Source of the DNA: an uncultured archaeon
GTDB lineage: Archaea; Asgardarchaeota; Lokiarchaeia; Sigyniarchaeales; SOKP01
Reading direction: 5' to 3'
Assembly (NCBI GenBank): GCA_964525635.1
Contig: CAZGJX010000025.1
Coordinates: 1 to 42,333 of the forward strand
Length of the DNA: 42,333 nucleotides
In this document: positions 1 to 42,333 of the stretch, one piece after another
Layout: each line of letters begins with the position of its first letter
How positions within the stretch are numbered: the stretch's first letter is position 1
Made by a program: the position numbers and the translations under genes
The notes under the pieces: generated by a model
Databases searched by the model: none
What the model was told of the DNA's origin: nothing
The model's input: the letters and a program-made list of their open reading frames with translations, nothing else

Positions 1-132
1 CTGCTTGATGTGAACACTTCTGGTTGCAGACCTTTTAAAGACCAGGTTCGGGTGATTGTTGGAGAAAATTGAACACTTGCCTCGTCTTGAAATAATACTA
101 CATCATATGGGTTGAGAGAGTCCACTTTTTTT
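1..132 (-). CDS. IS630 transposase orfB (DDE domain), partial, reached by -1 frameshift
   Basis: The -1 frame reads KKVDSLNPYDVVLFQDEASVQFSPTITRTWSLKGLQPEVFTSS, with the first catalytic Asp in FQDE. A slippery A_AAA_AAG lies at 125-131. Confidence 0.85.
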
Positions 133-631
133 GGAATTGTTGGATGAATTCTTCTTTTTGCTTCGGATCAGCTTTTTTAAAACGGTATCTTGGGCGTTGG
201 AGCGTAAATCCTAATTCATGAAGCAATCTATTGGCTTGTCGAGTACTTAATTCCACGTTAAATTTCTTGTCTATGTGAAACGCAACACTCTTGGCTTCCC
301 AATTACTAAATTCATAGCCTAATTCGCGGGGGTGAGTAGAAACATCATCCTGTAATTTTGCTTTTTGCTCTTGTGTAAGACTAGGAATTCGTCCAGGAGG
401 AAGAATTGGAACAATCGCATCTAATCCCCCTTTATTAAACGCATGGAGCCAATTAAGTATTGTCCTCCTTGATCGTTTTATTATTTTTCCGACTTCCGTA
501 CAATTATTACCTTCACAGAGTAAATAAAGAGCTTGATAACGTTCTTTTAACCGTAGATTTTCCTCTTTTTTAAATAGTTCAATCAATTCATCATGATTGG
601 GTGATGTTCTCATGATTTGAAGCGGTTTCAT
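98..631 (-). CDS. IS630 transposase orfA (HTH / winged-helix part)
   Basis: R..ALYLL..G, RRTILNWLHAFNKGG, PGR..L, W....VA, LHELGFTLQRPR and ADP..KEEF are typical of the IS630 N-terminal region. Confidence 0.9.
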   Translation of the reverse strand: MKPLQIMRTSPNHDELIELFKKEENLRLKERYQALYLLCEGNNCTEVGKIIKRSRRTILNWLHAFNKGGLDAIVPILPPGRIPSLTQEQKAKLQDDVSTHPRELGYEFSNWEAKSVAFHIDKKFNVELSTRQANRLLHELGFTLQRPRYRFKKADPKQKEEFIQQFQKKWTLSTHMM

Positions 632-681
632 AGAAGAAAATAATATCTTTAATATTATATAACAGAATAATCTCTGGGTGA

Positions 682-1067
682 TATGAGGGAATACTTGAGA
701 AAAAATCTATGTCATTATAAATATATGGTAATTTAAATATCCTATCGATTCGATAATTAATTAATTCTTGTTCTTCATAATTCATTTTATTACAAATCGA
801 TTTAATTTTCTGTTTAAACAATTGCCTCAACTTATAATTATATCCATTGGAATCATAGGTATCTTTTAAATTAATCCATGTGTCATCTAATTCTCCAATT
901 TCATCTTCATAAATAAACTCATCCTTAAAAATGTTATATTATAAATCAATCTTTTGATAATTATCATTGATATTATTTAATTTTCTTGAAAATACGGAGA
1001 GGATTGCAGAGAACCTTTGTATACCATCTAAAATGACAATAGTTGAGATAGAAAATCTCTTTCTTTT
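682..1067 (-). pseudogene. Remnant of a DUF262 (ParB/Srx-like, DGQQR motif) gene, with an internal stop and cut by IS630
   Basis: The frame of ORF 591-830 extends upstream as IVILDGIQRFSAILSVF...IDL*YNIFKDEFIY..., with TAA at 939-941. DGIQR at 1014-1028 resembles the DGQQR motif. Confidence 0.6.
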
Positions 1068-1112
1068 TTAAGAGATTTTATATTTAAATATAGGTTCTAA
1101 TATTGTTATATT

Positions 1113-1679
1113 ATGAATAATAATGAAAATAGACGAGGTACTTCTATAATAGAATTAACAGATAGAGAGTTACAAAATCTAAGTGAATTAAAAAAAAAAT
1201 ATGTAACACTTAAAAATCTTCTAAATAACGCAGAATATAACATCTATGGGCATTTGCATAAGCAATACAAATATTTAAAAGAATTCAAGAATATTTTGGG
1301 AAATTTCAATAATGATCTAAGCTTTGTTGCATGTCTAATGGCAAAACAATATTTACTAAAAAATCATAACATCTCTAATGATATAGATATGAGTATAAAA
1401 GCTCAAGGTGCTAAAGGACTAGATATAGATGAGACAACAATTGAAAATGAACGATGTATTGCAGAAATAAAAACAATTCATCCTTATGGAAAAGACGATT
1501 TTGGATCAAAACAGAGAGAATTTTTCCGAGCAGACTTTAAAAAATTGCAAAGTAATAATGCTAAATATAAATATATGTTTGTTACAGAAGAGAAATCATT
1601 TAATATTTTAAAGGAAAAATATATATCTGAATTAATAGGTATTAAAACAGTGCTTCTCCCAGATGGACAATCATTTTAA
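1113..1679 (+). CDS. Putative PD-(D/E)xK restriction-endonuclease-like protein
   Basis: GAKGLDID...CIAEIKT matches a D...ExK active-site pattern; a DF.KL helix follows. Confidence 0.6.
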   Translation: MNNNENRRGTSIIELTDRELQNLSELKKKYVTLKNLLNNAEYNIYGHLHKQYKYLKEFKNILGNFNNDLSFVACLMAKQYLLKNHNISNDIDMSIKAQGAKGLDIDETTIENERCIAEIKTIHPYGKDDFGSKQREFFRADFKKLQSNNAKYKYMFVTEEKSFNILKEKYISELIGIKTVLLPDGQSF

Positions 1680-1798
1680 AATAAGTAAGTATTTTCACTT
1701 CATAATATTCTTTTTAGTATCTTTCTTAAGAAGAAGAAAAAGATCTTAATGATAAGATGGGGCAAGACTTTTTCTTATCTTGTACTTATTTTTCCTTT

Positions 1799-2152
1799 CT
1801 ATAACCATTTATCGATTTTCTCATTTTTAATAGATTTAGACTTTTTCCTCTTTGATATATACGATATCATTTGCGTTAAGGTCTGATCTGCCATTGAGGG
1901 ATGTTGAACAAGCCTGTATTTCACCATTCTTTCTGTATTTTCGATACACACCAGTACATTTCCAAAATGAGTGATAATTTGACCCCCTTCTGGTTTAAAA
2001 TCAGAGAATTTATTTTATGGAGAGGTTAAAATAATTAATGGATTTACCTTACTCAGAAGTCTTTTGATTCCGTTTATTGCCTTCCATAGATTTTCATACC
2101 CTTCCTGCTTATATTCGAATTATTGCGTTATCCCTGAAATCAGTTTTTCTAT
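1799..2152 (-). pseudogene. C-terminal remnant of a RecA/RadA-fold protein with two in-frame stops
   Basis: One frame reads IEKLISGITQ*FEYKQEGYENLWKAINGIKRLLSKVNPLIILTSP*NKFSDFKPEGGQIITHFGNVLVCIENTERMVKYRLVQHPSM...NEKIDKWL*, with stops at 2120-2122 and 2015-2017. KPxGG...H...LV.HP resembles the RadA/Rad51 C-terminal core. Confidence 0.55.
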
Positions 2153-2233
2153 TTATATTAGTCTTTTTTGACTTTTAAGTTTATAAATTGGAATTTCTAA
2201 AATATAAATATTAGATTTTGTAAAATATATATA

Positions 2234-3646
2234 ATGCTTAAAGAGGAAAAAAAAAGGATTAAAATTCTTTTGATTGGTTCTAATTACAAAGGATTAAAAG
2301 AATCAAGAATAGGAAAAGAAATAAAGATGATTAGAAATATTCTAAAACATTCCTTATTTGATTTCATAGATGCTCCTGCTACGAAAAGAAATGAAATATT
2401 TGAAAAAATTTCTGAATATAAACCTGAAATACTTCAATTCTCAGGACATGGAACTTTTAATACTGGACCTCTTTTTGATCAGGATGAACACTTAATCAAT
2501 ACAAAAATGGATTTAAAAGAAGAATTAATAGAAACTCTTAGAAAAGGAAAAGAATATATTAAAATTATTATCTTTAATGTATGTGAATCAATAAATATCG
2601 CTAAAGAAGCGTCAAAGTTTATAGAATTTACAATTGGTACAACAACAAAGATAAATGATGATTGTGCTATTACGTTTTCTAAAGGATTCTATAAAATGTT
2701 AGGGAAAAAACATTCAATTAGAGATTCTTATTTCAATGGGAAAAAGCAATATGAACTGAAATATTCTAATATAATAGGAAGATCAACTTTACCCCCTTTT
2801 AAAATTTTTCCTGATAATGAAAAAAATCAAGGAGACTTCTCTGAAATATTTCAAATCTCATTAGATAAAAATTGGAAAGAGAATAATAAGATACATTCAG
2901 ATAAATATGTTGATAATAACACAATTGAGAGTATATTAAAGAAAAGATTGGATGAATTTGAACATCTAATATTTAAAAATCAACAAAGAAAAAATCAATT
3001 TGATATGAAAATAGCTATTTTCCCTCAAAATAATTTATTTAATATATCCAAATTAGAAGATCTAAAGATTTTTTTTAACGAACAACAAAATCTCATTCCC
3101 GCTCCTGATTATACATATGACACAATGTCAATTTATGATAATCTTCGAATCGATAACCATAGATTGTATGATATTTCACGTATTTTTTCTATGGGGAGTA
3201 GTATAAGAATTTCAAAAGAAGGTATCATACTATATAACATGCATATAAATATTGATAAAAATTTTGAAAAAAGATTGCAGATCTCTTATATGTCTGCTTA
3301 TATTTTAGGACTTCTTAATCTCAGTTATAGATTTTTTAATTTAAAAATGAATTATTCTCGAAATATAGAAATACGTTTTAAAATAAATCAAATCAATAAT
3401 TGGTATTACTCGCTCCCAGGAGAAATAAAGACCTTAAAAAGTTATCAATATAACTCTTTCTCACCCATTGTATTAACTATTAAAATTAATCAAATAAGAA
3501 ATGGAACTGGACAATATGGGATATTAAAAGAAATTATCCGAGAATTAATGCGCGGATATGAATGCAGTCAGGATCATCAAATGCCTGATCTCTCTGATTT
3601 TAGAAATTTCTTAATGGATGATAGAAATGATTTTTTCGATTATTGA
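2234..3646 (+). CDS. CHAT (caspase-like) domain protein with an uncharacterised C-terminal domain
   Basis: His-Cys dyad motifs ILQFSGHG and IIIFNVCES, followed by IGTT..I.D..AITFSKGFY. Confidence 0.8.
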   Translation: MLKEEKKRIKILLIGSNYKGLKESRIGKEIKMIRNILKHSLFDFIDAPATKRNEIFEKISEYKPEILQFSGHGTFNTGPLFDQDEHLINTKMDLKEELIETLRKGKEYIKIIIFNVCESINIAKEASKFIEFTIGTTTKINDDCAITFSKGFYKMLGKKHSIRDSYFNGKKQYELKYSNIIGRSTLPPFKIFPDNEKNQGDFSEIFQISLDKNWKENNKIHSDKYVDNNTIESILKKRLDEFEHLIFKNQQRKNQFDMKIAIFPQNNLFNISKLEDLKIFFNEQQNLIPAPDYTYDTMSIYDNLRIDNHRLYDISRIFSMGSSIRISKEGIILYNMHINIDKNFEKRLQISYMSAYILGLLNLSYRFFNLKMNYSRNIEIRFKINQINNWYYSLPGEIKTLKSYQYNSFSPIVLTIKINQIRNGTGQYGILKEIIRELMRGYECSQDHQMPDLSDFRNFLMDDRNDFFDY

Positions 3647-4008
3647 GACATTCTATAACTATATTATTCAATTTTTTATGTGTTTTTTTATGATTTGGTA
3701 AATTGAGAGATTTTAAAATTACACTTTGTACTTAGTTTAGTAATATTATAATTTAATATAGAAAATGTTATGACTCTTATTATTAATTTATGATGATTTC
3801 ATATAAGCTATGTAAATAAGCGTAAATCGTCTTATTTAACAATTTATAAAGATTTTGAGTGTTGACATATCTTTGAAGAGAGGTAATATTTTATTTATTA
3901 TCTTAATAATATTAATGGAATAAATAGATAATATTAATACAACAACAGAAATATATATTAAGGGAAATAATTTTTATATTATTAGAGAAAGAAGAAATAT
4001 AATCTCCA

Positions 4009-5130
4009 ATGAGTAATAATATGATTGTTAATAATTGTCATATCAATTCAGTTGTAGCGATTAAACATTTTGGATCTGTTCCTATAAATGTTAGAAAAAT
4101 TAAGAGAAATATACCCTCAAGAGAAAAAAGGATTTATTGTTTTGATAAAATATTAGGCGGTAAACCTATTAAAAAGAATATTGGTGAAGTATGTGTCGAA
4201 AGGAATCATTATTCATACAAAATTGAGAATTTTTTAAATGTGAGGGTTGAAAATCATATTTTGAATAATGCTCTCACCTCTATTGTAAAAAATAACTCAT
4301 TTTATCAATTAACTTTAAGACAAAAAGAAGAAATTAATAGATATATATTAGTATTATTAATAAGGACTCGGAGGTATGTGCAAAATACAATTGAAATAAA
4401 TAAATTTGTAAAAAGCTTAGATAATACTATTTTTTTAAATTCTCTTGATTATAAGTTTGGTAAACTAAATGATAAAGCATTATTACCAATAAAAACACCT
4501 GATGTTAGAAATTTACAGAGTAGACATATTAGATTATTAGGTAACTTTCCTAAAATATTAGAAGATTATTATTGGATGATTTATATAAATAAAACAAATA
4601 TTCCTTTTTATACTGCAGATAATCCGATTCTACATAACTTACATATTTATTTTAGAGATTTCTATATATATGAAGTAAAATTTCCAAAAACGATCAAATG
4701 GTTAATTTTTCCCATAAGTCCAAAGATTATATTAGTATTATTTAAACCAATTGGAATACCGATTCTCACATATCTTCAAAGAATATACATTGATAATGAA
4801 GATGTCATATTCAGATTTAATAATAAAATAATTTATAACGCAGAAAAGGAGGTCCTTTTATCATCATATGATAGATATTATTTTAAAAAGACGATTGCAG
4901 TAAAAAAATTATGTCTTTCTCAAAAAAAATTCAATTATAAAGTTCTTAAGACTAGAAATGATAAAGTAAATAGATTTTTAATAAAGCAAAACCATGATGG
5001 AGAATGTATGTGTCCTTATTGTAAAAGAGTCTATAAATCTAACACCTCTGCAGTAGAGCATATTAATAAATGTATAGTAAGATTAAATCAATTGAAAGAA
5101 GTGAAGTATTATGAAAGCAAAAATATTTGA
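4009..5130 (+). CDS. DUF4238-family protein with a C-terminal C2HC zinc finger
   Basis: INKTNIPFYTADNPI and IFPISPKIILVL are DUF4238-type motifs; CPYC-x12-H-x3-C lies at the C-terminus. Confidence 0.7.
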   Translation: MSNNMIVNNCHINSVVAIKHFGSVPINVRKIKRNIPSREKRIYCFDKILGGKPIKKNIGEVCVERNHYSYKIENFLNVRVENHILNNALTSIVKNNSFYQLTLRQKEEINRYILVLLIRTRRYVQNTIEINKFVKSLDNTIFLNSLDYKFGKLNDKALLPIKTPDVRNLQSRHIRLLGNFPKILEDYYWMIYINKTNIPFYTADNPILHNLHIYFRDFYIYEVKFPKTIKWLIFPISPKIILVLFKPIGIPILTYLQRIYIDNEDVIFRFNNKIIYNAEKEVLLSSYDRYYFKKTIAVKKLCLSQKKFNYKVLKTRNDKVNRFLIKQNHDGECMCPYCKRVYKSNTSAVEHINKCIVRLNQLKEVKYYESKNI

Positions 5131-7000
5131 TAGTATTATTGAAATATTAGAAGGAGAAAAAGAATTAATTTTATTAATTGGTGCGGGATGCTCAACTAAC
5201 GTTCCATCTTGTATACCAACTGGAAATACTCTTAAGGAAACTATTATTAATTACATATGTCCAGATGAAGAAGTAGAGAAAATAAGATTACTTAATATTA
5301 GATTTGAATCTTTATTAGAAATATATCAATTCTGTATTGATAAAAGGCTTGAAGTATATAATTTTTTTGAGGAGATAAAATCTCCAAACATTCAACACTA
5401 TTACATAGCAGATATAATAAGAAAGGATAATTATGTAATGACAACAAATTTTGATTTTCTAATTGAATATGCCCTTCTAAATCTAAATATTCCTAAAGAG
5501 GAGATCTGTCCAGTAATAAGTAAAAAAGATTTTCAAATCTACAAAAATCCAGATGATTTTGATAAGAAAAAGCATAAGTTTGTCTTTAAATTGCATGGAT
5601 CAACAAAAAATATCATCACTGGTGAACCTACTAAAGACTCACTAATTACAACCATTAGTGCTTTTGGAAAAAATAAAGAAGGAAAAAGTATATTTCAAAT
5701 AGAACCCTTTAAAATTGATTTAGTTAAAAATATTACTAAATATCGGAATTTGGTCATATTGGGATATTCTGGAAGTGATGTATTTGATATCATACCTACA
5801 TTAGAAAGTCTATCAGATATTAAAAGCATTATATGGATAAACCACATAAATACAGAAAATCATTACAATGCTATAGAAATTGATAAAGATTCGGAATTAA
5901 ATAATAATAATGCTGAAGAAATATATGAAATTTTAAGAAACATAAAGCAGTCAACTAAGGTAGATAAGATCTATTTATTAAATACAAATACAAATAATTT
6001 AATTAGAAAAATAATTAAAATCACTCCAGATATTAATATTAATTCAAGGAAAATTGATTTTAAGGATTGGATGGAAAGAAATATCAAGCCACCTAATTTT
6101 TTATCTAAACTATATATAGCACATAAGATATATTTTGATTTTAATCTATTTAGTGATGCTTTTAGGATTGGAAATGAAATTCTTAATAATCTAATTAACA
6201 GCGATGATCTTGATCTCAAAAGAACAATTCATAATAATTTTGGAATAATTTATGAAAAACAATCTGACTATGAAAAAAGTTTAGAAGAATATCGGATTGC
6301 TCTGAGCATAGCTAAGCAAATAGGGAATAATAAAGCAGTCTGTACGTATTTAGGAAATATCGGTGGGCTTTATGCAGAAATTGGAAATTTTGAAAATGCT
6401 TTACCTATATATAATGAAGCTTTGGAACTTAGTGAAAAAATTGGAGATAGAGAAGATAAAGCCTTTATATTAAATAATATAGGACTTTTATATCGTCGTC
6501 AAAAAGAGTATAAATTAGCTTTAGTATATTTTCATGATTCTTTACGGATTCAAGAAGAATTAGGGGCCCCCTATGAAAGAATTACACTTATGATTAATAT
6601 TGGAGGTACTTATATGTACTTAAAGAAATTTAATGAATGTGAAAAATTTTTAGAGGAAGCTTTAAAACTATCTAATGAATTAAACAAGCCATATAAAAAA
6701 GCTCGGGTATTAAATTCTCTAGGTTTAACTTATTTAGAGGTAGGAAAAAATAAAAAAGCTTTAAGATATCTTAGGGAGGCTTTAAGACTATCATTTCAAT
6801 TAGATAGTAAAGAACTAAAGTTTAATATTTTCCGTAATATTGGTGGTCTTTATCATAAGATAGGGAAAAAAGAAAAAGCAATAAAATATTTTGGATATTC
6901 TCTGGATATTATGTATGATATTGGGTTAAAAAATACTCCTGAAGCTCAGAGACTTGAAGAAATAATAAAATTGGTTGATAAAGAGATTGAATCTTCTTGA
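5111..7000 (+). CDS. SIR2-like domain + TPR-repeat protein
   Basis: LLIGAGCS, TTNFD, FKLHGS and ILGYSGSD, then about six 40-aa TPR units (NNIG..Y....Y..AL....AL). Overlaps the upstream gene by 20 bp. Confidence 0.9.
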   Translation: MKAKIFDSIIEILEGEKELILLIGAGCSTNVPSCIPTGNTLKETIINYICPDEEVEKIRLLNIRFESLLEIYQFCIDKRLEVYNFFEEIKSPNIQHYYIADIIRKDNYVMTTNFDFLIEYALLNLNIPKEEICPVISKKDFQIYKNPDDFDKKKHKFVFKLHGSTKNIITGEPTKDSLITTISAFGKNKEGKSIFQIEPFKIDLVKNITKYRNLVILGYSGSDVFDIIPTLESLSDIKSIIWINHINTENHYNAIEIDKDSELNNNNAEEIYEILRNIKQSTKVDKIYLLNTNTNNLIRKIIKITPDININSRKIDFKDWMERNIKPPNFLSKLYIAHKIYFDFNLFSDAFRIGNEILNNLINSDDLDLKRTIHNNFGIIYEKQSDYEKSLEEYRIALSIAKQIGNNKAVCTYLGNIGGLYAEIGNFENALPIYNEALELSEKIGDREDKAFILNNIGLLYRRQKEYKLALVYFHDSLRIQEELGAPYERITLMINIGGTYMYLKKFNECEKFLEEALKLSNELNKPYKKARVLNSLGLTYLEVGKNKKALRYLREALRLSFQLDSKELKFNIFRNIGGLYHKIGKKEKAIKYFGYSLDIMYDIGLKNTPEAQRLEEIIKLVDKEIESS

Positions 7001-7365
7001 AATATCATTAATATTTATCTAATAGAAAAAGAATATTTAGTTAATAAGGAGTCATTGGGTAAATTTGGTATATCTTCAATTGATATTTTATCCATGGGAA
7101 TAAAATCCTTATTATCCAAACCATATATCTAATAATACTAATCCAACAATGTAATCTCCAATGCAATGGATATTAATTAAAGATCCAACTTAATCTAATA
7201 TAGACAATTATATTTATATATCTTACTACTCAATTTGAGAATGAACTCAAGTTCTATTCTTAACCAAATATGGAATTGTTACCTAAATTTACTCTCTTTT
7301 ATCTGATTATTGAAGTATACCTAATATTATATGAGACTCCCTTAAAACAGATATTAAAAGCTCAT

Positions 7366-8040
7366 TTAAATTTTTCTTTTTTTAATGGAAATTACCGAAA
7401 TACCTACAATAGAGCCCATAAGAATTAACATATCATATCCATAAATCCTTAGATTATCAATGATACTATAAGTCCATATCAATTGTGGTGCATCTTCTTC
7501 CCAGAAATATCCCTCTCTGGAATTGATATAAGCATAATCCTCAATGTAATTCTCTACATCAATATACACACATATTGAAAGGAAGGTTCTTCCCTCAATT
7601 AGTGATGTAACATCTAACTTATAAATATCATTAGAAATTACTAAAAGATTATCAATTACAGCTCCTTTGTCTGGCTTGTCTATCCATGTTACTGAATACT
7701 CATTCCAGTTTTCTTCGATTAGGCAGACAGTAAAGTTCATTGTTTGGAGAACACCCCAGAAATCTAGCGAAATTTCTGCCTTAGTGAAGTTATTAGGTCT
7801 ATTTGAAAATTCGAAATAAAAATAAGCTTCTTTAATATCGCTTAAAATATTAAATCCTGCTTGTAAAATATCTACTCCACCATAATTAGAAGTTGGATTT
7901 CCTGTATCAACATAAGTATCTTTAGTTGCGATATCTTCATTTGTAAGGGCACTTGTTAATGGAATTCTTGGGAGTATTCCGATAAGAAATATTAAAATTG
8001 CTATTATAGGTAAATATATCTTTTTTTTCATATTTATCAA
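7366..8040 (-). CDS. Surface protein: signal peptide, DNRLRE/CBM96-like domain, Loki-CTERM-like anchor
   Basis: N-terminal KKK plus hydrophobic stretch; DTYV....P.SNYG and W.E..VTW...P motifs; C-terminal IYGY-TM-KKRK. Confidence 0.75.
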   Translation of the reverse strand: MINMKKKIYLPIIAILIFLIGILPRIPLTSALTNEDIATKDTYVDTGNPTSNYGGVDILQAGFNILSDIKEAYFYFEFSNRPNNFTKAEISLDFWGVLQTMNFTVCLIEENWNEYSVTWIDKPDKGAVIDNLLVISNDIYKLDVTSLIEGRTFLSICVYIDVENYIEDYAYINSREGYFWEEDAPQLIWTYSIIDNLRIYGYDMLILMGSIVGISVISIKKRKI

Positions 8041-8195
8041 CCTTCTTTTTAATTGAAACTATACTTTAGTCTATAGCTGAAATTTAATTATTTTTGATTT
8101 TTGTATAACATTCATCATAAATTTGTCTTAAAAACATTTCGTTATTTAGGTTGTTTAATAAGACACTATGAAAGATTTTTTATTATCAATTAAAA

Positions 8196-9704
8196 TTACA
8201 TTTCCCTATGTATAAGAATATAATCATATAAAGTATCAAATGCTTCTTCTACATTTTCCCCTGTTTTACAAGAGACTTTTAGATAATCTATAAATGTAAA
8301 TTTATCTCTATACTCATCAATTTCCTCATCATCAACACAGACCTGATCTATTAAATCGATTTTTAAACCTAATAATAAAATAGGTAAGTTGGGATTTTCA
8401 AGTCTTAAGAGATTTATCCATTTCTCAATATTATTTAACGTAGCAGGACGAGTCAGATCAATATTGAAAATTGCTCCATCTGCTCCTGAAATAAAATCAT
8501 ATTGAAAAGGTCTCCAACGTTCTTGTCCTGCCAGATCCCAAAAATAAACTTCATATTGAGTATCATGAAATTCTATATTTTTTGTGAAAAATTGTATACC
8601 AAGAGTCATTTTTGTATTTGGGAAAAACCTCTCTTCAACATAACGGTATAATAATGTCGTTCTTCCAACTCCTCCTTCTCCTGCAGCCATGATTTTTAAC
8701 ATTGGTCTTTCGGGTATTCTAAACCTCTGCCTTAACGTAGGCTCATAAAGTTCTTGAATTTTAATTTCGTTAGTTATTTCAGGTTCACTCGTCTTAGAGG
8801 CTTGTATTTCAAACGGATTACCAGAAGTGCTTAAAATTTCTAAATTCTTTAAGTTATTTATCTCTTCTGGAATTGATTCCAAGTTATTATAGTCTAGTGT
8901 AAGAGTTATGAGAGATTGTAAATTTTTTATCTTTTTTGAAATGGTCTTAATACTATTATTATTTGCATATAAAATATTAAGAGAACTAAGTTCATAAATA
9001 AATTTAGGTAATTTGGTTAACTGATTAAAGCTAATATTTAATTCTTTTAATGATTTAAAATTTCTTATAGATTCTGGAAGTGACGACAGCTCACAATCAT
9101 ATAGTCCAATTCCTATTACTTTATTATTTTCTATTTTAAAACCCATTTTGGTACCGGAAGATATCTGTTCTACTAAAGAGAATCTTCGATTTAAATGTTC
9201 CTCCAAATCCATAAGAAATTCTACTTCATCTCTAGAGATTTTCCCGCCTCTAAAAGAAATTAATCCTGATTCTGGTTCAGTTGGCTTTACCTTTTTTGGA
9301 ATCTGACTTTTTGTTAATTTTTTTTTGATCAATTCATATATCTTTATGATGTTATCATCGATATCATCGATATTAAATTGAATTCCCCTCAATCGCCTAA
9401 GTAATGGGGGAACATATACTATATCTGTAAAAATGGGTATGATCTCTTTATCATGAATCTGGGCAGTCTCCCATTCAATCTTTATTGGTCTTGATTTTAT
9501 AGTATTTTTTGAACAAAATAAAATAAAAATATCGCATTTTGGAACATTTTCATTCATATATGTAATAATGCTCCCATCAGCATCTTCTTGCCAATATAAG
9601 GCATCTTCAATTTCAGGGTACTGAGTAATTTTTTCAGCAATTTTTCCTATTTTGAAGAATTTAGCATCTTTTGTGGCATAACTAATAAAGACAAGAAATC
9701 CCAT
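8196..9704 (-). CDS. TIR - LRR - Rab/Roc-like small GTPase fusion
   Basis: TIR: VFISYA, DIFILFCS, IEWETA. LRRs: L.L..N.L..LP. GTPase boxes: GEGGVGRTT, TLG, WDLAGQE, LKID, SCK. Confidence 0.9.
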   Translation of the reverse strand: MGFLVFISYATKDAKFFKIGKIAEKITQYPEIEDALYWQEDADGSIITYMNENVPKCDIFILFCSKNTIKSRPIKIEWETAQIHDKEIIPIFTDIVYVPPLLRRLRGIQFNIDDIDDNIIKIYELIKKKLTKSQIPKKVKPTEPESGLISFRGGKISRDEVEFLMDLEEHLNRRFSLVEQISSGTKMGFKIENNKVIGIGLYDCELSSLPESIRNFKSLKELNISFNQLTKLPKFIYELSSLNILYANNNSIKTISKKIKNLQSLITLTLDYNNLESIPEEINNLKNLEILSTSGNPFEIQASKTSEPEITNEIKIQELYEPTLRQRFRIPERPMLKIMAAGEGGVGRTTLLYRYVEERFFPNTKMTLGIQFFTKNIEFHDTQYEVYFWDLAGQERWRPFQYDFISGADGAIFNIDLTRPATLNNIEKWINLLRLENPNLPILLLGLKIDLIDQVCVDDEEIDEYRDKFTFIDYLKVSCKTGENVEEAFDTLYDYILIHREM

Positions 9705-9726
9705 TTATATACCCTGTTATTATATT

Positions 9727-9993
9727 TTAATTTTTACTTATTTTCTCTTTAAGATCTTTAATTACCTTCTTTCCTTTATCTGTAATAGTATACTCGTATT
9801 TATCGCCACCAAGAAGCAAAACTTCTTTTCTCTTTCTTTCAACATATCCCTCTTCTTTCCATTTCTCGATAAGGCTGTGAATCGTTTGATAACTCAACTT
9901 AAATTTCTCTGAAATTACCCTTAACTCTATTTTATCATTTTCCGAGAGGAACAGCAGAATATCGATGTATTTGACTAATTTTTCAATCTTCAT
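9727..9993 (-). CDS. Winged-helix (MarR/ArsR-like) transcription regulator
   Basis: LSYQTIHSLIEKW..EGYV.R...Y.IT.KG; lies 22 bp upstream of the TIR-LRR-GTPase gene. Confidence 0.8.
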   Translation of the reverse strand: MKIEKLVKYIDILLFLSENDKIELRVISEKFKLSYQTIHSLIEKWKEEGYVERKRKEVLLLGGDKYEYTITDKGKKVIKDLKEKISKN

Positions 9994-10193
9994 TTTTCAT
10001 ACAATCGCATATTTTATAAATCGTTCTCAAAAAATATATAATTTTAATGATTTAAATACTCTCTGTTTCTTCTCAATAATTCCTAATACTATGATAAACG
10101 AGAATACGTCTTATGAAAAAGTATAATATTTAAATATGAAGATTACTATTTATTAAATTAAATATCTCGAATTATGAATTTTCATAATATTAT

Positions 10194-10505
10194 ATGAAAT
10201 GGTTAAATATGATATGTAAAATTATTATTGATGAGAAGACGCTTGATTTAATTGATATGATGTGTAAACGCTACAATATCAATAAAAATTCATATGCCGA
10301 GAAAATTCAGCAAATTTGTAATAGAAGTCTGAAGGAATTAATTACTCTTCACGATAGATTAATAGGAGTTATAGAAAATACATTTTCAATTATTGAAACC
10401 TATTGCCCTCATATCATTGATAAAAACTTGGAGATTACTAAAGATATTTTGGAAATATATCATAAACTAAAAGAGGGGATTCCAAATTCTAAGCAAATCA
10501 AATGA
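10194..10505 (+). CDS. Hypothetical protein (possibly ribbon-helix-helix-like N-terminus)
   Basis: 103-aa ORF divergent from the wHTH gene; first gene of an overlapping + strand cluster. Confidence 0.55.
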   Translation: MKWLNMICKIIIDEKTLDLIDMMCKRYNINKNSYAEKIQQICNRSLKELITLHDRLIGVIENTFSIIETYCPHIIDKNLEITKDILEIYHKLKEGIPNSKQIK

Positions 10506-11322
10506 GTCAAAAGAGCATTATATCTTAAAACAATCCCTAAAAGCATCATTCATTCATAATTTACCAAATATCTCATATTGTAGAACTGAAAAGAATATAG
10601 GTCAAAGAAGAGCTGATCTATTTCTCACCTTAACTTCAGAGAATAATATTGCTGTTGAGATTCAGAGATCTCCTACCTCTATTCAATCTCTAATTCAACG
10701 TACCAATGATTACAACAAACAAGATATATATGTATTGTGGATACTCGATTCTCATGGTTCTGCTATTGGTTCAACTCGCCATGCGAAGACAATAAAGAAT
10801 GTAAAAGTCTCGCCCATAGAGAAATTCCTTCATAGGATGTATGGCGGGAGAGTTTATTACATTAATAAAGTAAAAAGCCGTATTAGTATTCCTTTAGATG
10901 CCTTGGATATATTTGCTCTGAATTTCTCACCTGCCACTAAGAAGCGGTACCGAAATTGGCGGTTTCAAGATGGATTTACCCATTATGATATCATGAATCA
11001 GAATACTACGGAAATCCCTTCCTTTGATCTTCTCTGCTCTGAATTTAATGGTGTGAAAATTGCTCGATTTTACGATAAAAACTTTAATAATTTAGTGAAA
11101 CAAGAAATTTTAGAGTTCTCTAAAAACCTTCCATATTGTATAACTGAAAAACTCTTAATCAAAAGGATTATAAGGCAGTTTAAAAAGAGGTATGATGAGC
11201 TGGTGATTTATCGGGCATTGTTATATTTGATAGACAAGGGATTTTTAAACATTCATTCAAACTTAATAGGAAATTCAATTAAAAGATGCTATTTCAATTT
11301 CAGAGGGGATTATTATAAATAA
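10486..11322 (+). CDS. CoiA-like PD-(D/E)xK nuclease (longer than the 10735 ORF; start uncertain, probably ATT)
   Basis: The frame is open from 10471: ESKEHYILK...RRADLF...IAVEIQRS...QRTNDY...VLWIL. GAGGGG at 10473-10478 lies 7 nt before ATT at 10486. Confidence 0.75.
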   Translation: MLSKSNESKEHYILKQSLKASFIHNLPNISYCRTEKNIGQRRADLFLTLTSENNIAVEIQRSPTSIQSLIQRTNDYNKQDIYVLWILDSHGSAIGSTRHAKTIKNVKVSPIEKFLHRMYGGRVYYINKVKSRISIPLDALDIFALNFSPATKKRYRNWRFQDGFTHYDIMNQNTTEIPSFDLLCSEFNGVKIARFYDKNFNNLVKQEILEFSKNLPYCITEKLLIKRIIRQFKKRYDELVIYRALLYLIDKGFLNIHSNLIGNSIKRCYFNFRGDYYK

Positions 11323-11608
11323 TGAAAACACCTGGAATGATAAGTCAATTTATCAAGAACTGCTTAATATTCTCTTATCAGAAAGTTCTTCTAAGGTGGA
11401 AATTAGTGAGAAAATGAAGACTTTTCTAATTAAAGTACACAATACTCCCCATATCTCTCAAGATCAGCTATTATTAGACAATATTCACATATTAATTGGT
11501 TTCTCGTATCAAGATTTTAATATATATACAAAGCAAGGCAGAGATGGGCGAGATGCTTCCGATCGCGGGAAATCAATAATAGATTCATTATTAAAAAATA
11601 CTCTTTAA
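11315..11608 (+). CDS. Hypothetical protein (probably starts upstream of the GTG at 11396)
   Basis: The frame is open back through 11306. GAGGGG at 11303-11308 is followed by ATT ATT ATA, overlapping the stop of the CoiA-like gene. Confidence 0.45.
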   Translation: MNNENTWNDKSIYQELLNILLSESSSKVEISEKMKTFLIKVHNTPHISQDQLLLDNIHILIGFSYQDFNIYTKQGRDGRDASDRGKSIIDSLLKNTL

Positions 11609-11644
11609 TAAGTATATTTAGTGAAAAAAAATAGAGCGTAGACA

Positions 11645-11842
11645 ATGAAAAAGAAAAGAGAAATAAATGAAATAAAAATCACTAGAATACAAGATCAGGG
11701 TAAATTTGATTTATCAGAGGAAAAAAGAATGATAAATTCAATATTAAAAAAAGAAATTGAGGACTTTAAGTTATCTTATGAAGAAAAAAAAGAACGAGGT
11801 CGACAATTAACAGACAATAAGAGAGAGGAATTGATGAAATAG
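11645..11842 (+). CDS. Small charged hypothetical protein
   Basis: 65-aa ATG-initiated ORF with no recognisable motif. Confidence 0.4.
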   Translation: MKKKREINEIKITRIQDQGKFDLSEEKRMINSILKKEIEDFKLSYEEKKERGRQLTDNKREELMK

Positions 11843-11984
11843 TAGTATATTTTTAATTATTAAAATGAATATTTCCTTCCCTAATTTATCAGATTAATAA
11901 ATCATTAATTCGATATATCAAAAAATTATTTAACTATAATATTAAGTATTGATATCAATTATTTATTTACTAATTAAATGATTT

Positions 11985-14900
11985 TTAATCCATAGGTTCA
12001 AACTCTACTAATGTTCTTTCTGAGACATTTTCAATTGATTTAATATTTTCTTCAAATTTTGATAACTTTTCATAGGAATTTTCAATAATAGAAATTTTTT
12101 TATTTATGGAATTATTTTGAGATTCTCCATTATTTACAACATTCCAAAAAGAATTTAACCAAGAATTAAATTCAATTGTATTTATATAAGGCTCAATATT
12201 CTCAAAAAGGTTATTCTGAACTTCATTTTTTAATAATAAGTTGGGGAGATATAATTCAAAAACAAGAGCGTCAATAAGTCTTGTAAAGAATATAGACATT
12301 ACAGATTCTTCTTCAGTTTTTAGTACAATCATATATTTTGCTAAATAACTAAAGATTTTTTCTTGGTTTTTATTCACTGATTTTAATGGGGTAAATAATG
12401 TAATTGAATCATAAAAAGCAACAGTTAATTCTGAATAATTAATGATGTATTTTTTTACAATATAATCCATTAGATTTGAATTTAAGATTGCCATTAAAGC
12501 ATAATTATCAATCTGAAATTCATCTTCTAATGATAATTTTATTACATTATTTCCAACTAGAGTGTTTCTAGGTTTTATATAGACTCTGTATTTATCATTT
12601 ACTTTAGTCGTTATTAACAAATTGGAATCATATTCCTTTCTCCATGAATCTATATTTAAAAGTTCTGGTGTCGTATAATTAATAAAATTTATATCTGGGC
12701 GATATTTCTTAACAGTTTTTCCACTAAAAAAATATGGGATGGAAAATTTCTCACTCTTTACCTTTCGAGGTGCATCTTTACCTCTTTTACCATGTAAAAC
12801 ATTAATCTTGGATTTATCATAAATCAAAAAAAATAAATCATCACAATAGAGTAAAAAACGATTATATTTTTTAAAAATTAAATTAGAAATTTCATTTGGT
12901 TTAAAATCTTTAAACCTTTTACTTTTAATTTTTATTTGATATTGATCTTTTTCTTCTTTTTTATAGAAAATACTAATCATTTCTAATGTCACACCTGATT
13001 CTTTGAATATTTTTGCCTCATCTATTATTTCAAAAAGAATTGTTTTATCAAGCAAAAATTGACGGATGAGATTGAATTCTTCAACTCTAGCAATAGAATT
13101 ATTCACTATGAATCCAAGAATTCCTTTTTCTTTCAATAAATAATAACTTCTTTCAATAAAAATAGCAGAAGTGTTATAGGATCCTCCTTTACTTTTTTTA
13201 TTCATAGATACGGGATTCCATGTTTTTTGCAATATATCCCTATCGTTGTTATTAATTGAATTTTGACCATATGGAGGATTTCCAACCACAATGTCAAATC
13301 CTTGTTGCTCTAAAAACACTTCAGGAAATTCAAGTATCCAGTGAAAAGTATTCACTTTTTTTATTTTTTCTATTGATAACATACTTTTTTCTGCAAAAAT
13401 AGTGTCGATTTTAGCTTTAAAAAGATCAGTTATTTTGTTGATAAGTGCGTTTAAAGGTATGAGATTATATGAATTAAGTGAAGCTATGAGAATCCGTATT
13501 AATTTTTGTTTAGTTATTAGTAACCTCTTAAATTCAAGATTATTGATCCTTTTTTTTTTAAGGGATTCATTTAAACTAAGTATTTCTTTAGTGATATCTC
13601 CTTTTAATTTAAGAATACTAGCAGTATCGGAAAGATGAGATTTAAATTCAGAGACTAACCTAATAGATGTCAAGATCTCTTCTGTTTTATCAGTATCAAG
13701 AAAGTCGAATAAACTACTTTGAACATCTTCTTCTTCAGATAATATTCGGAGTGTTCCAATTAAAGAATTTCCTTGTCTTAAATTAAAATGTACATTAGGA
13801 AATCTGATAAAAGTCTCATTATTAGCATCAAAATGCTTTGCTAATGACATAAAAAGTCTTGCTCTAGCAACTTTTAGAGCTCTTGGATTTAGGTCTACCC
13901 CATATATATTTCTTGATAAAATTATAAAAAATTTCAAATATAATCTTAATTGTTCTTTTTCAAAATCTTCCATTAAGTTTATTTCCGTTAAACCTTTATC
14001 ATTTGAAGCAATAATAAATAAACCTCCTGCATATCCCAATTTTTTGGCTCTTTCTATCACATTTTCATATAGTTTCAGTAACACCTCCATTGCACTTTCA
14101 AGAAAATGAGCTGATCCAACTGCCAAATCCAATATTTTTAACTTCTTTAAAAAATTAAATATGTTTAGAATGTCTTTCTCAGAAGCATTAGCGATAAGGG
14201 CTCTTATATCTTCATTTTTTAGAGAAAATAGATTTTCTTTAAGATACTCTAGAATAACCCTCTCACAGATATATGATGTAACTTCCTCTGGAGTATAAAA
14301 TGAACCAGTTTCTTTTCTTAATTCAATTGACATTATTTTTTCATATATTGCTCCTAAAACGAATTCATCTATATTACCTTCTGTCCAATCTCTACTTTCA
14401 AATAGATTTAAAATCGGTACATGAGGTATTTTTTTAGGTTCAATTATTTTCAGATCTTCCACTAAATCTTTCCTATAAAAAATATTATCAGGAATAAGAA
14501 TATTTTCAAAATCTCCATTAATAAAGGGAGCAGGACCTGTCACGACCACTTTACCAAATATATCAGATTCATGATATAATCCACTTGTTGCCTCTCCCAT
14601 CATTTTTTCAAATAGATCTTTTAAGCAAGAATAAAAAGATTCATATCCTAAATCTTTATATTTTTTAAACAAATCAATGCAATAATTTGTGTTATTATCA
14701 AGAAATCCTTTTTCTTGAAGGTACCAAATAATTAATAATTGCATAAGAAGATCTTCCCCAAATTCTTTTTTTTCAATATCAGAAGAAATTCCACGAATAT
14801 TCTTGATTAAAGCCTTTCGAGCATTATTATATAATTGATAAAATTCTTCAATAATATCACTTCTATCAAATAAATCGTGCCATGAATCAAAATCTCCAAA

Positions 14901-15257
14901 ATTTTTAAATAATATTTTAAATTTCTTCATAAAAGCGGGGGATATTTTAGATATAGTCTTTTTTAATATTTGAACATCAATTTTTAACGTAAAAGGTCTT
15001 TGTCTAATGAATACAACATTTAAATCATCAAAAATTATACCAAATAAGAGAATTTGTTTTTCAGTTTCTTCAAAATCATTAAGAATTTGATTTCGTGTAT
15101 CATTGATACTATCTTTGAGAGAATTAGTAAAGGATAATCTTAGTTTATATTTTTGACCAGTTGAATCATCTTCTGAGATGATGTACTCATAATTATTAAC
15201 TTTTTGAAATTCCTTTTCAAGTTTTTTGAATATATCCTCATAAGTTATTTGCTTCAT
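11985..15257 (-). CDS. Eco57I/type IIG-like N6-adenine DNA methyltransferase with target-recognition domain
   Basis: LGAIYE, RKETGSFYTP, ILDLAVGSAHFL (motif I), IYGVDLN, FHW.LEFPEVF and FDIVVGNPPY (motif IV). Start revised to 15257 because of GGGAGGG at 15264-15270 and a TAATG stop/start overlap. Confidence 0.9.
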   Translation of the reverse strand: MKQITYEDIFKKLEKEFQKVNNYEYIISEDDSTGQKYKLRLSFTNSLKDSINDTRNQILNDFEETEKQILLFGIIFDDLNVVFIRQRPFTLKIDVQILKKTISKISPAFMKKFKILFKNFGDFDSWHDLFDRSDIIEEFYQLYNNARKALIKNIRGISSDIEKKEFGEDLLMQLLIIWYLQEKGFLDNNTNYCIDLFKKYKDLGYESFYSCLKDLFEKMMGEATSGLYHESDIFGKVVVTGPAPFINGDFENILIPDNIFYRKDLVEDLKIIEPKKIPHVPILNLFESRDWTEGNIDEFVLGAIYEKIMSIELRKETGSFYTPEEVTSYICERVILEYLKENLFSLKNEDIRALIANASEKDILNIFNFLKKLKILDLAVGSAHFLESAMEVLLKLYENVIERAKKLGYAGGLFIIASNDKGLTEINLMEDFEKEQLRLYLKFFIILSRNIYGVDLNPRALKVARARLFMSLAKHFDANNETFIRFPNVHFNLRQGNSLIGTLRILSEEEDVQSSLFDFLDTDKTEEILTSIRLVSEFKSHLSDTASILKLKGDITKEILSLNESLKKKRINNLEFKRLLITKQKLIRILIASLNSYNLIPLNALINKITDLFKAKIDTIFAEKSMLSIEKIKKVNTFHWILEFPEVFLEQQGFDIVVGNPPYGQNSINNNDRDILQKTWNPVSMNKKSKGGSYNTSAIFIERSYYLLKEKGILGFIVNNSIARVEEFNLIRQFLLDKTILFEIIDEAKIFKESGVTLEMISIFYKKEEKDQYQIKIKSKRFKDFKPNEISNLIFKKYNRFLLYCDDLFFLIYDKSKINVLHGKRGKDAPRKVKSEKFSIPYFFSGKTVKKYRPDINFINYTTPELLNIDSWRKEYDSNLLITTKVNDKYRVYIKPRNTLVGNNVIKLSLEDEFQIDNYALMAILNSNLMDYIVKKYIINYSELTVAFYDSITLFTPLKSVNKNQEKIFSYLAKYMIVLKTEEESVMSIFFTRLIDALVFELYLPNLLLKNEVQNNLFENIEPYINTIEFNSWLNSFWNVVNNGESQNNSINKKISIIENSYEKLSKFEENIKSIENVSERTLVEFEPMD

Positions 15258-18200
15258 TATGGTCCCTCCCATCCAAGAATTTTATAATTAAGACGCCTAT
15301 TGGTATCTGAGCCCGGATTAAGAAAATTATATGCCTCATCTATTAATATGGATAATCCCTGAGGTTTAATATTCTCATTTTTATCTATGGCTCCTTTTTC
15401 AATCAAATATTTCTTAAAATCTCTAATATCCCTTGTACTCATTTCAACCAAAGGTAGATAATCCACCAATGCAACGATTTTACTACGATCAATACCCTTC
15501 TCATCCAAAGTCTTATGTTGTTTTTGTTGCCGTAGAAAAGCTAAAAGTTTCTTGGGAAATCCTTTTTGAACTATTATACCCTTATACTTATCCATTATTT
15601 CACGTTCAAAATAGTGGTCAAGAATTTTTATTTTATTATATACTATTTTAATATTAAAATCACCATCATATTCTTCAATATCCCATAAATCCTTGAAAAC
15701 ATTACAAGTAACTTCCTTAACATTTTCACCTTCTAAGGTCAAAATGTATTGACTTGTTTTTATTGTCCCTCTATAAAGTTCATATGCTCTAAATAAAGTG
15801 TTACTATTTGTCAGGGAGTATAGAGTCTTCTTATCATCAATGTATTGTAGTATTTCATCAAAATCATGTTTTTTTAACTTGAGTTCTGTCTGAATAAAAT
15901 TAATTAGTCTAAATTTGTCTATTTCTTCTTGCTGCACAATATCTGTTAAATATTTAGCATCTCCGGTTTGACTTAACTTTTCTAACTCACTTAATTTAGC
16001 GCTAGCTAAGTCCTTGATTTTTTTTTCAAATGTTTCATGCTTGATTTCTTCCTCTTCCCCTAGAATATAAAACTCTTTACCGACTAAATAGGTAATATCC
16101 TTAATTTTACTGCTAAGTTTTTCTATTATTCCTATGATTGCATCTAATTCAACTCCAGGGCTAAAATTCTTAACAAATACATCTCTTTCATTTCCAATCC
16201 GGTTAACTCTTCCTACTCTCTGAACGATCTTCATAGGATTCCAAGGAAGATCATAATTAATCACTCCATCTGCATCCTGTAAGTTTACCCCTTCACTTAA
16301 AATATCCGTAGAAATTAAAATCTCAATATTACTTCTGAAATATTTTTTTGAATTATTCGCGACAGGTGCAAAACGTTCGATGATATTTTCCTTTTGATGT
16401 TGGTTTAGATCTCCAGTTAAAATCTCGATCTTCAAACCCTCTTTAGAAAAAAGATAAGTCAAAGTTTCTTTTTGTTTTTTCGCCCAATCATGTAAATTTT
16501 TATATATATAATAAGCGGTATCTCTATATTGGGTAAAAATTATAAACTTTTTCTCATTAATATCATCATAAATTAAATCTTTTAATACTTGTAATTTAGG
16601 ATCATCATAAATATATATTTTTACTTTTCCAGTATACCCAGAATATTCTCCAACTATGAGAGGCTTCCCTGATTGATCCAATACCTTAATATCATCAATG
16701 TTTGTTTTAATTTCTGTCATCAATTTCTTATCTCTAATTAATTCTTCCTTAAGAGCATTCAAACCAACTTTAAGATTTGAAATTAATAGATCCAAGTCAT
16801 CAGTCTTATCACAATATTCATAAAAATCTGATTCTTTTTTACAAGAACCTTTTATTTTTTGTGCAGACTCCAGATCATTATATGTAAGCAAGTTTATTAT
16901 CAATCTTAATCTCGGATCAATCCAACCCTCTTCTATATCTACGTCATCTTCTTCAAAATCCTTAATAGCATCTTCTTTCTTGGCAATCTTAATACAATCT
17001 GAGCTAAAGTTCTTTAGTTTATCTAAGAATTCGGAAGAGATAAGATTTTCAACTTCATTTTTAAACACTATTAATTTTTTCAAAAACAATTTATTTTTAA
17101 TCTGTAGTTTAGTTAATGTTTGCTCAAAAGCGAAAATACTGCTTTCTAACCGTTTTACAAGAAGAAATTTTAGTATACCTCCAATTGGTATCATAATTTT
17201 ACTATCTTCTGAGCTTTCATCAACTGCTTTTTCTTCGCTAAAAGCCACATATCCCGAACTATATAATTTTATGAATGTAAATTCGAGATCTTCAAATAAT
17301 TCATCTAATGATTCCACAAACTTATAATACTTTAAAAATTTCTTTTCTGTCCTATTGTATGTAATTTTATCAGGAATGGGATCTTTAAAGGTATATTCAA
17401 CTCCTCTTATATTGATCTTTCCATTCTCTCCAAAACTATCCATTATATACTTTCTTGTTCTTAGGATTATGAGCTTTCTAAAAACGTCATCTTTAATTTC
17501 CTGAGCCTTTACAGCAAGATCCTTCTCTAGAGAATCATCCTCTTTCATCTTTATCTTAATATCTCTATATTCTGTAAATAATTTTGTAAGTTGAATGTTC
17601 CTTCGCTTGAAATTAGTAAAATTATTATCAGAAAAGATTTTTATAAGATTGTAGACATCCCAGATATTATTATTAATAGGAGTAGCTGTCAAAAATATGA
17701 ATTTATTTCTAAAACTATTCTGGTTATTCTTTTCTTTAAATCTTAAAGCTCTTGCATTATTCCAACGATTGGTTGCTCTATTACGAAATTTATGTGCTTC
17801 ATCAATAAGAATTAAGTCATATTCTTTATGAAGATCTGAATTATAAATACTATCAGGACTCATCATTCCAAACTTTCCCAAAGATAAAAAATGAACTTCT
17901 CCAGCATAATTATCCCCAATTATTTGATATCTTATGATTTTTTTTTCAGATTCAAGTTTTACATTATTAGTTTTTGAAAAAAAATCTCCACTCTTAAATA
18001 ATAGATATCGCCATTGCTTAATCAAAGCAGGAGGTAGAATTAAAAGGGCTTTTCGAGGTTTATTAATTCTATAATTATTAGGATCCCATTCTAGTAAATT
18101 CCCTGTAATATATTCCTCAATTAAGGCCGCTCCAATAAAACTTTTTCCTAGACCTACGCTATCCGCAACTATACAACCATTAAATTCAGAGATGATTTCA

Positions 18201-18970
18201 ATAGCATTAAGAACACCAACTAATTGAAATTGAGCTAAAATATCTTCCTTTTCAATTGGTTCAATACGTCCTTTTAGCCAAATCCAAGATAAATATTTAA
18301 ATAGAGTTTTGGGAGGTACATATATACCAAAAGGATTTTTCTTTCTTGGGCTTAAAGCATTGGAATATTTGATGATGTCAATAAGATCATCTTTAAAATC
18401 ATCAGAATGATGCTCCCAGAGGTCATGGAACCACTTATATAAATAAATTACTTGATCTCGATCAGTAAATCGTGTATTCAATTCCTTACTTGTTCCAGTT
18501 CCAGAACGTGTAAAGTTTGATGATCCTATGATTGCGGCTCCTGGCGTAAATTCTTCTGAATCTTCTAATTGAAGGGGATCATTGACAAAAAGATAAAGTT
18601 TTGAATGTAATCTGCCCTCTGTAAAGATCTTAAAGTCAGCGAAGCCCTCTTTTATTAATTGATATAATTCAGTTAAATTTTCCATATTTTCATCACTTAG
18701 AGGTTTACTCAGATCCTCAAGTAATTTAGTTTTTATTCTTAATCTATACCCTGTAGAAATTTCTTTATAAGTTGGAAAATCTAATTCTCTTCCAATTAAT
18801 ATTTTAAAAAAGCCTTTCTTCATATCATGGGGTAATTTATCTTTGATAAGATTCCAACCACTTAAAAAGAAATATCCTACTGCGAAATCTGCTTCTTTAG
18901 ACTTAGCTATTAACTTTTCGATGGAAGTAATCACTTTCCTATCTGGACTATTATCTAAGATATATGCCAT
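15257..18970 (-). CDS. PLD-nuclease domain + SNF2-family helicase
   Basis: PLD: AVGYF, LHSKLY, IIGSSNFT. SF2: ADSVGLGKS, LIDEAH, LTATPINN, FTQYRDT, STDILSEGVNLQ, YDLPWNP...QRVGRVNR. Confidence 0.92.
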   Translation of the reverse strand: MAYILDNSPDRKVITSIEKLIAKSKEADFAVGYFFLSGWNLIKDKLPHDMKKGFFKILIGRELDFPTYKEISTGYRLRIKTKLLEDLSKPLSDENMENLTELYQLIKEGFADFKIFTEGRLHSKLYLFVNDPLQLEDSEEFTPGAAIIGSSNFTRSGTGTSKELNTRFTDRDQVIYLYKWFHDLWEHHSDDFKDDLIDIIKYSNALSPRKKNPFGIYVPPKTLFKYLSWIWLKGRIEPIEKEDILAQFQLVGVLNAIEIISEFNGCIVADSVGLGKSFIGAALIEEYITGNLLEWDPNNYRINKPRKALLILPPALIKQWRYLLFKSGDFFSKTNNVKLESEKKIIRYQIIGDNYAGEVHFLSLGKFGMMSPDSIYNSDLHKEYDLILIDEAHKFRNRATNRWNNARALRFKEKNNQNSFRNKFIFLTATPINNNIWDVYNLIKIFSDNNFTNFKRRNIQLTKLFTEYRDIKIKMKEDDSLEKDLAVKAQEIKDDVFRKLIILRTRKYIMDSFGENGKINIRGVEYTFKDPIPDKITYNRTEKKFLKYYKFVESLDELFEDLEFTFIKLYSSGYVAFSEEKAVDESSEDSKIMIPIGGILKFLLVKRLESSIFAFEQTLTKLQIKNKLFLKKLIVFKNEVENLISSEFLDKLKNFSSDCIKIAKKEDAIKDFEEDDVDIEEGWIDPRLRLIINLLTYNDLESAQKIKGSCKKESDFYEYCDKTDDLDLLISNLKVGLNALKEELIRDKKLMTEIKTNIDDIKVLDQSGKPLIVGEYSGYTGKVKIYIYDDPKLQVLKDLIYDDINEKKFIIFTQYRDTAYYIYKNLHDWAKKQKETLTYLFSKEGLKIEILTGDLNQHQKENIIERFAPVANNSKKYFRSNIEILISTDILSEGVNLQDADGVINYDLPWNPMKIVQRVGRVNRIGNERDVFVKNFSPGVELDAIIGIIEKLSSKIKDITYLVGKEFYILGEEEEIKHETFEKKIKDLASAKLSELEKLSQTGDAKYLTDIVQQEEIDKFRLINFIQTELKLKKHDFDEILQYIDDKKTLYSLTNSNTLFRAYELYRGTIKTSQYILTLEGENVKEVTCNVFKDLWDIEEYDGDFNIKIVYNKIKILDHYFEREIMDKYKGIIVQKGFPKKLLAFLRQQKQHKTLDEKGIDRSKIVALVDYLPLVEMSTRDIRDFKKYLIEKGAIDKNENIKPQGLSILIDEAYNFLNPGSDTNRRLNYKILGWEGP

Positions 18971-19148
18971 TATTTATTTCTACCTTCAATTTGATAAATA
19001 TTATGAATTGTCATCTTAGTTGGACACCTTATTTTATTAATTTGTCAGAAAAGAATTATAATATTTATTATTATCTTTTTTTTCCTGCTTCTTTTCAATC
19101 ATCTTTTATTGACTTTTAAAATAGAAAATGGGTTTTTATATATAGGAA

Positions 19149-21275
19149 TTATAATAGATCAAATGCCGATTGAAATCCATTTTGGTTTTTCTTTTCTTTT
19201 TTAGATTTAAGTTGTACTTTTGACTTTTTATATACTTCAGGATTTAATTCCCAGATAAATCGGGACACCCGACAGGTTTGGAGCCCTCGATATGTTTGAA
19301 CAATAGCAGGAGAGATTAAATATAATTGATCTTTTGCTCGGGTGACAGCGACATAGAACACTCTTCTCTCTTCTTCAATCCCTTCAGGATCTCCGACCAC
19401 ACGACTAGAGGGGAACATGTCCTCAGCTAACATAGGAATAAAGACGACTCGCCATTCTAATCCTTTTGCACGATGTATAGTAGATATAACTAATGGTTTT
19501 TCTTGTTCTACATTGCTCCCTAATTGTGAAGTACGAGATCCTATATCTGATTGATTCAGACTTAATATTTCTAAAAGTTTCTGAATAGTGGAATAATTCT
19601 GAGCGTATACTGATAATTGTTTTAAATCATCTAGACGATCTTGCCAATTCTCATATGATGTCTTAATATGATCTTTTAAAACCTTAATTAAGTCTAAGAT
19701 TATATCAGAAGGATTATCTTTTGCTGTAATTCCTTTTATTTGCTGTATATATGTTTTTAAGTGTCTCTTACCTATCGATGGAATCCGAGAGCCTTTCATA
19801 ATATTAGAAAAGAAATTTGGAGTGAGCAAAAAATCAATTGGATTTTCTTTAGTAGATATAGTAGAAAAAATTTTTGTAGCTGATGTAGTTCCGATTCCTG
19901 GAATGATTTTAAAAATTCGCATCCATGCTAGCTCATCATAAGGATTTTCAATAATCCGTAAATGAGCAATTAAGTCCTTAATATGTGCCTTTTCAAAAAA
20001 GGCTACCCCCGCCCTTACCTCATAAGGAATATTTTTTTTTCCTAATTCTAATTCTATTCGCATAGTATGGAAGGTGGCTCGTACTAAAATAGCCATTTGT
20101 TCTAGCTCAAATCCATCCTCTCGAAGTCTTAAGACTTGTTTGGCAATAAATCTTGCTTGTGCTTTATGATCTTTTATATTAACTTGAAAAGGTGTAAGGC
20201 CTTCTGGACGAGTTGGCTGCATATCTTTTTTAAATTGGTTTTTATTATGTTGTATGGAATCATTGGCAAGAGTAAGGATTTCTGGAATTGACCTATAATT
20301 ATAAGTTATATTATAGACTCTACAATCATCATATTTTTTCTTGAAATTCATGATGTTTTGAAAGTTTGCCCCTCTAAACGCATATATACTTTGAGCATCA
20401 TCTCCAACTGCGATTATATTACGCTGCGGATTTTGTGATACAACTTTATATACAATATCATCTTGAAGCCAATTTGTATCTTGATATTCATCTACCAAAA
20501 TATATCGAATCCTTTTAGCAATAAGCTTAGCAACTATTCTTTCATCTAATAAAGCACTCCAATATATAAGTAAATCATCAAAATCTATTAATCCATCCTG
20601 AGCTTTTTTCTTTTCATAAATCTTAAAGATTTGTTTCATCTTCGCGATTACTTTCTCATTATTAAAATCTTCATATTTCCAAAGAATTACATCATGAATG
20701 GATTTGTTACAATTAATAGAATAAGAAAGAATGGATTTACAAATTTTTGCCTTTGGAAATCGTTCTTCAATTTCTTTTAAATTAGATTTTTCTCTTGCTA
20801 ATCTCATTAGTGAGACTGCATCAGTTTCATCCATTATAGTGTAATTAGATCTTAATCCCGCTGTTTTTGCATATTTTCGCAAGAATCTATTTGCAATAGA
20901 ATGAAAGGTCCCTGCCCAAATTCCTTTAGGTTTCTTTCCTAATAACGACTCCACACGCTCAATCATTTCTTTAGAAGCTTTATTGGTAAAGGTCACTAAC
21001 ATAATTTCACTTGGTCTTACGCCTAGTGATAAAAGTTTAGCAACTGCATAGGTTATAGTTCTGGTCTTTCCTGATCCTGCTCCTGCAATTATCAACATTG
21101 GACCCTGTATATTATTAATGATCTCAAATTGTTCTGGATTTAAATTTTCTTCAAAATTAACCTCATTATAGTCATTATCTAATTTTGAAGGTTCTAAATC
21201 CAAATCTTCAAAAAGATCATCCTCATAAAACTCAAATGTATATTCTTCCTCTACTTTTTCTTTTTTAGACGACAT
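19149..21275 (-). CDS. uvrD: UvrD/PcrA/Rep-family SF1A DNA helicase
   Basis: LNPEQ, AGAGSGKT, VTFTNKA, VDEYQD, VGDDAQSIYAFRGA, NYRS, STIHRAKGLEW, EERRVFYVAVTRAK. Confidence 0.95.
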   Translation of the reverse strand: MSSKKEKVEEEYTFEFYEDDLFEDLDLEPSKLDNDYNEVNFEENLNPEQFEIINNIQGPMLIIAGAGSGKTRTITYAVAKLLSLGVRPSEIMLVTFTNKASKEMIERVESLLGKKPKGIWAGTFHSIANRFLRKYAKTAGLRSNYTIMDETDAVSLMRLAREKSNLKEIEERFPKAKICKSILSYSINCNKSIHDVILWKYEDFNNEKVIAKMKQIFKIYEKKKAQDGLIDFDDLLIYWSALLDERIVAKLIAKRIRYILVDEYQDTNWLQDDIVYKVVSQNPQRNIIAVGDDAQSIYAFRGANFQNIMNFKKKYDDCRVYNITYNYRSIPEILTLANDSIQHNKNQFKKDMQPTRPEGLTPFQVNIKDHKAQARFIAKQVLRLREDGFELEQMAILVRATFHTMRIELELGKKNIPYEVRAGVAFFEKAHIKDLIAHLRIIENPYDELAWMRIFKIIPGIGTTSATKIFSTISTKENPIDFLLTPNFFSNIMKGSRIPSIGKRHLKTYIQQIKGITAKDNPSDIILDLIKVLKDHIKTSYENWQDRLDDLKQLSVYAQNYSTIQKLLEILSLNQSDIGSRTSQLGSNVEQEKPLVISTIHRAKGLEWRVVFIPMLAEDMFPSSRVVGDPEGIEEERRVFYVAVTRAKDQLYLISPAIVQTYRGLQTCRVSRFIWELNPEVYKKSKVQLKSKKEKKNQNGFQSAFDLL

Positions 21276-21326
21276 TTACTATAATTTAAAATAATTTTAT
21301 TTTCATATGTGTAATTTTATTGGTTA

Positions 21327-21334
21327 TATATAAA
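21327..21334 (-). promoter_or_regulatory. Candidate TATA box for uvrD
   Basis: TTTATATA on the minus strand, about 50 nt upstream of the ATG, in the 158-bp OLD-uvrD gap. The AT-rich background limits specificity. Confidence 0.3.
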
Positions 21335-21433
21335 TATAAGATATGTTCTAAAATGATCGAGTTAATTTGATACACCTTTTTTTAATATAGGTTAAAATAA
21401 TTTTATATTATTAAATGTAAGATTTGACAATAG

Positions 21434-23347
21434 TTATGAATCGCAAATTATCTTTTCTTCTTTAATTTGCCTTCTTCTCGATGAAATAGTAAAATCTAAA
21501 ATAAATTGAATAATTTTTTTTATATTGCTTGGAATTGTATTTATCTTTAATTTATTTAGATATTTAAACGCTTTATATGGTTTATAACGCTTATTTGGAG
21601 ATATTCCAATAAGAACCTCAAAATTCGGATCAATAGTTATTAATCCGATTTTATTAGGAAAATTTCTAATATAATTTTTAATTCTTTCATTTTCTTTAAA
21701 ATTCTTCTTTTTTCGCTTAATTTTCTCAATTCTATCTTCTGAAAGTCCACCCTCTCTCAGTTCCTCAATATCTTTTGATTCCTCTTCCGTTAAAGGGTCT
21801 ACATCATGAATTAAAACAATAGGTCTATCAAAATGTGATAATATTTTTAAAAAATATATTAAATTATATTTTCCACCACATTCAATAACAGAAATATTAG
21901 ATGTATTTAAATTGTTATCCAATAAATCAGAGATACCATTAAGTATAATTTTTTCAACATCTCCTTCAATTAAGATAATTTTTTTTGCAAAAAACATTTC
22001 ATTTCTTTCTGGATTAAATCTCATTAACATATTAAATTCCTCTTTAGATTCTAGTTCAAAGATTTCACTCTGAATCCTTTTAATTTTTGTTCCAATATCA
22101 AGATTATTCTTACTTACTAAAATTAAGCTTAGATAATTCTCAATACTTATAAAGTGAGTGGAATGGGTTGTGTAAAGTACCTGATCATATGTAGAGATTG
22201 TATAAAGTATATTTAATAACTCCTTTTGAGCTTGGGGATGTAGATATAATTCTGGCTCTTCAATTAAAAATATAAATGGGCGATAAGTAGAATTATTTTG
22301 ATTTTCTTGTTTTGCTCTTAAATACCTAGAGTAAGTAAGAAATAAAGCAAAAATTAGAGATCTTTTAATTCCATCACCTTTTTCTTCTATTGAACTATTA
22401 ATTCCATCATCGATAAAAATCTCTGAATTAGAAAAAAAATCGCTAAATTTTGGAGTTAAAAATTTAATCTCAAGATTTTTAGTCAATATATTCTTATTTA
22501 AGTTTTCCTTTAATTTTAATTCTATATCTTTTATAATTTGAAATCTATTATCATTAGAATCTTCTATTTTATTTATCTTTTGCTTAATTTCATCTAAACT
22601 ATTCTGAAAGTCTTCTATGGATGTTTCTTTTTGCTTAATCTCTTCTAAAATAATTTTTTCTAATATTTTCTTATATATAGATTTACTTTTAATAGTAGTC
22701 TTCATTTCTTCAGATAAATGTTTAGTAGCTTCAATATACAAAAGTTCAGGTAATATTGAGACAACTTCTTTCCATTGAAATGGAGATTTACACCATATTT
22801 TTCTCATATCTATATTAGTCTCATTTTCTAAAAAATCGTGAATTCCTACTTTAAAACTAGTTTTAGTTAATTTTCCTTTTTCGTTATAAAAATAATTTTG
22901 ATGATTATTTTCCTCAATCCAGTTCTCTATTTCTGATTTATTTTCGTTCCAAGTGGATAGATATTCCTCTGAAAAATAGCAAAGATCTGGATATTCTTGT
23001 AAAATCTCAAAAGAAGTAGTAGTACGCTCAGTCTCTTCATTTATTGAAAAAACTTTTTTAAGTTTGATTTTATCATTGATAATATATCTTTCAAAAAAAT
23101 CTCTTTCTGAGTGATTTAATTCTTCAAATGTTATGGTGATAATAATATTTTTATTTAATTTTTCTTTAAAAAAATCTGATTTACTTAATCCAACAATACT
23201 TTTACTAAAAAACAATCTTAAAGCAAGCAATAAATTGGTTTTTCCTGAATTATTTTCTCCAATTAATTGTAAGAAATTATTTTTAATTTCAATTTTCTCT
23301 TTCTTAATGGAGCGAAAATTTTCAACTTTATATTTTTTTATTATCAT
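21434..23347 (-). CDS. OLD-family ATP-dependent nuclease (ABC ATPase + TOPRIM; GajA-like)
   Basis: NFRSI, GENNSGKTN, GDGIKR, IEEPELYLHP, YTTHS; TOPRIM FFA..IILIEGDVE and IHDVD. Confidence 0.92.
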   Translation of the reverse strand: MIIKKYKVENFRSIKKEKIEIKNNFLQLIGENNSGKTNLLLALRLFFSKSIVGLSKSDFFKEKLNKNIIITITFEELNHSERDFFERYIINDKIKLKKVFSINEETERTTTSFEILQEYPDLCYFSEEYLSTWNENKSEIENWIEENNHQNYFYNEKGKLTKTSFKVGIHDFLENETNIDMRKIWCKSPFQWKEVVSILPELLYIEATKHLSEEMKTTIKSKSIYKKILEKIILEEIKQKETSIEDFQNSLDEIKQKINKIEDSNDNRFQIIKDIELKLKENLNKNILTKNLEIKFLTPKFSDFFSNSEIFIDDGINSSIEEKGDGIKRSLIFALFLTYSRYLRAKQENQNNSTYRPFIFLIEEPELYLHPQAQKELLNILYTISTYDQVLYTTHSTHFISIENYLSLILVSKNNLDIGTKIKRIQSEIFELESKEEFNMLMRFNPERNEMFFAKKIILIEGDVEKIILNGISDLLDNNLNTSNISVIECGGKYNLIYFLKILSHFDRPIVLIHDVDPLTEEESKDIEELREGGLSEDRIEKIKRKKKNFKENERIKNYIRNFPNKIGLITIDPNFEVLIGISPNKRYKPYKAFKYLNKLKINTIPSNIKKIIQFILDFTISSRRRQIKEEKIICDS

Positions 23348-23378
23348 ATTTCCTATAACCTCATGTTAATTTTCTTTT

Positions 23379-25457
23379 TTAACTTTCTTTGGTGATTTTT
23401 GTGATATGATTTGTCTTTCTGAAATTAAATATATCTGTTACAAAAGAATCTAAAGCTCTATCATGAGAAATTACAATTATTTGCTCAGTATTTAAAGAAT
23501 CAAATAAATATTGCATTTTATTGATTTGCTGTTCACTAAATCCGTCCGTCGGCTCATCCAGTATTAAAATATCTTTGGTTTTAACCTCTTGATATCGTTC
23601 ATTAATGATTCGATTAAGAGCTAAACGATAAGCTAAAGCAAGAGCACTTTTTTCTCCTCCAGACATATCTCCAAATGGTGATTCATAACCATCTACATAA
23701 ATAATTGGCTCAAAATCATCTGGTCTGATCTCAACCTCAATGTTATTCTCCTCTACCAATAGATAGAACCATTTTTTAAAATAATCATTAAATTGAACTG
23801 CACTTGAGGATACTATTTCTCGTTCAATATCTCCAAGCAATACTGGAAAATTTTCGTTAATCCATCCTTTTAAACTCGATAACTTATCCATTTTCTCCTG
23901 CAACAATTTTTTATATTCTAAATGTTTTTTCAATACTTCTAATTCATTTTTGATATATTCAAGAGATTTTTTTTCTACACTTACCTTTGCATTAAGATCA
24001 CTTTCTTCCTTCTGTAGACCTTCTAATGCCTTTCTTAATTCTTTAATTTTTTCTTTTTTATCTATGGTTAATTTACTAAAACTTTCTAAATCTTTAATTT
24101 TATATTTCTCTAAGACCTTTTTAATCTCTTTTTGATAATTTTCTATGTTTTGCTCAAAATTCGCAATTTCATCAAGTAACCCTTTTTCCATTTTTTTTGC
24201 TAGTTCAATCAATTTCTCATAAGATTCTCGGCTTGCTCTCGTTTCAGAATATTGTTTTGAGAGTTTCAAATTATTTTCTAATAAATCAATCTCTTTGTTA
24301 AATTCTTCAATTTGATTTGATAAAGAATCTATTGATTCCTGAGTTTCTTTTAATTCTTTATTGAAACGCTCTTGCTCATGGATTGTCTGTCCACATAGAG
24401 AGCATCTTCCTTCTCTTAATAATTTATTAATATCTGAGATCGATTTTTCAAGAATAGCTCTTTGTTTTTCTTTTTCAATTCTTTTATTTTTAATATCGTC
24501 TATTTTTTTAGAGAGCTCATCTTGAGATTCTGTAAAATTTAATTTTATCTCAGGTATTTTATTTAATTCTTCTTTGAATTTTATTATGCTATTTTGATTA
24601 GTTGAGACTTTATTTTCATTTTTTTCTTTATTATCTTTTTCTTGCTGAAGGAGGCTTTCTTTTTTGTCAATTTCTCTTATTTTTTGTTCTAATTCCTCGG
24701 ATTCTCCTTCTAAATTATTAATACTTTTTTTCTGCTCAGTTACTTCTTTGGACTTTTTTTCCAATTGTGTGTTAAATTTAGAAAGTTTTTTTTCTTGAAC
24801 TTTATATTCCATTTCCTTATTTTGTATTTCAGATTCAATATTGCTATAGTCTTTTAATTTACTATCCACTTCTTTGAATTTCTCTCTTAGGTATGATCCT
24901 ATAGTTTCAATATTAGCTTTAGCGATTTCATATTTCTCTATTCCAAATATGTATTTCAAGATTTCGAATCGATCCTCTGGTTTTGCTTCTAAGATTTCTT
25001 TTATATTCTCTTGGGGAGTATATACAGTATATCGAAATATAGGGATTTTTTGAGCGCGTTCGTATCTAGCTACGGAATAATTTAAAATTTCTAGAATTTT
25101 TCTTTTTAAATCTGTGGTTGCATAAGTAGTCATCTCTCCGTTTATAGTGAGAATTCCACTTTTCTGTGAAATACTCCCTTTTTTGGACTTTGATAACATT
25201 CTTTTTATTATATATTCGTTTCCATCAATACTAAATTCTAATTCAACGGTAGCTTTGTTTTCTCCCCTTCTCAGGATAGAATCTGCTTTAAGATCAGCAG
25301 CAGTTAGAGCTCCAAATAGTGCAAATTCAATGGCTTTCAGGACAGAAGATTTTCCGCTTCCGATATCCCCATAAAAAAGAATAATAGAGGGAGGTAAATC
25401 AATTTCTTCTTTTTTAATACTTCGAATATTTTCAATTTTAATTCTTTTTAATTGCAT
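23379..25457 (-). CDS. rad50: Rad50/SbcC ATPase (short coiled coil)
   Basis: GDIGSGKSS, Q-loop YTPQ, coiled coil with central zinc hook CSLC, MSGGE, ILDEPT, ISHD. Confidence 0.93.
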   Translation of the reverse strand: MQLKRIKIENIRSIKKEEIDLPPSIILFYGDIGSGKSSVLKAIEFALFGALTAADLKADSILRRGENKATVELEFSIDGNEYIIKRMLSKSKKGSISQKSGILTINGEMTTYATTDLKRKILEILNYSVARYERAQKIPIFRYTVYTPQENIKEILEAKPEDRFEILKYIFGIEKYEIAKANIETIGSYLREKFKEVDSKLKDYSNIESEIQNKEMEYKVQEKKLSKFNTQLEKKSKEVTEQKKSINNLEGESEELEQKIREIDKKESLLQQEKDNKEKNENKVSTNQNSIIKFKEELNKIPEIKLNFTESQDELSKKIDDIKNKRIEKEKQRAILEKSISDINKLLREGRCSLCGQTIHEQERFNKELKETQESIDSLSNQIEEFNKEIDLLENNLKLSKQYSETRASRESYEKLIELAKKMEKGLLDEIANFEQNIENYQKEIKKVLEKYKIKDLESFSKLTIDKKEKIKELRKALEGLQKEESDLNAKVSVEKKSLEYIKNELEVLKKHLEYKKLLQEKMDKLSSLKGWINENFPVLLGDIEREIVSSSAVQFNDYFKKWFYLLVEENNIEVEIRPDDFEPIIYVDGYESPFGDMSGGEKSALALAYRLALNRIINERYQEVKTKDILILDEPTDGFSEQQINKMQYLFDSLNTEQIIVISHDRALDSFVTDIFNFRKTNHITKITKES

Positions 25458-25459
25458 GA

Positions 25460-26737
25460 TTAATCCTCCAAATCTTCTAATTCAAATACATTATTAAACG
25501 ATTCTATTAAATGAGCTTTATAATCTTTAACATTACTACCTTCTTCTCTTTCCTTTCCTATAATATCTATTAACCTATGAATATTATCTTCAAGCTGTTT
25601 TTTTGAATATCCAATTAATTCCGTTATTTGAGAGTGTTCATGAATCAATGTTTTTTCAATCTCTTCGTTAGTTTTTCCTAAAGCAACTCTAATAGACGAA
25701 TATCCTTTTGTAAAGACTCCACATTTATTAATTAGTATCTCGTAAGCATTTTTTTCTTTAAATTTATTTTCTATTTCAGCGGAATTAATTTCATACGCTT
25801 TTCCTGAGGAGAGAGTTCCAGCTATTCTTAAGGTAGCAATTTTATCTTCTAGTTCATTCTTATCTATTAGATTTGTTAACTCATTTAATATCTCCAGTAC
25901 AGATTTGTTATTACAATTTATCTTTAAATTAATAACATCTTTAACTCTAACTGGAATAAATCTAACTTCTAGATGATTATTTATATCTCCTTGAACCATG
26001 CAAAATCCCCCATGGTTAAACTTTTCTAATTCTCGAAAGTCTGTAGGAAAGAGGCATCCTGGATAAACAATATTATTTTTATCATTAATAATAATACGTC
26101 CATTTTCTCGTAAAGATTCTGGTACTGTTTTATGGAGATGTCCACCAGCATAGTAATTAAAATGCTTTGGTAGATACGATTTAGGAGCAGATTCCATTTC
26201 AGCATACTCTGAGGGTTTTAATTCTTGGAGCATTGTGTGAAATACAAATATTTTAGCTCCTTCTTCTTGTTCTAATGGTTCATATGCTAATCTTTGGAAA
26301 TCTTCAACTTCAAGAGCTCTTTTTCTTGCTCTCATTCCAGTTAATTTGATCTTTGATTTTGGATCTTCGGTAAATTCTAAATAAATTTTGTTATCTTCTC
26401 CTATAGATCCTTTATATAAATCTGTATAGAATCCCGCACTAATTAATGGGCGAATCATAGTCTTCTCAGACGGAGAAAAATCGTGAGATCCCATAATAGC
26501 ATATACGGGAATATTATTATCGCTCAATTCTCTTAATTTCTTAATTGCTAAATCAACAACATCTACTTTTGGATTTGATGTATCGTATAAATCTCCACTA
26601 ATGATCACAAAATCCACTTTTTCTTCAATGCAAATGTCTATCGCTTTTTCAAAGGCTTCATACCCACATATATTAAGATTCTCCCTTCTCCAAGCACCCA
26701 AATGTACATCCGACATATGAGCAAATTTTACATTCAT
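25460..26737 (-). CDS. mre11: Mre11/SbcD nuclease
   Basis: Metallophosphoesterase motifs HMSDVHLG, SGDLYD, GSHD, FH, GGHLH and YPG; lies 2 bp from rad50. Confidence 0.93.
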   Translation of the reverse strand: MNVKFAHMSDVHLGAWRRENLNICGYEAFEKAIDICIEEKVDFVIISGDLYDTSNPKVDVVDLAIKKLRELSDNNIPVYAIMGSHDFSPSEKTMIRPLISAGFYTDLYKGSIGEDNKIYLEFTEDPKSKIKLTGMRARKRALEVEDFQRLAYEPLEQEEGAKIFVFHTMLQELKPSEYAEMESAPKSYLPKHFNYYAGGHLHKTVPESLRENGRIIINDKNNIVYPGCLFPTDFRELEKFNHGGFCMVQGDINNHLEVRFIPVRVKDVINLKINCNNKSVLEILNELTNLIDKNELEDKIATLRIAGTLSSGKAYEINSAEIENKFKEKNAYEILINKCGVFTKGYSSIRVALGKTNEEIEKTLIHEHSQITELIGYSKKQLEDNIHRLIDIIGKEREEGSNVKDYKAHLIESFNNVFELEDLED

Positions 26738-26766
26738 TTTTTAAATACCTCTTTTTTATTAATATT

Positions 26767-28323
26767 TTATTCAAGACCAGGTGATCTTTTTCTTGTAGAT
26801 GGTTGAGATTTGTCCTTTTCTGCAAGATATTTGACAAGATCACTAAATAAGGGAATTTTAATAGGAATTGCAAACTTGGTAAAATTGGAAGTTATAATTG
26901 CTTCTCCTTTATCTAAGCTTGCAATAGTTTGTGAATCATCTGAAAGATCTTGAGCAGCACTGTCAATTAAAGCTCTTCTTTCAGGACCCATTTCATTCCC
27001 TAGAATTATCTTAGTATTCATGTTAGCCAAAATATCTCTGGGAATTTCACTTGGTAATTGAGTAATTGCTATTAATCCAATTTGGAACTTTCTTCCTTCT
27101 CTTGCTATTGTTCCAAAGATATTATTGCGAGCCTCTAACACTCGTTTTCCAATAACTCTTGGAGCTTCTTCTAAGACAATAGAAATGACAGGTTTATTTT
27201 TTAACTCGTCTTTAAATTTATAATTTTTATATTTTGAAAAAATTCTTTCGGTAATAAGAGTCGCTACAAATATTTCTTCATTTCCAGTAAACAATGACGT
27301 GTCAATTATTACGGTTTTTCCTTCTTCTAAAGAATTTATTATATTATTTATTGTACTCTCATGTCCATTAAATTGGTAGATACCATTCGCATTAACCTTA
27401 TCATCTTCATGCTCTAAATCGAGTAAGATAGATAATTTTCTCTTTAAAACTCCTACAGTGTTTTCTGTAACTCCTGGTGTGGATGGACCAATAAATATAT
27501 TTTTTATCCAATTTTTATATTCATTTACTTTATCTTGCCGATGGTATAGAATTAGCGCGTCCTTTTGGGCATTTGAAAGAGATAGTGTATCTATAAAATT
27601 ATACGGAGAGAGTAACTTCATATTGAATTTTAAATCCAATTTGCCATGGACTTCTCTTATAGTGTAGTATTCAAGATATTCCTCTTTTTTAGGATGTTTT
27701 TTAAGACTTTCATAATATTCATTATGAGGATCAAAGACTAATTTACCACATTTTTCATTTTCTATAATATTATAGAGAATCACTTTGACTAAATTTGATT
27801 TTCCTCTTCCTGTAGTAGCAGGAATCAAAACATGATGTTTAAATACTTCTAAAGCTTCTAAGTTAATTTCAGTCTTTAATTCTTTAGATCCTGAGCGGAC
27901 AGTTCCCAACATAATCGGATTATCAATTTGATCTTCTTTTAGAAATGATAAATGATCATCTTCTAATTCATATACATCACTGAAAAATTCCGGTAGTTTT
28001 TTTGGTAAAAATAGTTGATCATTTTTCAAATGAATGAGCGGTCTTGCAAGAGCAAGTACGTAATTTCTTAACTCTGGTTCGTAAATAGCAAGATTACTCG
28101 ATTCTCGTTCTAATTTATACCCTGCCATTAATTCTAATATATTATCGGGCATTTGGCTTCCAAACATTAAATCATTAATTTGGAAAATAATATAGTCTTT
28201 AGGATTCTTTCCAGCAACAATTAATTGCCCAATTTCAAATGATTCCTCTGATTTCTGACGTAGGTATAATTTTACAAATGAACCTGTTATAAAACTGCCT
28301 ATTTTTTTTCCTAATTTTGACAT
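26767..28323 (-). CDS. herA: HerA DNA translocase/helicase
   Basis: N-terminal barrel-like region, [50 protein letters not shown]. Confidence 0.93.
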
Positions 28324-28344
28324 TTTCTTATCACTTAATAGAAT

Positions 28345-29478
28345 TTAATTTTTTCTTATAGAATTTAAAATATTATGAGCCTCGATAGAGTATATCCGAG
28401 GCAAGAGATTATTAACATAAATAGTCTGATCAATTTCAGAGATAATCTCAATCTTCCATGGTTCTATTTCTCTTTTTGAGACTCTTGATAATTGATCTAC
28501 TTTGATTAATCCATAAGGATATCCTGGAAATGTGATATCATTTGAATTTAACGCTAAATTTGAGATGATAACCTCTTTTTCTTCAGTATCTATCTCTTTT
28601 GATTGTTTTAAATAAATATCAAACCTGAAAGGCATTAAAGCATGTTCATGTAATTTTACAAAATACACATCTGCCATACCATCTGCTCTTGTGATTTGAT
28701 AAATAGGATGATAATACCACTTTTTATTTTTATATTTATTTGAAGCTATTGAATGAATTAATGATATTAATGAATCACCATTTTTGGTAAGCAGGCGACA
28801 GGACTTCGAAAGCCCAGTAACATATACATGTTTTTTTTCAGCTTGTTTCTCTAATTTTCGAACTAATTTAATTTCATCTTTAAATCCTGTTTGAAGAGAG
28901 CCATCCCTTACAAAAATATCACCTTGATCTAAGGTTGCCTCTATAAATTGAGTAGCATAAGTCCATTCAGAAAAACGCATTCCAACACCTCCAAAATTCT
29001 CAATTCTTGGCATAAATCTAATTCCATATATAGAACGCGCCTCATCAAGAGTTATCGTTATTTTTTCTTTAGGTAAGTAATTCCAAAACTCATCTTCTCT
29101 TGGGAATAATTGAATTGAATATATAAGTCTATCATCCTCAGTTGGTTCCAATACAGTAACAGAATAAAATTCAATAACTTGAGGGACTGTAGAAAATTCG
29201 CTTATTTTATTATTTTTACATAAGACTCCCGCTATTCGCGTGAGATTTATATTAAAATCCGCACTTGATAAGATTGAGATTGAACCTCCATCAACGAATC
29301 CTAAATTTCTAAATTTTGCCTTATCTGGAATTTGAAATATTCTCTCTTTAGAAATATCATAAATTATCTCTCCATCTCCTTCTGAATAAGGTTTATCTGT
29401 TTTGGCAAATCCTTTTTTTGCGTTAATAACATAATCAATGCACTTTCTCAATGCTTTAATTGAGGTATTTTCTCTCAA
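28345..29478 (-). CDS. nurA: NurA 5'-3' nuclease
   Basis: GFVDGG, FVRDGSL, GLSK and GYPYGL..VD motifs; TTG start with AAGGGA RBS; 21 bp upstream of herA. Confidence 0.88.
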   Translation of the reverse strand: MRENTSIKALRKCIDYVINAKKGFAKTDKPYSEGDGEIIYDISKERIFQIPDKAKFRNLGFVDGGSISILSSADFNINLTRIAGVLCKNNKISEFSTVPQVIEFYSVTVLEPTEDDRLIYSIQLFPREDEFWNYLPKEKITITLDEARSIYGIRFMPRIENFGGVGMRFSEWTYATQFIEATLDQGDIFVRDGSLQTGFKDEIKLVRKLEKQAEKKHVYVTGLSKSCRLLTKNGDSLISLIHSIASNKYKNKKWYYHPIYQITRADGMADVYFVKLHEHALMPFRFDIYLKQSKEIDTEEKEVIISNLALNSNDITFPGYPYGLIKVDQLSRVSKREIEPWKIEIISEIDQTIYVNNLLPRIYSIEAHNILNSIRKN

Positions 29479-29566
29479 TATAATCCCTTTTTTACTGTCT
29501 TTATATCCTTATTATTAAATTTTTTATTTTTAAAGCTTTATATTTTCTAAGTATTTTTTTTGAATT

Positions 29567-31831
29567 TTATCTGGGAATGTAAGGAACATTAATATCCTCT
29601 TTATTTAAAATTGCTAAATTCTGAACAATATGCAAAGGCAAAATCGTTTTTGGTTGATTAAAAAGTGAATTCCAATCTAAATATCTTAGATCATTAAATA
29701 ATTGTGAAATTTCAATAATATTCATATTATTGATCCCTTGATGAGTTAAAACTAATCGCTGAGATGTTGCTGTCCCTCTATATGGTCTTGAAGTAATTAA
29801 TAGTGCTTCTTTGTCATTTCTAATTAAACCCAAAGGTTTTATTTTATAATCTCTCTGCTCTGAACCATAAATTCTATGAACACCACGTTTTATTACTGCA
29901 ATAACTTTTATATCAGAGTTTTCATTCATAATCCCTTCTTTTATCAATCTTTCCCTTGCATTCAAAGCTCCTTTTTTATACTCTTCTACTTGATTGCTAT
30001 AGATTGGACCATCCTTAAATAACATTAAATAATCAATGAGTTTTTTATTTGTATTCAAATAGGTTGACATAGCTACATCAACAAACCAATCATTTAGTAC
30101 AGTAGATTCTACACGTTCCCCTCTATGTGATTCAATAGAATTTTTATAAAGAACTTGCCCTAAGCTATCACATATAGCGGCATAAGCAGCGGCTTCCGCT
30201 CTTGTTTCAGGATTTCTTGAGACATCAAAACCCATAAAATAGACGGTCTTGTCTTGACTGAGATTTCCAGCAGGTTTATTTAAGTGCCATATTGATTGAT
30301 TTACCCTCAAATATCTTCCATAATTCTTTAGTGCTATTATATATCCTTCTGCTTTCACTTCAGAAGAATTCAATATTTTTTTTAAAGTACTTTCTCTAAT
30401 CATTTGACTTTTTATCGCATTTTTTCCTAATGCTCTCTTAGAAGCCCTATAGATTCTAGTTGTATTTTTATTTGGAATAATAACGTTTACAATTCCATTG
30501 CTTAAATTATTGCCACATTCTAAGCAGGTTCTCATATATCTATCAGGAGTAAGCTCTTTTATAGCAATTATATTTTTTATCTCAAAATTTCCTAGATTTA
30601 GTCTTTTAGCATGATGATTTAGATTATTATTATATTTCCTAACTTCAGATTGCAAGTAAGAAGGTATAATATAAATTATAGGAATAGTAGCAACTTTTGA
30701 AATGGGACCAAAATTTTCCAATGAAGATTTAATAGGAAGAGATTGCCAAGAGGAGTCAACTTTACACACATTATCACCCCCAAATCTTAACTCAGGTGGA
30801 TTAAATTGAATAATTGAATTGTATGGAATATCTTTATTATTTTTCCAACTATGTAAATCCCTGATAAATCTTATTTTTATTTGTCCTAAATCAAGGCCAC
30901 TACTAAGTAACATATCATATATTTTCAGAGTCTCTTCAATTCGATTTTTAGGATTTAAGATCTTCTTTTCATTGAAGACTTTATTTGGGAGAAGATGTTC
31001 GGATGGATCTATTACTATTTCTAATACATTATAAGGATAACATAGGGGTTCTGGACTGAAATCTGTTTTTACCAATATAACTGGCATATCATTTGGATAT
31101 AATTTAATTTTATTTCTAGCACACCAATTTTTATTTTGCTTTTCTTGAGTCCAATAGTTATAAATAGAGAATACGTCTGAACCTTTCTTAAATTTATACG
31201 TATCTATCGTCTGATATACAATTTCCTTTATTCTTCCATTAAAAGTACCTTCCTTTGAAACTTTAGGACATTTAACTCTCTTTCCTATTAAGAAGTGTTC
31301 GGGATCATCAATATTGTTCTTTTTTGCCCATTTAAAAAAATACTTTAAGGGAAATTTCCATCTCGTTGAAGGATCTAACCATACTCCAATTTTCCCATTC
31401 GAATAGACCTCAATTTCAGAAAAAAATGCCTCATAATAATCAAGAATGTCTGACTTATAAGGATCTCTCCTAACATACTTTTGACTTTCAGGACCCATAT
31501 ATCCCATTCGGAATGCTTGTCTCTTCAAAGCTTGAGAAATTATTTTAGCTAATATTTTTTGATGGTCAAGAGAATTTAATTCAATTTTTGTGTTTGATTT
31601 TTTAAAATCATAACCTCCATAATGATAACTATCTTCAAGATTATCTTTCCCCATATAAATTACCTTATTACCCATCGTTATAGGAAAGACTCCTCTATTA
31701 AACAGAAACCATTCAAATCCTTTTGTAATTTTATAGAAATTTTCAGGTAGAATGGATTGATCTATCAAATAACAGGGGAGAGCCACTTTTTGTAAAGGGT
31801 TATCCAATGAGACAAATAAATTCGAATACAA
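29567..31831 (-). CDS. ago: Long prokaryotic Argonaute (N-L1-PAZ-L2-MID-PIWI)
   Basis: PAZ: SIYNYW...DMPVILVK...YP. MID: Y...K...KSQMI. PIWI: MGFDVS, LFKDG, VIKRG, GTA, L.YLDW, P.T.LPLH. TTG start with AGGTGA RBS. Confidence 0.92.
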   Translation of the reverse strand: MYSNLFVSLDNPLQKVALPCYLIDQSILPENFYKITKGFEWFLFNRGVFPITMGNKVIYMGKDNLEDSYHYGGYDFKKSNTKIELNSLDHQKILAKIISQALKRQAFRMGYMGPESQKYVRRDPYKSDILDYYEAFFSEIEVYSNGKIGVWLDPSTRWKFPLKYFFKWAKKNNIDDPEHFLIGKRVKCPKVSKEGTFNGRIKEIVYQTIDTYKFKKGSDVFSIYNYWTQEKQNKNWCARNKIKLYPNDMPVILVKTDFSPEPLCYPYNVLEIVIDPSEHLLPNKVFNEKKILNPKNRIEETLKIYDMLLSSGLDLGQIKIRFIRDLHSWKNNKDIPYNSIIQFNPPELRFGGDNVCKVDSSWQSLPIKSSLENFGPISKVATIPIIYIIPSYLQSEVRKYNNNLNHHAKRLNLGNFEIKNIIAIKELTPDRYMRTCLECGNNLSNGIVNVIIPNKNTTRIYRASKRALGKNAIKSQMIRESTLKKILNSSEVKAEGYIIALKNYGRYLRVNQSIWHLNKPAGNLSQDKTVYFMGFDVSRNPETRAEAAAYAAICDSLGQVLYKNSIESHRGERVESTVLNDWFVDVAMSTYLNTNKKLIDYLMLFKDGPIYSNQVEEYKKGALNARERLIKEGIMNENSDIKVIAVIKRGVHRIYGSEQRDYKIKPLGLIRNDKEALLITSRPYRGTATSQRLVLTHQGINNMNIIEISQLFNDLRYLDWNSLFNQPKTILPLHIVQNLAILNKEDINVPYIPR

Positions 31832-31840
31832 TTTTTTTTA

Positions 31841-31880
31841 TCACCTTGTGTATAATGTAGCATGAATCATATTTAAATAT
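31841..31880 (-). promoter_or_regulatory. ago RBS (AGGTGA, 31841-31846) and candidate TATA box in palindrome ATATTTAAATAT (31869-31880)
   Basis: The RBS is 9 nt before the TTG. TTTAAATA lies a little over 20 nt upstream of the RBS, within the 152-bp divergent intergenic region. Confidence 0.5.
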
Positions 31881-31983
31881 TCTGATCGATATTTAATTTC
31901 CAAATTATTTAAGTACTTTAATTGTTTATAATAAACCAATAGAGTCTATGTTTATAATGTTGTTAATTTATTAATAAGTAAAT

Positions 31984-33108
31984 ATGTCACAAAAAAAGGA
32001 AGATTCATATTCAAAAATTAAATCATTGGTAGAAGAATCTATAGAAAAAGGAATAATTGAAAAAGATAATCTTTTAGATCCTACTTTATTTTGGTATCAT
32101 ACGTTTCATTATATATCTGATCCTTTAAATACAATCAATAATGAGACAAAATTCTCAAAAGATAACTTAGAATTTTTTATAAATCGCGAAGCAGAGATGA
32201 AAATTATTTCCAAATATATTGGAAATCTGCACAATTTATCTTCAATGACACATATCGCCTTAATAGGAGCATTGGGATGTGGTAAACACACAACTTTTAA
32301 AGCTATTTGTAAGATTGTAAATGATTCGTTTCCTGATATAAAATATGAGTTTTATAACTACTATGGATTTGATTTTAAAAATAATATTGATTTAGAAGAT
32401 GATATTTTAAAAAAAGTAGATGATTCTGATTTAGATATGAGAATTATTTCTTGTTCGGCATTGACTAAAGACTTTCTTAAAAAGAGATTTAAAAAATACA
32501 ATAAAAATACAAAGATATTGTTTTCGATTTGGAATATAGGTGAATATTCTATTCGATCTGAAATATTAGTCAATAAAGAAATCTTTTTTAGAAATTATTC
32601 CAAAAAAGAAATTATTAAAATATTGAGGAAAAGGATTGAAATGTATTTGATTAAAGATATAACTTTAGAGAAATATAAAAACAATATAATAGAGCAGGTC
32701 CTACCTCTATTATCAGAAATATCAGAGGGAAATTTACGGATTTCCTTTATTTTATTTAGGATTATCCATCAAGAAGCAAGAATTAAAGGCATTCAATTAT
32801 TTAATATGGACTTCCCCCAGACAATATTAGAGGAATTTAAAAATATGAAAAGTGTTAAATTAACTGATAAAGAAAATACTATTATTAAGTATATGCTATT
32901 TAATGGAATTAAGTATATAACTACCTCTAAGATGGTACAAGAACTAAATTATGAGAGAACTGTAGCTTGGAAATATTTAGAAAATCTTACAAATAAGAAT
33001 GTATTATATAAGCAATATGGAAATCCTTCAAAATATGAGATAACAGAATTATTTTTAAGTATATATGAAGAAAAAATAAAGAAAAAATTAATTTTTAAAG
33101 AACATTAA
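31984..33108 (+). CDS. AAA+-like (Cdc6/Orc1 or archaeal ATPase-like) protein with C-terminal winged HTH, probably a degenerate ATPase
   Basis: FINREAE, P-loop GALGCGKHTT, SEGNLR lid motif, C-terminal LTDKE..I....RTVAWKYLENL; no clear Walker B. Confidence 0.7.
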   Translation: MSQKKEDSYSKIKSLVEESIEKGIIEKDNLLDPTLFWYHTFHYISDPLNTINNETKFSKDNLEFFINREAEMKIISKYIGNLHNLSSMTHIALIGALGCGKHTTFKAICKIVNDSFPDIKYEFYNYYGFDFKNNIDLEDDILKKVDDSDLDMRIISCSALTKDFLKKRFKKYNKNTKILFSIWNIGEYSIRSEILVNKEIFFRNYSKKEIIKILRKRIEMYLIKDITLEKYKNNIIEQVLPLLSEISEGNLRISFILFRIIHQEARIKGIQLFNMDFPQTILEEFKNMKSVKLTDKENTIIKYMLFNGIKYITTSKMVQELNYERTVAWKYLENLTNKNVLYKQYGNPSKYEITELFLSIYEEKIKKKLIFKEH

Positions 33109-33121
33109 GAGAGATAAAGTC

Positions 33122-33940
33122 ATGCCTACCTTAAGGATATATTTAAATTTTTTATTTAAAAATGATTTAGAAGAAATTGAGACAAATATTCTTAAGAATG
33201 AAGATAATTTTGCAAAATTTGATGATAATGATATGATTTTAAAATCAGGTTTTTTTGAAGATCAAAAAATCTTTACAAAAATAGAGGACACTGATTATTA
33301 TATAGCAAATTATTTATTACAGCAATCAAAGTCCATTCCTTCTAAGAACTCTGAACTTATTTACTTTAAATTACAAGAATCAAAAGTGGATTCTAAGGAA
33401 GAGAGGATTTTCTTCCCTATACTAATCAAGATCATTTTTAATATAAATAAAAAAGTTTTATGCCTATATAGTAGGAAAGTTGTGGAAAATGATGCGGCCA
33501 ATAGTTTTATAAAACAATTAGAAGAAAAATATGGATTTTCTTTTAAATTTTTTCTAACTCATTTTGCTTTTAAAAAAAATAAGCTAGATAAATTTCTAGA
33601 AGCTCTGGGTAAACTTAGTAATTTCACTTCTATTTGCATTTTTGATAAAGATAATAATATAATCGCGCAAAATTCAGATACCTTATCTGAGACTAGGAAA
33701 ATTCATGAGTTTTTAGATGAAGTCAATATTGGGAATTGGAAATATGTAGAATTAATCCATAATGATCTTGAATTTAGAATAAGAATAAGTAATAAAAAGA
33801 CTCAAAATTATATTACCTTAAAAAATAGATATGATAATGATTATAAACTAGTCAAAATAACTGATTATCTAATAGAAAAAATTAAAGAAACAATTGATTT
33901 CGAAAAACAGCAGCAAGCTAAGTTGGATTGGTTTAAATAA
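33122..33940 (+). CDS. Hypothetical protein with a C-terminal PIP-box-like motif
   Basis: 272-aa ORF 13 bp after the AAA-wHTH gene; ends QQQAKLDWFK. Confidence 0.65.
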   Translation: MPTLRIYLNFLFKNDLEEIETNILKNEDNFAKFDDNDMILKSGFFEDQKIFTKIEDTDYYIANYLLQQSKSIPSKNSELIYFKLQESKVDSKEERIFFPILIKIIFNINKKVLCLYSRKVVENDAANSFIKQLEEKYGFSFKFFLTHFAFKKNKLDKFLEALGKLSNFTSICIFDKDNNIIAQNSDTLSETRKIHEFLDEVNIGNWKYVELIHNDLEFRIRISNKKTQNYITLKNRYDNDYKLVKITDYLIEKIKETIDFEKQQQAKLDWFK

Positions 33941-34285
33941 ATAAGAAATTGATGATGAATTCTTAAATTAGAAAATACTTTTAGATTTTTCTTTCATTAT
34001 ATATTCTTACATAATTAGTTCAAATTATCTTGATCATCGCCTATTTTTAAAAAAAAGTGAGATATTTGTTCATATTTGGTCATTTTTTAATCGATAATAT
34101 TAGGATCTTCAGAATTTTACCTTTAAAGAGTCTTTAGATTAATAATTCTTCATTTTATTCTTAAAAAATAGTAGATCTATCATACCTAAAAATACGAAAG
34201 TACAGTAAAAATAAAGTGAATTAAAGCCCAGAGACCAATTATCAGTAGCATTAGTAGCATTAGTATTGGTACTACACTATATTAA

Positions 34286-34311
34286 GAAACAGAAACATGT
34301 TTCCGAAACAT
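34286..34311. promoter_or_regulatory. Overlapping inverted repeats (candidate operator)
   Basis: Palindrome GAAACATGTTTC (34292-34303) overlaps ATGTTTC-C-GAAACAT (34297-34311), directly before TATATTTAAA. Confidence 0.4.
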
Positions 34312-34369
34312 ATATTTAAATGTAAAGATTTCTTTATTTTTATCAAGATATATACAAATAGGATAAAAA

Positions 34370-35107
34370 ATGATAAGAGAAGATAAGATAGGTAGACCAA
34401 TTTATAGTGATAAAATTTGGAATACTTTATTAGAAATAGGAAAAAGACTGTTAAAACTTGGATTTATAGAGACAAAATATTCAAATCTCTTTACTAAGGA
34501 TATTAGAGATGAAAATGGAACTAAATTAGGGAATATTTTCGCAGATATGAGGGGTACAAAATATTGTAATATTTGGGATGATCCAAGGCCAGCTATTTAT
34601 TCAAACACTCTTTCATTTCCTAACCTCATGAAAGAAACGATTATACTAAATAGTACGGGATGCAATCCAAATTTATATTATAGTATTGACGATGATCATG
34701 ATTGTATAGGTCTAGATTATCTTAGAGATGGAGAGGGAGAAATTATATTTCCATCAGGATTTTGTAGGCGATGCAATAGAAATATAATAAATGAAGTTGA
34801 TTGGAATGTTCTATCTGAGAACGTATATGATCTAGATAAAAGAGGAATAAATCCTATTATTGAGACTCATTATTGTGGAACTTGTAGAAAAATTGAGTAT
34901 TCAATAGACGAATTTCGGAAAAAAGACAAGAAAGATGTTAGAATTTGCGAAATATGCCGTGATAAACCAGCAACCTTGGAGCATCATATTATTTATACCC
35001 CTGAACGAATTATTAATATTTGTGTTTCCTGTCATGGAAAGATCCATAAATTCGGAAAAAATTATCCCAATCCTTTATGGAAACAAAGAAAAAATGAGAT
35101 TGAATAA
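34370..35107 (+). CDS. Zinc-binding protein with a C-terminal HNH-like nuclease domain
   Basis: CRRC...CGTC pair, then CEIC...LEHHIIY......ICVSCHGKIH. Confidence 0.7.
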   Translation: MIREDKIGRPIYSDKIWNTLLEIGKRLLKLGFIETKYSNLFTKDIRDENGTKLGNIFADMRGTKYCNIWDDPRPAIYSNTLSFPNLMKETIILNSTGCNPNLYYSIDDDHDCIGLDYLRDGEGEIIFPSGFCRRCNRNIINEVDWNVLSENVYDLDKRGINPIIETHYCGTCRKIEYSIDEFRKKDKKDVRICEICRDKPATLEHHIIYTPERIINICVSCHGKIHKFGKNYPNPLWKQRKNEIE

Positions 35108-35176
35108 ATATAAGGATTTGTTGAGAAGTGATTCAATTAGTTCTATCAAAAATATAGAAAGATTACTCTAAGTGAT

Positions 35177-36787
35177 CTAAGAAGAAGCTTTTTTGACAAT
35201 TTCGTCTAATAATTTGGGAATTTCATTATAATTATCATACCAAATTACATTAACTCCAAGTTGATTGTATAATATTTCTTTTATTGCATGATACCTCTCT
35301 AAAATATCCTTAGTCTCCTTTAATTTCTTATATCTTTCTTTCCATTTAGTTAAAAATTTATCCACTGATATTCTCTGAATAAAAGCAAAATGCTGTAGCC
35401 CATCTCTCCATAACTCTAAATTTTTCTCATGTTTAATATCTGTAAATTCATCTATCTTATTCTCCCATTTATGAAAGGAAGAATACATCAAAGATCTTAG
35501 ATTGGGATCTTTTAATGAAAGTCCAATTAATAAACAATTATAATTATCAAAAGCTTCTGTCTGACATTTATTTCTCCACAAATTTCCATTTTCACGTAAA
35601 GATAAATAGTCTGACTCCGTTAAAATGATTTTACTATTTTTATTTTTTAATAATCCATGAACATGATAAATATAGAACATATTATTGTCTCTCTTTTGAT
35701 TATAGTAAGCATATTTTTTGGGTGTTAATTCATTTAGATCATAATTCTTTTCATTAGAAATAATTTTTATATCTTTTGCTGGTAATAATATCGATTGTTT
35801 TAAGGCCTTATCCATTAAATCATCAAAATTATATGTGATAATTTTATTTGTCAATTCTGATCCACATAAACTCTGGATACTTTGGATTAATTTAGAAGTC
35901 TGCTTTCTTTTTTTGCTTTGCAAAATATCAAAAAGAGTGGTTCTAAGGTCGTTTACAATAGCAATTTTAATAAATTCCGCTTCTATTAAAGGACTCTCTT
36001 CTTCACAATCATGAAATCGTCCTGCAAAGTATGATTTTTCATTTTCAGTTATTCCTTTACTTTCGGGAATATCCTCTATGACTCTTCTCATTAATTTTTT
36101 TAAAAGTTCATTCCAATCTGGACAATTTAGGCTTTTAGAGACTCCTGAACCAAGAAATAGGATTAAATTATTTTTATTTAATTTACCTATAATCTCTATA
36201 TATTTTTCTCTGTGAAGTTTTCGCTTATTTCTTTCATAGGAAGGATCTAATCTTATAACATAATTTAAAGCTATTTTGTTAAAGAGTTCAGAATATCCCG
36301 AAATAAATCGAGAGTATTCCCAAAAAATAGGTTTTAAATCACTAAAATCCCATAATTTACATGACTCTAAATTAAGAATCTCCATATAATCTCTTCTTTT
36401 TCTCTCTTTTTCTCTCTTTTCTAATGGTCTTATAAGATATAAAATAAATATATTTCCATAATTGGTTTCCTTTACTTTCTGAAAAAAAGCTCGTTCATCA
36501 TATTCCGATCTCTCATCTTCCCACAAAAGATATATAACATTTCTCTTATTATTATTAAAAAAATCTTTTTTTCGCATATAACCTACATGACTAATTGAAC
36601 CAATAAAATTACTTTCTAATTTATTATATTTATAAGATATTTTTTCTGATATACAATAATAGAATAATAAGATTCCTATTATTCTATGAATTATGTTAGA
36701 GCTACCAATATCGCTAGTATACTGAATACGGCTCATCCTTATTATTTCTTTTTTTATATCCTCCAGATCAAAATCATAATTTTTCAT
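35177..36787 (-). CDS. SIR2-like (SIR2_2) protein with an uncharacterised N-terminal domain
   Basis: LFLGSGVS...PDW, ITYNFD, YHVHG, ILTESDY, LLIGLSLKDPN, LGVNVIW. Confidence 0.88.
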   Translation of the reverse strand: MKNYDFDLEDIKKEIIRMSRIQYTSDIGSSNIIHRIIGILLFYYCISEKISYKYNKLESNFIGSISHVGYMRKKDFFNNNKRNVIYLLWEDERSEYDERAFFQKVKETNYGNIFILYLIRPLEKREKERKRRDYMEILNLESCKLWDFSDLKPIFWEYSRFISGYSELFNKIALNYVIRLDPSYERNKRKLHREKYIEIIGKLNKNNLILFLGSGVSKSLNCPDWNELLKKLMRRVIEDIPESKGITENEKSYFAGRFHDCEEESPLIEAEFIKIAIVNDLRTTLFDILQSKKRKQTSKLIQSIQSLCGSELTNKIITYNFDDLMDKALKQSILLPAKDIKIISNEKNYDLNELTPKKYAYYNQKRDNNMFYIYHVHGLLKNKNSKIILTESDYLSLRENGNLWRNKCQTEAFDNYNCLLIGLSLKDPNLRSLMYSSFHKWENKIDEFTDIKHEKNLELWRDGLQHFAFIQRISVDKFLTKWKERYKKLKETKDILERYHAIKEILYNQLGVNVIWYDNYNEIPKLLDEIVKKASS

Positions 36788-37162
36788 AGATTTTCATTTT
36801 TTGGTTTTTAGTATTATATATTAATTTGAATTTTTAAAATATTTATTGCTTACTCGAGAGATATATTATCTTTTTATTTAATGAGAATTCAATTATATCA
36901 AGAATTTTAAAGCAGAATCAGAATTTTTAAGAATTTAATAAAACTAATTAATGGTGCAAATAAAACTTATAAAAAAGAATTGAGAAAAAGGATAATGATT
37001 ATTAACATAAATTAAGACTTAAAAGCTCTTTTACTTCAGGAATTAACCTCAAATTCTCAATTCTCCCCTCATACCAATTAAATATTATATGATCTTCAAA
37101 ATTATTTAGATAAGAATTTTAAAAAAGTAATATTGAAAAATTAAAATAATCTCTTTTCTCAA

Positions 37163-37555
37163 TTATTTATTCAAATATTTTGCTTTTTGTTGTCTCATAT
37201 AATAGGACACAAATATTTTACCTGATTCCCGATGCCAGAATTTAATATAGTCAGGTGTATTTACAAAATCAATAATCTGTGGTAGGGGCTGAACTGTTGA
37301 GGGCAGATCATCTGAGTTAAAAAGGAATCCCGCTCCATCATACTCGATTCTAATTACTTTATAGACTTCCAAATATTTGAGAGCCCCAACAAAGAGAGCT
37401 CTATCGATCGTCTCATCATATAACTCTATAATTTCGTGCTTAATTTCTTCAAAAAGATCTCCACCGTTAAATTCTCCACGAGGATTCTTTTTATATTTTA
37501 TATACAAATTCCTTGTAGTTATATTGACTAATTCAATACTTTCTATTTTGCTCAC
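37163..37555 (-). CDS. Hypothetical protein (possible winged helix)
   Basis: 130-aa GTG-initiated ORF with ALKYLE...VI helix-strand pattern. Confidence 0.55.
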   Translation of the reverse strand: MSKIESIELVNITTRNLYIKYKKNPRGEFNGGDLFEEIKHEIIELYDETIDRALFVGALKYLEVYKVIRIEYDGAGFLFNSDDLPSTVQPLPQIIDFVNTPDYIKFWHRESGKIFVSYYMRQQKAKYLNK

Positions 37556-37646
37556 CTTTTCAGTTTATTTTTTTATTTGGAGACATTATGCATTCGATAT
37601 ATTTAAAAGAAAAAATTAATCTGAAATTCAAAAAAGAGAAGAATTT

Positions 37647-38156
37647 TTAGATATAAATTCCCTGCTTTATTCCCGTCTCAACATATTTTTTCGATTTTTC
37701 CTTGTTTTTTTCCCGTAAGTTATACTCGATATCATGGAGTAGCGCCCCAGTACACATATCGATGAATTCCCTCTGAAAGATTTTTATAAAATCATCAAGA
37801 GCAATTGGTTGGGACTCAATTTTCTCAAGGAACACCCAATCTTCAAAAAACTCAGAAGCCTCATCAACTAAGATATACTCCTTCCTATCAAATTCTACCA
37901 TGTGGAGATCATCATAATACTCAATCTCAAGCCTTAACCCAATCATAATATCTTGTTCGCTCATCACAGGAAACAGGGAGTGCGGATAAATCGTAAAAAA
38001 ATGCTTAATTTCAAGTTCAGAATATTTGTTTAAGAGCTCATCTCGAAATGTGTCAAAATTAATGATATTGAGCAAAATTTTCTTTTGCGATTGAGAGATA
38101 AATTTCGCATACTTATAGTCTATATCTTGAAAATTCTCATAGGTTATTTTTACCAT
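37647..38156 (-). CDS. Acidic hypothetical protein
   Basis: 169-aa ORF with an AGGAG RBS upstream. Confidence 0.65.
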   Translation of the reverse strand: MVKITYENFQDIDYKYAKFISQSQKKILLNIINFDTFRDELLNKYSELEIKHFFTIYPHSLFPVMSEQDIMIGLRLEIEYYDDLHMVEFDRKEYILVDEASEFFEDWVFLEKIESQPIALDDFIKIFQREFIDMCTGALLHDIEYNLREKNKEKSKKYVETGIKQGIYI

Positions 38157-38246
38157 CGTTTTTTAACTCCTTATTCTTTCTTGTATATTACTATATTTTT
38201 TTTATTTAAAGAAAAAAAGTAAAGAAAAAGATGTCATAAAGGTAGG

Positions 38247-38879
38247 TTAGTTTATACTAGCACCGCATTTTGAACAAAATTCCCCATTTGGATCAAGGAT
38301 TTCATTACCACAGGAACGACAGCACTTTAATTCATTTCTATGTGTAATTGCAATATCTTTTCTGGTTAAGAGTGTTGTCTGCTCTAAGACGATATATTCA
38401 ATCAATAATAACGTAACAATTAAGAAAATAACATAAAAAACAGGCTCTATTTTCCATACTTCTTGAAATACCACGACATCAATAGGGGGATGTTCCTTAT
38501 ATGTAAGACTGGATTCATTGTTCACAATCAATCCAATTCCTCCAAATACTATTGATGAAATACTTATTAAATTTATAGAACCTCTTATAAAGGAATGATC
38601 TTCTTCCTTTATGTAGAAGAACGATAAGGCAAATCCGAATGTAAATAGAAAGACACATATAGTAGAGAGAATATTATTATATTGAATTTCATAAGAAACT
38701 TCTGAAAGTTCTAAATCGCTAAAAAAGAGACCAAAAGACAATATTTTGTTATGAATCCCAAATGGATTATTAGTTTGAATATATATATTAGCTATATGCA
38801 ATGGAAGGATGAAAAGCCAAATCCCAGATATAAATACGAGTACTTTAATCATTATATTAAATTTAACTGTTTTTTTCAT
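38247..38879 (-). CDS. Membrane protein (about 4 TM) with a C-terminal zinc ribbon
   Basis: Four hydrophobic segments; CRSCG...FCSKCG. Confidence 0.75.
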   Translation of the reverse strand: MKKTVKFNIMIKVLVFISGIWLFILPLHIANIYIQTNNPFGIHNKILSFGLFFSDLELSEVSYEIQYNNILSTICVFLFTFGFALSFFYIKEEDHSFIRGSINLISISSIVFGGIGLIVNNESSLTYKEHPPIDVVVFQEVWKIEPVFYVIFLIVTLLLIEYIVLEQTTLLTRKDIAITHRNELKCCRSCGNEILDPNGEFCSKCGASIN

Positions 38880-39056
38880 CTTTTATTCACTATCCTTTGG
38901 TTAGATGGGTAGATATATATCAGGGAAATTATTAAGTTTATTCAGGATATATCATATGTTCTTTCAGAACAATACTATTATACTTAATATTTTTGCAGTT
39001 ATATATTACTTTTTTGATCTTCTTATGTTTTTTAATTATTTACGTTTAAAAAAAAA

Positions 39057-39470
39057 TTAGAATTGAGGGTAAGGGATCTGGAAATCGATTTCAGATCTTC
39101 GCATGAGTCGATTTAATAGTCCAAGACTGGCACCGTACATATATGATAGTTGAATACTTTTTTCAAGAGCATTATCAACAACATCTGTATAAAAGCACAT
39201 TATATCTCAAAGGTTTTCATCGTTTACAGTTAGTTCTAAGATCTCTAATTGCTTCTCGTGAGTGCTTTTGAGATACCCCAAAACATTAAAGGTAAGCTCA
39301 CTATTATCATATTTCGCCCCAATTCTATCGGTAACTTTCAGAAATAGCTTGTAGAAGAATTCAAGAAGTATTCGCAGGGCAAAATCATTTTTAGCAAGAG
39401 TATCGACATATCCCCTCACCATTAAGGTAAATTCGCTTATATCAATCGATTCAGAATGAATAATTTTCAT
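39057..39470 (-). pseudogene. Hypothetical gene split by an in-frame TGA
   Basis: After the TGA at 39207-39209 the same frame stays open for 49 codons, to TAA at 39057-39059. Confidence 0.5.
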
Positions 39471-39697
39471 AATTATTTTTCTAAGTTTTATTGTTATACA
39501 TTGTTCGATATTTATAAATAAAAAATACTCTTTTCTTATCTCTTACTTTTAAGATTTTATCTTCTCCATAAATACAAATTTTTATTAATGCAAATACCAA
39601 GTTAATAATCAAATATATATATGTAAATTCCTACTTTTAGATTGAATTTTAAAAAACCAAAAGGGTAATCTTATAAATAAAATTCAGGATATTAAAA

Positions 39698-40804
39698 ATG
39701 ACTCAAAAATATATAAGTGAATTTAAATCAAAAGTTCAAAAATTATTGTTAGACATAGATGATAAGGTATTATATAACGATGGTTATTTTGTAATATCTA
39801 TTTTATTTTCATTATTTATAATGATGGACATATTACAGACAGAAGACTATATTGGTTTTATAGTTTACCTTATCTTTTGTTTATTTGTACTATTGTTCCT
39901 ATTATTATATTTTTTAAAAAAGTGGACAAGTGTTGATATTGAAGATAATAAAATGATAGATGATCTTATGGAATTTATTGAAGAGCAAAATACTAAAAGA
40001 AGAAAAGCTACAAGAGAAATACTAGAAAACCTTGAAGAAACGATATTATTTTTAGATAAACGTAATAATTTTTATGATTTAAACAAATTTCTTACAATAT
40101 TATTAGCATCAGGATACTTTATTTTTATAATTGACGATATAGTTCTAATTAAGGTTTTAAATTTTCATGCAGTAAATATGCCCTTTTTTCTAGGTCTTCA
40201 TATAATTGGTATGGTCTTTTCATTTTATTTTTATATAATTTTTTTTATAAAAAAGAGAAAACTTAAGAAAGTTTTAAAAGCTAAAGAGATTTTTAATAAA
40301 GCTCTATTGAAAAAAAAAAAAGAAAAAAATGAAAAAATAATTAATTTAACTAATGAGAAACTAGATAAATTCATTTTTAACTATGAAGATATGCTTCAAA
40401 TGATAACGAATTGGCATAACTTTTATACAAATAATTATTTTGATAAAGAATCTGTAAATAAATTGCTAAAACAATATCATGAAATATATTATACTTATGA
40501 GGAAATCGAAAGAAATTATATTTTATTATATGATTTTAAGATAAAGTTGAAAGATTATCAACTAAGGAATAATACAAGAAAAAATAAAATAGATGATAAT
40601 AAAAGTGATATTGATGGTATTCTGGGCTTACTCGATAATTATTTAGAACAAATAATGACATATCTAAGTTATATTAGAACAAAAAAAAAAGAGATGTATG
40701 ATAAAAAATCTTCATCACAATTAAAGCTATATATTATAATTGTAATCATCTCTGTAGTATCATTTATTACTGAAATATTAAGAGGATTTGGAATTATAAA
40801 ATAA
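39698..40804 (+). CDS. Multi-pass membrane protein with helical soluble region
   Basis: Two TM hairpins plus a C-terminal TM segment. Confidence 0.7.
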   Translation: MTQKYISEFKSKVQKLLLDIDDKVLYNDGYFVISILFSLFIMMDILQTEDYIGFIVYLIFCLFVLLFLLLYFLKKWTSVDIEDNKMIDDLMEFIEEQNTKRRKATREILENLEETILFLDKRNNFYDLNKFLTILLASGYFIFIIDDIVLIKVLNFHAVNMPFFLGLHIIGMVFSFYFYIIFFIKKRKLKKVLKAKEIFNKALLKKKKEKNEKIINLTNEKLDKFIFNYEDMLQMITNWHNFYTNNYFDKESVNKLLKQYHEIYYTYEEIERNYILLYDFKIKLKDYQLRNNTRKNKIDDNKSDIDGILGLLDNYLEQIMTYLSYIRTKKKEMYDKKSSSQLKLYIIIVIISVVSFITEILRGFGIIK

Positions 40805-40886
40805 ATAGAATAAAAAATGCTTTTTTTTCTTTCTTTTCAAAATTTTGTTTTTTTCTTTAAATAAAACTACTTATATTTTTTATTTT

Positions 40887-41186
40887 ATGGATTCAAAAGA
40901 AGTCATTTGTGAGATTACTTTTCAAGATCCCCAATCATTCCAAGCACACGCGATAATAGGCAAGGTAAAGAAAAAGCAGATCTTTTCCTTAAATGATTCA
41001 TGGATTTCCATCTCCAATACCCACAGAATTAACGGAGAATGGAAAAATGTTAAAGACACAATTCACAAATCAAATATTCTCCAATTACACATCTATAAGA
41101 AGAAGCTATCGTACACTTTTGAAAAAGAATCATTGAGCTTGTATCAGATGATTCAAGACAATTCTCTCATGGTAAGAATATGTTAG
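40887..41186 (+). CDS. Hypothetical protein
   Basis: In-frame ATG at 40887 preferred over TTG at 40845, which lies in a T-rich tract. Confidence 0.5.
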   Translation: MDSKEVICEITFQDPQSFQAHAIIGKVKKKQIFSLNDSWISISNTHRINGEWKNVKDTIHKSNILQLHIYKKKLSYTFEKESLSLYQMIQDNSLMVRIC

Positions 41187-41582
41187 AAATTATCAAATCC
41201 CTTATAACTGCATGGATCAGAGTTAGAAAAAGGGTAAGAGAAGGATTAGTTAGGATAAGCCATAATTTAAAAAAATAAATATTAATATCTTGGTATTCTC
41301 TAATCATCCTTTTGATTTCCTATTTTAGCGCTTTACCTAAACCTCGATTTAAATAGAATATTGTCGCTATATCGACTAAGTTTTCTTTAGATTCAGTATT
41401 TACAGAAGATAGCTACGAACTATCTAGTCATTATTGATGAACAGCTATTCTATTATGATGAAAGAGTATCTAAAGCAGTAAATCAGCGAGATCGTTATTT
41501 TCCTATGAGTTTAAATAGTCATTTTTTAATTATATAGTAATAAAATGAAGAAAAATTAATCTAAAAAAAGAGGTATAAAAGA

Positions 41583-41765
41583 ATGAGCAATTTTATAAAA
41601 AAGAAAAGACTCGACCAAGAGGACATAGAAAAGATGATGTCTGACGCACTTGTAGAAGCATATCTATCATGTCCCTATTGTGAATATAACGCCTTAGAGC
41701 CTGACTATGACACCTGTCCAGAATGCCATAAAAAGAATCCTCTACGTCAGCTTGGGATGATCTAA
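41583..41765 (+). CDS. Small zinc-ribbon protein
   Basis: CPYC...LEPD...CPEC...NPL; GAGGT RBS. Confidence 0.7.
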   Translation: MSNFIKKKRLDQEDIEKMMSDALVEAYLSCPYCEYNALEPDYDTCPECHKKNPLRQLGMI

Positions 41766-41783
41766 TGAGGAGGGATACAAAAA

Positions 41784-42179
41784 ATGAAAAACTTAATTTA
41801 TGAAAGGATCTATAAAAAGCTCTCCCAACTCATCAATTTTGAGAGTTTACAAAAAAAAGAGTATATCAAATATAAGAGTTCGGGACTCATGGATTTACAT
41901 ATCGATTTCCTACGAGTTGAGGAAAATAATGCGTTTATAATTGGGATGGGGCATAATTACAGGCAGAATGGGGATGTTATGGCAGATCCAGATATGGAAA
42001 TCAGGATTTTCCCAAATACTCAAATGGCAGAGGCTTTAACCTTCCAGCTTGACAGTTTAGGGATATATCAAAGGGTATATCAAGATAATAAAGTCGATAT
42101 CAGCTTAAAAAAAGATCTCAACTCCTTCCTTGACAAATGGCTTACAAAGATCAAATTAGACAAATATCAATTAGCATAA
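41784..42179 (+). CDS. DUF1249/DUF6908-like protein
   Basis: GLMDLHI, HNYRQNGDVMADPDMEI, AEALTFQ, LNSFL..WL; GGAGG RBS. Confidence 0.75.
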   Translation: MKNLIYERIYKKLSQLINFESLQKKEYIKYKSSGLMDLHIDFLRVEENNAFIIGMGHNYRQNGDVMADPDMEIRIFPNTQMAEALTFQLDSLGIYQRVYQDNKVDISLKKDLNSFLDKWLTKIKLDKYQLA

Positions 42180-42215
42180 TTAACAAAAAATTAAAAAAAA
42201 GAGGGATCAAAAAAA

Positions 42216-42333
42216 ATGAAATTAATCTTTAAGGTAGAAATCAACTCAAAAGAATGGGATAATGAGACATTTGACGACTCCAAATTTGATAAAAAGACAC
42301 TAAAATCAATGTTATTCGACGAGTTTTACGATT
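42216..42333 (+). CDS. Hypothetical protein, partial (runs off the window end)
   Basis: GAGGGA RBS at 42201-42206, then MKLIFKVEINSKEWDNETFDD... open to the end. Confidence 0.6.
   Translation, partial: MKLIFKVEINSKEWDNETFDDSKFDKKTLKSMLFDEFYD

Follow-up and report, generated by a model that had tools for sequence, protein, structure and literature searches.

A long Argonaute at the head of a mobile NurA-HerA-Mre11-Rad50 cassette in Lokiarchaeia: a candidate anti-invader module

The gene of a long prokaryotic Argonaute (pAgo) is followed by nurA, herA, mre11 and rad50 in the window, the whole stretch of 42,333 nt that was analyzed. Directly visible are the anatomy of this locus, the intact motifs of the encoded proteins, a second repair set in the same genome, and the repeated pairing of this Argonaute with unrelated cassettes. 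The explanation that we favor, with a confidence slightly above even, is a regulated anti-invader module composed of a long pAgo and a co-encoded, mobile, spare end-processing cassette as its source of guides. By analogy, and as part of this reading, the cassette would do for the Argonaute (Ago) what RecBCD or AddAB do for bacterial pAgos. Guides of CbAgo are loaded from breaks processed by RecBCD (10.1101/2020.03.01.971358), and where RecBCD and AddAB are absent, the guide source of pAgos is unknown (PMC12094033). The repeated pairing suggests how archaeal Argonautes may obtain small DNA guides.

Anatomy and control elements of the locus

The five genes are consecutive open reading frames on the minus strand: ago (positions 29567-31831; 754 aa; Pfam Piwi, 7e-10), nurA (28345-29478; 377 aa; NurA nuclease of cassette type A; Pfam NurA above cut-off, acidic motifs conserved), herA (26767-28323; 518 aa; type A HerA translocase by its position in the HerA tree; Pfam DUF87, 6e-24), mre11 (25460-26737; 425 aa; Pfam Metallophos above cut-off), and rad50 (23379-25457; a short Rad50 of 692 aa; Pfam AAA_23/SbcC above cut-off). 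The order, strand, and gaps of 88, 21, 29 and 2 bp given in a preliminary description of this DNA were borne out by the open reading frame calls, and the ago-nurA gap is indeed A-rich and free of a T run on the sense strand. Also in agreement with that description, the motif check and Pfam found recognizable active sites in all four partners, FVDG61 and RDGS191 in NurA, TGRGKS171, EEAP385 and REGRK408 in HerA, DVHLG, GDLYD, GSHD and GHLH in Mre11, and a Walker A motif, the CSLC zinc hook, MSGGE, LDEPT and SHD in Rad50. The S in GSHD, which is motif III of Mre11, replaces the usual N and is common to 13 of the 14 aligned copies. NCBIfam HerA models were the best matches of HerA, with a score below the equivalog cut-off. 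The ago-nurA junction is not an assembly artefact because contigs of two other runs, X3 (28566-29823) and X4 (29442-30035), bridge it with 0 to 1 differences; the arrangement of the five genes is confirmed as real. A joint skipping ago was not seen in the contigs of four runs, and contigs cannot show its absence.

The unit is larger than previously described, with OLD and UvrD genes downstream and a divergent regulator pair upstream. Passed over in the preliminary description were the OLD gene after rad50, this regulator pair, the Q as fourth residue of the PIWI tetrad, and a TATA-like stretch in the ago-nurA gap. The OLD-family ATPase-TOPRIM nuclease (21434-23347, minus strand; Pfam AAA_15 and OLD-like TOPRIM; PADLOC Old, 5e-72) begins 31 bp after rad50 and is a probable sixth member of the unit. 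In the Ago-linked locus L124/L149, the gene after rad50 encodes an OLD of 60% identity; L133 and L035 contain more distant OLDs. After a gap of 158 bp comes a UvrD/PcrA-like helicase (19149-21275, minus strand), a companion of the cassette that is 64 to 70% identical to the UvrDs adjoining type A and type D cassettes in relatives. PADLOC matched the OLD-UvrD pair to GajA and GajB, but Old outscored GajA. The neighborhood, with its OLD, PLD-SNF2, methylase and SIR2 proteins, is a defence island. Its PLD-SNF2 helicase and type IIG-like methylase (11985-18970, minus strand; Pfam and PADLOC) have counterparts near the Ago in L044, L053 and L061. Among the ten neighbors scanned with Pfam, no Cas4-family match appeared, the gene after ago being nurA, and the window showed no tRNA, att-like repeat or CRISPR array.

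Divergent from ago, a 374-aa protein with a P-loop and a C-terminal HTH domain (31984-33108, plus strand; weak Orc1/Cdc6 and Csa3-HTH matches) is a putative regulator. It is divergent from the Ago in every locus of the Loki-type Ago subclade defined below, and its gene is present in 12 of 161 genomes of the class. The co-encoded 272-aa protein (33122-33940, plus strand) has counterparts of 32 to 51% identity after the regulator in 10 other loci; neither this protein nor a 1388-aa protein found a family match in profile and domain searches. A TATA-like box upstream of ago (31868-31877, minus strand) is conserved in 10 aligned intergenic regions and is closely followed by the palindrome ATG-N3-CAT (31855-31863, minus strand), a candidate operator. 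The palindrome is present in all seven Ago-clade regions, and the other three aligned regions have ATA-N3-CAT. The TTG start of ago is preceded by a GGTGA ribosome-binding motif (31841-31845, minus strand). Since the TATA-like stretch in the ago-nurA gap (29499-29519, minus strand) looks similar, on visual inspection, to the sequence ahead of an Ago-less nurA in L016, nurA may have its own internal promoter within these 88 bp. A sigma-70 promoter scan, using a model ill-suited to archaea, gave counts at chance level.

The Argonaute and its D-E-D-Q site

The AF2 model of the Ago (pLDDT 83.5; low confidence after residue 721) predicts the N-L1-PAZ-L2-MID-PIWI architecture that defines a long pAgo. 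Compared with full-length Agos, it reached TM scores of 0.57 to 0.70 at 12 to 15% identity over about 800 aligned columns. The best profile matches among solved structures were VbAgo (E 1e-48) and KmAgo (E 2e-39), and these best matches are active long pAgos from bacteria. The MID pocket contains Y461, K465 and Q476, with R506 near the usual last Lys, a position at which the clade consensus is K; the C-terminal residue is R754.

The PIWI tetrad is D536-E572-D607-Q737. In the profile alignment, Q737 falls opposite the last catalytic D of both KmAgo and the 9iad Ago. The residues D, E, D and Q were constant in all 14 tabulated rows of the Ago clade, and a sister branch has H at the fourth position; the tree took in no reference long-A or long-B sequences. 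Known fourth residues in pAgos are D, H, N or K (PMC11291487). Q737, assigned from sequence, is outside this DEDX set, which counts against the favored reading, and no mention of a D-E-D-Q site in an Argonaute was found in the literature searched. Within that literature, the Ago offers a previously unreported site.

Non-slicing pAgos use partner nucleases. In the same way, a D-E-D-Q Ago that does not slice might bind a target with a guide from elsewhere and recruit or license NurA-HerA and Mre11-Rad50 for the destruction of the DNA that it has marked. The Q in place of the fourth catalytic residue would fit, as would a short pAgo, from the class lacking the tetrad, ahead of a cassette in L122, and the degradation of both strands by HerA-NurA (PMC12977600). 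This effector role is nevertheless improbable: the constancy of D, E and D across the clade, with H in a sister branch, points to a functional metal site, HerA-NurA works from DNA ends, and the partner proteins are too dissimilar for one conserved interface.

Pairing of the Argonaute clade with exchangeable cassettes

The Ago clade was recovered by exhaustive HMMER search and alignment-based scans; word-indexed searches gave only the query. It is rare and archaeal, present also in Bathyarchaeota and Micrarchaeota. Six members form the Loki-type subclade (tree support 100/99), and in five of these (the window, L035, L050, L051 and L058), the first or second gene after ago is nurA, and herA lies downstream. 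In the sixth, L059, the genes after ago encode a NYN nuclease and a PD-(D/E)XK protein that weakly matches HerA. Only 4 of 49 other Asgard Ago loci precede nurA(-herA), compared with these 5 of 6 (Fisher p 2e-4, a value overstated by kinship and short contigs). The ago-nurA-herA synteny recurs across genera, as had been proposed for a true system.

The HerAs of the cassettes paired with this subclade belong to three deeply different clades, and their monophyly was rejected (p-AU 4e-59). Between cassette types, HerA identity is about 25 to 28%; the corresponding Agos are 45 to 49% identical to that of the window. This indicates that the pairing of Ago and cassette arose repeatedly, and the comparison of Ago and HerA trees suggested in the preliminary description gave a discordance of the kind left by repeated re-pairing. 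The next relative, L044, is oriented toward a cassette of a fourth type. An Ago with 29% identity (L107) also stands ahead of nurA-herA, and two other Ago lineages in the family head cassettes too, one long (L133 and L149) and one short (L122). More distant clade members adjoin mre11-rad50, UvrD-PD(D/E)XK, AddA-like or Cas4-like genes, the last directly downstream of the Ago in L038 and L066. Those with another, HFX_2341-like regulator still adjoin end-processing enzymes. The members L053, L060/L061 and L081 have no end-processing neighbor. In Lokiarchaeia, the textbook resection operon comprises at least four exchangeable, mobile types.

The genome of the window (G000) contains a separate, scattered nurA, herA and mre11 together with a 909-aa Rad50, all found by Pfam and HMM searches. 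An initial tblastn had suggested the cassette as the sole housekeeping copy; the divergent second set excluded this. A join between the mre11 piece at the end of contig C114 and the start of C7 was not supported, with no overlap and weak matches only. In three congeners, a Rad50 of the 909-aa type was found, but neither this Ago nor this cassette. Of 135 family genomes, 46 carry the type A cassette, with an Ago upstream of it in only 2. Among 11 carriers tested, 8 yielded no long core Rad50, so in these the cassette probably does routine repair. An Ago-less cassette as the only copy in relatives had been named beforehand as evidence against a system. For this genome, the second set speaks for the system; the relatives speak against it, since 44 of 46 carriers are Ago-less and the cassette Rad50 is often the only one found. 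For the same reasons, the preliminary term of a "hard-wired" machine was too strong. The link is one-way: this Ago seems to depend on a cassette, but the cassette does not need the Ago.

Alternatively, break-derived guides might aid homologous recombination or the completion of replication, making the unit one of genome maintenance rather than immunity. The cassette adjoins alba and uvrD in some genera and provides the only Rad50 found in several genomes, and pAgos have been linked to both replication and repair (PMC12094033). The Ago clade, however, occurs in only 4 of the 135 family genomes, once truncated, the Ago resides in a defence island, and its genome keeps a separate repair set. A repair role is very unlikely.

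Co-location without mechanistic coupling, with the cassette as a mobile repair or defence unit and the Ago as one of several cargo genes in the first slot of a regulated defence operon, is unlikely to a lesser degree. The slot between regulator and nurA is variable because other genes occupy it in relatives: a NERD-helicase (L019, L022), the short-pAgo pair (L122), or a 730-aa unknown. This slot, the possible nurA promoter, the clade members without end-processing neighbors, and a type A cassette that is mostly Ago-free and can be a repair set all weigh against the module that we favor, and co-location would also agree with the surrounding defence island. On the other side, one Ago lineage heads cassettes of three unrelated types, with gene order and orientation unchanged. 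It does so far more often than other Asgard Agos, themselves defence genes, and the distant members with the HFX_2341-like regulator retain their end-processing neighbors.

In the favored anti-invader module, Mre11-Rad50 would open free ends in the DNA of viruses, plasmids or broken replicons, and HerA-NurA would degrade them. A part of the resulting short single strands with 5'-phosphates would be loaded as guides into the MID pocket of the Ago, which would then bind complementary DNA or RNA and cut it if the D-E-D-Q site is active. Each cut would in turn supply this machine with further ends. OLD, a sensor of DNA ends left uncleared (PMC13648713), may serve as a fail-safe in such cases. Because the partner cassettes are interchangeable, the coupling probably operates via a shared substrate and co-regulation and not via a fixed complex. 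That the D-E-D-Q lineage depends on co-encoded NurA-HerA(-Mre11-Rad50) for guides and target destruction, with OLD as guard, is a tentative proposal that we rate somewhat below even. If true, it would answer how pAgos obtain guides without RecBCD or AddAB and would establish a role of HerA-NurA in immunity. The archaeal enzyme degrades both DNA strands, with a possible antiviral function; whether it is a defence nuclease besides or instead of a resection enzyme is an open question (PMC12977600). One construct of five or six genes makes this question and that of the archaeal pAgo guide source testable.

Comparison with known systems

HrAgo1 (PMC11217426) is likewise a long Argonaute from a Loki-type host, but it belongs to another branch of the tree, and its neighbors are RNase III and a helicase, not NurA and HerA. 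By size and context, L156 looks like HrAgo1. The Ago and HrAgo1-like proteins are on opposite sides of the midpoint-rooted tree, separated by long paths, with long branches that limit certainty. The relevance to eukaryotic origins once claimed for the locus was not sustained, as a large tree distance separates the Ago from the eAgo-like Asgard Agos, its best matches among solved structures come from bacteria, and its clade extends to Bathyarchaeota and Micrarchaeota. KmAgo is a DNA-guided, RNA-cleaving pAgo. VbAgo is described in the same way (PMC13219720, PMC10448046), and the Ago is distant from both although they are its best profile matches.

SIR2-HerA and HerA-DUF4297 also place a HerA motor in a defence setting. 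Here, the genes on either side of herA are nurA and mre11 rather than a SIR2 or DUF4297 partner, and HerA scores best with repair HerA models. The OLD and UvrD pair in a defence setting recalls Gabija, but close relatives of this UvrD follow cassettes without OLD. In Sulfolobus, Pyrococcus and Thermococcus, herA, mre11, rad50 and nurA form an operon, and the cassette shares with it four adjacent genes with catalytic motifs present. It differs in its patchy and mobile occurrence, the short Rad50, the GSHD of Mre11, scores below the NCBIfam equivalog cut-offs, the Ago at its head, and OLD at its tail. With a second set in the genome, a negative search in three congeners, and carriage by 46 of the 135 family genomes, it is not a sole, vertically inherited housekeeping copy.

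No description of an Argonaute paired with NurA, HerA, Mre11 or SbcCD was found in the literature searched, subscription papers not covered, in keeping with the earlier impression that the arrangement is not a characterized system. A parallel in composition is APACE1, a long-A pAgo with the Cas4-family ACE1, where the co-encoded partner of the pAgo is a DNA-repair-related nuclease that processes guides (PMC12094033). The partner here, in contrast, is an interchangeable, ATP-driven machine of four proteins with other folds. With the long-A pAgos CbAgo and TtAgo, the Ago shares its full length, the Y, K and Q residues of the MID pocket, and guides proposed to come from break-processing helicase-nucleases. 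It is set apart from them by the D-E-D-Q tetrad, by an identity of 12 to 15% to solved Agos, and by a spare archaeal NurA-HerA-Mre11-Rad50 set encoded beside it.

The ago-cassette unit and its host genome

The five open reading frames of the unit (31831-23379, minus strand) are arranged in the order ago-nurA-herA-mre11-rad50 with gaps of 88, 21, 29, and 2 bp, exactly as given in the preliminary description, and were assigned by Pfam to Piwi, NurA, HerA (DUF87), Metallophos, and SbcC/Rad50-like. The active-site motifs attributed to the four partners are indeed recognizable and conserved over 14 to 15 aligned copies. The ago-nurA junction is spanned, with at most one difference, by contigs of two other salt-marsh runs that may be one campaign. 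On the downstream side, the unit is larger than initially delimited: an OLD ATPase-TOPRIM gene begins 31 bp past rad50, followed by genes for UvrD, a PLD-SNF2 helicase, and a type IIG-like methylase. Divergent genes upstream of ago encode a 374-aa protein with P-loop and HTH parts and another of 272 aa with unknown function. In the intergenic region, a TATA-like box is conserved and an ATG-N3-CAT palindrome is present. The ago-nurA gap contains no T-run, in agreement with the reported lack of an oligo-T terminator; a TATA-like stretch inside it resembles that ahead of an Ago-less nurA, so that co-transcription of ago and nurA stays putative. The island is flanked by a pair of SIR2-like proteins (5111-7000, plus strand; 35177-36787, minus strand), one of which carries fused TPR repeats, and a 502-aa TIR-LRR-Ras/Roc small GTPase fusion is encoded at 8196-9704 (minus strand).

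The host genome G000 comprises 4.45 Mb with 27% GC and is 100% complete. The GC3 of the unit's genes, 0.16 to 0.22, is inside the range of this genome. A second, very divergent Piwi protein of 745 aa, followed by a 632-aa protein, is encoded on contig C46 (L033, 4019-8154), with near-relatives in genomes G193 and G243.

Recurrence of the Ago-cassette pairing

The window Ago belongs to a subclade of six Loki-type members (branch support, 100/99). Recurrent synteny, suggested earlier as a check, was found here, with nurA directly after ago in the window and at loci L035, L051, and L058, and with one gene between them at L050. At all five loci, herA is located downstream, and mre11-rad50 (fused in L051) is present wherever the contig extends far enough. 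The gene between ago and nurA in L050 (12574-16740) encodes a 1388-aa protein without Pfam or NCBIfam match. At the sixth locus, L059, the genes are for an NYN nuclease and for a PD-(D/E)XK protein weakly matching HerA. The partner HerAs fall into three clades, and an enforced single group was rejected (p-AU, 4e-59).

The Ago of the next relative, L044, faces a fourth cassette, and that of L107, with 29% identity, is also ahead of nurA-herA. More distant clade members adjoin mre11-rad50 (L040, L049), UvrD-PD(D/E)XK (L045, L046/L056, L063), Cas4-like (L038, L066), or RmuC/exonuclease genes (L052), and no end-processing neighbors were found at the clade loci L053, L060/L061, and L081. Such neighbors occur at 4 of 49 other Asgard Ago loci; the Fisher test of 5/6 versus 4/49 yielded a p of 2e-4, a value that overstates the difference, as related loci do not count independently and short contigs are common. 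Three further Ago loci in the family (L122, L133, L149) are ahead of cassettes. The association of Ago with NurA-HerA-Mre11-Rad50 is real and recurrent.

The divergent regulator was present in 12 genomes, facing an Ago in six and an operon with a cassette in six. Its first slot is also filled by a NERD-helicase or a short-pAgo pair, which counts against strict Ago-cassette coupling and would fit mere co-location in a variable slot; set beside the recurrent pairing, this alternative appears rather unlikely. The cassette partners can be exchanged for one another, which makes a link by way of substrate and regulation more probable than a fixed complex. At L122 (14793-17708), a short pAgo and a 473-aa partner are located behind the same regulator, immediately ahead of a type C nurA-herA-mre11-rad50, and at L079 (10264-10713), a truncated 149-aa ago remnant lies behind this regulator and its 272-aa companion and is not followed by a cassette. 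An HFX_2341/Csa3-like CARF-HTH regulator occupies the divergent position of the 374-aa protein at L037, L038, L040, L046, L048, L049, L056, L133, and L149, all outside the Loki-type subclade.

Distribution and mobility of the cassette

The search for a second repair set in G000 was positive: a separate nurA (contig C71), a partial mre11 (C114), two other herA copies (C89 and C74), and a 909-aa Rad50 adjoining rpoE (C7) were found. No CxxC motif was detected by pattern search in this core Rad50 (L201, C7:898-3627), which may lack the zinc hook. The three congeners of G000 possess the 909-aa-type Rad50, and the window's Ago and cassette were not found in them.

The type A cassette, the window's version, is present in 46 of 135 family genomes, with an Ago upstream only in G000 and G202. 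That relatives carry it as their only copy was true in part: the long Rad50 was not found in 8 of 11 carriers tested; G000, G011, and G021 have both, with the cassette behind the divergent regulator. Types A and D swap at the uvrD/alba locus within one genus. Type D (herA-nurA-mre11-rad50; L087, L094-L097) and type A (nurA-herA-mre11-rad50; L088, L106, L021) are unrelated four-gene cassettes at this locus, and in many genomes with either, no long core Rad50 was detected. This alternation is a xenologous replacement of a repair operon. Being mostly Ago-free, often present where no long Rad50 was detected, and alternating with type D, the cassette is not a paralogue specific to Ago. It is a mobile end-processing module of general use, able to take the place of the core set or to be drawn into defense loci. 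A repair role for the Ago-cassette unit itself is very improbable. Natural Mre11-Rad50 fusions of about 1190 to 1200 aa occur in type B cassettes (L051:14202-17807; also L089, L132-L135).

The Argonaute and a candidate mechanism

The AF2 model of the window Ago (pLDDT, 83.5) has TM scores of 0.57 to 0.70 to full-length Agos at 12 to 15% identity; top matches of a broader profile were VbAgo, KmAgo, and the 9iad Ago. Its clade is rare, occurring in 4 of 135 family genomes (one copy truncated), with further members in Heimdall-, Bathy-, and Micrarchaeota records, and does not group with eAgo-like Asgard Agos in the tree. In the Heimdallarchaeota record L052 (6742-8934), the clade Ago has a divergent neighbor that is a second, degenerate Ago-like protein of 730 aa (E, 9e-13).

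The catalytic tetrad is D536-E572-D607-Q737, with Q737 at the profile position where KmAgo and 9iad have their final catalytic Asp. D/E/D/Q is invariant in 14 of 14 clade rows tabulated, and a sister branch has His at the fourth position. Since the residues on record there are D, H, N, or K (PMC11291487), slicing by this predicted D-E-D-Q Ago is uncertain. An arrangement in which Ago does not slice and the cassette serves as effector is improbable. The MID pocket residues Y461, K465, and Q476 are kept.

The most likely reading, held with moderate confidence, is that the cassette supplies guides to Ago and contributes to feed-forward destruction of targets: end processing would generate the guides, and sites targeted by Ago would be destroyed in turn. 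NurA is an RNase H-fold enzyme that leaves 5'-phosphates. RecBCD-processed breaks supply the guides that CbAgo loads (10.1101/2020.03.01.971358), and the guide source of pAgos in cells without RecBCD/AddAB is unknown (PMC12094033). Thermococcus HerA-NurA degrades both DNA strands, with a proposed antiviral role (PMC12977600). Bacterial OLD senses uncleared DNA ends (PMC13648713), and the OLD of this unit may act as a guard.

Agos with co-encoded nucleases (APACE1) and Agos fed by repair enzymes are already known. No description of an Ago paired with NurA-HerA-Mre11-Rad50 was found in the non-subscription literature searched. This apparently undescribed association may add another, putative form of nuclease-assisted pAgo defense.

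Follow-up and report, generated by a model that had tools for sequence, protein, structure and literature searches.

A clade of archaeal Argonautes with glutamine at the fourth catalytic position, often encoded beside accessory DNA end-resection genes

The window analysed here, a stretch of 42,333 nucleotides of Asgard archaeal DNA, harbours on its reverse strand a gene for a long prokaryotic Argonaute (29567..31831) which was recognised by a Pfam Piwi match (7e-10), the PADLOC pAgo models and AlphaFold modelling, and which specifies a 754-amino-acid protein of N-L1-PAZ-L2-MID-PIWI architecture belonging to a clade designated here by its catalytic residues, DEDQ. The initial annotation had assigned the Argonaute to 29567-30480, a range that corresponds to residues ~451-754 and represents the MID-PIWI half of the 754-residue open reading frame. 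Downstream of the Argonaute gene, on the same strand and separated in turn by gaps of 88, 21, 29 and 2 bases, are four contiguous genes with intact motifs, encoding a NurA nuclease (28345..29478), an accessory paralogue whose D63 and D192 are invariant among its orthologues, a HerA translocase of an accessory lineage (26767..28323), an Mre11 nuclease (25460..26737) and a Rad50 ATPase (23379..25457) with a short coiled coil and a visible CxxC hook, signature and Walker B motif. HerA-NurA together with Mre11-Rad50 constitutes the archaeal end-resection machine. The rad50 gene is followed, also on the reverse strand, by genes for an OLD-family ATPase/TOPRIM nuclease and then a UvrD/PcrA helicase (19149..23347), reported by PADLOC as a Gabija-like pair; OLD was considered as a conserved partner of the Argonaute and rejected, being adjacent in the window and not conserved at Argonaute loci, while the UvrD of the window is 67% identical to the UvrD encoded directly before nurA in a locus without an Argonaute (L105). 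On the opposite strand lie genes for a divergent AAA/STAND-type NTPase with a winged HTH, a likely regulator (31984..33108), and for a 272-amino-acid protein that accompanies it (33122..33940). An AAA/STAND-wHTH gene adjoins the Argonaute in seven other loci, and elsewhere its position upstream of the Argonaute is taken by a Csa3-like CARF-wHTH gene. Scans for promoters, terminators and repeats returned nothing above chance. Taken as a whole, the contig has the character of a defence island.

Modelling of the Argonaute from a 59-sequence alignment gave a mean pLDDT of 91.6, while an earlier model, based on a shallower alignment, fell below a pLDDT of 50 at residues 732-754 and was too poor to establish the register of the catalytic residues. 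The later model matched CbAgo, CpAgo and PIWI proteins over residues 1-754 with Z scores of about 35, the CbAgo match having a Z of 34.9 and an rmsd of 4.3 over 687 residues, and because this confident model aligns end to end with these structures the window Argonaute is a full-length long prokaryotic Argonaute. A search of the PDB with the single Argonaute sequence gave no match and profiles were required, the best profile matches being the long-A pAgos CbAgo, CpAgo, KmAgo and TtAgo (E 1e-34 to 1e-20). These profile matches make it a candidate long-A Argonaute; the trees contain TtAgo and the likely HrAgo1 as their only references, both on long branches, and give a clade support of 80-83. The homologue search identified proteins of Promethearchaeota, Heimdallarchaeota, Bathyarchaeota and Micrarchaeota as the nearest named relatives, and a second search with a wide alignment returned the query alone. 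Together with an HrAgo1-sized Argonaute in a genome of the same order, these matches point to a Promethearchaeota (Loki) archaeon as the most likely host. As the gene is missing from all 60 of the sampled relatives' genomes, its distribution is patchy, as is that of defence genes.

The register of the active site was derived from a profile-to-TtAgo alignment with hhalign (probability 98.7) and from a 97-sequence MAFFT alignment, which agree in placing D536 (30224..30226), E572 (30116..30118) and D607 (30011..30013), all read from the reverse strand, at TtAgo D478, E512 and D546, so that the first and third catalytic aspartates and the glutamate finger proposed in the initial annotation, the latter as a candidate, are all present. 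At the fourth position is Q737, specified by a CAG codon (29621..29623, reverse strand), which aligns with TtAgo D660 and, in the PDB profile alignment that runs ungapped through the last helix, with CbAgo D727 (numbering confirmed from PMC6582352) and the matching aspartate of KmAgo; in the AlphaFold model it lies within a helix spanning residues 731-744. Its assignment as the fourth catalytic residue, suggested by the initial annotation from one protein, is thus correct and holds well beyond that protein. The D-E-D of canonical slicing Argonautes is present in the window protein, and the D, H, K or N expected at the fourth position is replaced by Q737. The neighbouring candidates for the fourth residue, H734 and N738, which the initial annotation had named as the placements that would overturn its assignment, were rejected as they match TtAgo H657 and R661, respectively. 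A sequencing error or private mutation as the source of Q737 was likewise rejected, given that 47 proteins carry the residue and both glutamine codons are used. The initial annotation had also suggested that H734 (29630..29632, reverse strand) may compensate for the glutamine. This residue is the counterpart of TtAgo H657, described as a guide contact (PMC9360449), and lies outside the tetrad; histidine occupies its column in 12/23 canonical-tetrad proteins and in 27/47 DEDQ proteins, being absent from the other 20, and a special compensating role was accordingly dismissed. The lysine noted before the third aspartate, where arginine is usual, is genuine and clade-wide: K606 has its equivalent in 45/47 DEDQ proteins, as against arginine in 20/23 proteins with a canonical tetrad.

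The four residues of the MID 5′-phosphate pocket, Y461, K465, Q476 and R506 (30314..30451, reverse strand), correspond in the MAFFT alignment to TtAgo R418, K422, Q433 and K457, giving a pocket YKQR as compared to the (Y/H/R)KQK motif. The pocket had been described as altered, and the last lysine is indeed replaced; the replacement is by arginine, a conservative change for which that description is an overstatement. Lysine occupies this fourth pocket position in 38/47 DEDQ proteins and arginine occurs there in 6/23 canonical-tetrad proteins, Asgard proteins included. Among the 47 DEDQ proteins the pocket is YKQK in 23 and YRQK in nine, figures that give no clade-level support to the changed preference for the guide 5′ end that had been raised for this protein, and replacement of Q476 by A, V or E is found only in a small subclade of its six closest relatives. 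The residues map onto the (Y/H/R)KQK motif; a 5′-OH or PliAgo-type pocket was rejected, and a 5′-phosphate pocket is the state to be expected. The C-terminus of an Argonaute normally occupies the MID pocket; the C-terminal residue of the window protein is an arginine (29570-29572, reverse strand), and 25/47 clade members also end in arginine.

Homologue searches yielded 47 distinct archaeal proteins carrying DEDQ, with a minimum pairwise identity of 17% and a median of 28%, so that the glutamine, whose conservation in orthologues the initial annotation had proposed as a check, is not confined to the window protein. Invariance of the glutamine follows from the way in which the set was defined; D536, E572 and D607 were not selection criteria and are nevertheless invariant in 47/47, being among just ten invariant columns of 334, which also include R539 and K648, and their invariance persists in a subset of 19 proteins reduced to below 50% identity. 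The glutamine codon is CAA in 12 loci and CAG in 10, and because the residue is retained while both codons are used, it is under selection. Neighbouring degenerate lineages (GRxN, DGDH, DGDD) no longer have the glutamate finger, which all 47 retain. One such neighbouring group (P0047, P0049, P0053 and P0060-P0065) has G-R-x-N-like sets in place of the catalytic residues and mostly keeps a YKQK pocket. In two quick trees, whose only references, TtAgo and the likely HrAgo1, are both long-branched, the 47 DEDQ proteins form one weakly supported group (80-83) with eight proteins that carry H or D at the fourth position. The only close relative with such a residue is P0029 (DEDH, codon CAC), a fragment from a single contig that is sister to the DEDQ protein P0027 with a support of 100; a more distant seven-member subclade within the group has H or D and often lacks the glutamate finger. 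D or H in close orthologues, named in the initial annotation as evidence that would count against its assignment, is therefore limited to that one fragment. A strictly DEDQ clade was rejected with the tetrad columns removed (p-AU 0.0003), which indicates that Q and H were exchanged at least twice or that Q originated more than once.

An end-resection machine is found in 14/23 full DEDQ loci versus 3-4/31 other Asgard Argonaute loci, counts that are non-independent and include several flanks ending at contig ends; DEDQ loci, moreover, contributed to the profiles used to recognise neighbours, which favours DEDQ neighbours. In nine of the DEDQ loci the machine consists of HerA/NurA and/or Mre11-Rad50 (the window, L001, L002, L008, L019, L021, L030, L031 and L032) and in five it is exchanged for an AddA-like UvrD-PD-(D/E)XK fusion (L005, L006, L007, L033 and L034); three further loci (L003, L009 and L012) encode other nucleases, so that 17/23 are nuclease-linked and six have no recognised nuclease partner. 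Small PD-(D/E)XK genes also occur near the Argonaute in some relatives. Several of these loci have features of their own: a 1388-amino-acid protein without a Pfam or PADLOC match is encoded between the Argonaute and nurA in L001 (12574-16740), and Mre11 and Rad50 are fused into one protein of 1201 amino acids in L002 (14202-17807). At the three clear control loci, L074, L075 and L080, the Argonautes have a canonical DEDD tetrad and come from a single separate Asgard lineage; in L074 (5370-14501) and L075 (1-8715) these head nurA-herA-mre11-rad50 operons, a NERD-UvrD gene intervening in L074. Between the window and L074, whose module is about 50-65% identical, the HerA proteins share 65% identity and the Argonautes 18%, and the HerA proteins of L002 and L008 are 74-76% identical to that of L075 while the Argonautes share 17-18%; NurA, moreover, adjoins DEDH members of the clade that contains the DEDQ proteins. 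As DEDD and DEDH Argonautes carry the same modules, the resection module accompanies Argonautes regardless of the fourth residue and gives no sign that the glutamine killed the site. The possibility that the resection genes of the window are the housekeeping copy was rejected, since a second NurA on contig C71 is the copy common to 24/24 genomes of the family, while orthologues of the window HerA occur in just 10 of 40 relatives (60-67% identity in nine, 51% in one), none of which has the window's Argonaute. The resection genes of the window are accessory.

On balance we favour the view that the window protein slices with DNA guides, probably at a lower rate or with selectivity for metal, and receives these guides from a co-encoded resection machine standing in for RecBCD/AddAB. 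This attenuated slicer is preferred because D-E-D, the glutamate finger included, is invariant, because Q and H appear to have been exchanged, and because the modules are shared with DEDD Argonautes; the initial annotation had offered a slicer variant among its readings, and it is this reading, without the compensating histidine, that we favour. The locus would then be a mobile archaeal DNA-interference cassette in which the accessory Mre11-Rad50 and HerA-NurA resect invading or replicating DNA from its free ends, a task that in relatives would be taken over by the AddA-like UvrD/PD-(D/E)XK helicase-nuclease. Resection would provide short 5′-phosphorylated single-stranded DNA guides together with exposed single-stranded targets, as RecBCD/AddAB does for the bacterial CbAgo; the guides would be loaded into a working MID pocket and the complementary strand cut by a two-metal RNase H site in which the Asp, His or Asn ligand of metal A gives way to the side-chain carbonyl of Q737, probably making slicing slower or Mn-dependent. 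The fourth tetrad residue is known to bind metal A (PMC10772731), and replacement of the equivalent D134 of Escherichia coli RNase H by N or H retains reduced activity, this residue being dispensable with Mn (PMC4032109). The fourth position is the most tolerant one in the parent RNase H fold, and by analogy the glutamine carbonyl could ligate metal A as N or H does in RNase H. AddAB and RecBCD make the guides of bacterial long-A pAgos, the source being unclear where they are missing (PMC12094033). Certain points speak against slicing: the side chain of glutamine is uncharged and exceeds that of Asp or Asn by one carbon, and published tetrads allow only D, H, K or N as the fourth residue. Human AGO3, moreover, retains DEDH and slices weakly, so that an intact D-E-D is no proof of slicing; one survey calls the first three tetrad positions universal, and linkage to a nuclease is more frequent among inactive than among active pAgos (45% vs 53-67%), 17/23 DEDQ loci being so linked. 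The linkage of Argonaute and module could also reflect an insertion hotspot, as the module is present without the Argonaute in 10 relatives.

The main competing explanation is a non-slicing targeter, in which catalysis would halt at Q737 although D-E-D went on binding metal and holding the target clamped; the guide-bound protein would mark DNA for destruction by a co-encoded nuclease or helicase-nuclease in the manner of long-B or DdmDE systems. That Q falls outside the published set of fourth residues, that a nuclease is adjacent in 17/23 loci and that K replaces R before the third aspartate throughout the clade would all suit such a protein, which we nonetheless consider rather unlikely: DEDD and DEDH Argonautes are found with the same modules, none of the 47 proteins has lost the glutamate finger, 6/23 loci are without a recognisable nuclease partner, and partners drawn from unrelated lineages (the HerA proteins are about 20% identical to one another) and unrelated families fit poorly with a single recruitment interface. 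The initial annotation had proposed a sensor of this kind handing cleavage over to NurA, Mre11 or OLD; the occurrence of the same modules with DEDD and DEDH Argonautes and the lack of conservation of OLD remove the main support for that proposal. Still less probable, in our judgement, is a nuclease that cuts only during guide maturation, by trimming resection products or removing the passenger strand, or only when triggered, for instance by Mn, by a short guide or by a partner. For such a nuclease human AGO3 is a precedent of an intact yet conditional site; the independence of RNase H from its fourth ligand in Mn and the fixation of Q without drift agree with it, although sequence cannot tell it apart from the slicer that we favour.

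The slot in front of nurA does not always contain an Argonaute, being filled by a ~625-amino-acid NERD nuclease-UvrD helicase fusion in L106, L108 and L109, two of these also sharing the divergent AAA-wHTH regulator, and by UvrD in L105. Such exchange is what would be seen if the Argonaute were a repair accessory or one cargo gene among others before a mobile nurA-herA-mre11-rad50 set, functionally unlinked to it. We regard this coincidence as very improbable, for the link recurs across Argonaute subclades that are only 22-29% identical and involves several unrelated HerA lineages as well as non-homologous AddA-like replacements. Returning to the attenuated slicer, a wider proposal can be offered only tentatively, as it seems to us somewhat more doubtful than that slicer itself: DEDQ may constitute a fifth, hitherto undescribed active-site chemistry of Argonautes that defines an archaeal clade, and the locus a defence system whose dedicated HerA-NurA-Mre11-Rad50 guide generator would do in archaea what RecBCD/AddAB does for guide supply, in the lineage that is nearest to the eukaryotes.

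The window protein resembles the DNA-guided long-A Argonautes CbAgo, CpAgo, KmAgo and TtAgo in its full-length fold and in having D-E-D and the MID residues in register, and differs from them in its glutamine where they have D at the fourth position and in a structural identity of just 14-15%; those proteins are stand-alone and depend on the host RecBCD/AddAB, whereas the DEDQ clade usually co-encodes end-processing genes. In APACE1, a cyanobacterial long-A pAgo accompanied by the Cas4-like ACE1 in hosts that lack RecBCD/AddAB (PMC12094033), an Argonaute is likewise located beside a repair-related nuclease; however, CtAgo is DEDD and its partner a small single-stranded DNA endonuclease, while here the host is archaeal, the Argonaute is partnered by the four genes of HerA-NurA-Mre11-Rad50 or by an AddA-like fusion, and the genes adjacent in the window are nurA, herA, mre11 and rad50 and not a Cas4-like ACE nuclease. 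Asgard hosts are shared with HrAgo1 (PMC11217426) and the asAgos (10.1101/2023.09.13.557551). HrAgo1, which is PIWI-like and RNA-guided and has a DEDH tetrad, lies beside an RNase III gene, in contrast to the DEDQ window Argonaute, whose locus has no RNase III gene and which does not fall in the HrAgo1 group, the likely HrAgo1 locus (L060, an 817-amino-acid DEDH protein) lying outside the DEDQ clade in the quick trees. One relative, L033, does have RNase III: at 11370-15121 of this locus a DEDQ Argonaute precedes genes for an AddA-like helicase-nuclease and an RNase III-dsRBD protein, an arrangement that recalls the HrAgo1 neighbourhood. The asAgo survey reports many DED triads without a canonical fourth residue (10.1101/2023.09.13.557551); these DED-only proteins, counted there and not described, may include the DEDQ clade, so that its sequences are possibly in published sets already. 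A term search of the HrAgo1 and asAgo papers (PMC11217426, 10.1101/2023.09.13.557551) found no NurA link and no description of DEDQ.

The operon shares its four contiguous genes and visible motifs with the archaeal HerA-NurA-Mre11-Rad50 operon for double-strand-break resection, and differs from it in being a patchy accessory paralogue (10/40 relatives) with an Argonaute at its head. A further parallel comes from inactive long-B pAgo systems and DdmDE, in which a non-canonical Argonaute site likewise occurs beside nuclease or helicase genes. Long-B and DdmDE Argonautes have lost acidic residues of the site, unlike the DEDQ clade, in which D, E and D are invariant in 47/47 and the partners vary. 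The literature searched, which included few subscription papers, contained no DEDQ Argonaute, no Argonaute operon with NurA and HerA, and nothing relevant on pAgos with Mre11-Rad50 or on mutants with glutamine as the fourth residue; the DEDQ clade is a widespread and uncharacterised family of archaeal Argonautes. Current annotation rules accept a DEDX site as active only where X is D, H, K or N, so that by default the entire archaeal clade is classed as dead. If DEDQ cuts, this activity rule and the estimate of active Asgard Argonautes will change and new programmable nucleases become available; if it does not, a strictly conserved yet stalled active site needs explanation. How guides are produced in organisms without RecBCD/AddAB has been stated as an open question (PMC12094033), and two unrelated Asgard Argonaute lineages that share HerA-NurA-Mre11-Rad50 suggest a testable archaeal answer to it.

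Further observations concern the genome and the remainder of the window. On contig C46 of the same genome (L104, 4019-8154) are tandem, highly diverged Argonaute-like genes for proteins of 745 and 632 amino acids without catalytic residues, and similar pairs are found in L091, L092, L094 and L100. In the window itself, a PLD-SNF2 helicase and a type IIG restriction-modification-like methyltransferase are encoded at 11985-18970 on the reverse strand, and in L004 and L011 a similar pair precedes the DEDQ Argonaute. SIR2-like proteins are specified at 35177-36787 (reverse strand) and 5111-7000 (forward strand), one of them weakly similar to ThsA/Dsr and the other fused to TPR repeats, and a TIR-LRR-small GTPase (Ras/Roc-like) fusion, a eukaryote-like combination of domains, is encoded at 8196-9704 on the reverse strand.
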